From the NCBI GenBank assembly GCA_041309005.1, contig JBFZAN010000053.1, positions 34,252-98,251 of the forward strand: 64,000 nt of DNA. Direction: 5' to 3'. The DNA comes from Candidatus Omnitrophota bacterium (lineage in GTDB: Bacteria; Omnitrophota; Gorgyraeia; Gygaellales; Profunditerraquicolaceae). Of the stretch, positions 1-64,000 are shown in pieces. Numbering within the stretch: the stretch's first letter is position 1; each line of letters starts with the position of its first letter. The notes under the pieces are model-generated. The model saw only the letters and a program-made list of their open reading frames with translations. It did not search any database and was not told where the DNA came from. A program made the position numbers and the translations under genes.

Positions 1-2
1 TT

Positions 3-179
3 ATCTGCAATACGGGCCTTGCGCCGGCAGCGAAGGAGCGTATTAAAGACAGGGTGCCCGAATACGTGTTCCAGACGCAGGAGGATTTTGTCACGTGCCC
101 GAAATGCCGGCGTGTATATTGGCAGGGCACGCACTGGGGAAACGTGCGCGATACGCTGAATGAAATAGATAAGAACTAA
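3..179 (+). CDS. Mut7-C RNAse domain protein, C-terminal fragment (gene starts upstream of window)
   Basis: Frame-3 translation ...CNTGLAPAAKERIKDRVPEYVFQTQEDFVTCPKCRRVYWQGTHWGNVRDTLNEIDKN* shows the CxxC...CPxCxRxYWxGxHW zinc-ribbon tail typical of Mut7-C/PIN-like RNAse domain proteins. Stop TAA at 177-179. Confidence 0.5.
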   Translation: MCNTGLAPAAKERIKDRVPEYVFQTQEDFVTCPKCRRVYWQGTHWGNVRDTLNEIDKN

Positions 180-183
180 CCAC

Positions 184-1422
184 ATGGAATTCATCGCAGA
201 CTTTCACCTCCACTCTAAATATTCCCGCGCGACCAGCCGCGATATGGATATCAAGCATATTGTCGAATGGGCGAAGTTAAAAGGCATTACCCTGATGGGC
301 ACGGGTGATTTTACCCACCATTTATGGCTGGAAGAGCTAAAAAACTCTTTAGAGGACCTGGGAAACGGGCTGTTTAAATACCAGGGGATATATTTTATCC
401 TTACTTCCGAAATAAGCAGCATCTATTCAAAGAGGGGAAGGACCTACCGCATTCACAACGTGGTCTTCAGTCCCTCCTTTAAGACCACGGATAAAATAAA
501 CGAAACGCTTTCGCGCTACGGCAACCTTGCAAGCGACGGCCGTCCTATCCTGGGCATGGATGCGGAAGTCCTGTCCCGCATTATTTTCGATATTGACGAA
601 AACTGCATCATTGTGCCTGGCCACATCTGGACGCCGTGGTTTTCCCTTTTCGGCTCGATGTCCGGCTTTGACAGGATCGAAGATTGTTTTGAAAAACAGG
701 CCTCAAAGATCTTTGCATTGGAAACCGGCTTATCGAGCGACCCCGCGATGAACTGGAGGCTTTCGGCGCTTGACCATTTCAGCCTGATCAGTAATTCCGA
801 CAGCCACAGTCCGGCAAAGATAGGCCGCGAAGCAAACGTCTTTAACTGCGAATTAAATTACCAGACCTTAAGAGAAGTACTCAAGACGAAAGACAAAACA
901 CGCTTTTTATACACCATAGAATTCTTTCCCGAAGAAGGAAAGTATCATTTTGACGGCCATCGAAACTGCGGGGTAAGGTTTTCCCCGCAGGAAACAAAAC
1001 AGCACGCAGGGAAGTGTCCTAAGTGCGCGAAGCGGGTGACCGTAGGTGTGATGAGCCGCGTAGAGCAACTTGCCGACCGGCCCGAAGGCTACGTGCCTGA
1101 AAACGCCATTCCTTTTAAAAACCTCGTTCCCCTTGATGAAATTATCGCAGGGGCAAAAGGAGTTTCGAAAACCTCTATTATGGTAGAGAAAGAATACCGC
1201 GGCGAAATCGCAAAATTCGGCACTGAATTCGAAATACTGCTTAAGGCCTCTAGAGAGGAGTTATTGAGCGGATTGCCGAAGCGGGTCGCGGAAGGCGTAT
1301 TAAGGGTGCGTGAAGGCAAGGTCGATATCAAGGCCGGGTTTGACGGGGAATACGGCCAGATTTCCATATTCGATGAGGCGGACGCAAAGCGGCAGGATGA
1401 GCAGCAATTAAAACTCTTCTAA
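184..1422 (+). CDS. PHP-domain endonuclease Q-like protein (PHP phosphoesterase domain + C-terminal zinc ribbon)
   Basis: N-terminal DFHLHSKYSRATS motif (PHP-domain His cluster) and HIWTPWFS; C-terminal CPKCAKRVTVGVMSRVEQL zinc-ribbon. The overall architecture resembles archaeal/bacterial EndoQ. Confidence 0.55.
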   Translation: MEFIADFHLHSKYSRATSRDMDIKHIVEWAKLKGITLMGTGDFTHHLWLEELKNSLEDLGNGLFKYQGIYFILTSEISSIYSKRGRTYRIHNVVFSPSFKTTDKINETLSRYGNLASDGRPILGMDAEVLSRIIFDIDENCIIVPGHIWTPWFSLFGSMSGFDRIEDCFEKQASKIFALETGLSSDPAMNWRLSALDHFSLISNSDSHSPAKIGREANVFNCELNYQTLREVLKTKDKTRFLYTIEFFPEEGKYHFDGHRNCGVRFSPQETKQHAGKCPKCAKRVTVGVMSRVEQLADRPEGYVPENAIPFKNLVPLDEIIAGAKGVSKTSIMVEKEYRGEIAKFGTEFEILLKASREELLSGLPKRVAEGVLRVREGKVDIKAGFDGEYGQISIFDEADAKRQDEQQLKLF

Positions 1423-1435
1423 CCAGGAGGAGGAA

Positions 1436-1927
1436 ATGAAAAGTATAATCATATACTATTCCTATACCGGCAATACCAGGTGCGTGGCGCAGGCGCTCGC
1501 AAGTTATTTGAAGTCGAAAAATGAAGTTGAAGTCGTGGAGCTGAAAAGCCTGGATGAGAATTCGAATTTCTTCCGGCAGGCCAAAAGGGCATTTATCCGC
1601 GCAAAGGCAAAGCTGGACCTAACGCATACCGACCTGTCTTCTTATGAGATGGTCTGTCTTGGTACGCCTGTTTGGGCCTTCAGGCCTACGCCGGCAATGA
1701 ACGCGTATTTAAATGAATGTAAAGGGCTTGAAGGCAAGGCAGTGGCTCTTTTTACTACTTCAGGGGGCATGGGTGATGAAGGCTGCATAAATTATATGCA
1801 GGAAATGCTAATAAAAAAAGGAGCAAAAACTTTTCGGAAATTTTCTATCCCTCAGGGAAAAGTAAGAGATAGCGAGTTTATTCTTTCAAAGATAAAGGAT
1901 GCAATGCCCCTGTCGCCCAATGGATAG
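1436..1927 (+). CDS. flavodoxin-like protein
   Basis: MKSIIIYYSYTGNTR N-terminus (flavodoxin FMN-binding loop T/SxTGNT); 163 aa; RBS AGGAGGAGG upstream. The 3' end overlaps tRNA-Arg by ~22 nt. Confidence 0.55.
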   Translation: MKSIIIYYSYTGNTRCVAQALASYLKSKNEVEVVELKSLDENSNFFRQAKRAFIRAKAKLDLTHTDLSSYEMVCLGTPVWAFRPTPAMNAYLNECKGLEGKAVALFTTSGGMGDEGCINYMQEMLIKKGAKTFRKFSIPQGKVRDSEFILSKIKDAMPLSPNG

Positions 1928-1977
1928 GGCACTGGCCTCCGGAGCCAGTTGTACAGGTTCGACTCCTGTCAGGGGCA
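1906..1977 (+). tRNA. tRNA-Arg (anticodon CCG)
   Basis: Hand-folded cloverleaf: acceptor GCCCCTG/CAGGGGC + A73, D-stem GCCC/GGGC, anticodon stem CTGGC/GCCAG with loop CTCCGGA (anticodon CCG), T-arm ACAGG-TTCGACT-CCTGT. Confidence 0.8.
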
Positions 1978-2006
1978 TATTATAAATTTTTCAAAATTAA
2001 CAAGAT

Positions 2007-2462
2007 ATGAGTAATAAATCCGTAAGCGTTATAGGTGGGAGAGAATGTAATAAAGAAGTGGAGCAGTTATCCATAGAATTAGGCAAAAAACTAGCTAAAG
2101 TGGTAAATTTTTTATTTTCTGGCGGTTTAGGTGGTACAATGGAGGCTGTTTGTAAAGGATTTAAATCTGCAGGCGGGACTACCATCGGCATTTTGCCCGG
2201 TTATAACAAAAATGATTCTAACCAATTTATTGATATTGTTATCCCGACCGGCTTGGGGCTGGCAAGGAATGTATTAGTGGTCAAGGCCGGGGACGTGGTT
2301 GTGGCCTTGCCGGGTGGAGCGGGGACGCTTTCAGAGATAGCTTATTGCCTGCAATTTAAGGTTCCGGTCATAAGCTTAAACTCCTGGGACATAAAGGGAG
2401 TGACTAAGGTCAAGACAGTAGAAGAGGCAGTAAGGGCGGTAAAGAAGGTGCTGGAACAATGA
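2007..2462 (+). CDS. LOG/TIGR00725-family Rossmann-fold protein (lysine decarboxylase-like)
   Basis: [11 protein letters not shown] and [12 protein letters not shown] motifs characteristic of the LOG / TIGR00725 family; 151 aa. Confidence 0.6.
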
Positions 2463-4063
2463 AGAGGACGGCGCGGACTATGAAGAAAAAAGTTATTATT
2501 TTAGGGGGCGGGCCAAATCGGATCGGGCAGGGGATCGAGTTTGATTATTGCTGCTGCCACGCCGCATACGCGTTACGGGAAGAGGGGGTTGACAGCATTA
2601 TGGTCAATTGCAACCCGGAAACCGTCTCTACTGATTACGACACCTCAGACAGGTTGTATTTTGAGCCCCTGACATTCGAAGACATAATGAATATCATTGG
2701 GCTGGAAAAACCCCTGGGGGTCATCGTGCAATTCGGTGGCCAGACTCCGCTTAATTTAGCAGTCCCGCTAAGAGAAGCTGGAGTGCCGATACTGGGGACA
2801 AGCGCGGACAATATCGATATCGCCGAAGACAGAAAACGCTTTAAGCTGATGCTGGATAAATTGAAACTTCTGCAGCCGAAAAACGGTACCGCTTTTACTT
2901 TTGAGGAAGCCAAGCGGGTCGCGGCAAAAATCGGCTATCCTGTGCTGGTGAGGCCTTCGTATGTCCTTGGGGGCAGGGCCATGGAGATCGTCTATGATGA
3001 GAGCACGCTGGAGAAATTCATTATCGAAGCGGCGAGCGTCTCCGGAGAGCACCCGATATTGATCGATAAATTCCTGGAAGACGCGATAGAAGCCGACGTG
3101 GACCTGATAGGTGACGGCCGGACTTTCGTGATCGGCGGCATCATGGAGCATATTGAGGAAGCCGGGATACATTCCGGAGATTCGGCCATGGCATTGCCTT
3201 CTTTTACCTTGTCCCCGGAAGTGCTCCATACGATCAGGGAGGCTACCTATAAAATGGCCCGCGAGTTGAATGTGGTGGGGCTTATGAACGTGCAGTATGC
3301 GGTGAAAGACAGCCTGGTGTATGTGCTGGAAGTCAACCCCCGCGCTTCGAGGACCGTGCCGTTTGTCTCAAAGGCGATCGGAGTGCCCCTGGCAAAATTA
3401 GCTACCAAAGTCATGCTGGGCGAGAAGCTGAAAGGCCTGGGGTTTACCAAGGAAATTATCCCTGTCCATATCTGCGTGAAGGAATCGGTATTCCCGTTCA
3501 ACCGTTTCCCGGGCGTGGATGTGATACTCGGTCCGGAGATGAGGTCTACCGGAGAAGTGATGGGAATTGACGCTGATTTTGGAAGGGCGTATATCAAAAG
3601 CCAGCTTGCGGCGGGGCAGCACTTGCCGGAAAAAGGCAATGTCTTTATCTCGGTAAGAGATAAAGACAAGCGCGCGGTGGTGTTTATTGCCAAGAAGCTG
3701 GCCGATCTGGGATTTCAGATCCATGCCACTGCCGGTACTGCTTTGGCGCTGAAAAAAAACGGCATTTCTGTCAAGGTGCTGCCTAAGATCGCCGAAGGCA
3801 GGCCCAATATCCTTGACCTGATGAAAGATGGAAAGATACAGTTAGTGATCAATACCCCCTCCGGCAGGATCCCCCGCCAGGATGAAGTCAAGATCCGCTC
3901 GCACGTCATCTTGTATAATATCGCTTATACGACTACCATTTCCGGGGCGCAGGCAACGGTAAACGGCATCGAGGCCAAGCTAAAGAAAGACCTGGAGGTA
4001 ACGCCCCTGCAGGAATACCATAACGCTATAAGGAAATCAAGGAACAAGCGATGGAAAAAATAA
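2459..4063 (+). CDS. carB: carbamoyl-phosphate synthase large subunit, C-terminal half only (second ATP-grasp + MGS-like domain)
   Basis: [30 protein letters not shown]... aligns to the second half of CarB (second carboxyphosphate ATP-grasp and allosteric domain). 534 aa, about half of a full CarB; no N-terminal half adjacent. Confidence 0.85.
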
Positions 4064-4473
4064 ACCTCCATACTACAAAAAGGGCTGAGCTTATAGACAT
4101 CACGGGAAAAATCCAGGAAGCGGCCGGGAAAAACAAACTGGCGGAAGGTGTCTGCGTGGTATTCTGCCCCCACACGACCGCCGGGCTGACCGTCAATGAA
4201 AACGCGGATCCTTCCGTAAAAAAAGACATCATTGCCGCGTTAGGGCGCCTTGTTCCGGAAAATGCCGGCTACGCGCACGGCGAAGGTAACGCGGACAGCC
4301 ACGTTAAATCGTCGCTGTTCGGTTCGTCGGTCACGGTGTTTGTCGAAAAAGGGCAGCTGATGCTGGGTACCTGGCAGGCAATATATTTTTGCGAAAGCGA
4401 CGGCCCGCGCAGCCGGCAGGTGTGGGTTACGCTGTTGGCAAGCAGCCGGATTGAAGGAGAAGGCGATGCCTGA
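4051..4473 (+). CDS. yjbQ: YjbQ/UPF0047 family protein (secondary thiamine-phosphate synthase-like)
   Basis: [20 protein letters not shown]...[10 protein letters not shown] motif set typical of the YjbQ family; 140 aa. Confidence 0.75.
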
Positions 4474-5266
4474 GCTGCCGGAAGTGGAAACATTGAGACG
4501 GGAATTAGCGCGCGCAGTGGCGGGCAAGAAAATCACGGGCGTGACCGTATATAATTCCAGGGTCATCAAGGAGCCGGCAAAAGAGGCTTTTGTAAACGGC
4601 CTTAAAAACACGATGATAAAGAACGTGTTGAGAAAAGGAAAGCTTTTAATCATTGAATTATCTTCGGGCAAATCATTGGCAGTGCATCTTAAAATGACCG
4701 GCCAGCTGATCTATCCGGGTGACGCAAGCCACAGCCGCGTGAGTTTTCGCCTTTCGGATGGGAAGAGCCTCGATTTTAATGACAGGCGCCTGTTCGGCGA
4801 ATTAAAGCTGGTCGATGACTGGAGATCGTTAAAATTCGTTAAAGGGCTGGGGCCTGAACCATTTGAATTGGACCTTGATACGTTCAAAGAGCTGCTTGGC
4901 CGCAGAAAAACAAAAATAAAGCCTTTGCTTATGGACCAGGCTTTTATTTCCGGCGTGGGGAATCTCTACGTAGCCGAGGCGCTTTTTAAAGCCGGGATAC
5001 ATCCCGCAAGGCCAGCCGCAAGCCTTAGCGCAAAGGAAAAAGAAACGCTCTTTAAGGCAATAAAGGAAACGCTGCGTGAAGCGATACGGTATAAGGGGTC
5101 TTCGGTTGACCAGTATGTGCAACTTTCGGGCGAAGAAGGCGGTTATGTTCGTTATCACAAAGTCTACGGCCGGCAAGGTGAACCCTGTCTTGTGTGTGGA
5201 AGGTTGATCAAGCGGGTCGCGCTGGGAGGCAGGGGAACGTATTTCTGTCCTTACTGCCAGAAATGA
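4466..5266 (+). CDS. mutM: formamidopyrimidine-DNA glycosylase (Fpg/MutM)
   Basis: [14 protein letters not shown] catalytic N-terminus (Pro2, Glu3), internal H2TH region, C-terminal zinc finger CxxC...CPYCQK. Start placed at ATG 4466 (after GAAGGAGAAGG RBS) rather than the upstream in-frame ATG 4451. Confidence 0.85.
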   Translation: MPELPEVETLRRELARAVAGKKITGVTVYNSRVIKEPAKEAFVNGLKNTMIKNVLRKGKLLIIELSSGKSLAVHLKMTGQLIYPGDASHSRVSFRLSDGKSLDFNDRRLFGELKLVDDWRSLKFVKGLGPEPFELDLDTFKELLGRRKTKIKPLLMDQAFISGVGNLYVAEALFKAGIHPARPAASLSAKEKETLFKAIKETLREAIRYKGSSVDQYVQLSGEEGGYVRYHKVYGRQGEPCLVCGRLIKRVALGGRGTYFCPYCQK

Positions 5267-5275
5267 GCGAAAAAC

Positions 5276-5992
5276 ATGAAACAAAGGCTTAAGATAAACG
5301 GCGTCATCATTTCACTTACGGTTTTGTTGCTGGTGATTTTTCCAAGGCTGTTTTTCCGTGATGCGATCTTAACCGCCGCCGATGAGTTTGCAAAAATACT
5401 CGGTTTTGCCTGCATCCTTTTGGGCCAGCTCTTCAGGGTGTCGGCGCGCGGGTTTAAGGCAGCGCATTCCCGGCAGGGAAATGCGCTCATCCAGGAAGGG
5501 CCTTACGGGCTGGTGAGAAACCCCATGTATTTAGGCATACTCCTGATCGGCCTGGGCGTAGTGATGATGTTCTTCAGATGGCAGGCGGCAGTGATTTTCG
5601 TATCGGTCTTTATCTGGCGCTACCTGCCCCTTACGATTACAGAAGAAAAAAAGCTTTCCAGCGTATTCGGCAATGCCTACGGGCAGTACTGCGCAAAAGT
5701 TCCTCGCCTGTTTCCGCACCCCGCCAGCTTGATAAAAAAAGATATGAAAGAATATTTGCCGCTTGAGCCCCGGTGGATACACAAAGAGATAGGGTCAATG
5801 AGCGCGGTAATTGCGAGCGTATTCCTGGCCGGATGCTGGCGGACTCTCGGCAATAAGGGGTTAAAAACATGCGCCGCGGAAGTCATAGGCCTGATAGTAG
5901 TAATTGCGCTCTACGCGTGCTTCGTGCTTCATTTAACGGGAAAGGCAGAAAATCTTAAAAATGATATTTCAAACAAAAGCAAAAGTATTTAA
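5276..5992 (+). CDS. membrane methyltransferase, isoprenylcysteine carboxyl methyltransferase (ICMT/PEMT) family
   Basis: Multi-TM protein with GPYGLVRNPMYLG motif diagnostic of ICMT-family methyltransferases. Confidence 0.55.
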   Translation: MKQRLKINGVIISLTVLLLVIFPRLFFRDAILTAADEFAKILGFACILLGQLFRVSARGFKAAHSRQGNALIQEGPYGLVRNPMYLGILLIGLGVVMMFFRWQAAVIFVSVFIWRYLPLTITEEKKLSSVFGNAYGQYCAKVPRLFPHPASLIKKDMKEYLPLEPRWIHKEIGSMSAVIASVFLAGCWRTLGNKGLKTCAAEVIGLIVVIALYACFVLHLTGKAENLKNDISNKSKSI

Positions 5993-6761
5993 AAATATTG
6001 AAGTTGCAAAAAATTATTATAAGATAGTACTAGACGCCGGCCGGGTTGCCGCAAGGGCAAAGCCGGGGCAATTTATTGAGGTGAAAGTTTCGGACGGCGA
6101 GCCTTTGTTAAGAAGGCCCTTCGGCATCCATCGGGCGCAGGAAGGCCGCGTAGAGATCCTTTTCGAGGTAGTCGGTAAGGGCTCAATGCTTTTATCCGGG
6201 ATGCGCCGCGGAGACTGGCTTGATATCATCGGGCCCCTGGGTAACGGATTCGATTATTCCCGGCTCGTTCGCGGAAAACCAGCGGTGTTGGTTGCAGGCG
6301 GCATGGGCGTTGCGCCGTTAGTATTCCTCGCGCAGCGATTAGCGAAGCGTACCTCTCAAAACGCGAAGAATAAAACACTAGTGCTCCTGGGGGCAAGAAC
6401 AAAGGACCACATTCTGTGCGAGCGGGAATTCAAAGATTTTGGCTGTAAGGTGCTGGTCTCAACAGACGACGGCAGCAGGGGCTTTAAAGGTTACGTTTCC
6501 GGTTTATTAGAGGGGCAGGTATCGAAAGAGGACTACGGGTTCTCGACACTGTTCGCCTGCGGGCCGAAGCCCATGCTTAAAGCGGTCAGCCGCATCTGTG
6601 AAACATTTTCGCTGGCCGCCCAGCTCTCTCTGGAAGCACATATGGCCTGCGGCATAGGCGCCTGCCTTGGCTGCGTGGTTGATACGAAAGACGGGTATAA
6701 ACGGGTGTGTAAAGAAGGGCCGGTATTCGAGGCAAACCAGATTCTCTGGGGAAAGGAGTGA
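5961..6761 (+). CDS. pyrK: dihydroorotate dehydrogenase electron-transfer subunit (PyrK)
   Basis: FAD/NAD-binding ferredoxin-reductase fold (RPFGI, GGMGVAP) with C-terminal [2Fe-2S] cysteines CGIGACLGC; precedes a class-1B pyrD. Confidence 0.75.
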   Translation: MIFQTKAKVFKNIEVAKNYYKIVLDAGRVAARAKPGQFIEVKVSDGEPLLRRPFGIHRAQEGRVEILFEVVGKGSMLLSGMRRGDWLDIIGPLGNGFDYSRLVRGKPAVLVAGGMGVAPLVFLAQRLAKRTSQNAKNKTLVLLGARTKDHILCEREFKDFGCKVLVSTDDGSRGFKGYVSGLLEGQVSKEDYGFSTLFACGPKPMLKAVSRICETFSLAAQLSLEAHMACGIGACLGCVVDTKDGYKRVCKEGPVFEANQILWGKE

Positions 6762-6763
6762 CC

Positions 6764-7912
6764 ATGGGCAAAAGCCCTTTTATCTCCATCATCATTCCGG
6801 TAAAGAATTTCGAACGTACCATTGAAAAGACATTTGAATTTCTTCTGAACGTGGAGTACCCGAGGGACGCCTGGGAGTGGGTCATCGTTGACGGCGGTTC
6901 GACCGACAAGACCATAGAGATCATCAGGAACTGGCAGAAAAAATACCCGTTCATCAAATTGGTGGAAGTCCCCAACTGCCCTTCTCCCGGCTACGCGCGC
7001 AACAAGGCGCTGGAGGCGGTCAGGGGCGACTTTCTTTTCTTTACCGATGGTGACTGCGCTCCGGATAAGGATTGGATCAATGAGATGCTCAAGCATTTTG
7101 AGCGCGACCCCAGGATCGCGGCGGTCGGCGGAGAGGTGTATACCTTAAAAGTAGACCCCGATAATTTAGTCGAAGCATGGTGCCAGCATTTCAGGTTTAA
7201 CATGGTCGCTCCCCGCTACGGCTTTATTAAAGAAGGGTACTACCCGGATTTTCCCAACGAGCCTGAGCCTGTCGATATCGGAGGGCACAAGGCCTATTTT
7301 TTCGGCACCTGCAACGTCGCCTACCGAAGGAGCGCGATGCGCGAGATCGGCGCAAAGTTCTGGGAGAGGCCTACGGGTGAAGATATGGACTTAAGTTACC
7401 AGCACCGCTCTAAGGGGTGGAAATTTTACTTCGCGCCCAAAGCAAAAGTCGACCATATGCACCGGGCCGATATAAAGGCACTGCGCAAGGTTTGGGTGAC
7501 CTATGGCCAGGCGCACCTGCCTTTGATCGATAAATATGTCAAAAAGAACGGCCTCGAGATCATTTTCCAGACTTTAAAAGGGGCGCCTTCCGTGACGCTG
7601 CCGCTTCCAATAAGAGGGTTCGTTTATTTGGGGAATTTCCACCTGATGCATTTGTTCGGCGCGCTGTTTGTCGCGGGGCTGATCCTGAGCCCTTTCATCG
7701 GGGGGGCAGGGTTTTCCCTCTTGTCCCTTCTGTGTTTTTTATTAACGCTTTATTACGGATACCAGTACGTAAAATGGAATTTTGCCATGGAGCCGAAAAA
7801 TAGATTCTGGTTCTGGTGCAAGATGAAATACCTTACTAACCTGAGCTTCATACAGGGAGGGCTAAAAGACTTCAAGAAATATAATGTCCTGTGCATTGAA
7901 CCCAGCTTCTGA
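6764..7912 (+). CDS. family 2 glycosyltransferase with C-terminal transmembrane segments
   Basis: FISIIIPVKN...VIVDGGSTDKT...FFTDGDCAPD (GT2 DxD region) followed by hydrophobic C-terminus. ATG 6764 preferred over GTG 6758. Confidence 0.7.
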   Translation: MGKSPFISIIIPVKNFERTIEKTFEFLLNVEYPRDAWEWVIVDGGSTDKTIEIIRNWQKKYPFIKLVEVPNCPSPGYARNKALEAVRGDFLFFTDGDCAPDKDWINEMLKHFERDPRIAAVGGEVYTLKVDPDNLVEAWCQHFRFNMVAPRYGFIKEGYYPDFPNEPEPVDIGGHKAYFFGTCNVAYRRSAMREIGAKFWERPTGEDMDLSYQHRSKGWKFYFAPKAKVDHMHRADIKALRKVWVTYGQAHLPLIDKYVKKNGLEIIFQTLKGAPSVTLPLPIRGFVYLGNFHLMHLFGALFVAGLILSPFIGGAGFSLLSLLCFLLTLYYGYQYVKWNFAMEPKNRFWFWCKMKYLTNLSFIQGGLKDFKKYNVLCIEPSF

Positions 7913-7918
7913 TAATCT

Positions 7919-8209
7919 ATGGCGTGCGGAAACTTTACCTACAGCCAGATTGTATTCAAGAAATACGCCTCTACCAGCCTGACCTACGCGCGGGGAGAGA
8001 TAACCAATAATTCCAGCAGGGATTATAATACCGCGGTGTTCAGGCTTAGCGTCTTTGACGATAAAACGCTTGTGTGGACCGGCATGGTGAAGATACGGGG
8101 GCTTAGAAGAAGGCAGTCAAAGACGTTCCAGATGACGCTCGACAAAGCCGATTTCAACACCGGTTCAAAGGTGATAAAATGCGAGATATGTTTTGAGACG
8201 GCATATTAA
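7919..8209 (+). CDS. hypothetical protein
   Basis: 96-aa ORF filling the gap between co-directional genes; no recognisable motif. Confidence 0.3.
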   Translation: MACGNFTYSQIVFKKYASTSLTYARGEITNNSSRDYNTAVFRLSVFDDKTLVWTGMVKIRGLRRRQSKTFQMTLDKADFNTGSKVIKCEICFETAY

Positions 8210-8238
8210 TTGACGCGGGCATAACAGGGAGGCTTTAG

Positions 8239-8598
8239 ATGATGCAGGTAGGGTATATCGTGTTGGGGCTGGGCGCGGGGATACTGGGAGGCATGTTCGG
8301 TATTGGCGGCGGTTCTATTTTGATCCCGGCCATGGTGTATCTGTTAGGCTTTACGCAACACCAGGCGCAGGGGACGACGTTGGCGATCATGGTGCCTCCC
8401 ATAGGCCTGCTGGCGGCGCTGCGTTACTATTACAGCGGTAACGTAAAGTTATCTATCGCGGCATTCGTCTGCGTAGGATTTTTCGTGGGAGGGTTTATCG
8501 GCGCGCAATTGGTCCAGGCAGTACCCGACCCTTTGCTTAAAAAATTTTTCGGGGTGTTCCTGCTCCTGATTTCCCTGCAAATGATTTTTGGAAAATAA
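8239..8598 (+). CDS. TSUP (TauE/SafE, DUF81) family half-size membrane transporter
   Basis: Gly-rich TM helices GLGAGILGGMFGIGGGSILIPAMVYLLG typical of the TSUP family; 119 aa (single 4-TM repeat). Confidence 0.55.
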   Translation: MMQVGYIVLGLGAGILGGMFGIGGGSILIPAMVYLLGFTQHQAQGTTLAIMVPPIGLLAALRYYYSGNVKLSIAAFVCVGFFVGGFIGAQLVQAVPDPLLKKFFGVFLLLISLQMIFGK

Positions 8599-8607
8599 AA
8601 GGGTACT

Positions 8608-9522
8608 ATGCGACCCAATCTTTCTGTCAGAATAGGCTCACTAAGACTCAAGAATGCCGTCATGGTCTCTTCCGGGACCTTTGGGTATGGAGAAGAGTTC
8701 GGCGATTTTCTAGACCTGAAGGAGCTGGGAGCGCTGGTCACCAAAACCATTACCTTAAAGCCGCGTAAGGGTAACCCCGCGCCCCGGACCTGCGAAACCC
8801 CTGCGGGGATGTTGAATTCGATCGGCCTTGAGAATCCGGGCTTGGAAATTTTTTTAAGCGACAAGTTGCCTTTGTTGAAGAAGGCAGGCGTCCCCCTCAT
8901 AATAAGCATTGCCTCTGAAGCTGGTCCGGAAGAATTCACGCTGCTGGCCAGGAGATTAGGGGGCATGCGGGAAGTGGCCGCCCTCGAGTTGAATATTTCA
9001 TGCCCCAATATTAAAAGCGCGAAACTGATATCGCAGGATGCGCAGGCGACCTACGACGTGGTTAAAAAAGTACGAAAAGTAACGGGCAAGCCTCTTATTA
9101 CGAAACTCTCGCCCAATGTCACTTCTGTCAGTGATATCGCGGCCGCCGCGGAGCGCGCGGGCAGCGACGCCGTTTCCCTGATCAACACGCTTACCGGTAT
9201 GAGCATTGACGCGAATACGAGAAAATCAAAGATCGCCACGGTTGCCGCGGGCTTAAGCGGTCCGGCGATCAGGCCGGTTGCCTTAAAAATGGTGTGGGAA
9301 ACCTACCAGAAAGTAAAAATCCCCATCGTCGGCATGGGGGGCATTATGGATACCGCGAGCGCTTTGGAATTTATTATTGCGGGCGCGACCGCGGTAAGCG
9401 TGGGAACCGCGAATTTTATTAATCCCAAGGCAAGTATGGAAATAAAATCGGGAATAGAGCGCTATCTGAACATGCACAGGATCAAAGATATTAAACGACT
9501 GACAGGGAGCCTGATCGTATGA
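8608..9522 (+). CDS. pyrD: dihydroorotate dehydrogenase catalytic subunit (class 1B PyrD)
   Basis: LKNAVMVSSGTFGYG, NSIGLENPG, SIDANT, GMGGI motifs of PyrD; adjacent pyrK/pyrF. Confidence 0.85.
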   Translation: MRPNLSVRIGSLRLKNAVMVSSGTFGYGEEFGDFLDLKELGALVTKTITLKPRKGNPAPRTCETPAGMLNSIGLENPGLEIFLSDKLPLLKKAGVPLIISIASEAGPEEFTLLARRLGGMREVAALELNISCPNIKSAKLISQDAQATYDVVKKVRKVTGKPLITKLSPNVTSVSDIAAAAERAGSDAVSLINTLTGMSIDANTRKSKIATVAAGLSGPAIRPVALKMVWETYQKVKIPIVGMGGIMDTASALEFIIAGATAVSVGTANFINPKASMEIKSGIERYLNMHRIKDIKRLTGSLIV

Positions 9523-10217
9523 AACAGCGAGCGCAAATGATCCTCGCGTTGGACGTAGATGATATTCAGCAGGCGAAATATTTCGTGAACCGTCTTTATC
9601 CAAAGATCAGGACTTTTAAAGTGGGGCCGGTGCTGTTTACCGCGTACGGCCCGCGTATAATCGATTGTATAAGAAAAAAAGGCGCCCAGGTTTTCTTGGA
9701 CCTGAAATTCCACGATATCCCCAATACTGTCGCGGGCGCAGTGCGCCAGGCAGTGCGCCTTAAGGTAAAGATGCTGACGTTGCATATTGCAGGCGGCAGC
9801 TCAATGCTTGAGGCGGCGGTCAAAGCGGCGGAAGAAGAGTCAAAGCGTCTGAATATAACAGCGCCTTTGTTGATAGGGGTTACGGTCTTGACCAGCCAGG
9901 GCGCAACCCCCGCCCAGGTGCTTGGACTGGCAAAAGAAGCGAAAGCCGCCGGGCTTGACGGAGTAGTGTGTTCGGTGAGGGAAGCAAAGGCCTTAAGAAA
10001 AATGGCAGGCGCAGGTTTTGTGATTGTGACCCCGGGCATAAGGCCGCACGCTCACGGATTCGATGACCAGCGAAGAGTGGCGACCGTTTCAGATGCGGTC
10101 AAGGCGGGGAGTGATTTCTTGGTCGTGGGCAGGCCTATCTTAGAAGCCAAAGACCCTTTGGCCGCTATGCAGGCGATGTTACAAGAGCTGCGCGCCCCTT
10201 CTTCTTCCCGAAAATAG
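9519..10217 (+). CDS. pyrF: orotidine 5'-phosphate decarboxylase
   Basis: ILALDV...FKVG...FLDLKFHDIPNTV...VVGRPI motifs of OMP decarboxylase; ATGA overlap with pyrD stop. Confidence 0.8.
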   Translation: MKQRAQMILALDVDDIQQAKYFVNRLYPKIRTFKVGPVLFTAYGPRIIDCIRKKGAQVFLDLKFHDIPNTVAGAVRQAVRLKVKMLTLHIAGGSSMLEAAVKAAEEESKRLNITAPLLIGVTVLTSQGATPAQVLGLAKEAKAAGLDGVVCSVREAKALRKMAGAGFVIVTPGIRPHAHGFDDQRRVATVSDAVKAGSDFLVVGRPILEAKDPLAAMQAMLQELRAPSSSRK

Positions 10218-10218
10218 G

Positions 10219-10247
10219 TTGAATGCGCACGATAAATAACATATAAT
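10219..10247 (+). promoter_or_regulatory. sigma70-like promoter of V-ATPase operon (-35 TTGAAT, 17-nt spacer, -10 TATAAT)
   Basis: TTGAAT at 10219-10224, 17-nt spacer, TATAAT at 10242-10247, ~37 nt upstream of atpE ATG. Confidence 0.5.
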
Positions 10248-10283
10248 TGTACTACGCTCATTTTACAGGCAAGGGAGATACGT

Positions 10284-10895
10284 ATGGTAGAAGAGATCAG
10301 AGATCTCATAGATAAGATAAACCAGGAAGGTATCCAGGCAGCTGAGCAGAAGGCAAAGCACATAGAGGAAGAAGCCCGCCAAAGGGTGGCCGAGATACTG
10401 CAAAAAGCCAAGGCCGAAGCGGAAAAACTCATTGAAGACGCCAAGAAAGAGATATCCGGTTATCAGGAGAGCGCAAGGGCCTCGCTGAAGCAGGCGGGAA
10501 GAGACCTGCTTCTGGATTTAAAGAAAGAGCTCAATGAGATCCTGGGCAGGCTCGTTACGTTCCAGATAAAAGAAGCGCTTAAGCCGCAGGAGATGGCCCA
10601 GATCATCTATTCGCTCATCAAGGAATATAAGGGCAAAGAAAAAGGGGACATCGTTGTCTCGCTTAATAAGGCGGACCTGGAAAAGCTGGAAAAAGCAATG
10701 TTCAGCGCGCTTCAGGGAGAGATCAAAAGCAAGATAGTACTTAAGCCTTCCGAAGAAATAAGCGCGGGTTTTCTGATCAGTTACGATTCGGGGAAATCGT
10801 ATTTTGATTTTACCGATACCGCGCTGGTAGAATATATAAGCATGTATCTGAAGCCGAAGCTGACAGAGATATTACAAGACCCGTCCGCAAAATAA
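10284..10895 (+). CDS. atpE: V/A-type ATP synthase subunit E
   Basis: 203-aa charged coiled-coil N-terminus (AEQKAKHIEEEARQRVAEILQKAKAEAEKLIE) and globular C-terminus; first gene of an A/B/D/I/K operon. Confidence 0.65.
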   Translation: MVEEIRDLIDKINQEGIQAAEQKAKHIEEEARQRVAEILQKAKAEAEKLIEDAKKEISGYQESARASLKQAGRDLLLDLKKELNEILGRLVTFQIKEALKPQEMAQIIYSLIKEYKGKEKGDIVVSLNKADLEKLEKAMFSALQGEIKSKIVLKPSEEISAGFLISYDSGKSYFDFTDTALVEYISMYLKPKLTEILQDPSAK

Positions 10896-10922
10896 CCGCG
10901 CGTAGCATATTCTAATGTACCG

Positions 10923-11453
10923 ATGGCCGCGTATTATACCTATCTCATAGCGAGTTTGCCGATGCTTCATTTTGGCGTAAAGCCCCCCCTTTCTTTCGGG
11001 AAATTTTTACAGCACTGCGAGGGGCTGATACCCGAAGAGGATATCGCATTCCTGGAGGCGGGCCGCCGCATCAGCGAGTACGTTGACAGTGCCGAGCCCT
11101 CTGCGTTAAGAAAATGGCGTGAATTTGATCTTGCCCTGCGCAATGAATTGGTCAAAGTGAGGGCCGCGCATAAAAAAATAGACCCTTTGCCTTATTTACG
11201 GGGGGACGGCTACGTCGAACCTTCCATTACCCACATCGCCCTGCACGCCTACCGGAGCACGTCTTTGCTTGAAGCCGAGAAAATACTTGATGAGGAGAGA
11301 TGGCGCTTCCTGGATGAATTGGCGGTGGGGCATTTCTTTGACCTCGATTTTCTGATAGTATATGCTTTAAAGCTGTTAATATTGGAGCATTGGGAAAAAA
11401 TACGCGTTGCGGATACGCGCCGCGCGCTGCAGGAAGCGTTGAAAAACGATTAA
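10923..11453 (+). CDS. V-ATPase-operon-associated hypothetical protein (DUF2764-like)
   Basis: 176-aa ORF between subunit E and subunit A, the same position as the conserved hypothetical gene in chlamydial/PVC V-ATPase operons. The assignment rests on synteny, not motifs. Confidence 0.4.
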   Translation: MAAYYTYLIASLPMLHFGVKPPLSFGKFLQHCEGLIPEEDIAFLEAGRRISEYVDSAEPSALRKWREFDLALRNELVKVRAAHKKIDPLPYLRGDGYVEPSITHIALHAYRSTSLLEAEKILDEERWRFLDELAVGHFFDLDFLIVYALKLLILEHWEKIRVADTRRALQEALKND

Positions 11454-11483
11454 TCCGCGTACTTTTATTACAGAGTGTAACGC

Positions 11484-13223
11484 ATGCCGGAAAAAAGAAC
11501 AGGTCGGATCACCAAGATAAACGGCAATATGGTAACGGTAGAAACGGGTACCTTTGTCGTACAGAACGAAGTTGCGTTCATCGCGCACGGCGAAGAACGC
11601 CTTAAAGCAGAAGTTATCCGCGTAAAGGGGAATAAAGCAGAGACGCAAGTGTTCGAGAACACCGCGGGCCTTCAGATAGGAGAAGAGGTAGAGTTTAGCG
11701 AAGCACTCCTTTCGGTTGAGCTTGGGCCGGGACTGCTCGGCCAGATATTCGACGGGTTACAGAATCCTCTCCCCCAGCTTGCTGAAAAATGCGGCTTCTT
11801 TTTAAAAAGGGGGGTGTATATACAGGCTTTGCCTGATGATGTGCCCTGGGAATTTACCCCTCTCTGTAAGAAAGGCGAAAAATTAAAGGCCGGACAAAAA
11901 CTGGGGTTTGTCCAGGAGAAAATATTCAAACATTATACGCTTGCGCCTTTCCATCTTAAGGGCATCCTTGAAGTCGACAGTATTGCCGGCGCGGGAAAAT
12001 ATAATCTGAAGCAGCCGGTTGCCCGGCTAAAGGACCAGGAGGGCAGGCTTCACGACGCATTTCTTTCGCAAAGCTGGCCTGTTAAGATCCCCATCCGCGC
12101 ATACGCGGAAAAATTAAAGCCCAAGACGCCGCTGGTGACGAAGATGCGGCTTATCGACTCTTTGTTTCCCGTGGCCAGGGGAGGGACCTATTGTATCCCG
12201 GGTCCCTTCGGCGCGGGCAAAACCGTTCTCCAGCAGCTCACCAGCAGGCACGCGGAAATCGATATCGTGATCATCGCGGCTTGCGGCGAGCGGGCGGGAG
12301 AAGTGGTCGAAACCCTTAAGACATTCCCCAAGATAACCGACCTGCGGACCGGCAAGCCGTTAAGCGACCGCACGGTGATCATCTGTAATACAAGTTCCAT
12401 GCCTGTGGCCGCAAGAGAATCCAGCGTGTATACCGCAGTCACTATCGCGGAATATTACCGGCAGATGGGGCTGCATGTTCTGCTTCTTGCCGATTCCACG
12501 TCCCGGTGGGCCCAGGCCATGAGAGAGATGTCCGGCAGGCTCGAAGAGATCCCGGGCGAGGAAGCGTTCCCCGCGTACCTTGAATCGCGCATCGCTTCTT
12601 TTTATGAGAGGGCGGGGGAAGTGAAATTATTTGACGGGACTGTCGGCTCCGTCACTATCGGCGGCACGGTAAGCCCGGCGGGAGGGAATTTCGAGGAGCC
12701 TGTGACCCAGGCGACGCTAAAAGTCGTAGGCGCGTTTCACGGCCTTTCCCGGGAGCGTTCCGACGCCAGGCGCTATCCGGCAATAGACCCGCTGATAAGC
12801 TGGAGCAAATACGAGAGCTTTATCAAGAAAGAAAAGATGGACAGGGGCAGGGAAATCCTGCGTAAAAGCCACGATGTGGCGCAGATGATGAAGGTGATCG
12901 GGGAAGAAGGCACATCCCTGGATGATTATATCGATTACCTCAAGGGGGAATTCTTTGATTTCGTGTATCTTCAGCAGAACGCCTTTGACGAAGTGGACGA
13001 AGCAACAAGCCAGGAAAGACAGGTCTACGTATCCGACTTTATCCACGCCATCCTCGAAGCTGCATTTGAGCTGCAAGATAAAGAAAAAGCCCTGCAGTTT
13101 TTCCAGAAATTAAGGCAGCGTTTTAAAAGCTGGAACTCCTGCGGCTGGCAGTCGGAAGAATTCAGCAGGATTGAAAAAGAAATCGCCGAGTTCACGCAAG
13201 AAAAGAAGAAGGGGAGGCAGTAG
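11484..13223 (+). CDS. atpA: V/A-type ATP synthase catalytic subunit A
   Basis: Walker A GPFGAGKTV, the non-homologous insert region typical of A subunits, 579 aa. Confidence 0.9.
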   Translation: MPEKRTGRITKINGNMVTVETGTFVVQNEVAFIAHGEERLKAEVIRVKGNKAETQVFENTAGLQIGEEVEFSEALLSVELGPGLLGQIFDGLQNPLPQLAEKCGFFLKRGVYIQALPDDVPWEFTPLCKKGEKLKAGQKLGFVQEKIFKHYTLAPFHLKGILEVDSIAGAGKYNLKQPVARLKDQEGRLHDAFLSQSWPVKIPIRAYAEKLKPKTPLVTKMRLIDSLFPVARGGTYCIPGPFGAGKTVLQQLTSRHAEIDIVIIAACGERAGEVVETLKTFPKITDLRTGKPLSDRTVIICNTSSMPVAARESSVYTAVTIAEYYRQMGLHVLLLADSTSRWAQAMREMSGRLEEIPGEEAFPAYLESRIASFYERAGEVKLFDGTVGSVTIGGTVSPAGGNFEEPVTQATLKVVGAFHGLSRERSDARRYPAIDPLISWSKYESFIKKEKMDRGREILRKSHDVAQMMKVIGEEGTSLDDYIDYLKGEFFDFVYLQQNAFDEVDEATSQERQVYVSDFIHAILEAAFELQDKEKALQFFQKLRQRFKSWNSCGWQSEEFSRIEKEIAEFTQEKKKGRQ

Positions 13224-13226
13224 CAC

Positions 13227-14525
13227 GTGCACAGGGTGTATACCAACATACTGCAGATCGCAGGGGACGTTATCACCGTTGAGGCCGACGGAATAGGATA
13301 TATGGATATCGCCGAGGTTGCCACAAGCCGCGGGACATCGCTTGCGCAGGTGATCCGTCTCGACGGAAAGATGGTATCGCTGCAGGTATTTGCCGGAAGC
13401 AAAGGCATTTCTACGCAAGACAAGGTGCGCTTCCTGGGCCATCCCATGCGCATCGCAAGCGGCGCAAACCTTCTCGGCCGTATTTTTAACGGAAGCGGCA
13501 CCCCGCGGGATAAAGGGCCGGGCCTCCAGGAGAACCTTATCGATATAGGCGGCCCGCCGGTCAATCCGGTCAAGAGAATAATCCCCGACAAGATGATACG
13601 CACGGGAATACCCATGATAGACGTGTTTAATTCTTTGGTAGAATCGCAGAAATTGCCGATATTTTCCATACCGGGGGAGCCGTATAACGAATTGCTGGCG
13701 CGCATCGCCATACAGGCCGAGATAGATGTGATCATCCTGGGCGGGATGGGGCTTAAGTACGACGATTATCTTTTTTTCCGTGATACCATTGAAGAGCACG
13801 GCGCGCTTTCCAGGGCGGTATTCTTCATACATACCGCCGCGGACCCGACGGTAGAATGCCTGCTTGTGCCCGACATAAGCCTTGCGGTAGCCGAGCATTT
13901 TGCCCTTGAGGGTAAGCGGGTGCTTGTCCTTTTGACAGATATGACCAATTTCTGCGATTCTCTGAAAGAAATCGCCATTACTATGGAGCAGGTGCCCTCA
14001 AACCGCGGTTATCCCGGAGACTTGTACAGCCAGCTTGCCGCGCGCTATGAAAAGGCGGTTGACTTCGACACCGCCGGCTCCATAACCATCCTGGCCGCCA
14101 CTACCATGCCCGGCGACGATGTAACGCATCCTGTGCCCGACAATACGGGGTATATCACCGAAGGTCAGTTTTATCTTAAAAACGGGGTCATTGAGCCGTT
14201 CGGCTCCTTGAGCAGGCTTAAACAGCAGGTAAACGGCAATACCCGCCCCGACCACAGGACGATCATGGACACCATGATCCAACTGTTCGCCAGTTACCGC
14301 GAAACAAAAGAAAAACTGGCGATGGGTTTCCAGATGAGCTCATGGGACAAGAAGCTCCTCTCTTACGGGAAACTTTTTGAGAATGATATCATGTCCCTCA
14401 AGGTAAACGTCCCCCTGGAAAAAGCGCTCTCACGGGGCTGGGAAATTTTACATGAGTGCTTTACTCCCGAAGAGACGGGTATACAGCAATCTATGATCGA
14501 TCGCTTCTGGCCCCGCGGCAGATAA
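13227..14525 (+). CDS. atpB: V/A-type ATP synthase subunit B
   Basis: Strong similarity to the regulatory B subunit ([21 protein letters not shown]..., degenerate P-loop); GTG start 4 nt after the atpA stop. Confidence 0.9.
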
Positions 14526-14528
14526 CCG

Positions 14529-15146
14529 ATGGCAAAGATCAAGCTCACCAAAGGCGAGTTAAAAAAACAAAGGGACTCCCTCAGGCAATACGAAAGATAC
14601 CTGCCTACCCTGCAGCTTAAGAAGCAGCAGCTTCAAATTGAAATAGTGCGCCAGGCAATGTTACGGGAAGAAAAAACGCGTCTTGAAAACGCGCAAAGGA
14701 AAGCTGCTGAAGGCTGGTGCGGCCTTCTTGCGGAACCGGGTGTAGATATCAGGCCCTGGCTTAAGCCCGTAGAGGTCATCACCAGCACGAAGAATATCGC
14801 GGGTGTAGATGTGGCGCTCTTTGACCGCGCCGCATTTGAAGACGCCGTATATGACCTGTTTACCGTTCCTTTATGGGTAGACCGCGCGATCGAATCCTTG
14901 CGCAAGCTCATTGCCTTGCGGGAAGAGATACGTTTGATAGAAGCGGGCATAGGCGTCCTTAAGCAGGAGTTACGCGTTACCGCACAGAGGGTTAACCTGT
15001 TCGAGAAAGTAAAGATCCCCGAGGCTAAAGAAGCGATACGCCTGATCAAGATCTATATAGGCGATCAGCTCGCGAACGCGGTAGGAAGAAGCAAGGCCGC
15101 CAAGCGTAAGATCGAAGAAGCTATGTTAGAAGAGGCCGCGCTATGA
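14529..15146 (+). CDS. atpD: V/A-type ATP synthase subunit D
   Basis: MAKIKLTKGELKKQRDSLRQYERYLPTLQLKKQQL, the classic subunit D N-terminus; 205 aa. Confidence 0.8.
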   Translation: MAKIKLTKGELKKQRDSLRQYERYLPTLQLKKQQLQIEIVRQAMLREEKTRLENAQRKAAEGWCGLLAEPGVDIRPWLKPVEVITSTKNIAGVDVALFDRAAFEDAVYDLFTVPLWVDRAIESLRKLIALREEIRLIEAGIGVLKQELRVTAQRVNLFEKVKIPEAKEAIRLIKIYIGDQLANAVGRSKAAKRKIEEAMLEEAAL

Positions 15147-16924
15147 TAGTCCGGATGAAAAAAGCGTCGATACTGGTACAGGCAAAAGACGCAGAGAGCG
15201 CGGTAGAAGCGCTTCGCTCTTTAGGGGTTTTGCACGTAGAACATCAGCAGGCGCCCAAGGGCAAGGACCTGAACTCTTTAACGGAAGACCTGGCGCTCGT
15301 CAACGAAGCGATGACGGTTTTGTCGCTCGAAGAATTCAGCGTTCCCTGTTCGCCGGAAAAAGCCGCGATGCTTTCTAGCGACTGGAAAGCGGCCGCCAAG
15401 CATCTCATTGATCTTTGGAAGAGGCTCGATCAGTTGCAGGAGTTTTCCAGGGGGCTCGTCAATAAGATGAGCGAGCTGGAGGGCTGGGGCGATTTTGACC
15501 CTCAGGCAATACGGGCGTTACGCGAAAAAAACATTTTTATCAGCCTCTACCAGGTGCCCGAAAAAGAAATGGGGCGCTTTCCCTCCGAAACTACCGTAAA
15601 AGTGACTTCACGCCGCAAGGGCCTCGTTAACTGCGCAGTTGTTTCACTCGGAAAAGCCGAAATCCCGTTTAAAGAGATTGAATTGCCCGCGATGGGGCTT
15701 CGGCAGATAAAGAAAAGGCTGGAAGAAGATAAAGACGTGATGCGCTCCATCATAGATGAGATACATACGTTTTCCGCCTGCCGCGCGAAGCTGCGCGGGA
15801 TCAAAAAGTCACTTGAAAAAGCACTTACATTCCAGGAGGCGCTGCGGGGTATGGGTGGATCGGGTGCAATATCGTATCTGGGAGGTTATGTGCCGGTCGA
15901 TACGGTAGAGAAATTAAAAGAGGCCGCCCGTACGCAAAAGTGGGGCATACGCATCGTTGATCCTTCGGAAGCGGACAGGGTGCCGACGCTGGTCCGCAAC
16001 CCCCGCTGGATTTCCGTTATCAGCCCGGTTTTTAAGATGATTGAAGTGATCCCAGGATATCGCGAGCTTGACATAAGCCTGTGGTTCCTTGTGTTCTTCT
16101 CGGTTTTTTTCGGTATGCTCATCGGGGACGCCGGGTACGGGGCGGTCTATTTTTGCGCGACGCTCTGGGCGCAGAAAAAGTGGGGCAAGAGGCGTAACAG
16201 TAATTCGCTGTTCATCCTGTTTTATATTTTGAGCGCGTGCGCGATCCTCTGGGGTTTGTTGACCGCGACCATCTTTGGCCAGCTCTGGCTTCCTGCCGCG
16301 GTAAAGCCGCTTGTCCCCGCGCTCAGGAACGACAGGAACGTGCAGGAACTGTGTTTTTTCCTGGGAGCGCTTCATTTAAGCATAGCCCACTGCTGGAGGT
16401 TGATCCTGAAAGCCCCTTCGCTTACCGCGCTGGTAGATCTGGGCTGGATTTCGATCCTCTGGGGCGCTTTTTTTCTCGCCAGAACATTGATCCTGGGAGC
16501 CGTATTCCCGTTATGGTGCAAATGGCTTTTTCTCGCCGGGATGTGCCTGGTCGTGCTCTTTACCAACCCGAACAAAAACATATTGAAAGGAATAGGCGGC
16601 GGGTTAGGCAATTTGCTTCTTAACCTGGTCAATAATTTTACCGATATTGTCTCTTATATAAGGCTTTTTGCGGTAGGCCTTGCGACAGTGGCGGTCGCGG
16701 ATTCTTTTAATGCAATGGCCATGGGGATAGGGTATAATAGCATCCTGACCGGCCTGGCCACGTCATTGATCCTTTTGCTGGGGCACGCGCTCAATATAAT
16801 ACTGGGGCCGCTGGCGATCCTCGTGCACGGTGTCAGGTTAAATGTGCTTGAATTTTGCACCCACCTTGATATAAAATGGAGTGGATTCGCGTATACGCCG
16901 TTACGCGAAGATGTGGACAGCTAA
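15143..16924 (+). CDS. atpI: V/A-type ATP synthase subunit I (a-subunit)
   Basis: 593 aa with a hydrophilic N-terminal half and a multi-TM C-terminal half; operon position. Confidence 0.75.
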   Translation: MIVRMKKASILVQAKDAESAVEALRSLGVLHVEHQQAPKGKDLNSLTEDLALVNEAMTVLSLEEFSVPCSPEKAAMLSSDWKAAAKHLIDLWKRLDQLQEFSRGLVNKMSELEGWGDFDPQAIRALREKNIFISLYQVPEKEMGRFPSETTVKVTSRRKGLVNCAVVSLGKAEIPFKEIELPAMGLRQIKKRLEEDKDVMRSIIDEIHTFSACRAKLRGIKKSLEKALTFQEALRGMGGSGAISYLGGYVPVDTVEKLKEAARTQKWGIRIVDPSEADRVPTLVRNPRWISVISPVFKMIEVIPGYRELDISLWFLVFFSVFFGMLIGDAGYGAVYFCATLWAQKKWGKRRNSNSLFILFYILSACAILWGLLTATIFGQLWLPAAVKPLVPALRNDRNVQELCFFLGALHLSIAHCWRLILKAPSLTALVDLGWISILWGAFFLARTLILGAVFPLWCKWLFLAGMCLVVLFTNPNKNILKGIGGGLGNLLLNLVNNFTDIVSYIRLFAVGLATVAVADSFNAMAMGIGYNSILTGLATSLILLLGHALNIILGPLAILVHGVRLNVLEFCTHLDIKWSGFAYTPLREDVDS

Positions 16925-16940
16925 TTATAAGGAGAATGCC

Positions 16941-17399
16941 ATGGATACAGGCGCGCTGGTTCAATTTAAAGATCTCGGATTAGCTTCGGTACTGGCTTTT
17001 TCGGCTGTGGGTTCCGGTTTGGGAGCGGGAGCCGCGGGGATGGCCGCGATAGGGGCCTGGAAAAAGTCCTTTGCACAGAACAAGCCTGCTTCGTTTATGC
17101 TTGTGGCTTTTGTCGGGGCGCCTTTGACCCAGACGATTTACGGCATGATCGTGATGAACAAAATGGTCGAGTCGGCGCTGCGGGGCGGCTATTTGTGGTC
17201 TGTCGGCATATTCTGCGGCATCGCCATGGGCGTTTCCGCCTATATGCAGGGTAAGGCGGGCGCTGCGGCAGCGGACGCGATGGGAGAAACAGGGAAAGGG
17301 TTCGGCAATTACATCGTCGTGCTGGGTATCATCGAAACCGTCGCGCTCTTTGTGATGGCGTTTGTCATGGGGCTGATAGGAAAGCTGGCGGTTTCCTGA
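16941..17399 (+). CDS. atpK: V/A-type ATP synthase proteolipid subunit K (c-subunit)
   Basis: Gly/Ala-rich hairpin helices (GSGLGAGAAGMAAIGAW, GKAGAAAADAMGETG); start at ATG 16941 after AAGGAG rather than the upstream in-frame ATG. Confidence 0.8.
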   Translation: MDTGALVQFKDLGLASVLAFSAVGSGLGAGAAGMAAIGAWKKSFAQNKPASFMLVAFVGAPLTQTIYGMIVMNKMVESALRGGYLWSVGIFCGIAMGVSAYMQGKAGAAAADAMGETGKGFGNYIVVLGIIETVALFVMAFVMGLIGKLAVS

Positions 17400-17406
17400 A
17401 ATGGCC

Positions 17407-17480
17407 GGGCGGTTAGTTCAGCTGGTTAGAACGTCTCTCTTACACAGAGAAGGTCAGGGGTCCGAATCCTCTACCGCCCA
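17407..17480 (+). tRNA. tRNA-Val (anticodon TAC)
   Basis: Acceptor GGGCGGT/ACCGCCC + A, D-stem GTTC/GAAC, anticodon stem TCTCT/AGAGA with loop CTTACAC, T-arm AGGGG-TCCGAAT-CCTCT. Confidence 0.85.
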
Positions 17481-17530
17481 TGTATTTGTCATGGGGCCGA
17501 CAGGGCGCCCAAAAAAGGAGCGAAGCAGCA

Positions 17531-17755
17531 ATGGCTGACTGTACGTTATTGGCGACCTGTATTTTCTTTAATGATAAGATGGCAAGGATGCCTAAAACCA
17601 CGGAATTCATGAAGAATAAATTCTGCAAGGGCGACAATTCCATATGTGCGCGGCATACGGTCTTTCTGGCGTTGGGCAGGGAAAAAGTCCCCCTTGACCT
17701 GTTTCCCGGGGACATGGAGACCGCCGCGATTGTCATCTCCGCCGGCAAAAAATAA
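17531..17755 (+). CDS. small Cys-rich hypothetical protein (74 aa)
   Basis: ORF between two tRNAs with AGGAG RBS 8 nt upstream of ATG; four Cys (C-x5-C ... C-x6-C). Could be spurious. Confidence 0.3.
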   Translation: MADCTLLATCIFFNDKMARMPKTTEFMKNKFCKGDNSICARHTVFLALGREKVPLDLFPGDMETAAIVISAGKK

Positions 17756-17817
17756 GCGCCTTTAAAAAGTTATTGTAAGACAGCGGATTTTACGTTACAA
17801 TCTTTCTTCTGGATCAT

Positions 17818-17893
17818 GGGGTCGTAGTGTAGCCCGGTTCAACACGTCGCCCTGTCACGGCGAAGATCGCGGGTTCAAATCCCGTCGACCCCG
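17818..17893 (+). tRNA. tRNA-Asp (anticodon GTC)
   Basis: Acceptor GGGGTCG/CGACCCC + G, D-stem GTGT/ACAC, anticodon stem TCGCC/GGCGA with loop CTGTCAC, T-arm GCGGG-TTCAAAT-CCCGT. Confidence 0.85.
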
Positions 17894-17989
17894 TAGATTT
17901 CTTTCTCCTAACAGAGTTGAGAATCACTGAGCCCTCCGGCAGCCAAATGCCTTTATACAGGAACCCCTTCGCATACACACAACAAACAT

Positions 17990-19372
17990 ATGCATAAAAA
18001 GCCCGCGCGCAGAAATAAAAGCTTCTGGCTGTTTGCGTTATTTTTGAGCATTATGGCCGGGGCGTGCAGGGCGCAGGGAAGCGGCAGCGAGATCCCCTCA
18101 TTTACCCGGGAAGACAGGGTCCTGGTATTAGCCCCTCATCCGGACGACGAAACCATCGGCGCTTGCGGCGTGATACAGAGGGCGCTTGCCGCAGGCTCAA
18201 AAGTCAAAGTAGTGTTATTTACCAACGGCGATAATAATGAATTCGCGTTCATTGTCTATGAGAAGCGCGTGGTGTTTAAAAAGGCGGAGTTTCTGCGCCT
18301 TGGAGAGGTAAGAAGAAAAGAATCTCTTCTGGCCATGGCGTCTTTGGGCCTCAGCCATGACAATGTGGTATTGCTTGGCTATCCCGATTTCGGCACTATG
18401 GAGATTTTGACTAAATATTGGAAGACCCCCAAGCCCTACAAAAGCCTTTTGACGAGAGTAAATAAGGTAGCGTATCCTGAAGCAATGTCTCCGGGCGCTC
18501 CCTACGTGGGGGAAAGCGTTTTAAAGGATCTAGAAAAGGTTCTTTCTGACTTTAGGCCGACAAAGATCTTTGTATCGCACCCCCTTGATACCAACCGGGA
18601 CCACCGCTCCCTGTATCTTTTTTTACAGGTCGCGCTCTGGAACCTGGAAGGAAAACTCACGCGGCTGGCGGTGCATCCTTACCTTGTGCATATCGCCGGT
18701 TGGCCCAAGCCCAGGGGGCATCATCCGGAATTAGCGCTCCAGCCGCCTGAAAAGCTGAAGAATTGCGGAGTTTTCTGGCAGAAGCTGGAGCTGACCGGAG
18801 AAGAGGCAAAGAAAAAATACGACACCGTGTCATTTTACAAGAGCCAGATCGAATATAACCCGCCGTACTTATTCAGTTTCGCGCGCAAAAATGAGCTTTT
18901 TGGCGATTTTCCCGTAATAAAGCTGCAGGATTCAAAAACGGATGCAATGGGCTGGTTTGAGGTGGGCGTCCCGGAAGAAAACCAGGAAGAAGAGGAACCA
19001 AAGGCTTCTCTTTCGACTTTGGCGTATGCGCTTAAGGAAGAAGCCCTTTTTATTAAGTTGACCCTTAAAAGAAGAATTGCCAAGGACCTGGGGATATCTA
19101 TCTTTCTCCTCGGTTATAGCAATTCAAAAGACTTCAGCGAAATGCCCAAGATCAACCTCCATATAGGAATAGGGGGCTTTCGCGTAAAAGACAAAAAACA
19201 GCCCCTTTTTATCAGGGGCGTGAAATTAAAGTATCAAAAGAACGCCATGATTATACGCGTGCCTCTTGCAGTATTGGGCGATCCCCGGTATATACTGGCA
19301 AGCGCGAAAGCAGTAAGCCCTGTGCTGCCTTTTGACGATACTGCCTGGCGGATTATCGAGGTCCAAAAATAG
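17990..19372 (+). CDS. PIG-L/LmbE-family deacetylase with signal peptide and long C-terminal extension
   Basis: LVLAPHPDDETIGACG motif (PIG-L zinc-site HPDDE); N-terminal hydrophobic signal; 460 aa. Confidence 0.65.
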   Translation: MHKKPARRNKSFWLFALFLSIMAGACRAQGSGSEIPSFTREDRVLVLAPHPDDETIGACGVIQRALAAGSKVKVVLFTNGDNNEFAFIVYEKRVVFKKAEFLRLGEVRRKESLLAMASLGLSHDNVVLLGYPDFGTMEILTKYWKTPKPYKSLLTRVNKVAYPEAMSPGAPYVGESVLKDLEKVLSDFRPTKIFVSHPLDTNRDHRSLYLFLQVALWNLEGKLTRLAVHPYLVHIAGWPKPRGHHPELALQPPEKLKNCGVFWQKLELTGEEAKKKYDTVSFYKSQIEYNPPYLFSFARKNELFGDFPVIKLQDSKTDAMGWFEVGVPEENQEEEEPKASLSTLAYALKEEALFIKLTLKRRIAKDLGISIFLLGYSNSKDFSEMPKINLHIGIGGFRVKDKKQPLFIRGVKLKYQKNAMIIRVPLAVLGDPRYILASAKAVSPVLPFDDTAWRIIEVQK

Positions 19373-19382
19373 ACAGCTGATT

Positions 19383-20078
19383 ATGTATAAGAAAATAGCC
19401 GTATTTCTTTCCTGTTTCCTTATCGTGTCGGGTTATTCCCTGGTGGCGCGGGAAGTTTTGGGCGCATATGATTTCACCGGGGAAAAGATCACCTATTCCA
19501 TAAGCCCCGCGGGTGTGGCAGAGTACAATGACCTGGGAGTCGTTGATCTCGGGGGCAGGAAGGCGAAGCTGGTGACTTTCAGGACCAGGGTGTTCGGTTT
19601 CGACGACACGGAAAGGATTTACAGTGATCCCGGAACGCTTTTGCCGATAAGGGTGGAGCGCGATATTGCCTGGTTCGGGAGAGAGAACATTGTCGAAGAG
19701 TACGGCCAGGAGGATTTCAGCGTCACTATAAAAAAATATAAAGGCAAAAAAAAGATAAGCGAGAAGACGCTTAAAAAGGGCGGGGCTATCCAAAACGCCA
19801 TACTGCTTCCTTTCTACGTGCGCGCCGTCCAGGACCTTTATGTCGGATGGCAGCTCGATGTCAGGGTTCCTGCCGCATTCAAGGTAACGCTTGCGTCGAT
19901 AGACGAAATAAAGATAATGGGCAAAAAATTTTCTGCTTATCACTTTACGAGCGTGCCCGCTAAATTTGAAATCTGGATAAGCAAGGACCCTCTTCGGATA
20001 CCACTTAAAATAAGGGGCAAAGACGGGTTTAACTATACGCTGCAGATGAAGAGCTATAGCTTGCCGGGGAAGAAATAG
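19383..20078 (+). CDS. hypothetical exported protein
   Basis: Signal-peptide-like N-terminus MYKKIAVFLSCFLIVSGYSLVA; beta-rich composition; no catalytic motif recognised. Confidence 0.4.
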   Translation: MYKKIAVFLSCFLIVSGYSLVAREVLGAYDFTGEKITYSISPAGVAEYNDLGVVDLGGRKAKLVTFRTRVFGFDDTERIYSDPGTLLPIRVERDIAWFGRENIVEEYGQEDFSVTIKKYKGKKKISEKTLKKGGAIQNAILLPFYVRAVQDLYVGWQLDVRVPAAFKVTLASIDEIKIMGKKFSAYHFTSVPAKFEIWISKDPLRIPLKIRGKDGFNYTLQMKSYSLPGKK

Positions 20079-20531
20079 GTGCGTGGCTATAAAAGAATCA
20101 AAGAATCGGTCGCCGCCCTGATCAAGCTCAATACTACGCCTCCCGAGATCGCATTAGGGGTCGCCATAGGCGTTTTTATCGCCGTGATGCCGCTGTACGG
20201 TTTCCATACGCTGCTGGTGATTGTGTGCGCCGTACTCATCCCGAAGGCCAATAAAATAGCCATGCTGTTGGGGACGAATATCTCTTTGCCGCCCACCGTG
20301 CCTTTTATCACCTGGGCGGGCTACGAAATAGGGAGATCCGTGTTACGCAGGGGTTACCCGCCTTTACGCTGGTCGTTTTTCAGCCATTTAAGCCTCCAGA
20401 CAATACGCGAGCTCTACTACCCCCTGTTTCTAGGGAGCGTTATTTTAGGAGCGGCGTGCGCGTTGTTGTGTTACGGGGTTACGTTGTTTTTTGCGATGCG
20501 TCTCGAAAAGAAAAAAACCAGTGGGAACTAG
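20079..20531 (+). CDS. DUF2062-family membrane protein
   Basis: IALGVAIGVFIAVMPLYGFHTLL...LGTNISLPPTVPFITWAGYEIG pattern typical of DUF2062; GTG start immediately after the previous stop. Confidence 0.55.
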   Translation: MRGYKRIKESVAALIKLNTTPPEIALGVAIGVFIAVMPLYGFHTLLVIVCAVLIPKANKIAMLLGTNISLPPTVPFITWAGYEIGRSVLRRGYPPLRWSFFSHLSLQTIRELYYPLFLGSVILGAACALLCYGVTLFFAMRLEKKKTSGN

Positions 20532-21174
20532 CAGCGCTACGGAGATCAGGAAATTCGACCGCAAAGACAGGGATGCGGTCAGAAGAATATGTTGCGATAC
20601 GGCGTTAATGGGGGAGCCCGGCCAGGCCTTCTTTGACGGGGATGATATTCTTGCCGATGCCTTGACGATGTATTTTACTGATTTTGAACCGGGATCCTGT
20701 TTTGTTGCCGAAACCGCGGGCACCGTTACGGGTTATTTGATAGGGGCAAAGGACAGCAGGGTGTTAGGCAGGATATTCCGGGAGAAGATCCTGTTGCGCC
20801 TGTTGTATAAGGCGTTGCGCGCGGGCGCGTTACTGAAAAAGAAGAACATGATTTTTATTATGCATGTGCTGGCCAGCGCCTTTAGGGGAGAATTCAATGA
20901 CCCGGATTTTTTCAAGGCATACCCGGCAACCTTGCATATCAACCTCGCGCAGGGCTGGCGAGGGAGAGGTATCGGCGTAAGGCTTATTACTGCGTATGTA
21001 CAATACCTTGTCGCTGCCGGGGTCCGGGGGGTGCGTTTGTGTACTATGTCCGACGGCGCCGCCCTCTTCTTTGAAAAGCAGGGCTTCAGGCTGCTTTACC
21101 GCTCCCGCAGGAGTTATTTCAGATACCTGCTGCGTAAAGATATTCCTGTGTATATTTACGGAAAAGTATTATAA
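20491..21174 (+). CDS. GNAT-family N-acetyltransferase
   Basis: Acetyl-CoA binding-like segment RGRGIGVRLITAYVQYLVAAGVRGV. Start uncertain: ATG 20491 overlaps the upstream gene, alternative GTG 20521. Confidence 0.55.
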   Translation: MRCVSKRKKPVGTSSATEIRKFDRKDRDAVRRICCDTALMGEPGQAFFDGDDILADALTMYFTDFEPGSCFVAETAGTVTGYLIGAKDSRVLGRIFREKILLRLLYKALRAGALLKKKNMIFIMHVLASAFRGEFNDPDFFKAYPATLHINLAQGWRGRGIGVRLITAYVQYLVAAGVRGVRLCTMSDGAALFFEKQGFRLLYRSRRSYFRYLLRKDIPVYIYGKVL

Positions 21175-21176
21175 TA

Positions 21177-21536
21177 ATGGCAATGATCAGGATAAAAAGG
21201 GTATACGAGAAAGCGTCGAAAGATGATGGTTGCAGGGTGCTTGTAGACAGGTTGTGGCCCAGGGGAATGACTAAAACCAGGGCGAAAGTCGACCTGTGGC
21301 TTAAGGAGATCGCCCCAAGCGAAGAATTGAGGAGGAGGTTTGCGCACGACCCTCACAAGGCCATCGATTTCATGAAGAAGTATTTTAAGGAGCTGGACGC
21401 TAAAGTTGACCTGCTTGGCCAACTTATGTTGATAGCGGAAAAAGAAGACGTGACGCTGCTGTATGGCGCCAAGGACAAGGAGATCAACAACGCAGTGGCA
21501 CTGACGGAATATATCAATTCCAAACTAAGGAGGTAG
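21177..21536 (+). CDS. DUF488-family protein
   Basis: IRIKRVYEKASKDDGCRVLVDRLWPRG...WLKEIAPS is the canonical DUF488 signature. Confidence 0.7.
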   Translation: MAMIRIKRVYEKASKDDGCRVLVDRLWPRGMTKTRAKVDLWLKEIAPSEELRRRFAHDPHKAIDFMKKYFKELDAKVDLLGQLMLIAEKEDVTLLYGAKDKEINNAVALTEYINSKLRR

Positions 21537-21539
21537 CAT

Positions 21540-22118
21540 ATGCAAGGAAGGCGTGACGGTGTTGCGGTGCTGGTAACGTTACTCTTAGCTTTTTGTTTTA
21601 TGCTTCCTTCTATAGCAGGCGCGTATCTGGATACCATGGAAGGGCCCATAGTCAAAGACGGGAAAACAGCCTTAGAGAAGGCGGATGTGACGCCGGTCCT
21701 TAAATGGGTGAAAAGAGAAAAAGAAATAGAGGTCTGCGAGGCGTTCAATAAAGCGATGGCCGCCAGGAGCAAAGGCCCGCAGGAAAATGCCGCGGCAGAC
21801 AGGGCTTTTTTTGAGACGCTGGTCCGTCTGCACCATGAAGGCCGGGGCAATCCTTTTACGGGAATAAAGCCTGCCGCAGCCATACCTAACGTAGCGCTTT
21901 TGGAAGCCGACCTTGCGCTGGAAATAGGTTCGTCCGAAACGCTTGAGAAGCTGGTGTCCTTAAGCATAGCCGACGGTATCAGGCAGCGCCTCGCGAACGC
22001 CCTCGAGAAAAAGAAGGAACTTTCAAAAGGCCTGGAGGCCGAGAGAGAATACGCGGACGCCTATATCGCGTTTGTGGAGTACGTGGAGCGGGTATATAAT
22101 GATGCGCAGGCGAAGTAG
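21540..22118 (+). CDS. hypothetical secreted protein
   Basis: Signal-peptide-like N-terminus VAVLVTLLLAFCFMLPSIAGA; alpha-helical, no motif. Confidence 0.4.
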   Translation: MQGRRDGVAVLVTLLLAFCFMLPSIAGAYLDTMEGPIVKDGKTALEKADVTPVLKWVKREKEIEVCEAFNKAMAARSKGPQENAAADRAFFETLVRLHHEGRGNPFTGIKPAAAIPNVALLEADLALEIGSSETLEKLVSLSIADGIRQRLANALEKKKELSKGLEAEREYADAYIAFVEYVERVYNDAQAK

Positions 22119-22136
22119 CTAAGGAGCAAAGGAGTA

Positions 22137-22436
22137 ATGTTTGCGGTATCGAATTTTTTAATAGCGTGTGCCCGGGTGCTTGATATAGCCCTGACTATCC
22201 TGTACTGGCTCATACTTATTCGGGCGCTCATCAGCTGGGTGAATCCCGACCCTTTTAACCCGATCGTGCAGTTTTTAAATAAGACAACCGAACCCATACT
22301 GTATCCCATAAGAAAACTATTGCCTTTTAGCCTCAAATTCGGCATCGATATTTCGCCGATACTGGCGTTTCTGGCGATCATGTTTCTAAGGGTATTTTTA
22401 GTCAAAACGCTGCTCGATGTAGCGGCGAGGCTTTAA
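22137..22436 (+). CDS. YggT-family membrane protein
   Basis: LILIRALISWVNPDPFNPIVQFLNKTTEPILYPIRKLLP is the YggT/Ycf19 signature; 99 aa. Confidence 0.7.
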   Translation: MFAVSNFLIACARVLDIALTILYWLILIRALISWVNPDPFNPIVQFLNKTTEPILYPIRKLLPFSLKFGIDISPILAFLAIMFLRVFLVKTLLDVAARL

Positions 22437-22479
22437 CGCCTGAAATAAAGGACACATCCTTTAAAAAGACTCATCGCCC

Positions 22480-23103
22480 ATGCTAAAACGCGTTGACCGC
22501 TATTTTATCGCCGGACTTTTAATTATCGTACCGCTTTTTTTAAGCGTGTATATCTTCTATGTACTTTTCCGGTTCGTCGACGGGATACTGGGAAACTTCA
22601 TCGATTCCTATTTTCAAAGGACATTCGGGTTTTATGTCCCCGGTATAGGGCTCATCCTGTTTTTGGTCGGGATTATTTTTGTAGGGTTCATCAGCAGCCA
22701 CGTGCTGGGTAAAAGGTTCCATAACTTTCTCGGCCGCACGGTCACGCGGTTCCCTCTGTTGCGCTATATCTACCCCTTAATAAAACAGGCGTTCGAGTTC
22801 CTTTTTTCCGGAGACCGGCTGGCATTCAAGAAAGCGGTACTCGTAGAATACCCCTGCAAAGGGACATGGTCAATCGGGTTCATCACCAATGAAAGCTTTC
22901 ATGAGGCCCGGGAGAAAACAAGGCAGGAATTGCTGAACGTCTTTATCCCCCTGGCCCCGAACCCGGTTTCCGGGTTTATCGCGCTCGTTCCCCATAAAGA
23001 GGTGATCCAGCTCGACATAAGCATACAAGAGGCCATGAAGTTGATTATTTCCGCAGGCTTGATTAACCCTCATATGCCCGCCAGACCCGCAACAAAAGAA
23101 TAA
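22480..23103 (+). CDS. DUF502-family membrane protein
   Basis: Two N-terminal TM helices then VEYPCKGTWSIGFITNE...IPLAPNPVSGFIALVPHKEV pattern typical of DUF502. Confidence 0.6.
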   Translation: MLKRVDRYFIAGLLIIVPLFLSVYIFYVLFRFVDGILGNFIDSYFQRTFGFYVPGIGLILFLVGIIFVGFISSHVLGKRFHNFLGRTVTRFPLLRYIYPLIKQAFEFLFSGDRLAFKKAVLVEYPCKGTWSIGFITNESFHEAREKTRQELLNVFIPLAPNPVSGFIALVPHKEVIQLDISIQEAMKLIISAGLINPHMPARPATKE

Positions 23104-23131
23104 ATTTATCAATCATTTTTTAGGAGGCACC

Positions 23132-23452
23132 ATGGTTACGTTAGATGAGTTCAGGAAACTTGAATTAAGGGTAGCCCGTATCAAAGAGGTAAGCGACCAT
23201 CCAAACGCCGATAAGCTTTACGTGATACAGATCGAGCTGGGCGATGTGACCAAGCAGATCGTCGCGGGCATCAAGCATTTCTACAGTAAAGAGGACCTGC
23301 TTGGCCGTCAGGTCGTCGTGGTGGATAATCTGGAACCGGCGCTGCTTCGGGGCGTTGAAAGCCAGGGGATGCTGTTGGCCGCGCAGGATGAAGAAGGGGT
23401 CGCGATAATTACTACCTCAAGGGAAATGAAGGCAGGCAGCGTCGTGAAATAA
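23132..23452 (+). CDS. tRNA-binding protein (CsaA / EMAP-II-like OB-fold domain)
   Basis: FRKLELRVARIKEVSDHPNADKLYVIQIELGD...RQVVVVDNLEPA matches the tRNA-binding OB-fold of CsaA and the MetRS C-terminal domain. Confidence 0.75.
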   Translation: MVTLDEFRKLELRVARIKEVSDHPNADKLYVIQIELGDVTKQIVAGIKHFYSKEDLLGRQVVVVDNLEPALLRGVESQGMLLAAQDEEGVAIITTSREMKAGSVVK

Positions 23453-23453
23453 T

Positions 23454-23924
23454 ATGCAGGAATTAAGACAGTTTATCGCGAAGGAGTATTGTTTTAAATG
23501 CCAGGGTTGTTGCAGGTTCGCCGAACAGGCCGGCGCCTGGGCGCCGAGGCTTCTTGAAGAAGAGAAGTCCAGGGTCGCGCCTTTACGCAGGAGCCTGCTG
23601 CTTCTGGCAAACCCGCAAGGCGACGGCTTCCTCTGCCAGTTCTTCGACACGCGCGGCAATAAATGCAAGATTTATGCTATCCGGCCTTTTGAATGCGGCC
23701 TTTATCCCTTTCTCCTGAATCGCCGGCAAGGCAGGGTGTATCTGTCCGTTGACGTAAAGTGCCCTTTTATAAAAGAAAAGGGGCGCATCGGCGAGTACAA
23801 CGGTTACGTCCAGTACTTAAACGGGTATTTCAAAGACCCTGATATCCTGTATACCTTAAAACGCAACCCGCAGGTAATCCAATCATACGAAGACGCGCTG
23901 GATATCTTTGAGTTAAGGCTTTAA
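23454..23924 (+). CDS. YkgJ-family cysteine-cluster protein
   Basis: CFKCQGCCRFAE...CQFFDTRGNKCKIYAIRPFECGLYPF Cys pattern of the YkgJ/UPF0153 family. Confidence 0.6.
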   Translation: MQELRQFIAKEYCFKCQGCCRFAEQAGAWAPRLLEEEKSRVAPLRRSLLLLANPQGDGFLCQFFDTRGNKCKIYAIRPFECGLYPFLLNRRQGRVYLSVDVKCPFIKEKGRIGEYNGYVQYLNGYFKDPDILYTLKRNPQVIQSYEDALDIFELRL

Positions 23925-23926
23925 CG

Positions 23927-24829
23927 ATGCGCTTAAGACCTCTGACCGTAAGAGACATAAAAACCTTTCGAGCATTCTTAAGCTTAAAGCCGCATGAGCT
24001 TTCGGTCTACGCCTTTGAGAGCATTTATCCCTGGAAAGCGCTCTATGAAATAAACTGGACAGTAATGGGGGAGAGCCTCTGCGTGTTTTTCCGGGATCGG
24101 CTGGGGTGTTTTCTTAATCTCGCGCCGCTGGCAAAAACAATTGACCCGGCCTGCGTCAGTAAAGCGTTCGCGGTCATGGATCAAATCAACAAACACAAAG
24201 ACATTTCTCGTATTGAAAATGTCGAGGAGCAGGACCGCCAGTTTTATACGCAGGCAGGTTACCGCTGCGTAGAGAAATTTCCCGATTATCTCTGCGAAAG
24301 GCAGGAGCTGGCTTGCCTTAAAGGCAACAAGTTCAAGTCCAAGCGCGCCGCCTCCAATCATTTTATGAAACATTACGCGTTTGAATATCTGCCGTTTTCT
24401 TTGCGCTACAGGGACGCGTGTCTAGATCTGTATGCTGCATGGATGCGGGGGCGCTTTGAGGCGAACCCTGACTCCCTATACCGCGGCATGCTTAAGGACG
24501 GGCTGGTTTGCCTGAAGCGGGTGTTCGATAATTATAAGGACTTCTGTTACCGCGGGGCCCTGGTAAAAACAGAGGGCCGGGTATGCGGCTTCAGCCTCGG
24601 CTTCCCCCTTAATAAAGACACCTTTTGCATTTCGTACGAAATAACCGATCTTAAGGCGCAGGGTTTGAGCCAGTTTATCTTCCGGCGGTTCTGCGAAGAG
24701 CTGTCCGAGTATAGGTATATCAATATTATGGACGATTCCGGGCTGACAAACCTGAAGAAGGTAAAGCAGTCTTATCACCCCTCTAGATTAATACCGAGCT
24801 ATATCGTAACGCGGGGGCCTGCGGATTAA
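23927..24829 (+). CDS. DUF2156-domain protein (MprF C-terminal-like, GNAT-fold aminoacyl-transferase-type domain)
   Basis: 300 aa; the pattern of conserved aromatic/charged blocks resembles the stand-alone DUF2156 domain. The call is tentative. Confidence 0.45.
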   Translation: MRLRPLTVRDIKTFRAFLSLKPHELSVYAFESIYPWKALYEINWTVMGESLCVFFRDRLGCFLNLAPLAKTIDPACVSKAFAVMDQINKHKDISRIENVEEQDRQFYTQAGYRCVEKFPDYLCERQELACLKGNKFKSKRAASNHFMKHYAFEYLPFSLRYRDACLDLYAAWMRGRFEANPDSLYRGMLKDGLVCLKRVFDNYKDFCYRGALVKTEGRVCGFSLGFPLNKDTFCISYEITDLKAQGLSQFIFRRFCEELSEYRYINIMDDSGLTNLKKVKQSYHPSRLIPSYIVTRGPAD

Positions 24830-24835
24830 AAGAAA

Positions 24836-25669
24836 ATGCGCGATGAGATGAATAAAGCATTGGACGAGGTAGAATTTACCATTTTTGATACGGAAACGAC
24901 CGGCCTGGAGCCGGGATCAGGCGACAGGATAGTGGAAATCGCGGCAATACGGTTTAGGGGCAAGGAAACAGTCTCCACCTTCCAGACCCTCGTGAATCCG
25001 AACCGGCAGGTCTCTGAGGGCGCATTCCGGGTGAACCACATAACCCGGGAAATGCTCGAAAGCGCCCCCGCCATAGAAGCAGTGCTGCCCGATTTTCTGA
25101 ATTTCATCAAAGGCAGCTGCCTTTGTTCTTACAACGCTCCCTTCGACATGGAATTCCTGGAGAACGAATTAAAGCTTGCCAATGTCAGTCCGCCGGCCGG
25201 CCTGGTGGTGGTGGATATCCTCAGCATGGCAAGAAAACTTTTGCCCGGTCTCCCGCGTTACGCGCTCTGGTCCGTCGCGCAGAAACTCGGGGCCGCCTGT
25301 GAGCAGCGCCACCGCGCATTTGCCGACGTAGAAATGAGCCTGGACGTGTTCAGGAAATTAGGGGACATAATGAGACTGAAGCGCATAATCGATTATAAAG
25401 GGCTGGTCGTTTTATTCGGCCTGGACTCTCCATTTTTACAGGATATTACCAGCCAGAAGATCGCCCAGATACAGGAGGCCATCGACCTGGGGGTAAAGAT
25501 CAGGATCCAGTATTTTTCCAGTTCCGGCGCTCAGGTTTCCGAACGCGAAGTGGCGCCCAAAGTAATAAAACTCGACAATAACAAAGCGTACCTGGTCGGT
25601 TATTGCTGCTTGAAGCACGAGGAGCGTACATTCAGGATAGATGGCATATTACACCTTGAAATCATATAA
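24836..25669 (+). CDS. DnaQ-like 3'-5' exonuclease (DEDDh) fused to a C-terminal WYL domain
   Basis: Exo I FTIFDTETTGLEP, Exo II SYNAPFDMEFL, Exo III HRAFADVEMS. The C-terminal IRIQYFSSSGAQVSEREVAPKVIKLDNNKAYLVGYCCLKHEERTFRIDGI fits the WYL consensus. Confidence 0.7.
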   Translation: MRDEMNKALDEVEFTIFDTETTGLEPGSGDRIVEIAAIRFRGKETVSTFQTLVNPNRQVSEGAFRVNHITREMLESAPAIEAVLPDFLNFIKGSCLCSYNAPFDMEFLENELKLANVSPPAGLVVVDILSMARKLLPGLPRYALWSVAQKLGAACEQRHRAFADVEMSLDVFRKLGDIMRLKRIIDYKGLVVLFGLDSPFLQDITSQKIAQIQEAIDLGVKIRIQYFSSSGAQVSEREVAPKVIKLDNNKAYLVGYCCLKHEERTFRIDGILHLEII

Positions 25670-27011
25670 GTTGACCCTGGATCCGTTCGAGATCTTCCAA
25701 AGGCTGCAGGGAGGCAGGGGGTGCTTCTTCCTTGATTCCAGCCTTGCCTCCGGGGAATCGGGAAGGTTTTCTTTCCTGGGCATAGACCCGGTCCTTACGA
25801 TCAGTGCCGGCGCAAAGACAGCCTTCGACGGCTTAAGAAACACGCTGGACTCCTACCGCGTCTGTATCCCTAAGTGCCGCATTCCTTTTCTGGGGGGCGC
25901 GGTGGGGTATCTTTCGTATGACCTTGGGGAATCAATGGAGAAAAAGATAACCAGAAGGCAAAAAGAAGCGATAGAGATACCCGAGTGCCGGTTCGCTTTT
26001 TATAATACGGCCATAATCATAGACCATCTCAAGCACAACCTTCACGTCTGCGCAGTGGGCTTTCCAGAAAAAAGCTCCCACTGGGCAACGCTCCTTTGCA
26101 GATCAAACCTCAAAAAGATCCACGCGTTGCTTTCGCGTAACAGCCGCGCGGCAGCAGGGAAGAATGAAGGCGCTGCCGGCCCGCGGCCGGTCGAGATAGA
26201 GTCGAATTTCAACAAAACAGGATACCTTTCGGCCGTAAAAAAAGCCAAGGCGTATATAAAAAAGGGCGATATATACCAGGTAAACCTTTCGCAGAGATTT
26301 TCCTGCGCAAGCGCGCTGGACCCAAAAGAGATTTATGGCCGGTTGCGCCGCATCAGCCCCTCTTATTTCAGTTGTTATCTTGATGGCGGAGATTTTCAGA
26401 TAGCAAGTTCCTCTCCCGAGAGGTTCCTGAAAGTCGACGGCAGGCGGGTAGTTACCAGGCCGATGAAAGGCACAAGGCCCCGCTCAAGCCATGCGCGTAG
26501 CGACCGGCGATTTAAAAAAGCGCTTCTTGGCAGCGCCAAAGACAAAGCAGAGTTGCTGATGATCGTAGATCTGGAGAGAAACGATCTGGGGAGGGTCTGC
26601 GATTACGGATCGATAAAGGTCACCGCCTTAAGAGAGCTCGAGTCCTATAGTACGGTATACCAGACCACCGCCACGGTGGAGGGGATCTTGCACAGGGATA
26701 AAGACAGGTTTGACCTGCTGCGGGCGTGTTTCCCTGGAGGCTCGATCACCGGCTGCCCTAAGATCAGGGCAATGGAAATTATCGAGGAGCTTGAGCCTTG
26801 CAGGCGCGCTATCTATACGGGAAGCCTTGGATATCTGAGCTTCACCGGCGATATGGATTTCAATATCCTGATCCGCACCTTCCTCAAGAAGCAAAACAGC
26901 CTTTATTTTGGCGTCGGCGCAGGCATCGTCGCCGATTCAGAACCGGAAGCAGAATACCGGGAGACCCTGGTTAAGGCAAAAGCGATACTACAGGCGATCA
27001 ACGTGAAATGA
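25641..27011 (+). CDS. pabB: aminodeoxychorismate synthase component I (chorismate-binding enzyme; PabB/TrpE family)
   Basis: Chorismate-binding motifs SSPERFLKVDGRRVVTRPMKGT, LLGSAKDKAELLMIVDLERNDL, FPGGSITGCPKIRAMEIIEELE; followed by a class-IV aminotransferase (PabC-like) rather than trpD, so PabB is favoured. Confidence 0.7.
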   Translation: MAYYTLKSYKLTLDPFEIFQRLQGGRGCFFLDSSLASGESGRFSFLGIDPVLTISAGAKTAFDGLRNTLDSYRVCIPKCRIPFLGGAVGYLSYDLGESMEKKITRRQKEAIEIPECRFAFYNTAIIIDHLKHNLHVCAVGFPEKSSHWATLLCRSNLKKIHALLSRNSRAAAGKNEGAAGPRPVEIESNFNKTGYLSAVKKAKAYIKKGDIYQVNLSQRFSCASALDPKEIYGRLRRISPSYFSCYLDGGDFQIASSSPERFLKVDGRRVVTRPMKGTRPRSSHARSDRRFKKALLGSAKDKAELLMIVDLERNDLGRVCDYGSIKVTALRELESYSTVYQTTATVEGILHRDKDRFDLLRACFPGGSITGCPKIRAMEIIEELEPCRRAIYTGSLGYLSFTGDMDFNILIRTFLKKQNSLYFGVGAGIVADSEPEAEYRETLVKAKAILQAINVK

Positions 27012-27841
27012 AAGAAATTATCTTTTTGAACGGCCGGTGTATCCGGAAAAAAGAAGCCGTGATCTCTGCGTGCGGGCCTGGAGCCTTCTACGGCTGCGGC
27101 GTATTTGAAACCATGCGCAGTTACCGCCAGAGGGTAGTGTACCTGAAGAATCACCTTCTAAGGATCGGGAGCGCCTGCCGGCGTATGGGCATAGCGCAGC
27201 CGTTTCGCCCGCAGGAGCTAACCCGGATGATCGCACAGGCCGTCAAATTAAGCGGTTTTCGCGATGCGTACGTGAGGCTGAGTATTTACGAGGCCGAACG
27301 CGGGGTGGATACCGTCGTGCTTGTCAAAAAATACACGCCTTATACCGTTTCAGCATACCGAAGGGGTTTTCGCGCCTGCATAGCCGGGGTGAGACAGAAC
27401 GAGTCTTCAGTCCTCCCGGGAATTAAATCCATAAACCGTCTTTTGTACAGGATTGCATATGGCCAGGCGCAAAGGGATGGTTTCGACGAAGCGATTATGC
27501 TTAACAGCCGGGGCTTGGTAGCCGAAGGTTCCCGTACCAATATATTCCTGGTCAAGAGCAAAAAAATACTGACCCCGGCTTTAGAGAGCGGTTGCCTTAA
27601 CGGGATCACCCGCCAGGCGGTATGCGATCTTGCCGGGAAGTGCGGCTTCTTAGTCAAGCAGGGCGCCATCGCGCCCCGGGATGTAAGAAAGGCCGATGAG
27701 GCATTCCTTACTAATTCTTTGGTGGGGATCATGCCTCTGGTGTCCCTGGCAAAATCGCCGATTAACCGGGGCAAAGCCGGAAGCGTCACCATGGCCTTGA
27801 TGCAACAATACAAGCTTCTTTTAAAAGGCGGCGGGCAATAA
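27008..27841 (+). CDS. pabC: aminodeoxychorismate lyase / class IV aminotransferase
   Basis: Class IV PLP-fold enzyme (GVFETMRSY, ...EGSRTNIFLV..., LNGITRQ); translationally coupled to pabB (ATGA overlap). Confidence 0.65.
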   Translation: MKEIIFLNGRCIRKKEAVISACGPGAFYGCGVFETMRSYRQRVVYLKNHLLRIGSACRRMGIAQPFRPQELTRMIAQAVKLSGFRDAYVRLSIYEAERGVDTVVLVKKYTPYTVSAYRRGFRACIAGVRQNESSVLPGIKSINRLLYRIAYGQAQRDGFDEAIMLNSRGLVAEGSRTNIFLVKSKKILTPALESGCLNGITRQAVCDLAGKCGFLVKQGAIAPRDVRKADEAFLTNSLVGIMPLVSLAKSPINRGKAGSVTMALMQQYKLLLKGGGQ

Positions 27842-27906
27842 AAGCGCTATGTTTTTTAAGAATAAGATATAAAATATTTATACGTAAGATCTTTAAGGAG
27901 TGGCTG

Positions 27907-30276
27907 ATGAAAAAATATCTATTGATGGCAGGGCTCTGTTGCGTGCTGTCTGCGATGGCAGGCGGCTGCGTCCAGGAAAACAAACTCACGCAGGCAAAAA
28001 ATTATTCCCACCTGTCAGATTCCTATTATCAGCGTGCCGCGGAGATTTATAAAGGCCTGATCGAAAAGGACCCTGATGATAAGGTATTGCGCTTCGGCCT
28101 GGGCAGGCTCTACTATGACCACGGCGCGTTCAGGGAAGCCGCCCTGGAGTTTAAAAAAGTCAATGACGCGCAAAGCAGGCAATTCCTCGCCCTCGCATAT
28201 TACAGGCTGGGCGATTTTACCGACGCGCTGGAAATCTTTAACCAGGAACAGCCGTCGCAGGACGAATACCGGTATTATTACGGTCTCACCTGCGAGAAAT
28301 TGAACCTTTTTGACAAGGCCCTGGAGCTCTATAAAGAGGTGAAGACCGTTCCCTTTGAGGGCTTTGCCCGGGGGCGGATCAACGCCATCGAAAAGCAGGT
28401 GCGAGGCATTCTTATAAAGGACTTAAGCCCCGAGGTAGATACACTCCTTGCTAACGCGCCGCCGCAGAAGGAGTACCCGCAGGCCGGGGCCTTGATCTTG
28501 CGCTGTGACGAAAGGATCGAGATCAGCCCTGACAACACGCTGGTTTCGTATCTGCATTACGTGGTCAAGATCCTCAATGAGCGCGGCAAGGAAGATTTTT
28601 CGGAGTCCCACATAGAGTATGATTCTACCTATGAAAAAGTGGAGCTGGAATTCGCCCGCACCATAAAACCAGACGGTACGGTAGCTCAGGTAGGCAGTCG
28701 CCACATAAGGGACGTTTCCAAGTACCTGAATTTCCCGTTATACAGTAACGCGCGGATGTTCATTATCTCATTCCCCGAGATCACAGAAGGCGCCAGTATT
28801 GAGTACAGCCTTAAGGTTTCCCGCAGCCAGCTTATTAATAAGAAAGACTTTATTATGAGCTATCCTGTCCAGGCAGATGAGCCGGTCATAGACGCGAACT
28901 TTGTCATCCGGGCGCCTAAGAATAAAATCATGCATCTGAGGGCCATAAACCAGCGGTATAACAGTTTCGGCGCGCCGCTCGCCGCGCAAATATCGCAAGA
29001 AGGCGAATACGTGCTCTACCGGTGGCACTTTAAGGATATTCCGCAGATAATCCCCGAATCCAATATGCCTCCCGGAGTCTTGATAAATCCAACCATATTG
29101 CTATCAACATTTAAAAACTGGCAGGATATTTATGAGTGGTGGTGGTCTCTTGCGAAAGATAAAATCAAGGCAGACGCTTCGATAAAAGAAAAGGTCCAAA
29201 GCCTCATCAAAAACAAGGTCACTCCGGAAGCAAAAGTCAGGGCGCTCTATAATTTCTGCGCCCAAAAGATCCGCTATGTGGCGGTTGAATACGGGCAGGC
29301 CGGCTACGAGCCCCATAAAGCCGAAGATATATTCAGGAATAAGTACGGGGACTGCAAGGACCAGGCGATCCTCCTGACCACCATGCTCAAGGAAGCGGGA
29401 TTTTCCGCCTGGCCCGTGCTCATCCCCACAAAAGACAGCTACAATCTTATTCAGGACTTTCCTTCGCTTTTCTTTGACCACTGCATCGCCGCGGTGTCCC
29501 TGGGCGAGGAGATTGTTTTTCTCGACCCTACCGCAGAGACGTGCGCCTTCGGGGACTTGCCCGAGGGGGACCAGGGAAGACAGGTGCTCATATGCAAAGA
29601 AGACGGGTATGTGATTTGGCCGACCCCGTTGTTCGGTGCTTCACATAACCGCGTTACCCAGGACCTTAAGGTCACGCTGCGTAACGACGAAAGCATGCTC
29701 GCCGAAAAGACCATTTTAATCCAGGGCGCTTATGACCAGGCGCAAAGGCGCTGGTTATTATATACTCCTCCGGAGCTTATCAGACAGTATTTGGAAGAAA
29801 AGATACAGGGCGTATCCATAGGCGCGCGCCTTGAGCGCTATACAGTCAAGAATCTCGAAGACCCGAATACGCCGGTAACCTTGTCCTACGCGTTCAGCGG
29901 CGACGAATACCTTGAGCCAGCGGGCAAACTCCGGATCGCTTCTCAGCTGGCAGGATTAGACGCTTCTTGTGTGGCAAAAAATACCCGCACCTACCCGATA
30001 GATTTCGGCATCCTGGATACCAGAGAGTCGCTATACGAGATAGAGCTTCCTTCCTCGCTTATCGTCAAATACCTGCCCGAAGAGACCAGCGAAGATAACC
30101 CCTGGATGAAATTTCATGTTACCTACGAATATAAGGGCAGAAAGGTCCGCTTTAGGCAAAGGCTGGAACTAAAGAAGAGCGTGATTTCCCAGGAAGAATA
30201 CCCTCAGTTCAAGAAAGACTATGAAAGCCTTGCCAGGAAGATCAAGCAGAGGCTGGTATTGGAAAAAGTAAAATGA
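27907..30276 (+). CDS. lipoprotein with TPR repeats, DUF3857-like and transglutaminase-like domains
   Basis: Lipobox LSAMAGGC; N-terminal TPR-like repeats; NKYGDCKDQAILLTTML is the transglutaminase-like catalytic Cys block; 789 aa. Confidence 0.6.
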   Translation: MKKYLLMAGLCCVLSAMAGGCVQENKLTQAKNYSHLSDSYYQRAAEIYKGLIEKDPDDKVLRFGLGRLYYDHGAFREAALEFKKVNDAQSRQFLALAYYRLGDFTDALEIFNQEQPSQDEYRYYYGLTCEKLNLFDKALELYKEVKTVPFEGFARGRINAIEKQVRGILIKDLSPEVDTLLANAPPQKEYPQAGALILRCDERIEISPDNTLVSYLHYVVKILNERGKEDFSESHIEYDSTYEKVELEFARTIKPDGTVAQVGSRHIRDVSKYLNFPLYSNARMFIISFPEITEGASIEYSLKVSRSQLINKKDFIMSYPVQADEPVIDANFVIRAPKNKIMHLRAINQRYNSFGAPLAAQISQEGEYVLYRWHFKDIPQIIPESNMPPGVLINPTILLSTFKNWQDIYEWWWSLAKDKIKADASIKEKVQSLIKNKVTPEAKVRALYNFCAQKIRYVAVEYGQAGYEPHKAEDIFRNKYGDCKDQAILLTTMLKEAGFSAWPVLIPTKDSYNLIQDFPSLFFDHCIAAVSLGEEIVFLDPTAETCAFGDLPEGDQGRQVLICKEDGYVIWPTPLFGASHNRVTQDLKVTLRNDESMLAEKTILIQGAYDQAQRRWLLYTPPELIRQYLEEKIQGVSIGARLERYTVKNLEDPNTPVTLSYAFSGDEYLEPAGKLRIASQLAGLDASCVAKNTRTYPIDFGILDTRESLYEIELPSSLIVKYLPEETSEDNPWMKFHVTYEYKGRKVRFRQRLELKKSVISQEEYPQFKKDYESLARKIKQRLVLEKVK

Positions 30277-32222
30277 GCACAAGCAAAGCGATCCCCCCTG
30301 AAGAAAAAAGGCGTTATCTGCGCCTTAATTCCGTGTTTCCTGTGCAGTTTAGGCTTTTGAGCCTGGACGGGAGCCGGTTTTTCTCCGACTGGATACAGGG
30401 CTTTACTAATAATATAGGTAAGGGTGGGATATGTTTGAGGGTGAATAACCTGCCTGAGGATTTGGCGGCCAGAGTAAAGGCCTTGCAGGCAAAATGTTTC
30501 CTTGAGGTAGAGGTCCCGCTGGGCAACGCCGCGGTAAGCGCGCAGGCAGCGGTCGTCTGGGTCAGGGAGATCGCAGGCCAGCAGGATAAGCTTCTTATCG
30601 GCCTTGCGTATGAAAAGATCCTCGCCGACAGTAACAGCCGGCTTATGCGTTATGTGTGGCTGAAGAAATTGTTTGTGCCGGTAATGGGGGCAACCATGAT
30701 CCTTTTGGGGCTGGGCCTCGCAGCCAACAGCTACCTGAACATAAAGCTGACCGAAGGGAATAAGGCCCTCGTCGGTCAACTCGTTACAATCCTGCAGGAC
30801 TCCCGCCTCGCCCAGAAAAAGATACGCCAGATAAGCCGCGATAAAGACGACCTGCAGCTTAAGATCCAGGCTTTGCAGGTGCGTATCCAGGCTCTCGACG
30901 AAGAAAAGAAGAAGCTGGAGGAAGGCGCATGGCTTCAGGAGCTAAAGAATGCCAGGAAGATCGGCGAGATGAAGGCTCAGATGGAAAAGCTTGGCCGGGA
31001 AAAAGCCCCTCTGCAGGAGCAATTAATCGCGTTACAGCATAAAGAGGGCGCCGTGACCGAAGAGCTGCTGCAGTTGCATCAGAAAAGAGCGGTCATAGAA
31101 AAAGCGAATTTTGACAAAATGTACCAGTGGCTTACCGTGCACCAGAACCCCCGCAGCGGCCTGGTAATGAGCTTTGAAGGGGATTCGGATGTCTCCAACT
31201 GGGGATTTATTTACGATGAGTCTCTTGCGGCGCAGGCATTTACGAAATTCCTGGATTTTGAGCGCGCGAGGAAGATCCTCGATTTCTTCGCAAAAAAAGC
31301 CAAAAGAAGAGAGGGCTTGTTTTTAAACGCCTATTATGTAGATGACGGCAGCCCCGCCGAATACATAGCACATGCGGGTCCGAATATCTGGCTGGGTATA
31401 GCCATGCTCCATTATACTGATAAAAGCAGCGATGGCCGGTATCTGCCTTTAGCCGAGGAGATCGCCCAGGCGATCATAGGGCTGCAGGATGAAGAGGGGG
31501 GTATCAGGGGAGGCCCTAATGTCGCCTGGTATTCCACCGAGCATAACCTGGATGGCTACGCTTTTTTTGACATGCTCTACAGCCTTACGGGACAGAAGAA
31601 GTACCTTGAAGCGAAAGAAAAGGTGTTACGCTGGTTAGTTAAGCATACCTATGACAGGCCCGGCATACCTATTATGCGCGGCAAAGGAGACTCCACTATC
31701 GCTACCGATACCTACGCTTGGTCTATCTCCGCGTTAGGCCCGGGCAAGCTGGAAGAGCTGGGTATGAGCCCGGACAAGGTCGTTGAATTTGCGGAAGAGA
31801 ATTGCGCGGTAGAGGTTACATTCCTCAGACCGGAAGGAACTCCGGTCAAGGTCAAAGGGTTCGATTTCGCCGCGCAACGCCACCTGGCCAGGGGCGGGGT
31901 AGTATCCAGCGAATGGACCGCCCAGATGATTCTCGCATTTAAAATAATGGCTGATTTCTATCACCGCAAGGACATGGACGCAAAAGCCTCCTCGTATGAG
32001 TCCAAGGCCGATGACTATTTAGCTCAGTTGTGCAACATGATCATTTCCAGCCCTTCGCCATCCGGACAAGGCGAAGGCTGCCTTCCCTACGCTTCCGCTG
32101 ATTCCGTGGACACCGGACATGGGTGGGTGACCCCCAAGGGCAAGGCAACGGGTTGCGTGTCCGGCACGGTATACACGATATTCGCATATTACGATTATAA
32201 CCCCTTGAGCTTAAAAGAATAA
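30273..32222 (+). CDS. PilZ-domain membrane protein with coiled-coil and C-terminal domain tentatively alpha/alpha-toroid (glycoside-hydrolase-like)
   Basis: N-terminal PilZ motifs RRYLRLNSVFPV (RxxxR) and NNIGKGGICL (DxSxGG-like); TM helix VPVMGATMILLGLGLAANSY; long coiled coil (QLKIQALQVRIQALDEEKKKLEEGA...); ~360-aa C-terminal domain with a repeated aromatic/Gly pattern. The toroid/GH-like fold is a guess from composition only. Confidence 0.55.
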   Translation: MSTSKAIPPEEKRRYLRLNSVFPVQFRLLSLDGSRFFSDWIQGFTNNIGKGGICLRVNNLPEDLAARVKALQAKCFLEVEVPLGNAAVSAQAAVVWVREIAGQQDKLLIGLAYEKILADSNSRLMRYVWLKKLFVPVMGATMILLGLGLAANSYLNIKLTEGNKALVGQLVTILQDSRLAQKKIRQISRDKDDLQLKIQALQVRIQALDEEKKKLEEGAWLQELKNARKIGEMKAQMEKLGREKAPLQEQLIALQHKEGAVTEELLQLHQKRAVIEKANFDKMYQWLTVHQNPRSGLVMSFEGDSDVSNWGFIYDESLAAQAFTKFLDFERARKILDFFAKKAKRREGLFLNAYYVDDGSPAEYIAHAGPNIWLGIAMLHYTDKSSDGRYLPLAEEIAQAIIGLQDEEGGIRGGPNVAWYSTEHNLDGYAFFDMLYSLTGQKKYLEAKEKVLRWLVKHTYDRPGIPIMRGKGDSTIATDTYAWSISALGPGKLEELGMSPDKVVEFAEENCAVEVTFLRPEGTPVKVKGFDFAAQRHLARGGVVSSEWTAQMILAFKIMADFYHRKDMDAKASSYESKADDYLAQLCNMIISSPSPSGQGEGCLPYASADSVDTGHGWVTPKGKATGCVSGTVYTIFAYYDYNPLSLKE

Positions 32223-32233
32223 AGGCCGTAGAG

Positions 32234-32893
32234 ATGGCGCGGGCGCTTGATACCCTGTTTAAGAAACTTTACGGGCATTTCGGCCCGCAGCACTGGTGGC
32301 CTGCCCGGACGCCTTTTGAGGTAATGGTCGGGGCGATCCTCACGCAGAATACGAGCTGGCGTAATGTCGAAAAGGCGATTAATAACCTCAGAGAAAAGCG
32401 CCTTCTTCGCCCGCAAAGACTTCTTCGCATGCCGGAGAAGAAACTGGCCTCTCTTATTAAGCCGGCAGGATATTACAATATTAAAACCAGGCGTTTGAAA
32501 TGCTTCCTGGAATATCTTTTCAGCCGTTACCAGGGTAATCCCGCATTGATGCGCGGCCGGGATACCGCGCTTCTCAGGAAAGAATTGCTTTGCGTCAACG
32601 GCATCGGCAAGGAAACCGCAGATTCGATACTGCTCTACGGCCTAGGCAAGCCGGTGTTCGTAGTGGACGCCTATACAAAAAGGATACTGGTGAGGCGAGG
32701 TATCATCGATGCGGATGCCGATTATGAAAAAATACAAAATTTATTTATGAAAAACCTTAAACCCAATGTACAATTATTCAATGAATACCACGCGCTCCTG
32801 GTAAAGTTGGGAAAAGATTTTTGTTTGAAGACTAAACCGAAGTGCGCGGCATGCTTTTTAAGAAAGAAAAGGAGGATCGTATGCGTACTTTGA
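32234..32893 (+). CDS. endonuclease III-domain (HhH-GPD superfamily) DNA glycosylase-like protein
   Basis: FEVMVGAILTQNTSWRNVEKAINNL and HhH LLCVNGIGKETADSILLYG with the Asp of the GPD loop (VVDAYTKRIL). Confidence 0.7.
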   Translation: MARALDTLFKKLYGHFGPQHWWPARTPFEVMVGAILTQNTSWRNVEKAINNLREKRLLRPQRLLRMPEKKLASLIKPAGYYNIKTRRLKCFLEYLFSRYQGNPALMRGRDTALLRKELLCVNGIGKETADSILLYGLGKPVFVVDAYTKRILVRRGIIDADADYEKIQNLFMKNLKPNVQLFNEYHALLVKLGKDFCLKTKPKCAACFLRKKRRIVCVL

Positions 32894-33561
32894 CAATTGC
32901 CTGTTTTCTTTCGATGTGTTTATTTTTATATGCGCAGGCCGCGCCCTGCTATGGGACAAAGATGCCAGCGAAAAAAGGGTTCTTCGCCGGCGCCCAGGTC
33001 CACTCTGTCCTGGACAGGAAGCTCGAGCACGATTCAGGAAAGATCAGGAGCGCGCAGTATTTTGTCCTTCTTTCTTACGGTTTATTTGACTGGCTTTCCG
33101 TGGATCTAAAAGGAGGCGCGGGCAACATTAAACAACGCCCCTGCGCCGGGGATGATGTAAATTATAAGATCAACTTTGCCGGCGGCTACGGCTTCAGGCT
33201 GAAATTGGTCGACAAAGGAAAGATAAAGGCGGTGTTCGGCTTCCAGCATATAAGCGTGCATCCCTCGGGTTCGGAAGTGGCGGGCATCAAACACAAGGCA
33301 ATTCTTGACGATTGGCAAACCTCGCTTTTGGTATCTTGCGATATGGGCAAAGTGACGCCATACGCGGGCACGCGCTGGTCAAGGGTTGATTATATACACA
33401 GGCAGGACTCGGACAGAAAAAGGACGATGTCTGACTTCGGTAAGAGCGTGGGGTTGATCGCCGGTTTAGACGTCCCCCTCTCGGAAAAGATATGGCTTAA
33501 CCTGGAAGGCCAGGCGTTCGACAGTGAAGCTTTTTCCTGCAGCGTTAATTACAAATTTTGA
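32881..33561 (+). CDS. outer-membrane beta-barrel protein
   Basis: Signal peptide MRTLTIACFLSMCLFLYAQA, alternating amphipathic beta-strands, C-terminal ...NYKF aromatic terminus; GGAGG RBS before ATG 32881. Confidence 0.55.
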   Translation: MRTLTIACFLSMCLFLYAQAAPCYGTKMPAKKGFFAGAQVHSVLDRKLEHDSGKIRSAQYFVLLSYGLFDWLSVDLKGGAGNIKQRPCAGDDVNYKINFAGGYGFRLKLVDKGKIKAVFGFQHISVHPSGSEVAGIKHKAILDDWQTSLLVSCDMGKVTPYAGTRWSRVDYIHRQDSDRKRTMSDFGKSVGLIAGLDVPLSEKIWLNLEGQAFDSEAFSCSVNYKF

Positions 33562-33579
33562 TCTTACGGCAGAAAACGT

Positions 33580-34728
33580 ATGGCAAATAAGAAACGCTTA
33601 CTTGCGCTTACGCGGGAACTGATCAGGATAGATTCCCAGAATCCGCCCGGGAACGAATCGCGGATAGCGGCCTTTGTCGGTTCTTATTTGAAAAAACTTG
33701 GGCTAAGGGTAAGGCTGTACGAGTTCGCGAAGAACCGTCCTAATGTCGTGGCGTATCTGGCAGGAAGGAATAAGGGCAGGTCCCTGCTTATCACGCCTCA
33801 TTTAGATACAGTGCCCGCCGGAAAAAGCTGGACGCGCGCTCCTTTCGCCGCGCAGGTACGCGGGGAAAAATTGTACGGCCTAGGCGCCACCGATTGTAAA
33901 GGTAATCTCGCGAGCGCGCTGGAGGCCCTGCGCAGTATTATCGAAGATGGCTTACGGCTGGAGTATACCCTGGTTTTTGCGGCTACCGCTGACGAAGAGA
34001 CAGGCTCCGATCTCGGCTTGATCCCGCTTTTGGACAAAGGGATCCTGACGCCTGATGCGGCGCTGGTCCTGGATTCCGATGATTTTGAGATTATCGTCGC
34101 CCAGAAAGGCCTTCTTCATGTGAAGGTGAAGGTCCGCGGCAAGAGGGCGCACGGAGCGTACCCTTGGCTCGGCGTCAACGCGATCGACGAAATGCTGGCG
34201 ATACTGCAGGCGTTAAAACGTCATGCTTTTGAATATGCGGGAAATAAATATCTTAAGCCTCCCACGGTCAATATAGGGACCATCAGGGGAGGGGACAAGG
34301 TGAATATAGTAGCAGACTGGTGTGAATGCGAATTGGATTTCAGGTTTACTCCCGGAATGTCGGCGAAAGCGATCTTGCGGGTGCTGGAACGCATTGTTCG
34401 TTCACGCGCCGGAAAATTCGAGATCGAGATCGAAGGAAGCCAGAAGCCGTATGTAATAAAAGAGGGACATTCCCTGGTAAAAGATTTGGTAGCCGCAATG
34501 CGCGCGGTCAACGTGCAGGGACGGGTACAGGGTTCGGAAGGCGCAACCACGATAACGTTTTTTCAGGATAAGCATATCCCCGCGGTTGCCACCGGCTTTG
34601 GCTGCGCGGGTTGCGCGCATATCGCGGATGAATATGTCAAGATCGACAGCCTTTACAAAGGGGCCCTTGTCCTGGAAACATTTTTAAAAAACTATACATT
34701 CGGTTCTTATAAAGAAAGAGGTGGGTAA
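33580..34728 (+). CDS. M20-family metallopeptidase (ArgE/DapE-type deacylase)
   Basis: ITPHLDTVP, GATDCKGNLA, ADEETGS motifs of M20 zinc peptidases. Confidence 0.75.
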   Translation: MANKKRLLALTRELIRIDSQNPPGNESRIAAFVGSYLKKLGLRVRLYEFAKNRPNVVAYLAGRNKGRSLLITPHLDTVPAGKSWTRAPFAAQVRGEKLYGLGATDCKGNLASALEALRSIIEDGLRLEYTLVFAATADEETGSDLGLIPLLDKGILTPDAALVLDSDDFEIIVAQKGLLHVKVKVRGKRAHGAYPWLGVNAIDEMLAILQALKRHAFEYAGNKYLKPPTVNIGTIRGGDKVNIVADWCECELDFRFTPGMSAKAILRVLERIVRSRAGKFEIEIEGSQKPYVIKEGHSLVKDLVAAMRAVNVQGRVQGSEGATTITFFQDKHIPAVATGFGCAGCAHIADEYVKIDSLYKGALVLETFLKNYTFGSYKERGG

Positions 34729-35693
34729 TGGAAGGTGTTGCGATCCATAAAAAACCGAGATTAAAAAATCCGTATTTGATCGTCGCCTGGCCGGGTATGG
34801 GAGAGGTGGCGTTCAAGGCAGCGACCTATTTGATAGATACGTTAAAAGCGCAGGAGTTCGCCGAAATGGCCGCACAGGACTTTTTTTATCTGACAGGCAG
34901 TAAAATAGAGGCCGGGGTAGTCAGCCTGCCACAGATGCCCTACAGCAAATTCTATTATTACAAAAATAAAGCGGGCAATAACGATCTGATCATATTTTTA
35001 AGCGATTCGCAGCCGGACCTGGCGAAGGCAGACGAGTATTGCAAGAGGATCATCCACGTGGCCAGGACGTTTAAGGTAAAGATGGTGATCAGCTTTGCCG
35101 CGATGCCGCAGCCCATAGACCATACCCAGCATTCCAATGTATGGTGCGCGGCCACGTCGCCGCAGCTGAATAACTCGCTAAGCAAACACAATGTACAGTT
35201 GCTTGCAGAGGGACAGGTAAGCGGCCTGAACGGCCTTTTTCTCGGGATGGCAAAGAAAGAAGGCTTCCAGGGTTTCTGCCTTTTGGGTGAGATCCCCCTG
35301 TACACCATACAGATAGAAAACCCCAAGGCTTCCCACGCGGTGCTGGAGACGCTGGGCAGGATAATCGATCTCCCGATAGATTTTTCAGGCCTCGCTGAGC
35401 AGGAGCATGGTATGGATGAGCAGATCAATAAACTGCTGGATTTCCTTAAGGTGGGGCCCACGCAAAACCCTATCAGTGAAGACGAGATAGAAAAGATCAA
35501 GAAGTCTTTGAGCCAGCTTACGAAGTTGCCTCTTTCCGTAAAAGAGAAAATCGAAAAGCTTTTTTCGGAAACCAAGACGGACATTTCGAAGGCCCGCCAG
35601 TTAAAAGACGAACTGGATAAATGGAATGTGTATCGGGAATATGAAGACAGGTTCCTGGATTTGTTCAAGAAGCAGAAGGATAAGAATAACTAA
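34728..35693 (+). CDS. PAC2-family protein
   Basis: YLIVAWPGMGEVAFKAATYLID...LSDSQPD...GLNGLFLGMAKKEG pattern of bacterial PAC2 (proteasome-assembly-chaperone-like) family; C-terminal acidic coiled coil. Confidence 0.5.
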   Translation: MEGVAIHKKPRLKNPYLIVAWPGMGEVAFKAATYLIDTLKAQEFAEMAAQDFFYLTGSKIEAGVVSLPQMPYSKFYYYKNKAGNNDLIIFLSDSQPDLAKADEYCKRIIHVARTFKVKMVISFAAMPQPIDHTQHSNVWCAATSPQLNNSLSKHNVQLLAEGQVSGLNGLFLGMAKKEGFQGFCLLGEIPLYTIQIENPKASHAVLETLGRIIDLPIDFSGLAEQEHGMDEQINKLLDFLKVGPTQNPISEDEIEKIKKSLSQLTKLPLSVKEKIEKLFSETKTDISKARQLKDELDKWNVYREYEDRFLDLFKKQKDKNN

Positions 35694-35721
35694 AAGCCCA
35701 CCCTTTTTTAAGAAAATATAC

Positions 35722-36348
35722 ATGGACGCCGCGCCGGTAAAGGCAATCATTTTTGATTTAGGCAATGTGCTCGTCAGTTTCGACCATTCCATAGCGGCGC
35801 GTAAGATCGCCCCCTTTACCGATAAGACCCTTCCCGAGATATACTCCCTCTTCTTTAACTCTAACATCACCCAGCTCTTTGAGGAAGGAAAGATCGCGCC
35901 CCTGGATTTTTTCGCAGAGGTCAAACACATGCTTGGCGCAAGGCTTGACTACGATGCCTTCCTGCCGATATGGAATGAGATCTTTTTCCTGACCGATGAG
36001 AACCGCAGGGTGTATGCGCTGGCTAAGCGCCTGAATCACCGGTACGCTACGGCGCTCCTGTCGAATATAAATATCCTGCATCTGGAGTATCTTAAAAGTA
36101 ATTTTTCCGTATTCGATGCGTTCGGTAACGTTTTTACTTCTTGTGAACTGGGATCCATCAAGCCGGACCCCTCGACCTATAATGAGGTGCTGCGGTCCCT
36201 GGGGGTAATGGCGAGTGAGGCCTTCTATGTCGACGACAGGCAGGAGCTTATCGACGCGGCGGCCGGCTTAGGGATACGGTCATTTGTGTTTATGGGCGCG
36301 CAGCAGCTGGAAAAGGATCTGTCGGATTGCGGCGTAATCGTCGAATAA
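35722..36348 (+). CDS. HAD-family hydrolase (subfamily IA)
   Basis: Motif I IIFDLGNVL, motif II LLSN, motif III/IV ...YVDDRQELI; start at ATG 35722 rather than the track's upstream ATG. Confidence 0.7.
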   Translation: MDAAPVKAIIFDLGNVLVSFDHSIAARKIAPFTDKTLPEIYSLFFNSNITQLFEEGKIAPLDFFAEVKHMLGARLDYDAFLPIWNEIFFLTDENRRVYALAKRLNHRYATALLSNINILHLEYLKSNFSVFDAFGNVFTSCELGSIKPDPSTYNEVLRSLGVMASEAFYVDDRQELIDAAAGLGIRSFVFMGAQQLEKDLSDCGVIVE

Positions 36349-36349
36349 A

Positions 36350-37084
36350 ATGAAAAGCAGCGTTTACCAGAGACGGTTTTACAGGCGATGGCAGGGCGCG
36401 CGCGATCTTTACAAGGCGCGCGTGGTAATACAGGAGACCGATCTCTACATACTTACGGACAGGCCTGTTGATCGGGATTTCGTCGGGAAGAGGCTGATGC
36501 GTTACCGCGGTCAGATAGAGCGCTATATCCAGAAGGACCGCCGTTTCCTCGCCAGTCTGAAGCCGATAACGCTCGATTCGGATGGTCCCGCAATCATACG
36601 GCAGATGGGTGAGGCCGCCAAAAAGGCCGGGGTAGGCCCCATGGCGGCGGTCGCAGGCGCTATCGCTGGATTTCTGGGCAGGGACCTTTTACGCAAGGGG
36701 TATACAGAGGTAATTATCGAGAACGGCGGCGATATATTTTTAAAGTCTTCAAAGACCCGCCTGGTAGGGATCTATGCGGGAGCTTCTCCGCTATCGCGCC
36801 GGCTCTCTCTGAAGATACGCCCTGAAGACACGCCGTTAGGCGTATGCGCCTCTTCGGGTACAGTGGGCCATTCTTTAAGTTTTGGCCGCGCCGACAGCGC
36901 GGTGGTCATTTCAAAAAACGCCTCCCTCGCGGACGCGGCAGCTACCGCAACCTGCAATCGCGTCGAAGCGAAAGAAGATATGCAAAAGGCGCTTGATTTC
37001 GCGCGCTCCGTAAAAGGGATTACCGGGGCCGTGGTCGTCATGGGGGAAGCGCTTGCCGCCTGGGGCGCCGTTGAATTGGCATAA
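36350..37084 (+). CDS. conserved hypothetical protein (UPF0280/ApbE-like?)
   Basis: GPMAAVAGAIAGFLGRDL...IIENGGDIFL...GVCASSGTVGHSLSFGRADSAVV. The family assignment is tentative. Confidence 0.4.
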   Translation: MKSSVYQRRFYRRWQGARDLYKARVVIQETDLYILTDRPVDRDFVGKRLMRYRGQIERYIQKDRRFLASLKPITLDSDGPAIIRQMGEAAKKAGVGPMAAVAGAIAGFLGRDLLRKGYTEVIIENGGDIFLKSSKTRLVGIYAGASPLSRRLSLKIRPEDTPLGVCASSGTVGHSLSFGRADSAVVISKNASLADAAATATCNRVEAKEDMQKALDFARSVKGITGAVVVMGEALAAWGAVELA

Positions 37085-37164
37085 AAACATTAAGAATACG
37101 GCCCCAAAGGGGTCTGTATGAAAAAATTTTTTTTAAATCCCCGCGTTCCGTCGATAGAAAATAC

Positions 37165-37193
37165 TTGACAAAACATACAGATGTGATAAAAAA
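37165..37193 (+). promoter_or_regulatory. putative sigma70-like promoter (-35 TTGACA; extended -10 TGaTAAAAA)
   Basis: TTGACA at 37165-37170; TG at 37184-37185 and A/T-rich hexamer 37187-37192, 16-nt spacer; ~100 nt upstream of the ATP-grasp gene. Confidence 0.35.
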
Positions 37194-37269
37194 TAAATAC
37201 AATACGTAAAGACTTAAGAAACTTTTGAGGAGGTAGGTCAGCTAAATTGGAAAAACTAGGTACTATATA

Positions 37270-37298
37270 AAGGCTCTGGGTCAAAAGAGCCTTTTTTT
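37270..37298 (+). terminator. intrinsic-terminator-like hairpin (8-bp stem AAGGCTCT/AGAGCCTT, loop GGGTCAAA, then T7) abutting the start codon at 37299
   Basis: Perfect inverted repeat followed directly by TTTTTTT; located between the putative promoter and the first Ddl-like gene. Confidence 0.5.
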
Positions 37299-38294
37299 AT
37301 GCTTATGGCGAAAACAGTCGGATTAACATACGATTTAAAGACGGATTACGAGTTTAAGGATAGCGATCCTCCTGACGCGAACGCGGAGTTTGATCATCCG
37401 GATACCGTTTCTCTTATTGCTTCAGCCATCGCATCAAGGGGCTTTAAGGTAAAAAGGATCGGTAATGTCTCAAGCCTCCTGGAGAATATCGCGGACCTCA
37501 AGGTAGACATCGTATTCAATATATCCGAAGGCGTCTCCGGCAGGAACCGCGAATCCCAGGTGCCTTTATTGCTGGAAATGGCGGGTATCCCTTTTGTGGG
37601 AGCGGATTCCCTGAGTCTCGGGATCTCTCTGGATAAGCTTATGGCAAAAAAGATCTTTATCGCTGAAAAAATCCCCACCCCCAGATTTATCGAAGTCAAG
37701 GATTCCGCCGCGCTTGACTCAGACCACCTTAAATTCCCCCTGATCGTAAAGCCGCGTTTTGAAGGTTCCTCCAAAGGCTTAAGCGAATCCTCGCGCGTGG
37801 AGAATGCCGAAGAGCTCAAGAAGCAGGTCGAATATATCATCTCTACCTATAAGCAGCCCGCGCTGATAGAAGAATTTATACGGGGGGAAGAGTTCACCGT
37901 CGCGCTTATCGGCAACGAGCCTCCTGAAGTGCTGCCGATAGTCCAGATAAAGATAGACGGAAGACTTAAGCTTAACGATAAGTTCTACACCTTCGGCCAC
38001 ATCAAGGACGATAAATTGGAATATGTGTGTCCCGCGAGGGTCTCTCAGGAGTTAAAGCTTGAAATCGGCGAGCTTGCCCGGCGGACTTTCGAAGCGATCG
38101 AATGCCGCGATTTCGGCAGGGTCGATTTCAGGGTCGATGAAAAAGGCAAGCCCTACGTGCTTGAGATAAACCCCCTGCCTTCCTTGTCGTCGGCAGACGT
38201 ATTTATGGTAGTGGCACATCAGCTAGGGCTTTCGTATGAAGATATCATCGGCAGGATATTGCAGGCTGCCCTTACCAGGTATAATTTGAATTGA
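37299..38294 (+). CDS. D-alanine--D-alanine ligase-family ATP-grasp enzyme (paralogue 1)
   Basis: Ddl-like N-domain (KTVGLTYDL...), central GRNRESQVPLLLEMAGIPFVGADSLSLGISLDKLMAKKIF, ATP-grasp C-domain (EEFIRGEEFTVALI, VDFRVDEKGKPYVLEINPLP). Confidence 0.7.
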   Translation: MLMAKTVGLTYDLKTDYEFKDSDPPDANAEFDHPDTVSLIASAIASRGFKVKRIGNVSSLLENIADLKVDIVFNISEGVSGRNRESQVPLLLEMAGIPFVGADSLSLGISLDKLMAKKIFIAEKIPTPRFIEVKDSAALDSDHLKFPLIVKPRFEGSSKGLSESSRVENAEELKKQVEYIISTYKQPALIEEFIRGEEFTVALIGNEPPEVLPIVQIKIDGRLKLNDKFYTFGHIKDDKLEYVCPARVSQELKLEIGELARRTFEAIECRDFGRVDFRVDEKGKPYVLEINPLPSLSSADVFMVVAHQLGLSYEDIIGRILQAALTRYNLN

Positions 38295-38302
38295 GCGCGA
38301 AT

Positions 38303-39310
38303 ATGAAAATCGCTTTGACGTGCAATCTTAAAAAAGAGGATGATTCAAAACCCCCGGATTATTTTTCAGAATTTGATTCCCAGGAGACCGTAAACGCCAT
38401 CACCTCGGCGCTGGAGACCAAGGGCCACAACGTCGATTTTATCGACGTGGAACAGCCTAACCTCTTTACCTTTTTCAAAAAAAATCGAGTCGATATGGTA
38501 TTCAATATCGCGGAAGGCAAAACCGGCAGGTACCGTGAGTCGGAAGTGCCCGCCATACTCGATTATTTGAATATCCCCTACACCGGCTCCAATACCCTTT
38601 CCTTAGCCGTCGCGTTAAATAAAGCGCTTACCAAAAAAATACTGAAAGCAGAAGGTATTCCCACTCCGGCCTTTCAGATCTTCAGCAAGGGCAACGAAAA
38701 GCTCGATGCGGCCCTGCGTTTTCCTCTTATCGTAAAGCCAAACTATGAAGGCTCCGCAAAGGGCATCAATAAAACCAATGTAGTGCATAGTCCGCGAGAG
38801 CTTTTTGACAAGGTCAGGGAGACCATTGATTTTTACAAGCAGGGGGTACTGGTCGAAGAATTTATCGAAGGCAGGGAATTGACGGTAGGGATATTGGAGA
38901 ATGGCAAAGCACAGGTGCTTCCCATCCTGGAGATAGATTTCTCCACCTGCTCCGGGAGCGGCGAGTATTTTTATTCCTGGCGCATGAAAGAATACCAGGG
39001 CAACGCCGAAATGGGACTGACCCCGACGTTTCACTGCCCTGCCAAGCTGGATGCGGAAACAGAGCGCAAGGTCAAAGAGGCGGCGTTAAAGACGCATAGC
39101 GCGATAGGCTGTCTGGATATTTCCCGCACCGATATACGCTTAAGCAGGGACAATATCCCGTATGTCCTTGAGATAAACCCTTTGCCGGGGCTGGACCCCA
39201 AAGAATCCAATTTTCCGATCATGGCGTACGCGGCGGGCATGACCTACGAAGATCTTATTGAGGGCATATTGTTAAATGCCTATAAAAGGAGGAGTCTGGA
39301 AGATGAATAA
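38303..39310 (+). CDS. D-alanine--D-alanine ligase-family ATP-grasp enzyme (paralogue 2)
   Basis: Same architecture as the upstream gene (MKIALTCNL..., SEVPAILDYLNIPYTGSNTLSLAVALNKALTKKIL, EEFIEGRELTVGIL, ISRTDIRLSRDNIPYVLEINPLPGL); ATG 38303 preferred over the in-frame TTG 38291. Confidence 0.7.
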   Translation: MKIALTCNLKKEDDSKPPDYFSEFDSQETVNAITSALETKGHNVDFIDVEQPNLFTFFKKNRVDMVFNIAEGKTGRYRESEVPAILDYLNIPYTGSNTLSLAVALNKALTKKILKAEGIPTPAFQIFSKGNEKLDAALRFPLIVKPNYEGSAKGINKTNVVHSPRELFDKVRETIDFYKQGVLVEEFIEGRELTVGILENGKAQVLPILEIDFSTCSGSGEYFYSWRMKEYQGNAEMGLTPTFHCPAKLDAETERKVKEAALKTHSAIGCLDISRTDIRLSRDNIPYVLEINPLPGLDPKESNFPIMAYAAGMTYEDLIEGILLNAYKRRSLEDE

Positions 39311-40487
39311 TGCGACAGCAACGGATACCCAGAAGTTGCTCGTAGAAAATACAGCCCCTGCGCGCTCAGGCAGGCGGGCGCCGGATTATCAGCAGATAAG
39401 CCTGTACAAAGACGTCAACCCCCTTGAATGGGAGGATTGGCACTGGCAGATGAAAAACCGCATCACTAAACTCGAACAGATCAGCCAGGTAGTTACGCTC
39501 ACCCCCGAAGAAGAAGAGGGCATAAAGAACGCCAAGGGGAGGATGGCGATGGCGATTACCCCCTATTGGGCGACGATGATTGACCCCGAAGATACAAAAT
39601 GCCCCATACGGCGCCAGGCGATTCCCACCAAATACGAATTTGAAATCGGCCCGTATGAGATGACCGACCCTTGCGCCGAAGACAGGGATTCTCCCGCCGC
39701 GCATTTGGTCCATCGTTATCCCGACAGGGTATTGCTGCTTGCGACCGAGCAGTGCGCGATGTATTGCAGGCACTGCACCAGGAGAAGGCTGGTCGGCAAA
39801 GAAGAGACTACGGAAAAAATACTGAATAAGCTCGATGCGGGGATAGAATATGTCAGGAGCAACAAAAAGGTGCGCGACGTGCTTATTTCCGGAGGAGACC
39901 CCCTTCTTCTTGAAGAAGAAGCCCTGGAGGAGCTGCTTAAGAAGATCCGCGCCATCCCCCATGTGGAGCTCTTGAGGATAGGTACGAGGGCCCCGGTGAC
40001 GTTACCGCAACGGATCACCCCGTCCCTGATCGCGATGCTTAAAGAATACGCGCCGATCTGGATAAGTATACATTTCAATCATCCGAAAGAGATCACCAGG
40101 CGGTGTAAGAGCGCCTGCGAAATGCTCGCCGATGCGGGATTTCCTTTGGGGAGCCAGACAGTGCTCCTGCAGGGGATCAACGACCGGCCTTACGTCATGC
40201 GTAAACTTATGCATGAACTCTTAAAAATCAGGGTCCGCCCCTATTATATCTACCAGTGTGACCCCGTAAAAGGGACCAGCCACTTCCGCACCCAGGTTTC
40301 AGTGGGTATAAACATCATGGAAAGGCTCAGGGGCCACACTTCAGGGTATGCGGTCCCGACATATGTGATTGATGGCCCGGGCGGAGGAGGAAAGATCCCG
40401 GTTGGGCCGAACTATATACTTTCCCTGGCAAAGGGAAAATATGTGCTGCGCAATTATAAAGGCAAGATCTACACCTACCTGGAGTAG
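39303..40487 (+). CDS. KamA-family radical SAM protein (lysine 2,3-aminomutase-like)
   Basis: CAMYCRHCTRRR (CxxxCxxC radical-SAM cluster), VLISGGDPLLL, PLP-binding Lys region ...YYIYQCDPVKGTSHFR typical of KamA/EpmB; AAGGAGG RBS before ATG 39303. Confidence 0.8.
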   Translation: MNNATATDTQKLLVENTAPARSGRRAPDYQQISLYKDVNPLEWEDWHWQMKNRITKLEQISQVVTLTPEEEEGIKNAKGRMAMAITPYWATMIDPEDTKCPIRRQAIPTKYEFEIGPYEMTDPCAEDRDSPAAHLVHRYPDRVLLLATEQCAMYCRHCTRRRLVGKEETTEKILNKLDAGIEYVRSNKKVRDVLISGGDPLLLEEEALEELLKKIRAIPHVELLRIGTRAPVTLPQRITPSLIAMLKEYAPIWISIHFNHPKEITRRCKSACEMLADAGFPLGSQTVLLQGINDRPYVMRKLMHELLKIRVRPYYIYQCDPVKGTSHFRTQVSVGINIMERLRGHTSGYAVPTYVIDGPGGGGKIPVGPNYILSLAKGKYVLRNYKGKIYTYLE

Positions 40488-40493
40488 ACGCGC

Positions 40494-41798
40494 GTGCATA
40501 AAAAAGGCCGCATAACGTTTTTTCTGGCGCTCGTCCTGCTTCTGCCGTTTCCCGCCTTCGCGCAACTGAACCCGGAAATCAGACAATATATTGTCAGCCG
40601 CTCGCTGGACATGCTGGAGTCCCAGCATAACCCTCTTGCCCAGGGCGCTTACAATACGTACTATCCCCCGCAGGGTCCAGACGAAGAACCTTACCAGCCT
40701 TCCAGGCCGCCGCGTGACCGGGACGAAGTGGCCGAAGAATACATCATCGAGCAGGAAAATAAGTCTTCCGATACGCTTTATAATTTTATTTTCGGTAACG
40801 GACTGGGGAAACTGTCGCTGGGATTCGAATTAGGCAGCATCAAGGGGGATACCAAATACCGCATCAGCTTCGACAATCCTTACGATATTGGCGGTCACGG
40901 AGAAAGCGAGCTTAAGTGGCCTATCGACACCACGCTGATCGGCCTTTCCGCCGCGCTCCACTACAAGCCGCAGGAAGACAATATGCTTACGCATGACAGG
41001 TTCCGCCTCAGCTTCAAATGGCTTACGAAGGCAGGCAAGAGCAGGGGCAATATGAAAGATTCCGACTGGATCGAGAACGACGTCGGATACATAGATTATA
41101 ACGATGATGGCGTCTTGAACGGCTCCAGCGCCTGGGCGACGAACCATGACGGCCTCGATATATATTCGGAATCGCCGGTAAAGCTGGACGAAGCAAACAT
41201 CTTCGATATCAACTACGTCTATAACCTCTGGGTAAGGGATACGTGGGCGCTGGGGCCCGTACTCGGCTATCACCACCAGAGTTTTAAGTTTTCAGCCTAC
41301 AGCGTGAACCAGGTAGGCTACGGCCCTTACGGCCCCGCCGGGCTTTTTGACCAGAGCTTTCAGGACACCCGCGGCCTTAAATGGGGAGAATATCAGGCGA
41401 GTTATCACGTGCCGTATCTGGGGCTGAACAGCGAGTTCAGCCTGAACGAAAAGCTCTCCTTTCTTATTAACCTGGGGTATTCTCCCTGGGTGAGGATCAA
41501 GGACAGGGATTCGCATCTGTACCCGACTATGGACGAAGCCTTAGGTTATAATGTCGATATGCTTTCTCCCGGCCGGAGCCACGGCAAGGCATTCCTCTTC
41601 GGCAGCGAAGGCAGCTGGAAGCTGGCCCAAGGGTGGTTACTGAATGTGGGCGCTAATTATATCTCCATCAACGCGAAAGGCGACCTCGTCCAGCAGCACT
41701 ATGCTGCCGGCGTCCTGACCGGGGAAAGCGAACCCGTTGATGAAAAAGTAAAATCCAGGTATTGGCTTATCAACGCAGCGCTGCAATACACATTCTAG
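40494..41798 (+). CDS. secreted protein, probable outer-membrane beta-barrel protein
   Basis: Signal peptide FFLALVLLLPFPAFAQ, Gly/Tyr/aromatic-rich alternating strands, C-terminal ...ALQYTF; 7 nt after KamA. Confidence 0.45.
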   Translation: MHKKGRITFFLALVLLLPFPAFAQLNPEIRQYIVSRSLDMLESQHNPLAQGAYNTYYPPQGPDEEPYQPSRPPRDRDEVAEEYIIEQENKSSDTLYNFIFGNGLGKLSLGFELGSIKGDTKYRISFDNPYDIGGHGESELKWPIDTTLIGLSAALHYKPQEDNMLTHDRFRLSFKWLTKAGKSRGNMKDSDWIENDVGYIDYNDDGVLNGSSAWATNHDGLDIYSESPVKLDEANIFDINYVYNLWVRDTWALGPVLGYHHQSFKFSAYSVNQVGYGPYGPAGLFDQSFQDTRGLKWGEYQASYHVPYLGLNSEFSLNEKLSFLINLGYSPWVRIKDRDSHLYPTMDEALGYNVDMLSPGRSHGKAFLFGSEGSWKLAQGWLLNVGANYISINAKGDLVQQHYAAGVLTGESEPVDEKVKSRYWLINAALQYTF

Positions 41799-41828
41799 CG
41801 TCATTCCCCCGCTTTCCTTAACTATTCC

Positions 41829-41857
41829 TTGACCAGCCAAACTTTGCGGTATATAAT
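41829..41857 (+). promoter_or_regulatory. sigma70-like promoter (-35 TTGACC, 17-nt spacer, -10 TATAAT)
   Basis: TTGACC 41829-41834, TATAAT 41852-41857; 61 nt upstream of the EF-G-like gene with GGAG RBS. Confidence 0.55.
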
Positions 41858-41918
41858 TTTTTATTACATGCTCGCCTTTTCTTGCTACGCCGCCTATCCT
41901 CTATAAAGGAGTATAGCC

Positions 41919-43874
41919 ATGGATGCGAACAATAAAAGGAACATTATTTTATTAGGCCACGCCCAGTCGGGAAAGACTTCCCTTGCGGAAAGCATGTTGT
42001 TTGTCTGCAAGGCCGTCGCAAGAAAGGGCTCGGTTACCGACGGAACAACGGCGAGCGATTATAGCTGGGACGAAATAGAAAGAAAAAGCTCCATAAATTC
42101 CGGGCTCCTTAACTGCGAATACAAGGATACGAAGGTCCAGATCATCGACGCGCCGGGATACGCGGATTTCTTCGGCGAGGTTATTTCCGGCTTACGAGCG
42201 GTAGACGCAGCAGTAATCGTGGTGGACGTAAGCGCCGGGATTGAGGTCGGGACAGAACGCTCCTGGCAGATAACGGAAGATTCTAACCTGCCCTGCATTA
42301 TTTTTATCAATAAAACGGACAAGGATGGCGCGGACGTCAATAAAGTATTGGCGGATATCCAGAGCGTATTTTCCAAAAGGGCGGTGATGATCGGCTCCTT
42401 AGAAGACCCTTCGCTCATAGAAGCGATCGCCGAAAGCGACGACAAGCTCCTGGAAAAATACCTGGAAGGCACACAGCTGTCTGCTGATGAGCTGAAAAAT
42501 GGTTTACATCAGGCAGTGGACAGGCGAAAGGTATTCCCCGTGGTGTGCGGCTCTTCCCTTACCGATAAAGGTATACCGGAATTATTGGAAGAGATCGTAA
42601 CCTATATGCCTTCACCGCTGGAGCGGGAAAAAATCGAGGTGACAAATCCCCTCAAGCCGGATGAGCGCAAAGAGATAGCCTTTCGCCAGGACGGCCCGTT
42701 TGCGGCATTTGTGTTCAAGACGATTTCAGACCCGTATGTCGGCCAGCTTACGCTATTACGCGTGTTCTCCGGCGCGCTGGCGGCGAACACGGGGTTTTTT
42801 AACGTCACCAAAAAAACCAGAGAGAGGATAGGCTCTATTTTTATGCTGCAGGGTAAGGAGCAGCGCTCGGTGGACGCCGCAGCATGCGGGGACATCGTGG
42901 CGATCGCGAAATTAAAAGAAACTGCCACTTCGGATTCGCTCGCGGATGAAAAAGAGCAGGTCCTGTTTGAGCCCATCGTGTTCCCGGAGCCGGCCATATC
43001 CGCATCGGTAAAGCCTAAATCGCGAGCCGACGAAGAGAAGATCTCCAGCGTCCTGGCGAAACTCGCCGATGAAGACCCCACCTTTAAAGCGCACCATGAC
43101 CCTCAGACAAAAGAGCTGATTATTTCGGGGCTCGGAGACTTGCATCTTACGGTGATGGTCGGCAGGATGAAAAAAAGGTTTAATGTCGATGTGGAATTGG
43201 GGACGCCAAAAGTTTCTTACAAGGAGACCATAACCAAAAGCGCCAAGGTCCAGGGTAAATTCAAGCGTCAGTCAGGCGGCCGCGGCCAGTACGGGGACGT
43301 CTGGATCCAGATCGAGCCTATGGAAAAAGGCGCAGGGTTTGAATTTGTGGACAAGATTTTCGGCGGCGCTATCCCCAAGAACTATATCCCTTCGGTAGAA
43401 AAGGGCGTTATCCAGGCAATGGCAGAAGGCGCGGTCGCAGGATATCCTATTGTGGACGTGCGGGTGATCCTCACGGACGGTTCGTATCACGAAGTCGATT
43501 CTTCCGATATGGCGTTCCAGAGAGCAGGTTCCATCGCGCTGCGAAAAGCGGTCACGGAAGCCGGCCCTGCATTGCTTGAGCCGATCATGGATGTCGAGGT
43601 GGCGATCCCTGAAGAATTCCTTGGCGCGATTTCGGGCGATATCAATTCCAGGCGCGGCCGAATTATGGGCATGGATGTAAAAGGGAAGTCGCAGGTGGTA
43701 AAAGCAACTGTCCCGCTGGCCGAAATGTTTACCTATGCCAACGACTTGCGCTCCCTTACCGGCGGCAGGGGCTCCTACGCAATGAAGTTTTCCCGCTACG
43801 AAGAGGCGCCCCACAAAATATCGTCCGTAATCATAAACCACTACCAGGCAACTAAGAAACACGAAGAAGAATAG
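41919..43874 (+). CDS. elongation factor G-family translational GTPase (EF-G paralogue)
   Basis: G1 GHAQSGKTSL, G3 DAPGYADF, G4 NKTDK, then EF-G domains II–V (GDLHLTVMVGRMKKRFNVDVELGTPKVSYKETI...; C-terminal ...RGRIMGMD...). At 651 aa it is shorter than canonical EF-G, and the G-motifs are divergent (canonical AHIDAGKTT / NKMD). Confidence 0.7.
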   Translation: MDANNKRNIILLGHAQSGKTSLAESMLFVCKAVARKGSVTDGTTASDYSWDEIERKSSINSGLLNCEYKDTKVQIIDAPGYADFFGEVISGLRAVDAAVIVVDVSAGIEVGTERSWQITEDSNLPCIIFINKTDKDGADVNKVLADIQSVFSKRAVMIGSLEDPSLIEAIAESDDKLLEKYLEGTQLSADELKNGLHQAVDRRKVFPVVCGSSLTDKGIPELLEEIVTYMPSPLEREKIEVTNPLKPDERKEIAFRQDGPFAAFVFKTISDPYVGQLTLLRVFSGALAANTGFFNVTKKTRERIGSIFMLQGKEQRSVDAAACGDIVAIAKLKETATSDSLADEKEQVLFEPIVFPEPAISASVKPKSRADEEKISSVLAKLADEDPTFKAHHDPQTKELIISGLGDLHLTVMVGRMKKRFNVDVELGTPKVSYKETITKSAKVQGKFKRQSGGRGQYGDVWIQIEPMEKGAGFEFVDKIFGGAIPKNYIPSVEKGVIQAMAEGAVAGYPIVDVRVILTDGSYHEVDSSDMAFQRAGSIALRKAVTEAGPALLEPIMDVEVAIPEEFLGAISGDINSRRGRIMGMDVKGKSQVVKATVPLAEMFTYANDLRSLTGGRGSYAMKFSRYEEAPHKISSVIINHYQATKKHEEE

Positions 43875-43887
43875 AAAGAGGTTTTAG

Positions 43888-44589
43888 ATGAAGATAAGCG
43901 TTTTTGCGATACCCGAATTACCCCCCGGCAAATATAATGTAAAAGACAGCCGGCTCGATGAAGTTGACAAGATCACAAAAGCCAAAAAGAAGACATACGT
44001 GCAGGTCGAGCTTGCGGGAGAAGAGGCCATGCTCGAAGCGGATGCGGTACTGACTTTATCCGGCTCTCTCCCCGACCTGGTATTAAAAGACCTGGAATTC
44101 GTTGAAACGCGCTTAAGCCGCGCTGAGCAGGAGCAGGAAAAGGCGATACTCGGTAAATTGAAGACGATCCTGGAAAAAGAAGAGCTTATTTTTAAGGCCG
44201 GCTTAAGCCAGGAAGAATTCCGCATGCTGGCCGGGTATTCACTTATTACCGCGAAACCCGTGGTGGCGGTCCAGAAACAGGAGCTGGAGGATATGCCCGC
44301 GATCCTGGCGAAGGCGCTCAGGGAAAGCGGCTATCTCAGTTTTTTTACTACCGGCGAAAAAGAAACACGCGCCTGGTTGATCAGGAAGGGCGCCACTGCC
44401 TGGGAGGCGGCGGGAGCGATACACTCCGATATCCAGCGGGGCTTTATCCGCGCGGAGATCATCAGCTTGAGCGACTTTATCCAGGCGGGCGGCGAGAACC
44501 AGGCGAAACAGGCGGGAAAATTGCGCCTTGAGCAAAAAGACTACGTGATGCAGGACGCCGACCTCGCTAACTTCCGTTTCAATAAATAA
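43888..44589 (+). CDS. YchF/Ola1-like protein lacking a functional P-loop G-domain (DUF933/TGS-like C-terminal region conserved)
   Basis: The C-terminus ETRAWLIRKGATAWEAAGAIHSDIQRGFIRAEIISLSDFIQAGGENQAKQAGKLRLEQKDYVMQDADLANFRFNK aligns to the YchF C-terminal domain. The N-terminus MKISVFAIPELPPGKYN occupies the place of the Walker A (GLPNVGKST) but lacks it. Only 233 aa against ~363 for YchF. Confidence 0.55.
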   Translation: MKISVFAIPELPPGKYNVKDSRLDEVDKITKAKKKTYVQVELAGEEAMLEADAVLTLSGSLPDLVLKDLEFVETRLSRAEQEQEKAILGKLKTILEKEELIFKAGLSQEEFRMLAGYSLITAKPVVAVQKQELEDMPAILAKALRESGYLSFFTTGEKETRAWLIRKGATAWEAAGAIHSDIQRGFIRAEIISLSDFIQAGGENQAKQAGKLRLEQKDYVMQDADLANFRFNK

Positions 44590-44607
44590 TCTCGAAAACA
44601 TAGGCGT

Positions 44608-46161
44608 ATGATTGAAATCAGGCGTGCGTTGATAAGCGTATCCGATAAGACCGGCATTCTTGATTTAGCGAAAGCGCTGAATCAGTCCGGTGCCGAGATC
44701 ATTTCAACCGGCGGCACGGCAAAGCTGCTTCGCGAACACAATATCCCGGTAAAGGACGTTTCGGCATACACAGGTTTTCCTGAAATACTCGACGGAAGGG
44801 TCAAGACCCTGCATCCGAAAATACACGCGGGGCTCCTGGCGCTGCGCGGGAACCCCGCGCACATGCGCACGCTCAAGGAGCTGGGCATCGGGTTGATCGA
44901 CATGGCGGTGATAAACCTCTATCCTTTTGAGCGGACCGTCGCCAAAACAGGGGTAACCAGAGAAGAGGCGATTGAACATATCGATATCGGCGGGCCTTCA
45001 ATGCTGCGTTCAGCGGCGAAGAATCATCAGTCTGTAGCCGTAGTTTCAGATCCCCGCCAGTACGCACAGATAATCAGGGAATTGCAGGAGCACGCAGGCA
45101 AGATCAGCGAGGATACGGCGAAACGCCTTGCCGCGGAAGTATTCAGGGCGACTTCCGGTTATGACAGCTCGATCTACGAGTATTTTTCTAAAGAAAATGG
45201 GGCTGAGGGCGCTTTTCCCCGGGAATTACGCCTGGCGTTCACGAAATTAAAGGATTTGCGGTATGGGGAGAACCCTCATCAAAAAGCAGCTCTTTACAGG
45301 GCGCAGGGTGAGGCCTCGGGGGAAGGGATTGCCGATGCGCGGCAATTGCAGGGCAAGGAACTCTCTTTCAACAATTTTCTCGACCTGCACAGTGTCTGGG
45401 AATTGCTGAAAGAGTTTGACAATCCCGCTGCCGTGATCGTGAAGCATAATAATCCTTGCGGCGCTGCAGAAGCGAAGAATATCGGCAAGGCTTACCGGGA
45501 TGCGTTCAACTGCGATCCGCTTTCCGCGTTCGGAGGCATCGTGGGGCTTAATCGTCCCGTTGACGCGATAACGGCGAAGAGCATTACGAAAAGCGGCTTC
45601 CTGGAATGCGTCATCGCCCCTGCCTTTAGCAAAGAGGCCTTAAGCTTTTTTTCGCAGAAGAAGAATCTGCGCGTCCTGGAGCTGAAAGACCTCAGGCGCC
45701 GTAAGGAATACGATTTTAAAAAAATGAGCGGCGGCCTCCTGTTGCAGGATAGCGACTCAAGCTTGCTGAATAAGGGCAGCCTTATCGTCGCTACGCGAAA
45801 GAAGCCGACAAAAACGCAGCTGGCTTCTCTCTTGTTTGCCTGGAAGGTGGCAAAGCACGTCAAATCCAATGCCATTATCATCGCGAAAGCCACAAAGACC
45901 GTGGGGATCGGGGCCGGCCAGATGTCAAGGGTCGATTCCGTCCTCATCGCCGGGAAAAAGGCAGCCGGGCGCGGACGTAATACATGTCTTGCTTCTGACG
46001 GGTTCTTCCCAAAACCTGATGCTATCATAGCAGCGGCAAAAATGGGCGTTAAGGCCGTAATCCAGCCCGGCGGTTCTATCGCTGACCGGGAAGTTATCAA
46101 GGCGTGCGATACGCACCGCATTGCCATGGTGCTGACCGGAATAAGGCACTTCAAACACTAA
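44608..46161 (+). CDS. purH: bifunctional AICAR transformylase / IMP cyclohydrolase
   Basis: MGS-like N-domain ALISVSDKTGI...ISTGGTAK and the AICARFT C-domain; 517 aa. Confidence 0.9.
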   Translation: MIEIRRALISVSDKTGILDLAKALNQSGAEIISTGGTAKLLREHNIPVKDVSAYTGFPEILDGRVKTLHPKIHAGLLALRGNPAHMRTLKELGIGLIDMAVINLYPFERTVAKTGVTREEAIEHIDIGGPSMLRSAAKNHQSVAVVSDPRQYAQIIRELQEHAGKISEDTAKRLAAEVFRATSGYDSSIYEYFSKENGAEGAFPRELRLAFTKLKDLRYGENPHQKAALYRAQGEASGEGIADARQLQGKELSFNNFLDLHSVWELLKEFDNPAAVIVKHNNPCGAAEAKNIGKAYRDAFNCDPLSAFGGIVGLNRPVDAITAKSITKSGFLECVIAPAFSKEALSFFSQKKNLRVLELKDLRRRKEYDFKKMSGGLLLQDSDSSLLNKGSLIVATRKKPTKTQLASLLFAWKVAKHVKSNAIIIAKATKTVGIGAGQMSRVDSVLIAGKKAAGRGRNTCLASDGFFPKPDAIIAAAKMGVKAVIQPGGSIADREVIKACDTHRIAMVLTGIRHFKH

Positions 46162-46176
46162 GTATCCCGCCTGAAG

Positions 46177-47544
46177 ATGACCTATCTTGAAGCCATCCAG
46201 TACCTGGACTCTTTTATTAATTACGAAAAAACCCCCCTCGCTTCTTACAAGGAGTCTTGCAAGTTAGAAAGAATAAAGGGATTCCTTGCGGCCTTACGCA
46301 ATCCTCAAGAGCGCTTCCAGAGCCTTCACGTCGCAGGCACAAAAGGAAAAGGCTCCGTATGCGCATTCCTGTCGTATATCCTGAAAGAAGCCGGCTACAA
46401 GGTAGGGTTGTTCACGTCCCCGCATTTATCAAGCGTACGGGAAAGGATCAGGGTCATGCGCGGGCGGACGCAGCCCGGCGGTATAGTCGCCGATGTATTC
46501 GAAGGCATGATAACCGAAAGAGCCCTCGCCGACCTGGTAGAAAGATTAAAGCCGGGAATAGAACAATATAATCGGCGTTCGCGCCATGGGCCGCTGTCAT
46601 TCTTTGAAGTATACACTGCCTTGGCGTTTGAGTATTTCAAGGAGCAGAAAGTTGATTACGCGGTATTAGAAACCGGCCTGGGCGGCCGCCTGGACGCGAC
46701 TAACGTAGTGCAGGCTTTGGTGTGCGGGATCACCCCGGTAAGTTACGACCATACCCGGACGCTGGGCGTGACCCTGACCGAGATCGCCGGGGAAAAGGCG
46801 GGGATTATCAAGGGGCGCCGTCCGCTGGTGGTAAGCGCCGCGCAGGTAAAAGAAGTTGCGGCGGCTATCAGGGGCAGGTGCCGGCAGGTACACGCGCGGC
46901 TGTACGAACTAGGTAAAGAAGTGGTGTGCACGCCCAGACCTGCAGGACGCGACGGGCAGGCCTTTGATATTGACGGGGAGTTCGGCGGGATCAGCGACCT
47001 TAAGATCCGTTTATTGGGAAGCCACCAGCTGGTTAATGCCGCCGAGGCCGTAGCCATGGCACAGGTATTACGCGCGTTCTTTCGCAGCGCTATCAGTTCC
47101 GAAGACATGCGCCGCGGGCTCTATGCCACAGTGTGGCCGGGAAGATTCGAGATTGTGAATACACCTGCTGCAACGGTGGTATTGGACGGAGCGCATAACC
47201 CCGCTTCCGCTCACGCGCTCAAGGAGGCCCTCAGGAGCCGCTTTCCAGGCAATACGGTAGTACTCGTGCTAGGCGTATCCAGCGATAAGGATATCAGGGG
47301 TATTTGTAAAGAGCTCTCGCCCCTTACGGACACGGTGATCTTGACCAGGGCGAATAATCCACGCGCGGCCACGCCGCAGGGCATTCTATGCGAAATGAAG
47401 CGAATGGCGCCGCGCCATAACGTCAGTCTAACAGGGTGCGTCAAAGATGCTTTGGCGCAGGCAAGAGAAAAAGCTGGAGAAAAAGGCATAATCGTTATTT
47501 GCGGTTCGTTGTTTGTGGTAGGGGAGGCGAGGGAATTACTATAG
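46177..47544 (+). CDS. folC: folylpolyglutamate synthase / dihydrofolate synthase
   Basis: HVAGTKGKGS P-loop, ...LETGLGGRLDATN..., Mur-ligase C-domain; 455 aa. Confidence 0.85.
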   Translation: MTYLEAIQYLDSFINYEKTPLASYKESCKLERIKGFLAALRNPQERFQSLHVAGTKGKGSVCAFLSYILKEAGYKVGLFTSPHLSSVRERIRVMRGRTQPGGIVADVFEGMITERALADLVERLKPGIEQYNRRSRHGPLSFFEVYTALAFEYFKEQKVDYAVLETGLGGRLDATNVVQALVCGITPVSYDHTRTLGVTLTEIAGEKAGIIKGRRPLVVSAAQVKEVAAAIRGRCRQVHARLYELGKEVVCTPRPAGRDGQAFDIDGEFGGISDLKIRLLGSHQLVNAAEAVAMAQVLRAFFRSAISSEDMRRGLYATVWPGRFEIVNTPAATVVLDGAHNPASAHALKEALRSRFPGNTVVLVLGVSSDKDIRGICKELSPLTDTVILTRANNPRAATPQGILCEMKRMAPRHNVSLTGCVKDALAQAREKAGEKGIIVICGSLFVVGEARELL

Positions 47545-47573
47545 CCTCGGTTTCAAGTTCTGCACGATCCCAG

Positions 47574-47613
47574 GATAGGCCGGGTAAGGGCATGTTGCCC
47601 GGCCTATTTATTT
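47574..47613 (+). terminator. rho-independent terminator after folC (10-bp stem ATAGGCCGGG/CCCGGCCTAT then TTTATTTT)
   Basis: Perfect 10-bp inverted repeat 47574-47606 with 13-nt loop, followed by a T-rich tract. Confidence 0.6.
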
Positions 47614-47687
47614 TGAGCCTTCCTCTTTAACTCCTTAATCCAAAGAAGCTTAAAATTCTTTATACAGCAAAGATTTTGATAAAATAC

Positions 47688-47715
47688 TTGACTTTTTTTA
47701 AAAATATACTAAAAT
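47688..47715 (+). promoter_or_regulatory. sigma70-like promoter of pilus locus (-35 TTGACT, 16-nt spacer, -10 TAAAAT)
   Basis: TTGACT 47688-47693, TAAAAT 47710-47715, AGGAGA RBS 7 nt before ATG 47753. Same architecture as the promoter at 62209. Confidence 0.5.
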
Positions 47716-47752
47716 ATGACAAATAGTATTAAACTATATCAGGAGATTTTAG

Positions 47753-48406
47753 ATGGGCATTTTCCGGGCAGCGGAAGTGGCTGGCAAATTGAGGATTTCT
47801 AAGCAAACGCTTTTTCGTTACGAAAAAAAAGGCATTTTTCCTAAACCGAGAAGGAACAGGATCAACCGTTGGCGCGAATATAACGAGGAAGAAATACAAA
47901 AAATGAAACAGATCATGGGCAGGGGTTTTACACTGCTTGAATTGATCATAGTAGTGGTGATAATGGGGATCCTGGCTGCCTTGGCCATCCCGCGCTTTGA
48001 AAGTTTCTATACCGTAAAATTGAAGGGAGCGGTGAACAATGTGGTTTCCGACATCCGCTACGTGCAGCAACTGGCGGCCTCCAGCCATGATACCTACAAG
48101 ATGACTTTTTACGTAACTCCCGCCAACAGGTACGAAGTCCAGAAATCAGACAATAGCTACGCGAAGAACCCTTTTGGCCACGGGGATTTTATAATCAATT
48201 TCACAAATGATCCCCAGTATAAAGGGATCGGTATCGATAGCGCGAATATTAACGGAATGAATATCCTGAGCTTCGATTGGAACGGCACGCCCCGGGATGC
48301 AAACGGGAACACCTTGACAGCCGAGGGGCAGGTAAATCTTTCTTATCAAAATGATTCTTTTTCCGTGAGGGTTACGCCTAATACCGGCTGGGTGAGGGTG
48401 CAGTGA
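47753..48406 (+). CDS. type IV pilin/pseudopilin with in-frame N-terminal MerR-like HTH extension (HTH–prepilin fusion ORF)
   Basis: Residues ~8-50 AEVAGKLRISKQTLFRYEKKGIFPKPRRNRINRWREYNEEEI resemble the MerR/excisionase-type HTH. These are followed in the same frame, with no stop, by a textbook class-III signal MKQIMGRG|FTLLELIIVVVIMGILAALAIP (Gly-1, Phe+1, Glu+5) and a pilin-like beta-rich C-terminus. The reading frame was verified codon by codon. Confidence 0.65.
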   Translation: MGIFRAAEVAGKLRISKQTLFRYEKKGIFPKPRRNRINRWREYNEEEIQKMKQIMGRGFTLLELIIVVVIMGILAALAIPRFESFYTVKLKGAVNNVVSDIRYVQQLAASSHDTYKMTFYVTPANRYEVQKSDNSYAKNPFGHGDFIINFTNDPQYKGIGIDSANINGMNILSFDWNGTPRDANGNTLTAEGQVNLSYQNDSFSVRVTPNTGWVRVQ

Positions 48407-48924
48407 AGAATAAAGGCATCAGCCTGATCGAAATGATCATCACGATCGTCATTCTGGGATTGACGATACCCGTTCTTTTGAATATGTGGTCGGACGTAGC
48501 GTTACGATCAGCCCGTTCGGAAGCGCTGGCAGACGCTCTTTTTTACGGACAGCAATTGATGGAGGAGATACAATCAAAGAAATTCGACCAGCATACCGCC
48601 GCGCCCTGGAGCGATACGCTCGGGCCGGATAACGCGGAGACCAGACTAGGCACAGGGAATGCGGGTTTTAATGACGTTGATGATTACAACGGATATTCCG
48701 ACAGTCCCGCGCCAGGCTACAGCCGCTGCGTGACCGTCGATTATGTCGCGCTCAGCGGTACCGCGTGGAACGGAACATGTTCGCCGAATACTCCGTCAGG
48801 CTGCACCCCTGCGTCGTGCACGGCAGGCAATGTGACCGATTACAAACGTATTACAGTCAGGGTGGATCGTAATGACTCCCTGGTAAAAGATATAGTTCTG
48901 GCGCTGGTGGTAAATCCATTTTAG
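48403..48924 (+). CDS. prepilin-type N-terminal cleavage/methylation domain protein (minor pilin/pseudopilin)
   Basis: MKNKG|ISLIEMIITIVILGLTIPVLL with Glu+5; Cys-rich C-terminal region; GTG start overlapping the upstream stop. Confidence 0.6.
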   Translation: MKNKGISLIEMIITIVILGLTIPVLLNMWSDVALRSARSEALADALFYGQQLMEEIQSKKFDQHTAAPWSDTLGPDNAETRLGTGNAGFNDVDDYNGYSDSPAPGYSRCVTVDYVALSGTAWNGTCSPNTPSGCTPASCTAGNVTDYKRITVRVDRNDSLVKDIVLALVVNPF

Positions 48925-48940
48925 AAGGAGGGCTGCGTCA

Positions 48941-49468
48941 TTGCAGGGAAAGCGCGCTCGCTTTAAAAAAGAAGGGGTAACCCTGATAGAGCTGGTGATA
49001 GTGATCGTTATCGTCGGCGTATTAACGGGGGTATCGGCCTTGTATGCCCGGGAGATCGTGGACCTGTGGCGTTTTATTAATTTTCGCAGCGAGATTGTTT
49101 CACAGGGCAGGGCCGCCCTGATGAGGATGGAGAGAGAGATCAGGCAGATCGCGGGTAAGGGGTCGGTATATGCGGCGGGCATTTCGCAATTGCGCTTCCA
49201 TGACATATACGGAAACGATATCCAGTATCAGTGGTTAAGCGACCCCGATCCTTCGATAAAGGGCGCTATCATGCGCAATAACGATATCCTGGTCAAGGGC
49301 GTCGAGAGCCTCGTGTTTAACTATTACGATCAAGATAATAATCCGATCGTTTCTCCTCCTGTCAGTCCGTCGGATACCACCATCAAAAGAATAAGCGTGA
49401 CATTCATAATGCTTGCAGGCGACCAGGAAAAAACGTTGAGCGCGCAGACCTTCCCCCGGAACCTTTGA
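48941..49468 (+). CDS. prepilin-type N-terminal cleavage/methylation domain protein (minor pilin/pseudopilin)
   Basis: ...KKEG|VTLIELVIVIVIVGVLTGV with Glu+5; TTG start 10 nt after the AAGGAGG RBS. Confidence 0.55.
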   Translation: MQGKRARFKKEGVTLIELVIVIVIVGVLTGVSALYAREIVDLWRFINFRSEIVSQGRAALMRMEREIRQIAGKGSVYAAGISQLRFHDIYGNDIQYQWLSDPDPSIKGAIMRNNDILVKGVESLVFNYYDQDNNPIVSPPVSPSDTTIKRISVTFIMLAGDQEKTLSAQTFPRNL

Positions 49469-49504
49469 ACCGGGGCGTTACTTTGATAAAAAAAGGGGGC
49501 CACG

Positions 49505-49777
49505 ATGGCTAAAAAATTTATGTTTGCTTCACTCATCGCGGTATGCCTGTTGCTGGGGATGAGTATGACCCTGAGGGCGCAGAGGCCCCAGGAACAGCCG
49601 GCGGGTACGGATGTCGCAGCGCAGCTTGCCCAGATACGGGCGCAGCTTGAGCAGGTCTCAAATAATGCGGACGCCGCGAACAGGGAAATAGTAAAAAAGC
49701 TGAACGATGTCTTGAGCGATCACGACAAGATATTTAAAGAGCTTGACATTATCAAGGTGAGAGCCAGCCTGAGGTAA
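49505..49777 (+). CDS. small secreted coiled-coil protein
   Basis: Signal peptide FMFASLIAVCLLLGMSMTLRA then helical AAQLAQIRAQLEQV...; 90 aa, sits in the pilus operon. Confidence 0.4.
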   Translation: MAKKFMFASLIAVCLLLGMSMTLRAQRPQEQPAGTDVAAQLAQIRAQLEQVSNNADAANREIVKKLNDVLSDHDKIFKELDIIKVRASLR

Positions 49778-49778
49778 C

Positions 49779-51569
49779 ATGCGTGATGATAAAACGCCGG
49801 AGCGTAAGGCGGTAAGCCGCGGTTCCGGCCCGAATGCAAAAAGCGGCCTGTCACAGTTCCTTTCACTTCTGGGGAGGTTTTTTACCTCTTCGCAGGACGT
49901 GCTGGGGATAGATATCGGCTACAGCTACATGAAAATACTGCAATTGCAGAAGACGGCCAAGGGCTACGTGATCGCGCATTGCATTACGCGCGCCATACCC
50001 CAGAACGTAAAAGAGGACCCCGCAGGGCGCAGGAAATTCATCCAGGGCGCGGTGAAGCAGTTTATTTCCGATTCCAAGATAAAAACCAACCTCGCGCGCC
50101 TCGCTATCTCGGGGAAAGGGGTCTTTATTTTTTCGATAACCGCCCCCGCCGCTATCAGTAAAAAAGACTTAAGGGGGCTGGTGGGCATTGAGTTGAAAAA
50201 ACGCCTCCCCTTTCAATTAGAGATCAGCAATATGTCGTATGATTTTTTTACCACAGGCCAGCAACAGGACGAGAAGGGCGTAAGCCTTCAGGTGACCTGC
50301 GTCTCAGTGGACCGACTGACCATAGACGAACAAATCGGCCTTTTAAAGGACATGGATATAAGTCCGGTTGCCATCAACGCCGTTTCAGACGCGCTGGGCA
50401 ATCTCCTGCCTTATTGCCTGAACGCTCCCGGCGACAGGACCGTAACGCTTTTGGATATAGGCGCGAATACTTCCTTGCTGAATTTTTATAAAGGCAAAAA
50501 CCTGGTGTTTTCGCGCGAAATACCCGTTGGCGGAGAGCATATAACCCGCGCCATGGCCAAGCCCATCCCCGCTTCCTCAGGTACGGTCGAACTTGGCGTC
50601 GAGGATGCCGAGAAGATCAAGCGTAACGTCGGCATCCCCCTGGAAGACGAATCGCGGCAGGATTTCTTGACGGATTACGGCGTATTCCAGGGAGAACAGA
50701 TCTCGACCGCCTTAAGGCCGACGCTGGAGAGGTTGATCCTGGAGATCACCAGGACCGTAAGCTATTATACTAAAACGTTCAAGGCAGAAGATACGGAAGC
50801 ATTGTATATCACCGGCGGCAGCTCGCGCCTGCGGAATATCGATAAGTTCCTGTTATATAACCTCGAGAGGCTCACAAAAGTAGAACACCTTCCCGTATTG
50901 AGCGCGGTGAAGGGCTGGTCAGAGACCGGCGTCTTCAGGCAGGAGCTGGTCATGGAACAGGCTGCGCCTCATCTGGCGGTAGCCTTCGGCCTTTGCCTGG
51001 GAAGCGGAGGGAGAGTAAACCTTTTACCGGTGAAGGAAAAGGTAGAGCAAAAAACAGTTTTCCTGATGCTCCTTTTTAAGGTATTCTTCCCGGTGATCCT
51101 GGTGCTGGTGCTGTCGTGGTACGTCATAAGTATCGTGAACAACCATAAATATAGAAATTTAATCAGGAAGACGAACTCCGATATAAGCCGCCTGGAACCG
51201 ACTGCCTCAAAGGTGAAGGAGTATCTGAATATAAAGACAAAATTTGAAGAGAGAAAAGAGTCGCTGGAAAAAGCGGAAGGCAAACAGCCTCTCTGGTGGG
51301 GCATATTCAAGGAACTAAGCAATATAACACCCCCGGGCGTAGTGCTTACGCAGATAACCGCCGTAGCCGGGACCGAGCCGAAACAGCTGCGCCTGGCGGG
51401 CAGGATCGTCTCCCGGTATACGGTAGTGGATGTGGAGCTTTCGCAATACCTTATCGCGCTGGAAGAATCGCCTTATTTCAGGGATGTCGTATTGGTCTCC
51501 AGCGAAAAAGACCTGTATTCTCCGATGCCGGCTGCGAAATTCGAGATCACCTGCACGCTGGTGTATTGA
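49779..51569 (+). CDS. pilM: type IV pilus assembly protein PilM fused to PilN
   Basis: N-terminal actin-like ATPase fold (VLGIDIGYSYMKILQL..., ...TLLDIGANTS..., ...YITGGSSRL) = PilM; then a TM helix VFLMLLFKVFFPVILVLVLSWYVISIV and a periplasmic PilN-like domain, all in one 596-aa ORF. Confidence 0.75.
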   Translation: MRDDKTPERKAVSRGSGPNAKSGLSQFLSLLGRFFTSSQDVLGIDIGYSYMKILQLQKTAKGYVIAHCITRAIPQNVKEDPAGRRKFIQGAVKQFISDSKIKTNLARLAISGKGVFIFSITAPAAISKKDLRGLVGIELKKRLPFQLEISNMSYDFFTTGQQQDEKGVSLQVTCVSVDRLTIDEQIGLLKDMDISPVAINAVSDALGNLLPYCLNAPGDRTVTLLDIGANTSLLNFYKGKNLVFSREIPVGGEHITRAMAKPIPASSGTVELGVEDAEKIKRNVGIPLEDESRQDFLTDYGVFQGEQISTALRPTLERLILEITRTVSYYTKTFKAEDTEALYITGGSSRLRNIDKFLLYNLERLTKVEHLPVLSAVKGWSETGVFRQELVMEQAAPHLAVAFGLCLGSGGRVNLLPVKEKVEQKTVFLMLLFKVFFPVILVLVLSWYVISIVNNHKYRNLIRKTNSDISRLEPTASKVKEYLNIKTKFEERKESLEKAEGKQPLWWGIFKELSNITPPGVVLTQITAVAGTEPKQLRLAGRIVSRYTVVDVELSQYLIALEESPYFRDVVLVSSEKDLYSPMPAAKFEITCTLVY

Positions 51570-51577
51570 GGTGGGAA

Positions 51578-52198
51578 ATGATAACGCTTAAGAAAACAAG
51601 CAAATTTATGCAGGCCGGGCTCCTGTGCCTTGTCTTTTTTTTCGTTCTCGTCGCGCTGTATTTTGCCTGGGGGAGATCTCTTTTTAAGGCCGAGAAGAAG
51701 TTGAAAACGGAATTCAGCCTCAAGCAATCAGAGCTCAAAGAGCAGGAGGTGTTGATCAGGACCGTTCCTGACCCTAAGAAGGCCATCGAAGAGATCGAAA
51801 AAAAGGCGGATGAATTCAAAGATATCGAGGTCGGGAAACGGCAGGTCCCCCGGCTCATCCATCTGCTGGGCAGCGCGGCCGCGGAACACAACATAAATAT
51901 TGTTTCCATAAGGCCGCGGGAGGACATAAAAGTCGCGAATGAGAATCTTCCGTCGGGAGTGACCAAGGTGTATGTCGAGATGGTGCTTGGCTGTCCTTAC
52001 CAGGTGCTGGGCGGGTATTTAGCCGACCTGGGCAAGCTGCCGGTTACCTTTATCATTGAGTCGGTCTCCATAGCGCCCAGGGAAGAAACGGCAACGCCTG
52101 CTCCCGACGCGAAGAAGGCGGCAGTAAGCAAGGGAGAAAGGCCGCAAGAGCTCTTGATAACCCTGCTTTTAAGCACCTATATGATCTATGAAATATAA
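51578..52198 (+). CDS. pilO: type IV pilus assembly protein PilO-like
   Basis: Single N-terminal TM LLCLVFFFVLVALYFAW, coiled coil, periplasmic domain; operon position after PilMN. Start at ATG 51578 after the GAGGTGGG RBS. Confidence 0.55.
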   Translation: MITLKKTSKFMQAGLLCLVFFFVLVALYFAWGRSLFKAEKKLKTEFSLKQSELKEQEVLIRTVPDPKKAIEEIEKKADEFKDIEVGKRQVPRLIHLLGSAAAEHNINIVSIRPREDIKVANENLPSGVTKVYVEMVLGCPYQVLGGYLADLGKLPVTFIIESVSIAPREETATPAPDAKKAAVSKGERPQELLITLLLSTYMIYEI

Positions 52199-52215
52199 GG
52201 TACGGCCGTACGCAT

Positions 52216-52665
52216 ATGGATAAACAGCAAAAACAACTTATTATAATCGGGGTCCTGGTGGTAGTGTTGGCGCTGGCGCTCGTGAGTAATTTAAAAAAGA
52301 AGCCCAAGAAAAAAGCAGCCCCCTTGCCCAAGCCGGATGCGGCGTCTTTGGCCAAATCCGCGCCTGTGGTCAGCGCCGCGCCTGCCGCGGATGCGGGCGT
52401 GCTGGGCGAGCAGATCGAGCGCACGAAGCTTACATGGGGACGAGATCCCTTTTCCGTTAATACGGACAAAACGTTCCAGTTAAGCGAGCTTAAGCTCCAG
52501 GGCATCTCCTTCGGCACAGATAAAAAAGGTTTCGCATTTATTAATGGCGAGATTGTGCAAAAGGGTGATAAAATAGGAGATTACGAGGTCATAGATATCG
52601 AAAAAGAAAGAGTGCTTCTCAAGAGAGGCAGCCAGGATTTTTACCTGGTTTTCCCTGGAGAATAG
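52216..52665 (+). CDS. pilP: PilP-like pilus assembly protein
   Basis: N-terminal TM, Pro/Ala-rich linker, C-terminal beta domain LKLQGISFGTDKKGFAFINGEIVQKGDKIGDYEVIDIEKERVLLKRG typical of PilP/GspC HR domains; immediately precedes the secretin. Confidence 0.5.
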   Translation: MDKQQKQLIIIGVLVVVLALALVSNLKKKPKKKAAPLPKPDAASLAKSAPVVSAAPAADAGVLGEQIERTKLTWGRDPFSVNTDKTFQLSELKLQGISFGTDKKGFAFINGEIVQKGDKIGDYEVIDIEKERVLLKRGSQDFYLVFPGE

Positions 52666-52693
52666 CGGGACAAATAGGCAAAGAGGTCGAAAA

Positions 52694-54094
52694 ATGAAGA
52701 GAAAATTGGCGTGTGTCTGTATTATGGCTTTGATGTGTCTTAGCGCCTGCGTTCATCCGCCCCTGTGCGCGCAGGAGAAGGAAAACCTGGTGATCGAATC
52801 CCTGGAGTTCAGGGAGGTCGATATCAAAGATGTCTTGCGGCAGCTCGCCAAGCAATACAACCTCAACATCGTATTTTCTGAGGCGGTGAAAGGGTTGGTC
52901 ACCGTGCAGCTTAACAACGTGAGCATCGAGCAAGCGCTGGATTCGATCATCACCGTGAACGGCTTCGCGTATACCAAGAAAGAGAACGTCTATAAAGTGA
53001 CCACGCAGGAAGAGGCGCATAAGCAAGGCAAACAGACAAAGCTCTTTAAATTAAATAACGCCGATTCGGCTAAACTGAAGACCACCTTAGAAAAGTCTTT
53101 GACCCCGGAAGGCTCTATTGAGGCGGACAGCCGTTCCAATTCCATAATCATCACGGATTCTCCCGCGGTCATAAGCAAGATAGAGGCGATGATCCCCGAT
53201 CTGGATGAACTTACGCCCCAGGTATTGATCGAGGCGCGCCTGATTGAGGCGTCGCTCAACGACAATGACAAGCTGGGCTTTGATTGGTCTACGACGGTCG
53301 CGGCGTCCGGCTCTTCGCGCCCCATCACGTTTCCTTTTAGCGGCAAGGGCAATTATAACCCCGGGACGTTTACTCCCCTGAACACGACAGCCGGTTTCAC
53401 GGGGCCGTACGCCTTTCCTTCCGCGGCCGCGGAAAATTTCACCTTTGGCACGCTTGATTTTACTTCCCTGAAGGCTGTGCTCGACATGTTAAAGACGCGC
53501 AAAAAGACCAAGCTCGTCGCCAATCCCAGGATAGTCACCCTTAATAACCAGAACGCCTCCATTAATGTCGGTAAAGTCCTGGCGTTGCCTACCTACGAGA
53601 GGAACGAAACAACCGGAAAGCTGGAGATCACCGGATGGACTAATTATAATGTAGGCGTCAATTTAAGCGTCACTCCGCAGGTAAGCCCCGACGGCCATAT
53701 CAAGCTGAAATTAAAGCCCGAGGTAAGCAGCCTCATCGGGTACGCTTCTCAAAGGGACGGCGTCAATGAGGGCCCTATCACTTCGTCCCGGACGGCGCAA
53801 ACCGAAGTGCAGATGAGAGACGGCCAAACGGTCGTGATCGGAGGGCTGGTCAAGGAAGAATCATTCACCATCACAAAGAAGATACCCGTGCTGGGGGATA
53901 TCCCCATCCTCGGGGCTTTGTTTACGCGAAAGGAAGTCGGCTCGACGGAGAACCCTACCGAAAAAACCGACTTGCTAATCTTTGTGACAGCCCGTATAAT
54001 TAAAGAAAGCGACGCGCCACTGCTCGCAAACGACAGCGCTCTGGTGACTTCCGGGAGGAGGCCGTTTAAACTGGACATGAGAAAGATCAAATGA
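52694..54094 (+). CDS. pilQ: type IV pilus secretin PilQ
   Basis: Signal peptide; N0/N1-type domains (VIESLEFREVDIKDVLRQLAKQYNLNIVF...); secretin core QTVVIGGLVKEE...KIPVLGDIPILGALFT. Confidence 0.85.
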   Translation: MKRKLACVCIMALMCLSACVHPPLCAQEKENLVIESLEFREVDIKDVLRQLAKQYNLNIVFSEAVKGLVTVQLNNVSIEQALDSIITVNGFAYTKKENVYKVTTQEEAHKQGKQTKLFKLNNADSAKLKTTLEKSLTPEGSIEADSRSNSIIITDSPAVISKIEAMIPDLDELTPQVLIEARLIEASLNDNDKLGFDWSTTVAASGSSRPITFPFSGKGNYNPGTFTPLNTTAGFTGPYAFPSAAAENFTFGTLDFTSLKAVLDMLKTRKKTKLVANPRIVTLNNQNASINVGKVLALPTYERNETTGKLEITGWTNYNVGVNLSVTPQVSPDGHIKLKLKPEVSSLIGYASQRDGVNEGPITSSRTAQTEVQMRDGQTVVIGGLVKEESFTITKKIPVLGDIPILGALFTRKEVGSTENPTEKTDLLIFVTARIIKESDAPLLANDSALVTSGRRPFKLDMRKIK

Positions 54095-55449
54095 CGGATA
54101 AGAAATTCTTTGTTTTGCTGGTGGCGACGATAGGGATATTCCTTGCGCTTTTTTACTCCGCGAGGAGCGCCAGGCGTACCCAGACCGCCCAAACGCCGCC
54201 GGCGGGCAGCTCGCTGCCCCAGGCCACGATACCGATGCTGGAATCAAGGATGCAGCAGTTAAAGGACGCAGTCTCAACCTACGGCCAGCTAAACGTTTCG
54301 CTGCATAAGGCCTTCAACGAAGAAAAGGAAAAGTCGCTTGAGGTACGGGAAAAAGCGATGAGCCTGCAGGAAGAATTAAAAAATGTCACCGCGCAAAAAG
54401 ACGCCCTCTCAAAAGAATTGTCCGACACCAGGACGAAGCTGGAAATGACCCAACCTTTAAAGCAGAAGCTTATCCAGATGGAGACTGCGTTATCGGGATT
54501 GAACTTCAGCCAGGATATGCAGGGTGAGGTGGTGGCCCGGCTGGACACGCTGATCAAGGAGCTGGATTCCATCGACCAGCAGATGCCGTATCTGCTCAAT
54601 GAAAACATGGCCTTTAAAGTGCAGGTGCAGAACCTTTCCGATCTTCTTGGCCGCAAAGAGCAGGAACTGGCTGTACTGAAACAGCAGGCAGAAGACGCAA
54701 AAGTCAAAAATCAAACGCTCAGCAAGAACGTGGACGCGCTCTTAGAGCAGCTTATGGCGGCCAGCAAAGGGAGGCAGGCGCTGGAGCAGAAGGCCGCTGA
54801 TCTGGAAAAGGTCGCTTCGAATCTAAAAAAAGCCGGCTATTTCCTGAAGGAAAAATTAGAAAAGACGCGCAAAGAGCTCGGGGAAGTCAAGGAAAGAGAG
54901 GCAAGGGCCGCTCAGGAAAAACAGGAGGCTTTGGGCGGGCTGGGCGCAAGGCAGGAGCACCTGGCAGCGCTTGAAACCAGAAACCAGGCATTGGAACAGG
55001 AACTGGCGTCGCTCAAGGAAAAACTGGAGACGCTCAGTAGGGAATACGCGGGTTTCAAGGACGAACACGCAACCGCGCAGCTGGCGATCAGGCAGACTGA
55101 AGCGGAATTAAAGAAAAACAGGGATGAAATATCCTATTTTAAGGATAAGCTTGCCGACGCGGATACGAGGTTCATCGAACTTCAGTCAAAATATAACGAG
55201 GTGAAAAAAGAATCCGCTGTATTGCGGGAACAGTACGTGAATGTACAGCTGGAAAGGGAGAGGTTAAGGGATGAATTACAGCGGGCGCGGATGAATTTGA
55301 GCGAACTGCAGAATAAATTCCAGAAAATAGGCACTATGTTTATGTCGCAACCGCCGCCGCAGATGGCTTCGCCCGAAGAAGGGGCCTCTTCTCGCAGGAA
55401 GGTCGACGTGGAGCTTCTTCCCAAGACGAAAGAGGGATCTGAACAATGA
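54091..55449 (+). CDS. membrane-anchored long coiled-coil protein
   Basis: N-terminal TM FFVLLVATIGIFLALF followed by ~400 aa of heptad-rich sequence (many EL/QL/KEL repeats). Confidence 0.45.
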   Translation: MTDKKFFVLLVATIGIFLALFYSARSARRTQTAQTPPAGSSLPQATIPMLESRMQQLKDAVSTYGQLNVSLHKAFNEEKEKSLEVREKAMSLQEELKNVTAQKDALSKELSDTRTKLEMTQPLKQKLIQMETALSGLNFSQDMQGEVVARLDTLIKELDSIDQQMPYLLNENMAFKVQVQNLSDLLGRKEQELAVLKQQAEDAKVKNQTLSKNVDALLEQLMAASKGRQALEQKAADLEKVASNLKKAGYFLKEKLEKTRKELGEVKEREARAAQEKQEALGGLGARQEHLAALETRNQALEQELASLKEKLETLSREYAGFKDEHATAQLAIRQTEAELKKNRDEISYFKDKLADADTRFIELQSKYNEVKKESAVLREQYVNVQLERERLRDELQRARMNLSELQNKFQKIGTMFMSQPPPQMASPEEGASSRRKVDVELLPKTKEGSEQ

Positions 55450-56183
55450 GCCGCGATGCGCTTATATTGTGCGCTGCCGTGTGCGTGTCCGTTTCTGCCG
55501 CAATACGGGCCTATGGCGCGCCGGCCGAGGCTGGCCTGCCACCTGGCCGCATGATGCCGGCGCCCGCTGCCGACGCGGCGATAGCCGTTACGCAGGATGC
55601 CGGGTTGACCAGGCAGGAAAAGATAGAAAAGGCGCGCCAGCTTTATTCTCACGGGGAACAGCTTCTGGAGGACGGGAATTTTGTCGCCGCAGACGACGCG
55701 CTTAAAAGAGCGCAACGGTTACTCGAGGAATCCATACCCCGGCAAGCGCCGCTGCGTTTAAACGAAGCGCCTGCGTCCGATGATGACGGGGTGGCCGTGG
55801 AAGAACGGGTATGGCCCGCATCCAAGGCGTGGGAACTGTCTCAAGAAGGCGCTTCAGAAGAAGCGGTCGGCTATTACCTGAAGGCGATCGATCTTGAACC
55901 CGGGCGCGCCGACCTGTATTATAATCTGGGGGTAGAGTATTTAAAGACCGGTCAATATGCGTTTGCGGTAAAGGCCTTTAAAGAGTCGCTGCGCCTTGAC
56001 CCGAAGGACGCGTTCTCCTGTTATAATTTGGGGGTGCTCTACGAAGATTATCTTAAGGAGAAAAAACAGGCGCTGGAATATTACCGGAAGTTCCTGAAGC
56101 TTGCGCCCAACGCGGAGGAAGCGCCCGAAGTAAAGCGCTGGATACAGGAACTGATCAACTATTATAGCGAGGATGAACGATAA
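55446..56183 (+). CDS. TPR-repeat protein with signal peptide (PilF/Tgl-like pilotin candidate)
   Basis: Signal peptide LILCAAVCVSVSAA; TPR motifs (AVGYYLKAIDLEPGRADLYYNLGVEYLKTGQYAFAVKAFKESLRLDPKDAFSCYNLGVLYE...). Confidence 0.55.
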   Translation: MSRDALILCAAVCVSVSAAIRAYGAPAEAGLPPGRMMPAPAADAAIAVTQDAGLTRQEKIEKARQLYSHGEQLLEDGNFVAADDALKRAQRLLEESIPRQAPLRLNEAPASDDDGVAVEERVWPASKAWELSQEGASEEAVGYYLKAIDLEPGRADLYYNLGVEYLKTGQYAFAVKAFKESLRLDPKDAFSCYNLGVLYEDYLKEKKQALEYYRKFLKLAPNAEEAPEVKRWIQELINYYSEDER

Positions 56184-57876
56184 AGACCTGGAAGGTTTAT
56201 TATTATCTACGCATCTCTTAGACGAGACAGAGCTGCATAAGGCTCTGGACGAGATGAGGAAATTAAAGAGGCCGCTGGAAAAAATAGTGGTCGATATGCG
56301 CCTTGTTGACCGCGCGAGCCTCTACGAAGCGATAGCCAAGCACCAGGGGTTCAGTTACGTCGCGCTGGATTCCGTCCAGTATGACGAGACATTGACCAGG
56401 GTTATGCCCGAGGGTCTGGCGCGCCAGACGCAATCCGTTCCCTTCAGGACCGCTAACGATACTCTTCACGTCGCGATGGTTGAGCCCACCGATCTCTACG
56501 CAATCGATCAGATCCAGATGCATACCGGTACGCCCATCGAGGTATATCTTTCCAGCCCCCAGGAAATAGAAGAGGCGCAAAGCAGGCTGTATGCGGGCAA
56601 GAGCGCTCCCAGCGCGAAGAAGCTCATGGAGGGGATCACGAAAGTCTCTTCCGGCGTCGCCAAAGAGGCGGCCACCGAAGGGACTTCGATCATCAAGCTC
56701 GTAGATTTGGTTATATCCCAGGCAGTGCACGACAGGGCCTCGGACATCCATATTGAGCCGGAACAGGATATGCTGCGCATCAGGTTCAGGATCGACGGCA
56801 TCCTGCACGAGATACCCTCTCCTCCAAAAGAATGGGAGGCGGCGATTATTTCCCGGGTCAAGGTTTTATCGAATATGGACATCGCCGAGAGCAGGGTCCC
56901 TCAGGACGGCCACTTTCAGGCAAAGGTCGATGACAAGATAGTGGATTTCCGCGTCGCCACCATACCCACCATATACGGGGAGAACCTGGTCATGAGGCTC
57001 CTGGATACCGCCTCGGTAATGATCGGGCTGGAAAAGCTGGGGTTTGCAACGGAGTTTGAATTAAAGGCCTATGAGAAGCTGATCAATATGCCTTATGGGA
57101 TAATCCTTTCGACCGGCCCCACGGGAAGCGGCAAGACCACGACGCTTTATTCCGCGTTAATGAGGATAAATACCGTCGACAAACACATCATTACTATCGA
57201 GGACCCGGTGGAGTACCGCCTGGGGCTGATACGGCAGATCCAGGTGAACCCCAAGGCGGGGATTACCTTCGTCAACGGCCTGAGGGCGATTTTACGCCAG
57301 GATCCCGACGTGATCATGGTGGGGGAGATCAGGGATCTGGATACGGCGGTCATCGCGGTGCAGGCAGCGCTCACCGGCCATCTGGTGTTTTCCACGCTGC
57401 ACACAAACGACGCAGCGTCTGCGGTAACGCGCCTGGTAAACATGGGGGTTGAGCCGTTTTTGATCTCCGCCTGTCTGATCGGCGTGCTCGCGCAGCGCTT
57501 AGTAAGAAAGATATGCGAGCATTGCAAGGAGCCTTACGAACCGCCGGCGCTTATTATGCGAAGATGGGGTTTGGATAAAAAGAAAGGGCTCCTGCTCTAC
57601 CATGGCCGGGGCTGCGACCACTGTAAGGGTACCGGCTTCCGGGGGCGCGCCGGCATATTCGAGCTGTTGGTTGTCGACGATGAGATCCGGGAGATGATAA
57701 TTCAGGGAGCTTCCGCCATGGCGCTGCGCAAAAAAGCCCAAGTCAAAGGCATGAAGCTTTTAAGCGATGACGGATTAAGCAAAGTTTTGTCCGGCGTGAC
57801 TACCATCGAAGAGGTCTCCAGGGTCTGCGCCGAGCAGTCAGACGCTGTCCCGGATGATACGGAAGAGAAAGAATAA
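56173..57876 (+). CDS. pilB: type IV pilus assembly ATPase PilB (GspE family)
   Basis: N-terminal T2SSE_N domain, Walker A GPTGSGKTTT, Asp box, Walker B ...DPDVIMVGEIRD, His box, tetracysteine CEHC...CDHC. Confidence 0.9.
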   Translation: MNDKDLEGLLLSTHLLDETELHKALDEMRKLKRPLEKIVVDMRLVDRASLYEAIAKHQGFSYVALDSVQYDETLTRVMPEGLARQTQSVPFRTANDTLHVAMVEPTDLYAIDQIQMHTGTPIEVYLSSPQEIEEAQSRLYAGKSAPSAKKLMEGITKVSSGVAKEAATEGTSIIKLVDLVISQAVHDRASDIHIEPEQDMLRIRFRIDGILHEIPSPPKEWEAAIISRVKVLSNMDIAESRVPQDGHFQAKVDDKIVDFRVATIPTIYGENLVMRLLDTASVMIGLEKLGFATEFELKAYEKLINMPYGIILSTGPTGSGKTTTLYSALMRINTVDKHIITIEDPVEYRLGLIRQIQVNPKAGITFVNGLRAILRQDPDVIMVGEIRDLDTAVIAVQAALTGHLVFSTLHTNDAASAVTRLVNMGVEPFLISACLIGVLAQRLVRKICEHCKEPYEPPALIMRRWGLDKKKGLLLYHGRGCDHCKGTGFRGRAGIFELLVVDDEIREMIIQGASAMALRKKAQVKGMKLLSDDGLSKVLSGVTTIEEVSRVCAEQSDAVPDDTEEKE

Positions 57877-57879
57877 AAA

Positions 57880-59109
57880 ATGCCTACGTACGTATATAAA
57901 GCGGTAGACCAATTGGGTAAGCTTGTGAAGGGCGAGATGGACGCGGTAAGCGAAGTGGAGTTGACCACGCAGCTAGCCAAAATCGGGTATCTGCCCGTAA
58001 GCATAAGCTTCAAGACCAAAGGGGGAAAATCAAAAGAAGCCGCAGAAAGCTTTCTGAAGAGCGGGTATAAGGTTGATACCCAGGCGCTGGTGGTATTCAC
58101 CCGTCAGTTCGCGACGATCATAAAAGCCGCAGTCCCCATACTGGAAGGCCTTGGGGTATTGGCTGAGCAGGCGGAGGACCCGGCGCTCAAAGAGGTGCTG
58201 CGTAAAGTCATCCATGATGTTGAGGGCGGCGCGAGCCTCTCCCAGGCGATGGCAAAACACCCGGGCGTGTTTTCCAAGCTGTATATCAATACGGTGATCG
58301 CGGGGGAAAGCGCCGGAGTGTTGGACAAGGTGCTGCTAAGGCTCGCCAAGATGCTGGAAAATGATCAGGAGACGCGGTCCAATATCCAGTCTGCGTTACG
58401 CTACCCGATCATGGTGGTCATTGCGATGCTGGTGGCGGTTGTCGTATTGTCGGTATTTGTTATCCCCCAGTTTGCCAAGATCTATACGAGCGCCAAAGTG
58501 GCGTTGCCGCTGCCTACGCAGGTAATGATATTCATAAGCAATATTCTCATCCATCACTGGTTCATCCTCGTGCCTGTTGTGATAGGCGTAATTTTTGCCT
58601 TCCAGTGGTACATTAATACAACCGCGGGCAGGTGGCTCTGGGACGGCCTTAAATTCAAAGTGCCGATCGTCAGCAAGCTGTACACCAAAATGACGATGTT
58701 GCGCTTTGCCTCGATGCTCAGCGTCCTTTATCAGGCGGGGCTTCCCGTGCTCAGCACGCTGGATATCGTGGGGATGACTATCGGCAACGTGGTCCTTTCC
58801 AGGGAAGTGGACGTGATAAAACGCGATGTCGCCGACGGTAAAGGTATTTCAGGCGCGGTGTTGAACAGCCAGTTTTTCCCCAGGCTCGTCGGGTATATGA
58901 TCGCGATAGGAGAAAAAAGCGGCCAGCTTCCGATGATGCTGGATTCCCTGTGCGAATACTTCGATCTGGAAGTGAAGACCGTCACCAAGAACCTGACTAC
59001 CATGATCGAACCGGTGATGACCGCCGTATTAGGCACGGTCGTGGTCGGGATGGCGTTATCGATCTTTCTGCCGTTGTGGAACATGATACAGGTAATCAAG
59101 GGGGGATAA
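57880..59109 (+). CDS. pilC: type IV pilus platform protein PilC (GspF family)
   Basis: Two GspF repeats (..GESAGVLDKVLLRLAKMLE.. and ..GEKSGQLPMMLDSLCEYF..), three TM helices. Confidence 0.9.
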   Translation: MPTYVYKAVDQLGKLVKGEMDAVSEVELTTQLAKIGYLPVSISFKTKGGKSKEAAESFLKSGYKVDTQALVVFTRQFATIIKAAVPILEGLGVLAEQAEDPALKEVLRKVIHDVEGGASLSQAMAKHPGVFSKLYINTVIAGESAGVLDKVLLRLAKMLENDQETRSNIQSALRYPIMVVIAMLVAVVVLSVFVIPQFAKIYTSAKVALPLPTQVMIFISNILIHHWFILVPVVIGVIFAFQWYINTTAGRWLWDGLKFKVPIVSKLYTKMTMLRFASMLSVLYQAGLPVLSTLDIVGMTIGNVVLSREVDVIKRDVADGKGISGAVLNSQFFPRLVGYMIAIGEKSGQLPMMLDSLCEYFDLEVKTVTKNLTTMIEPVMTAVLGTVVVGMALSIFLPLWNMIQVIKGG

Positions 59110-59122
59110 CCAAAAAAAGGAT

Positions 59123-59980
59123 ATGGCGGGAATGGTGATTTCTATTGCGATAGTACTGGTCGTTTCTGCTGCGTTCGCTTTTTACGCGGTGGCGGTCGAC
59201 CGCCGCTGGAAGAAGAAAATAGAGGAAAAAACAAACCTGGTCAAGGAAGCCGAGGCGCAGATAGTGCATATGGAAAAAATGGCTTCCCTGGGCACGCTTG
59301 CCGCCGGGATCGCGCATGAAATAAACAACCCTTTAGGATTTTTGATCAGCAATCTCCAGAATCTCAAGGAATATATCCAGAAGCTGGAAGGAAAAATTTC
59401 TCTCGAAGAAAAAGAAAATCAGGTACTGCTCGATGATTTTAAGGCGATAGCCCAGGAGTCGCTCGATGGCGCGAAGCGCATAAAAAAGATCGTCTCGGAC
59501 CTGCGAACTTTTTCCCGCAGGAGCGAAACGCAGCATATCACTATCGACGTCAACCAGATCCTGGAAACCGTATTATCGATCGTCTGGAACGAGATAAAAT
59601 ATAAGGTCACGGTGGTAAAGGATTACCAGGCGAGCTCTACTACTTTGGGGGATCCGACCCAGCTGTCCCAGGTATTCCTGAACCTTGTCATCAACGCCAG
59701 CCAAGCTATCGCGGAGAAGGGCTCGATCAGCATCTCGACTTCGGAAGACGCGAACAATATTTACATCAAGATCGCCGACACCGGAAGCGGTATTGCGCCT
59801 GAAGTGCTGCCTAAGATATTCGACCCGTTCTTTTCCACAAAAAAAAGCACCGGGCTTGGCCTTTCGGTAACGTATAATATCGTTAAGCATCACGCAGGAG
59901 ATATACAGGTAGAAAGCAAAGTGGGCGCCGGCACGACCTTTACCGTTTGGCTGCCGAAAATAGCCAAACAAAACGAATAG
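59123..59980 (+). CDS. sensor histidine kinase (single TM, HisKA + HATPase_c)
   Basis: TM ISIAIVLVVSAAFAFYAVAV; H-box LAAGIAHEINNPL; N box LNLVINASQA; G boxes DTGSGI...GLGLSV. Confidence 0.8.
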   Translation: MAGMVISIAIVLVVSAAFAFYAVAVDRRWKKKIEEKTNLVKEAEAQIVHMEKMASLGTLAAGIAHEINNPLGFLISNLQNLKEYIQKLEGKISLEEKENQVLLDDFKAIAQESLDGAKRIKKIVSDLRTFSRRSETQHITIDVNQILETVLSIVWNEIKYKVTVVKDYQASSTTLGDPTQLSQVFLNLVINASQAIAEKGSISISTSEDANNIYIKIADTGSGIAPEVLPKIFDPFFSTKKSTGLGLSVTYNIVKHHAGDIQVESKVGAGTTFTVWLPKIAKQNE

Positions 59981-60017
59981 CGCACACAAAAGGTATCGAC
60001 AAGAGGAGGTGATCGGC

Positions 60018-60227
60018 ATGAGAAAGGTATACAATCTCGGCGACGATCTGTTTTTAGCGGTTGCATTTGTCTCGTTTATAGTGGGGGCAGTGTTGCGGCT
60101 CATGGGGATCTATGAGATAGCCTGGGGGATCACCAACCGCGCGCTGATCGTGAACGCCATCATATGCCTTTTATTCAGCATCGCGCTGAGCTTATATGAC
60201 CTGGCGCGCACCCAGGGCAAAGCGTAG
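60018..60227 (+). CDS. small membrane protein (2 TM, 69 aa)
   Basis: AAGAGGAGG RBS 8 nt before ATG 60018; two hydrophobic helices. Confidence 0.35.
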   Translation: MRKVYNLGDDLFLAVAFVSFIVGAVLRLMGIYEIAWGITNRALIVNAIICLLFSIALSLYDLARTQGKA

Positions 60228-60317
60228 CTTTTCACGGTATCTACGCGTGTGGTGTTATTGCCGCGAAACCAAAAACGCTTTAAAAATCGCTTTGAGGCGT
60301 TTTGATAAGGAGAAGGT

Positions 60318-60689
60318 ATGGCTTCCTACGACGAAAAAAGACAGTACCAGAGAGCGTATTTCAAAATAAAGGTGGAATGCAGGGGTAAGAGTTTCTGGCA
60401 GTACGTCGAGACCAGGGACATCTCCGCCGGAGGGATGTTCGTGGTTACGGATAAAGTAGAGCCAGCCAAAACGAAGATCGAAGTGATGTTCGAGTTCGAT
60501 GAGGGAGAGAAGAAGTTCATTTATGCGGAAGGCGTCGTCGCATGGAGCAGGGGCAAGCCCTTTAAGAACGAGGCCGGCGAAACCATACCGGCCGGAATGG
60601 GCATTATGTTTACCAAAATAACCCCTTCGGGAGGAAAGGCGTATATCGACCAATTGGTGAAGCAGACAGAGGAGAAGAAGAATGGCTAA
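60318..60689 (+). CDS. PilZ-domain protein
   Basis: RQYQRAYFK (RxxxR) and TRDISAGGMFV (DxSxGG) c-di-GMP-binding motifs; 123 aa. Confidence 0.7.
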   Translation: MASYDEKRQYQRAYFKIKVECRGKSFWQYVETRDISAGGMFVVTDKVEPAKTKIEVMFEFDEGEKKFIYAEGVVAWSRGKPFKNEAGETIPAGMGIMFTKITPSGGKAYIDQLVKQTEEKKNG

Positions 60690-61254
60690 GCATACTATTT
60701 TAATCGTTGATGATGAGCAGAATATCTTAAGCAGCCTCTCGAGAGTGTTACGCACCGAGGACAGGCAAGTCCATACCGCCGGCTGCGTCCAGGAAGGCAT
60801 CGAGAAGTTAAAGGCCTTAGGCGGCATAGACCTGGTGATCTCGGATAACCGGATGCCTGACGGAACGGGGGTCGATTTCCTGGTCAAGGTAAAGCAGTTG
60901 TATCCGGATACTATCCGGATACTTTTTACAGGGTACCCGGATCTTGACGCGGCCATCCAGGCGATCAATAAGGGGCAGGTCTACCGGTTTATCACCAAGC
61001 CCTGGGAAAATGAGGAGCTCAAGCTTATCGTGAGGCAATCGCTCGATTATTTCGACGTGCTCAGGGACAACCGCGTCCTGTTAAAGATCGCCCGCCAACA
61101 GGCGGAAATGCTGGAGACCATGCAAAAGAAATACCCCCAGGTTTCCCAGGAAGATATTAACAGGGGGGGGCTCTACATTATCGATGAGCAGCGGGTCTCG
61201 GAAACGCTTTCCGATTTTTTAAAGAAATATTACCCTCAGCAGATCAAAGAGTGA
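60682..61254 (+). CDS. response regulator receiver protein (REC + short C-terminal extension)
   Basis: ILIVDDEQNIL, phospho-acceptor region LVISDNRMPDGTG, ...ILFTGYPD..., KPW motif. Confidence 0.8.
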   Translation: MAKHTILIVDDEQNILSSLSRVLRTEDRQVHTAGCVQEGIEKLKALGGIDLVISDNRMPDGTGVDFLVKVKQLYPDTIRILFTGYPDLDAAIQAINKGQVYRFITKPWENEELKLIVRQSLDYFDVLRDNRVLLKIARQQAEMLETMQKKYPQVSQEDINRGGLYIIDEQRVSETLSDFLKKYYPQQIKE

Positions 61255-61279
61255 CCGCCTGTTAAAAAGGAGCCCGCCA

Positions 61280-62116
61280 GTGCAGGATTTTGAAGAAAAG
61301 CTTATCCAGGGCAAATGGCTTACCAGCCAGAATTATTCTATCGCGAAGAAAGAAGCCGGGAGGCTTGGCAGGTCGATCTGGTCTACCATGGTCAGGCTCG
61401 GTTTTCTTTCAGAAGAGGATATCTCTACCTTTTTTGCCGAAGAGAGCGGCATCCCCCACGCAAGGCTTTCCGATTATGAAATGGAGGAAGGAGTCGTGCG
61501 TCTCGTCAGCGAGGAGTTTTGCCGAAAGCACAGCGTGATCCCTGTTTTTAGAATCCAGGATACGTTATTCGTCGCCTTCAGTAATCCGCTTGATGCCTCT
61601 TGCATAGATAGCCTGGTTAAGATGACCGGCCTTGCTGTCGAACCTTTGATAACTTCAAAGCGCGCTATCTCTACCGCCCTGGATACCCATTACGGTCCTG
61701 ACGATAACGACTTCCTGATAGAGCAGTTCTTATTCAGGAAGAATCCGTTGCAGGGGATCCCCTTCAAAAGGGAAGCCGAGAGGATCAATTTAGAGATCCC
61801 GGTATCCCTTAAGGTAGTGGATAGCTCTGTCAGATTACATTACTCTTCGCCGATAGAGGGCTTTACGCGCAATATTTCGGTAAACGGGACGGCCCTGAGC
61901 CTTCAGGTGTTTTTGTTTCTGCCCAGGGATATCGCGGTTTCTCTTGAATTTAAGCCTACGCAGACTCTCTTTTCTTCAGGAGAAAGCATAGGCGCCAAGG
62001 GCCAGATCGTATATTGCCAGATGGAAAAAGGCCAGCGGTATTTGCTGGGTGTTCGATTTACTGATATAGCGAGTGAAAGCTTAAACACGCTTATTCGCCT
62101 GGCAAGAAGAAAATAA
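61280..62116 (+). CDS. T2SSE_N (GspE/MshE N-terminal-like) + PilZ two-domain protein
   Basis: N-terminal GspE_N-like fold (LGRSIWSTMVRLGFLSEEDISTFF...KHSVIPVFRIQDTLFVAFSNPLD...); C-terminal PilZ-like beta-barrel (REAERINLEIPVSLKVVD...RNISVNGTAL...). Confidence 0.6.
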   Translation: MQDFEEKLIQGKWLTSQNYSIAKKEAGRLGRSIWSTMVRLGFLSEEDISTFFAEESGIPHARLSDYEMEEGVVRLVSEEFCRKHSVIPVFRIQDTLFVAFSNPLDASCIDSLVKMTGLAVEPLITSKRAISTALDTHYGPDDNDFLIEQFLFRKNPLQGIPFKREAERINLEIPVSLKVVDSSVRLHYSSPIEGFTRNISVNGTALSLQVFLFLPRDIAVSLEFKPTQTLFSSGESIGAKGQIVYCQMEKGQRYLLGVRFTDIASESLNTLIRLARRK

Positions 62117-62208
62117 ATCAAGATCGGAATTATCTTCGTCTTTCCATCTTACTAAGTAATTGTAAGTAAAAGGGTAATGGGCAGCAAAGATAATAACAAA
62201 GATAAATC

Positions 62209-62237
62209 TTGACAATTTATATTTGATGACTTAAAAT
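62209..62237 (+). promoter_or_regulatory. sigma70-like promoter (-35 TTGACA, 17-nt spacer, -10 TAAAAT)
   Basis: TTGACA 62209-62214, TAAAAT 62232-62237; upstream of the stand-alone HTH gene; mirrors the promoter at 47688. Confidence 0.45.
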
Positions 62238-62302
62238 TATACCAAAGTATATCAAATATGGTCAGACTTGATCTAGGGAGAATAAGGGTTTCGTATAATT
62301 AA

Positions 62303-62494
62303 ATGGAAAAAAACAGGTTATATACAATCCAGGAAGTCGCAGAAAAGTTGGGTATTTCCAAGCAAACTCTTTTCCGTTACGAAAAGAAAGGCATTTTCCC
62401 GAAACCTAAACGGAACACGATCAATCGCTGGCGTCAATATACGGAAGAAGATATTAATAAGCTTAAAGAAATAATAAGGGGAAGTATTGAATAA
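62303..62494 (+). CDS. small MerR-like HTH protein (63 aa), paralogue of the N-terminal extension of the pilin at 47753
   Basis: MEKNRLYTIQEVAEKLGISKQTLFRYEKKGIFPKPKRNTINRWRQYTEEDINKLKEIIRGSIE; the 41-aa core is ~80% identical to the fused copy (ISKQTLFRYEKKGIFPKP[RK]RN.INRWR.Y.EE.I.K.K.I). Confidence 0.6.
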   Translation: MEKNRLYTIQEVAEKLGISKQTLFRYEKKGIFPKPKRNTINRWRQYTEEDINKLKEIIRGSIE

Positions 62495-62942
62495 GGGAGG
62501 CGTATTTCTTTTACTCCTGTGTTTCGGTATGCTTGCCGGCTGCGAAAGAGAAGCGGCGGTAAGCGTTAAAAAGAAGTCCGCCAAGACAAAAGGGAATAAG
62601 GCGGAAATGGCAGCTCACAGCGACGCTGAAGCGGGAGCATCCGGCGCGAAGCCGGCTATCATCGAGTCTTCAATGAGGACTAACCCGTTTTTGACCAGGG
62701 AGGAAGAAGACCTCTATAAGAAACAGGATACGCGAAGGCCTGTTAATTTTGACCTTTCCGCTATATTCTATGCCCCTCCCAAAAGCAAGGCTGTGATCGC
62801 AGGCAGGATCTACAAAGAAGGCGATATCGTTGACAATAAGGAAATCGTGAAGATCAATACCGGCGACGTTATTTTAAAAGACGGGCAGGGCGAATATATC
62901 CTGCGCCTGAAAACAGTGTTAAGGAGCGGTCCGCAGGGATGA
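62487..62942 (+). CDS. lipoprotein with PilP-like C-terminal beta domain
   Basis: Lipobox LLLLCFGMLAGC; the C-terminus VNFDLSAIFYAPPKSKAVIAGRIYKEGDIVDNKEIVKINTGDVILKDGQGEYILRLK follows the same pattern as the PilP-like gene at 52216. Confidence 0.45.
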   Translation: MNKGGVFLLLLCFGMLAGCEREAAVSVKKKSAKTKGNKAEMAAHSDAEAGASGAKPAIIESSMRTNPFLTREEEDLYKKQDTRRPVNFDLSAIFYAPPKSKAVIAGRIYKEGDIVDNKEIVKINTGDVILKDGQGEYILRLKTVLRSGPQG

Positions 62943-64000
62943 AAAAAGAATTAATTGCCAAGAAAGGGGTCCACTTCGTGCTTCTTGCCTGCCTGCCCCT
63001 TGCGCTGGGATGGCAAAAAGTAAGCCTCGGGGATTATATCAAGACCCGCGCGGCAGCCGAAGAAAAGCAGGCATATGCAGAGCTGCCCCGGGATGCGTCG
63101 TTTAGCGCCTACCAGATCCTGGAGAAAGCGACCTCGGCATTTTATAAGACAAAGACCATGAAAATATCCATGGAGGCGTGGTTTGAAACGCCCCTGTATC
63201 ACATAAAGTCAGATTTTAAAAGCAGCATCGAGAATATCGATAATTATAAGACCGACGGCCAGACCAGCCTGTCGTTATTGATCCCGCATAGCGCTTCCAG
63301 CTCCCGCTGGGTCCAGTCCTACCAGATCGACGGTATCCCTTTTACCTGGGACCTCAACAAGAGGGAATGGCGCCAGGAAGAATTGAAAATTTCCGGCAAA
63401 GATGCCAAGAAGGTGCTCGAGTACAGCGTGCTCAGAAGCCTGTTTACCATCAACGAGGGGTCTGTTGATCCCGCGACGGTGCGGGTGCTGGGCGCGGAAA
63501 AGAGGAAAGGCAGGGATTGTTACGTACTTTCATATAAACTCAACCCCAAACTTTTCAAGCGATGGAATACCTTAGGCGACATTTCGGTTAAGACCTGGAT
63601 CGGTATGCAAGATTTTCTTCCCGTATCGCTGCGTTCGGAAGGGACGATCTCCGATATGTATATCCTGCAAATAGTCGATTATTCTGATTTCAACGCTCCC
63701 CTTGAGCTGGCCGTACCACCGGTGATTTCCGATGCTTGTCAGAAAGAGCGGGAAAAACTGGAAGGGAAAATAGGCGGCCTGGTGGACTTCGTATCCGGGG
63801 TACAGGGATGGGCCAAGCCCGATAAGCTCCCGATAGTGTTTAAGGACAGGGTATCATTGCGGGAATTTCTTGCCGCAAAGCTTACGAAAGAGCGCAGCGT
63901 TCAGAAGCTTGCCAACGATGCGTATATTTTTAAATGGCTTGGCCTTCTGGATAAAGACGCCGATTACAAGGAGAGCATTCTTAACTCCGAGGTTTCCTCG
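62939..64000 (+). CDS. secreted hypothetical protein, 5' partial in window (runs off the 3' end)
   Basis: Open frame from ATG 62939 (ATGA overlap with the upstream stop) to the window end without a stop (manually translated); N-terminal signal-like HFVLLACLPLALG. Confidence 0.4.
   Translation, partial: MKKELIAKKGVHFVLLACLPLALGWQKVSLGDYIKTRAAAEEKQAYAELPRDASFSAYQILEKATSAFYKTKTMKISMEAWFETPLYHIKSDFKSSIENIDNYKTDGQTSLSLLIPHSASSSRWVQSYQIDGIPFTWDLNKREWRQEELKISGKDAKKVLEYSVLRSLFTINEGSVDPATVRVLGAEKRKGRDCYVLSYKLNPKLFKRWNTLGDISVKTWIGMQDFLPVSLRSEGTISDMYILQIVDYSDFNAPLELAVPPVISDACQKEREKLEGKIGGLVDFVSGVQGWAKPDKLPIVFKDRVSLREFLAAKLTKERSVQKLANDAYIFKWLGLLDKDADYKESILNSEVSS

Follow-up and report, generated by a model that had tools for sequence, protein, structure and literature searches.

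In the 64,000-nucleotide stretch of Candidatus Omnitrophota DNA analysed here (the window), a small protein homologous to the winged-helix domain of MerR regulators appears to open an operon for a secretin-type pilus or secretion system, and a paralogue of the same domain is fused, in frame, to a minor pilin whose leader it forms. Homology, fold predictions, conserved synteny, an intact and selected fusion and a conserved, enriched DNA element are the demonstrated parts of this picture. Judged from these, it is rather probable that MerR-type HTH proteins head pilus operons and regulate their own expression, and that the paralogous pilin leader is released by prepilin peptidase. The elements which an earlier sequence-only reading of this DNA had described are all real, with small corrections that are given below.

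A winged helix without further domains

62303–62494, forward strand: stand-alone MerR-type winged-helix protein of 63 aa with an ATG start, assigned by Pfam, AF2 and Foldseek.

An N-terminal winged helix of the MerR type is found in this protein, which has the same sequence as database entry P0006, by Pfam, phmmer and Foldseek alike. In Pfam, MerR_1 (3.3e-14) is by far the top match, followed by MerR (1.1e-10), and it spans profile positions 1–50 of 69; a phmmer search of the PDB finds MerR-family chains, the strongest at E 2e-6 (4ua1, 3qao, CarH); and Foldseek, run with the AF2 model (pLDDT 81), places MerR N-terminal domains at the top (HiNmlR, TMq 0.83, rmsd 1.2 Å) and then RacA and BldC. 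The last helix of the model comprises residues 48–61, and neither the model nor the Pfam coverage contains the long coiled-coil helix by which MerR proteins form antiparallel dimers. There is likewise no C-terminal effector or metal-binding region, with zero residues past the DNA-binding domain. The product would be, then, a DNA-binding winged helix of the MerR type from which the dimerisation helix and the effector domain have been lost. Canonical MerR activators (MerR, CueR, SoxR, BmrR, HiNmlR) have a homologous N-terminal winged helix, whereas the chain here stops at residue 63, with neither dimerisation helix nor sensor.

At about 60–70 aa and with a winged helix alone, the family has the architecture of BldC of Streptomyces, a 68-aa MerR-like regulator (PDB 6AMA/6AMK) whose winged helix also comes without a dimerisation or effector domain and which occupies tandem direct repeats in a head-to-tail fashion (PMC5859096). 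The likeness is one of size and of a MerR-type winged helix that lacks the coiled-coil and effector parts. There is no BldC sequence match at E ≤ 1 in the phmmer search of the PDB, and Foldseek aligns the model with the 6ama BldC chains at TMt 0.67 and 24–28% identity, below many canonical MerR N-terminal domains, which fit the small protein better (TMq 0.83). BldC is, moreover, a global developmental regulator and never part of a pilin, whereas the protein described here appears to be dedicated to an operon.

Excisionases and AlpA-type recombination directionality factors of mobile elements are similar in size and fold, and HTH_17 and Phage_AlpA do match the 63-aa protein weakly in Pfam, such that the gene might be one of these, adjoining pilus genes by chance. 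This is extremely improbable in view of the dominance of the MerR_1 match and of an operon position that is constant in more than 20 species-level genomes. Furthermore, no integrase was found in the flanking ORFs of the window (Pfam) or among the called genes of related loci L005–L013 and L015, loci beyond these having been compared with pilus-locus references only.

The operon behind the small gene

62487–62942, forward strand: lipoprotein of 151 aa, TTG start, lipobox MLAG↓C, with a GspB/PilP-position-like C-terminal domain.
62939–64000, forward strand: 5′ portion of a DUF8575-family gene that runs past the end of the window, with an ATGA overlap with the lipoprotein gene.
52216–52665, forward strand: PilP-position gene of the first locus, 149 aa, flanked by PilO and the secretin; paralogous to the lipoprotein C-terminal domain.

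The small HTH gene appears to open a second secretin-type operon, and its end lies within the start of the lipoprotein gene. The overlap, previously given as 7 nt, is 8 nt, and it is identical in six relatives (L031, L041, L042, L044, L045, L048). An overlap of this kind suggests translational coupling, and from the arrangement of the two genes the lipoprotein is probably coupled in this way to the HTH gene.

The C-terminus of the lipoprotein had been said to match the gene at 52216, and so it does, with 33% identity over 46 aa (E 4e-5) and, at the profile level, an HHalign probability of 97.5% (E 9e-12, 78 columns); the homologous part is the C-terminal ~80 aa. The accompanying description as 'PilP-like' holds as a positional term, but not as a family assignment. 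Pfam PilP (PF04351) is absent from the ten families listed for 15 lipoprotein homologues (E ≤ 0.1), and the gene at 52216 does not match it either. Those 15 homologues weakly match T2SSB/GspB (12 of them) and CdsD_C (13), with best E-values of 1e-8 and 3e-5 among the members other than that of the window, and the only Pfam match of the window lipoprotein is to CdsD_C, at 18.6 bits against a cut-off of 27, i.e. below the curated score.

The window stops inside the third gene of the operon. This gene is 48% identical over 346 aa to the DUF8575 protein of relative L005 (tblastn, E 1e-105), and its third place is supported by synteny; the later genes are placed from the synteny of relatives. Read in this way, the order of the second operon is HTH, GspB/PilP-like lipoprotein, DUF8575, split secretin, ATPase and pilin.

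The same domain as a pilin leader

47753–48406, forward strand: HTH–pilin fusion ORF of 217 aa, with the HTH in frame with a class III signal peptide, GRG↓FTLLE.
47753–47926, forward strand: prepilin HTH leader, residues 1–58, a MerR-type winged helix ending ...MKQIMGRG (alignment, Pfam, AF2).
47927–48406, forward strand: mature GspH/FimU-like minor (pseudo)pilin, FTLLELIIVVV, with Glu at +5 (Pfam, Foldseek).
47741–47745, forward strand: Shine–Dalgarno sequence AGGAG, 7 nt 5′ of the fusion ATG.

The 63-aa protein and residues 3–55 of the 217-aa ORF align without gaps at 37 identical positions in 53 (70%; 85% positives, E 4e-25). The similarity that the sequence-only reading reported is real; its figure of ~80% core identity is too high, and fits only the segment ISKQTLFRYEKKGIFPKP.RN.INRWR.Y. 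As had also been described, the similarity ends at the pilin cleavage site, where KLKEIIRGSIE, followed by the stop codon, faces KMKQIMGRG↓FT. The tails themselves (KEIIRGSIE and KQIMGRGFT) are alike, but an origin of the small protein's tail in the pilin leader has to be discarded. A tail of the form ..K(I/L)(L/M)GR.. is common to the whole HTH family, which rules out that the small gene copied the leader; we take this tail to resemble the helix-3/4 junction of MerR. About a dozen of the 28 aligned stand-alone proteins stop at the column of the fusion's −1 residue (..ILGRG or ..ILGRI, then the stop).

Both halves of the fusion are recognisable. Pfam finds MerR_1 (3e-8) and, at residues 57–78, N_methyl (3.9e-6) in the 217-aa ORF, and GspH is recorded in its orthologues. 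The class III signal peptide, GRG↓FTLLELIIVVVIMGILAALAIP, resembles those of GspH/EpsH and FimU in its Gly at −1, Phe at +1, Glu at +5 and ~21-residue hydrophobic helix, and the head that follows is GspH/FimU-like. The AF2 model (pLDDT 95) comprises a winged helix at residues 1–44 and a pilin 'lollipop' fold, that is, a long helix and a beta head, for which the top Foldseek matches are EpsH (2qv8, TMt 0.72) and FimU (4ipu). In this model the last helix of the HTH continues into the pilin transmembrane helix, residues 45–111 forming a single unbroken helix across the cleavage site, a feature which is uninformative on peptidase accessibility. As in type IV pilin and T2SS loci, the gene stands first in a minor-pilin cluster beside PilMNOP, secretin, ATPase and PilC genes. 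The prepilin leaders described to date are hydrophilic, have 6–26 residues and no known function of their own (PMC4471445), whereas the leader here is 58 residues long in the window, and 58–61 in relatives, and is a folded, conserved, predicted DNA-binding domain.

A fusion of this sort could in principle be inert, the consequence of a lost stop codon, with the pilin made from an internal Met (MKQIMGRG↓FT) and the HTH codons functionless. In the window fusion, in L001 and in several others a Met does lie 8 residues ahead of the cleavage site, and a start there would yield a short leader of normal appearance; P0072 has a decayed HTH persisting at the same position, from which it follows that a DNA-binding role of the leader would be dispensable in at least one lineage. 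An inert fusion is nevertheless very unlikely. At least 14 diverged lineages keep the fusion intact, and dN/dS in the HTH part of orthologues is 0.00–0.08 at dS 0.4–2.4, as against 0.03–0.23 in the first 60 mature-pilin codons, the HTH value being the lower in every pair in which both could be estimated. On these ratios, the HTH part of the fusion is under strong purifying selection. In four lineages (L026, L028, P0064, P0065) the stretch from the HTH to the cleavage site contains no Met, and at the five HTH–pilin junctions read as DNA there is no well-placed Shine–Dalgarno sequence before the internal Met. At the HTH start, on the other hand, AGGAG is kept in 12 of the 13 aligned fusion loci, whether the start is ATG or GTG, which supports translation from that start.

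A different reading of the same protein is that it stays unprocessed, as a membrane-tethered regulator of which the free-standing paralogue is the soluble counterpart, its periplasmic pilin-fold domain sensing pilin pools or the assembly machine. ToxR, TcpP and CadC are membrane-bound one-component regulators of such a kind, with an OmpR-type HTH and a non-pilin outside domain. The topology of the uncleaved fusion (a cytoplasmic N-terminal winged helix, a single hydrophobic transmembrane helix and a periplasmic domain) would fit, as would the strong selection on the HTH and the promoter element common to both gene classes. What makes permanent tethering rather unlikely is, in the main, the pilin itself. 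The cleavage determinants [G/A]↓[F/M/I][T/S]xxE are kept in 14 of 14 fusions, with Gly or Ala at −1 and Glu at +5 throughout, the less usual cases being Ala at −1 in two lineages and Ile at +1 in two others; the head domain has a typical GspH/FimU fold; the gene heads a minor-pilin cluster, and its HTH-less orthologue P0055 has an ordinary short leader; and retention of the leader generally precludes the assembly of filaments (PMC4471445). The fusion also differs from ToxR, TcpP and CadC in its MerR-type HTH, its pilin outside domain and its conserved prepilin cleavage site. Tethering before cleavage and release afterwards are, however, compatible with one another.

Distribution and origin of the family

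Homologues of the small HTH protein have 58–70 aa and group into several hundred clusters at 90% identity, and all their named sources are Omnitrophota or Omnitrophica; so far, the family appears to be almost entirely confined to this phylum. Among 25 species-representative stand-alone loci, 20 have the same lipoprotein immediately after the HTH gene and continue with a secretin-N protein (in some genomes after a DUF8575 gene), secretin, ATPase and pilin, while the other five mostly precede other pilus genes. An intact HTH–pilin fusion ORF is carried by 10 GTDB species representatives (L019–L028) and also by the metagenome contigs L001, L015 and L018; contig L002 begins in the middle of the HTH, in frame with the pilin. 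The fusion is always the first gene of a syntenic pilin–pilin–pilin...PilMN–PilO–PilP-like (minor-pilin/PilMNOP/secretin) locus. It occurs together with a stand-alone copy in four genomes, three of which have the two on one contig, arranged as in the window. The comparisons of family, synteny, fusion and co-occurrence all support the original proposal, namely that these regulators form a family dedicated to pilus loci and that in one copy the regulator was fused to its target. In a neighbour-joining tree of HTH segments, midpoint-rooted and without support values, the fusion copies form one clade among stand-alone branches, which suggests a single fusion event.

A possible second, independent fusion, P0080 (214 aa, L014), in which an HTH_17 excisionase/BldC-like domain precedes the orthologous pilin, comes from a single 1.3-kb contig and was given no evidential weight. 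A protein search and a metagenome scan for further examples gave free HTH_17 proteins and unfused pilin only, and the final fusion-locus search used an alignment without P0080. Pilins from the representative search with N-terminal extensions of 40–100 aa (P0074, P0077, P0087 and others) were also set aside, the extensions being, by eye, of low complexity or apparently the result of mis-called starts; these pilins have an ordinary Met-leader near the cleavage site.

Promoters and a tandem 10-bp element

62209–62237, forward strand: sigma-70-like promoter of the small HTH gene, TTGACA-17-TAAAAT, the best site in 47400–64000 (11 of 12 matches).
62243–62262, forward strand: candidate operator, tandem 10-bp units CAAAGTATAT CAAATATGGT, 5 nt past the −10; degenerate copies of CAAATAGTAT.
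47688–47715, forward strand: sigma-70-like promoter of the fusion gene, TTGACT-16-TAAAAT, the second of the two best sites in 47400–64000.
47720–47739, forward strand: candidate operator, tandem 10-bp units CAAATAGTAT TAAACTATAT, 4 nt past the −10 and 33 nt before the start codon.

The two promoters that had been picked out as look-alikes are the two best sigma-70-like sites of positions 47400–64000, and their alignment extends past the hexamers. Relatives show the same −35/−10 layout as the small-gene promoter. When 13 fusion loci are aligned from the start codon, the −35 has no 80% consensus, yet every row has cTTGC or cTTGAC, and the −10 is partly conserved.

Beyond the −10 lies a tandem element, of which the exact consensus, CAAATAGTAT, is found upstream of the fusion gene. 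The units at 62243–62262 have 3 mismatches each to this consensus and would be a weak site taken alone; the element is better kept in relatives, for example as TAAAGT-ATAGT-CAAATAGTAT-CAGATATGGT in L042, and tandem direct copies occur also in L035 (CAAATAGTATCAAATAGTAT). Across the 13 fusion loci CAAATA.TATTAAg.tATATCAGGAG is nearly invariant at −33 to −8, and in a fourteenth, L028, the block stands 35 nt upstream of the start codon with two mismatches. The element is present, too, upstream of an orthologous pilin without an HTH (L003). Allowing at most one mismatch, CAAATAGTAT has 32 matches in 395 kb, 21 of them in the 7 kb of sequence that directly precede HTH genes (at 19 of 35 loci), where composition-matched shuffles average 0.9 and never exceed 4, although the counts come from mutually related loci and are hence not independent events. 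In the clearest loci, the element starts 4–5 nt after the −10, at a distance of 22–151 nt from the start codon. With the one distance constant and the other variable, the element in stand-alone loci is anchored to the promoter and not tied to the ribosome-binding site. From its sequence and placement, the tandem CAAATAGTAT arrangement after the −10 is likely to be an operator.

Such an operator would differ from those of canonical MerR activators, which have a palindrome between hexamers that are 19–20 nt apart. No palindromic operator in a spacer of that length was seen here; the spacers are 16–17 nt, and the repeat is direct and lies downstream of the −10. It would resemble that of BldC, in that the units at the small protein's promoter are also tandem and direct, about one helical turn apart, but the BldC repeat is 9 bp (AATTxxxxC) as against 10 bp for CAAATAGTAT.

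The block might alternatively be no HTH operator at all, but a feature of the promoter or initial transcribed region or a 5′-UTR RNA element (for instance, a site for a CsrA-like regulator over CAGGAG), with the HTH protein binding elsewhere or acting other than on transcription. The conserved block of the fusion promoters spans the whole 5′ UTR, including the Shine–Dalgarno sequence, such that part of it could act at the RNA level, and the copy at the window's small gene is degenerate. This is nonetheless unlikely, given the fixed distance from the −10 in stand-alone loci, the tandem direct copies and the fact that two thirds of the near-exact copies in the 395 kb fall within the 7 kb of sequence in front of HTH genes. 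Nor did a known RNA element come to light in a search of 47400–64000 against Rfam (E ≤ 1), which gave nothing at the promoters. Its sole match was a sub-threshold one to ALIL, in a histidine-kinase gene that is present within that region. A hairpin in the window 5′ UTR (ATAGT-ATTAA-ACTAT) was also considered and dropped, its stem being lost in relatives while the direct-repeat register is kept.

Proposed mechanism and relation to known systems

In the preferred model, the operator would consist of two or three tandem 10-bp units of consensus CAAATAGTAT, directly past the −10 and over the predicted transcription start, both at the small gene's own promoter and at that of the first pilus locus. 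A position over the predicted start points to autoregulation, most simply repression, and the direct repeats would suit monomers that bind in a head-to-tail row, in the manner of BldC. DNA binding to this element, the direction of regulation, and the cleavage and release of the leader are what we infer. Prepilin leaders remain cytoplasmic and are cut after the last Gly at the cytoplasmic face (PMC4471445, PMC10191384), such that prepilin peptidase would free one HTH molecule per processed pilin from the 58-residue paralogue that is fused in frame to the 47753 minor pilin. The freed HTH would have the same end point as several free-standing members of the family, and through its release the processing of the minor pilin would be coupled to the transcription of the two pilus operons. 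In its most specific form, which is offered tentatively and at somewhat less than an even chance, the model makes the minor-pilin leader a transcription factor and prepilin peptidase a signalling protease, with one MerR-type HTH per pilin processed and the maturation flux feeding back on two pilus/secretin operons via the shared tandem-repeat operator.

There are parallels for such logic in the export of FlgM via the flagellar basal body, the processing of pro-sigma-K by SpoIVFB and the sensing of PilA by PilS–PilR. In these systems, as in the model, an assembly step of an envelope machine or an intramembrane protease alters the level of a free cytoplasmic regulator. They share no homology with the genes described here, where the regulator would be the leader of a structural subunit, in a 1:1 ratio with it, and would be freed by an ordinary prepilin peptidase.

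Prepilin leader peptides are usually treated as short, disposable tags, and prepilin peptidase has, to our knowledge, no described role beyond maturation. Here the leader is a conserved and selected domain, predicted to fold and to bind DNA, with free-living paralogues. Were it released, envelope-filament building would be linked to gene expression in a novel manner, and a novel function would fall to prepilin peptidases. For the uncultured Omnitrophota, in which pili are considered important for a host-associated lifestyle, the analysis provides a defined putative regulator, a candidate operator and a putative two-operon regulon. A tblastn search with an Omnitrophota A24 protein found no prepilin peptidase gene in the window; in two relatives (L011, L030) an A24 prepilin peptidase gene lies ~1.5 kb upstream of the HTH genes.

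A helix-turn-helix protein, free and fused to a pilin

The same helix-turn-helix (HTH) domain is encoded twice in the window, once as a stand-alone protein and once as the leader (residues 1-58) of a 217-aa pilin (47753-48406), hereafter the fusion.

62303-62494, + strand: small HTH protein, 63 aa, MEKNRLYTIQEVAEKLGISKQTLFRYEKKGIFPKPKRNTINRWRQYTEEDINKLKEIIRGSIE

The small HTH protein aligns without gaps to fusion residues 3-55 with 70% identity and 85% positives (E 4e-25), such that the similarity reported in the sequence-only reading is significant at the protein level, the identity being 70% rather than the ~80% given there. DNA-level similarity begins in the promoters and stops at the pilin cleavage site, in keeping with the earlier placing of its end at the pilin leader. 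The junction reads ...KMKQIMGRG|FTLLELIIVVV, with the N-methylation/class III signal motif of Pfam at fusion residues 57-78. Pfam MerR_1 is matched by the small HTH protein at 3e-14 and by the fusion at 3e-8. The alignments, Pfam matches and ORF coordinates thus confirm the original observation, apart from slight corrections to two figures, the identity and a gene overlap (see below). Protein searches place the small HTH protein in a family of MerR-type proteins 58-70 aa long, which form several hundred clusters at 90% identity and for which every source name given is Omnitrophota or Omnitrophica; one cluster (P0006) is identical to the window's protein.

The AF2 model of the small HTH protein (pLDDT 81) consists of a strand, a helix-turn-helix, a beta-hairpin wing and a final helix. 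Its best Foldseek matches in the PDB are N-domains of the MerR family (HiNmlR, TMq 0.83, rmsd 1.2 A, then CueR, CadR and CarH), followed by the domain-only RacA (TMt 0.72) and BldC (TMt 0.67). The protein is homologous to MerR DNA-binding domains but has only one of the four features that define MerR; a dimerisation helix, an effector domain and a long spacer with a palindromic operator are missing. Its mode of action is inferred to be that of domain-only proteins of the BldC type. The fusion is modelled (pLDDT 95) as a winged HTH (wHTH; residues 1-44) followed by one long helix (45-111). By Foldseek its beta-sheet head comes closest to EpsH/GspH, a minor pseudopilin of the T2SS (TMt 0.72), and to FimU, a minor pilin of the T4aP, and Pfam GspH is recorded for the orthologues of the fusion. 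The HTH is therefore joined to a minor pilin of the priming type and not to a major one.

The two loci and their counterparts in relatives

The fusion heads a single type IV pilus/T2SS-like locus (47.7-62.1 kb), which lies wholly on the + strand. It is followed by two pilins with ordinary short leaders, a 90-aa gene, a PilM-PilN fusion, PilO, the gene in the PilP position (52216-52665), a secretin, a coiled-coil protein, a TPR protein, a PilB/GspE ATPase, PilC/GspF, a histidine kinase, a response regulator and an MshEN-PilZ protein.

49779-51569, + strand: PilM-PilN fusion, 596 aa; Pfam PilM_2 at residues 43-407, PilN at 509-594
51296-52198, + strand: PilO as a mechanical ORF, its GTG start 270 nt inside the PilMN gene
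61280-62116, + strand: MshEN-PilZ protein, 278 aa; MshEN (N-terminal domain of GspE/MshE ATPases) and PilZ, without the ATPase part
62487-62942, + strand: lipoprotein; TTG start behind an AAGGGG box, lipobox MLAG|C
62939-64000, + strand: 5' part of a DUF8575-family ORF, in ATGA overlap with the lipoprotein and running off the window end

The PilM-PilN fusion also occurs in relatives (591 aa in L015, for example), and for PilO a start near 51587 agrees with its Pfam match and with the orthologues. In relatives a pilin-like gene of 508-575 aa (N-terminus KKGMSLVIVIF...) separates the third pilin from the 90-aa gene (L019 7746-9272, L015 2739-4466); tblastn finds no copy in the whole window, where only 36 nt occupy its place (49468-49505). 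The MshEN-PilZ gene, which suggests a c-di-GMP input to the locus, is kept in many relatives, directly 5' of the small HTH gene. Inside the histidine-kinase gene (59176-59287, +), Rfam matches the ALIL pseudoknot at 24.8 bits, below the gathering score of 50 and probably by chance. Across the window (1-64000), essentially all long non-shadow ORFs are on the + strand, and the listed minus-strand ORFs overlap longer plus-strand ORFs.

Downstream of the small HTH gene, the lipoprotein overlaps it as earlier described, by 8 nt and not 7. Its last ~46 residues match the gene at 52216 with 33% identity (E 4e-5), and HHalign of 18 lipoprotein homologues against eight of the 52216 gene (probability 97.5%, E 9e-12, 78 columns) bears out the C-terminal match first proposed; the motifs common to both are NPF/DPF...L.L.aI...A.INg.i.k.GD......V..I....V.L. 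As a label of position, that is for a small anchored protein encoded beside a secretin, the term 'second PilP-like' holds; as a family name it is not supported, Pfam PilP being unmatched by the 15 lipoprotein homologues scanned, among which weak matches to CdsD_C (13/15) and T2SSB/GspB (12/15) recur. The ORF at 62939 is 48% identical to a relative's DUF8575 protein. From the gene order downstream of the HTH in relatives, the window thus ends inside a second, conserved secretin operon, the first gene of which is the small HTH gene. In the relatives (L005 8644-12977, L008 8843-15500) this operon comprises a gene for a DUF8575 protein of 667-685 aa, two genes that divide the secretin between them, one for an STN/Secretin_N protein and the other for a Secretin-domain protein, and then genes for a second GspE-type ATPase and a PilW_C pilin.

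Stand-alone contexts were taken from three diverged lineages (L005, L008, L011) and from 25 loci of GTDB species representatives. The proposed HTH-PilP adjacency recurs, the HTH gene being directly 5' of the lipoprotein in 20 of the 25; there follow DUF8575 (optional), a secretin-N-domain protein, a secretin, a second GspE-type ATPase and a PilW_C-type pilin. The 8-nt overlap is repeated in six relatives (called or detected gene coordinates). In the remaining five, the HTH gene precedes a PilM-like gene; a short ORF, then ATPase-PilC-pilin genes; two large secreted proteins and a pilin (L050); or a 1,062-aa protein of unassigned function (L049); the fifth (L053) is a Thermotogota match, 43% identical and probably unrelated. 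Loci without a detected lipoprotein include contig-end cases (L034, L043), and in L046 the two large proteins of L050 recur ahead of the contig end.

Promoters and a candidate operator

47688-47715, + strand: fusion promoter, TTGACT-16-TAAAAT, second-best sigma-70-like site of the region
47720-47729, + strand: exact element copy at the fusion promoter, then TAAACTATAT
62209-62237, + strand: small HTH gene promoter, TTGACA-17-TAAAAT, best sigma-70-like site of the region
62243-62262, + strand: element at the small HTH gene promoter, two degenerate units

With its sigma-70-like promoter, the small HTH gene opens a new transcription unit. Among 13 fusion promoters anchored at the start codon, the block CAAATA(G/T)TATTAAG(G/A)TATATCAGGAG hardly varies from -33 to -8, and there is no conservation upstream of the -10 hexamer; in a 14th (L028) the block lies 35 nt 5' of the start codon with two mismatches. 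The first 10 bp of the block, CAAATAGTAT, recur in stand-alone HTH promoters, where they closely follow the -10 hexamer and are often in tandem (L035 CAAATAGTATCAAATAGTAT, L031 CAAATACTATCAAGTATTAT, L042 CAAATAGTATCAGATATGGT); in the clearest loci this element starts 4-5 nt after the hexamer, its distance to the start codon ranging from 22 to 151 nt. With at most one mismatch on either strand, it has 32 matches in 395 kb (loci and window), 21 of them in the 7 kb of 200-nt regions upstream of HTH genes, in the gene's orientation and at 19 of 35 loci, although these counts overstate independent events since the loci are related to each other. In composition-matched shuffles of the upstream regions the mean is 0.9 matches and the maximum 4. 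Despite the relatedness of the loci, the two promoter classes are old paralogues. The element is also found 5' of an orthologous pilin without HTH (L003), which fits a regulator acting in trans.

From direct repeats one helical turn apart, lying over the predicted transcription start, and a wHTH without dimerisation helix, we infer that the small HTH protein would bind this candidate operator head-to-tail in the manner of BldC (PMC5859096) and autoregulate, most simply by repression.

Distribution and integrity of the fusion

An exhaustive representative search returned four full-length HTH-pilin proteins (P0062, P0065, P0072 and, cut by a contig end, P0064) and word-index searches two more (P0001, P0212). 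P0017 was called as a plain pilin; its contig begins mid-HTH, in frame (..DEDIKKMKRIIGRG|FT), and it is therefore a truncated fusion. The suggested survey for HTH-pilin genes, as a one-genome-per-species scan, yields 10 loci (L019-L028, 56-69% identical), in each of which the intact fusion, one open frame of 212-220 codons from HTH start to pilin stop, is the first gene of the window's first-locus order. Four genomes hold both fusion and stand-alone copy, three of them on a single contig and arranged as in the window. Neighbour-joining of the HTH segments places the fusion copies in one clade among stand-alone branches, which suggests a single fusion event, the tree being midpoint-rooted, without support values and built from short sequences. 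A different HTH leader (Pfam HTH_17, excisionase/BldC-like; ...KWADKFRRDKG|LTLIEV) is carried by an orthologous pilin, P0080 (L014 513-1157), whose metagenome contig of 1.3 kb is the one example found of what would be an independent fusion.

Four lines of evidence argue that the fused HTH is a real, translated and functional part of the protein. Firstly, in 12 of the 13 fusion loci aligned, a conserved AGGAG lies 7 nt 5' of the ATG/GTG with which the HTH begins. Secondly, no well-placed Shine-Dalgarno precedes an internal Met in the five junctions read at the DNA level, and four fusion lineages have no Met at all from HTH to cleavage site (RKLQSIIGRA|FT, EDFKHRLKKG|IT, EELKRKLKKG|IT, RKIEQILGRA|FT). 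Thirdly, in pairs with measurable dS (0.4-2.4), dN/dS over HTH codons 2-52 is 0.00-0.08; codons 1-60 of the mature pilin give 0.03-0.23, and the higher of the two values in every pair with both estimated. Fourthly, the recognition-helix and wing residues LGISKQTL.RYEKKGI.P..RN.IN.WR.Y are common to fusion and free copies. That the leader is an inert extension is much less likely than either of the functional readings given below; P0072 (211 aa), an orthologous pilin with a same-length leader in which the HTH has decayed (MGLFLLVEVTRKLDISKGVLLYYKKWVISYFTHQSH...), shows that such a pilin can keep a long leader and yet lose its DNA-binding role.

Proposed function

The topology of the fusion is set by established pilin biology, in which a prepilin leader remains cytoplasmic and is removed after its last Gly at the cytoplasmic face of the membrane (PMC4471445, PMC10191384), and cleavage would free a 58-residue protein ending ..MKQIMGRG. 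In the same alignment about a dozen of 28 stand-alone proteins end in the fusion's cleavage column (..ILGRG*, ..ILGRI*); in other words, the released leader would, in length and sequence, be an ordinary free-standing family member. Most likely, the function of the fusion would be to free a regulator 1:1 with the processed minor pilin. A rival reading is of an uncleaved fusion serving as a ToxR-like tethered regulator; the cleavage-site pattern [G/A]|[F/M/I][T/S]xxE is retained in all 14 fusions.

The pilin part of the fusion passes the tests for class III signal peptides except in leader length, described prepilin leaders being 6-26 aa (PMC4471445) and that of the fusion 58-61 aa. The fusion would join a small operon regulator of the wHTH type to a prepilin that has a functional domain for its leader. 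In the full-text literature searched, neither an HTH-bearing pilin leader nor this Omnitrophota regulator family is described, which does not of itself prove novelty; the mechanism would be new if release were demonstrated.

Two tandem copies of the small HTH gene precede the lipoprotein in five lineages (L011 4301-4667, L030 5986-6352, L033 2217-2671, L034 2875-3244, L039 5980-6347). The fusion is not seen in the stretches analysed at these five loci, and hence two free copies may there substitute for the fusion plus one free copy.
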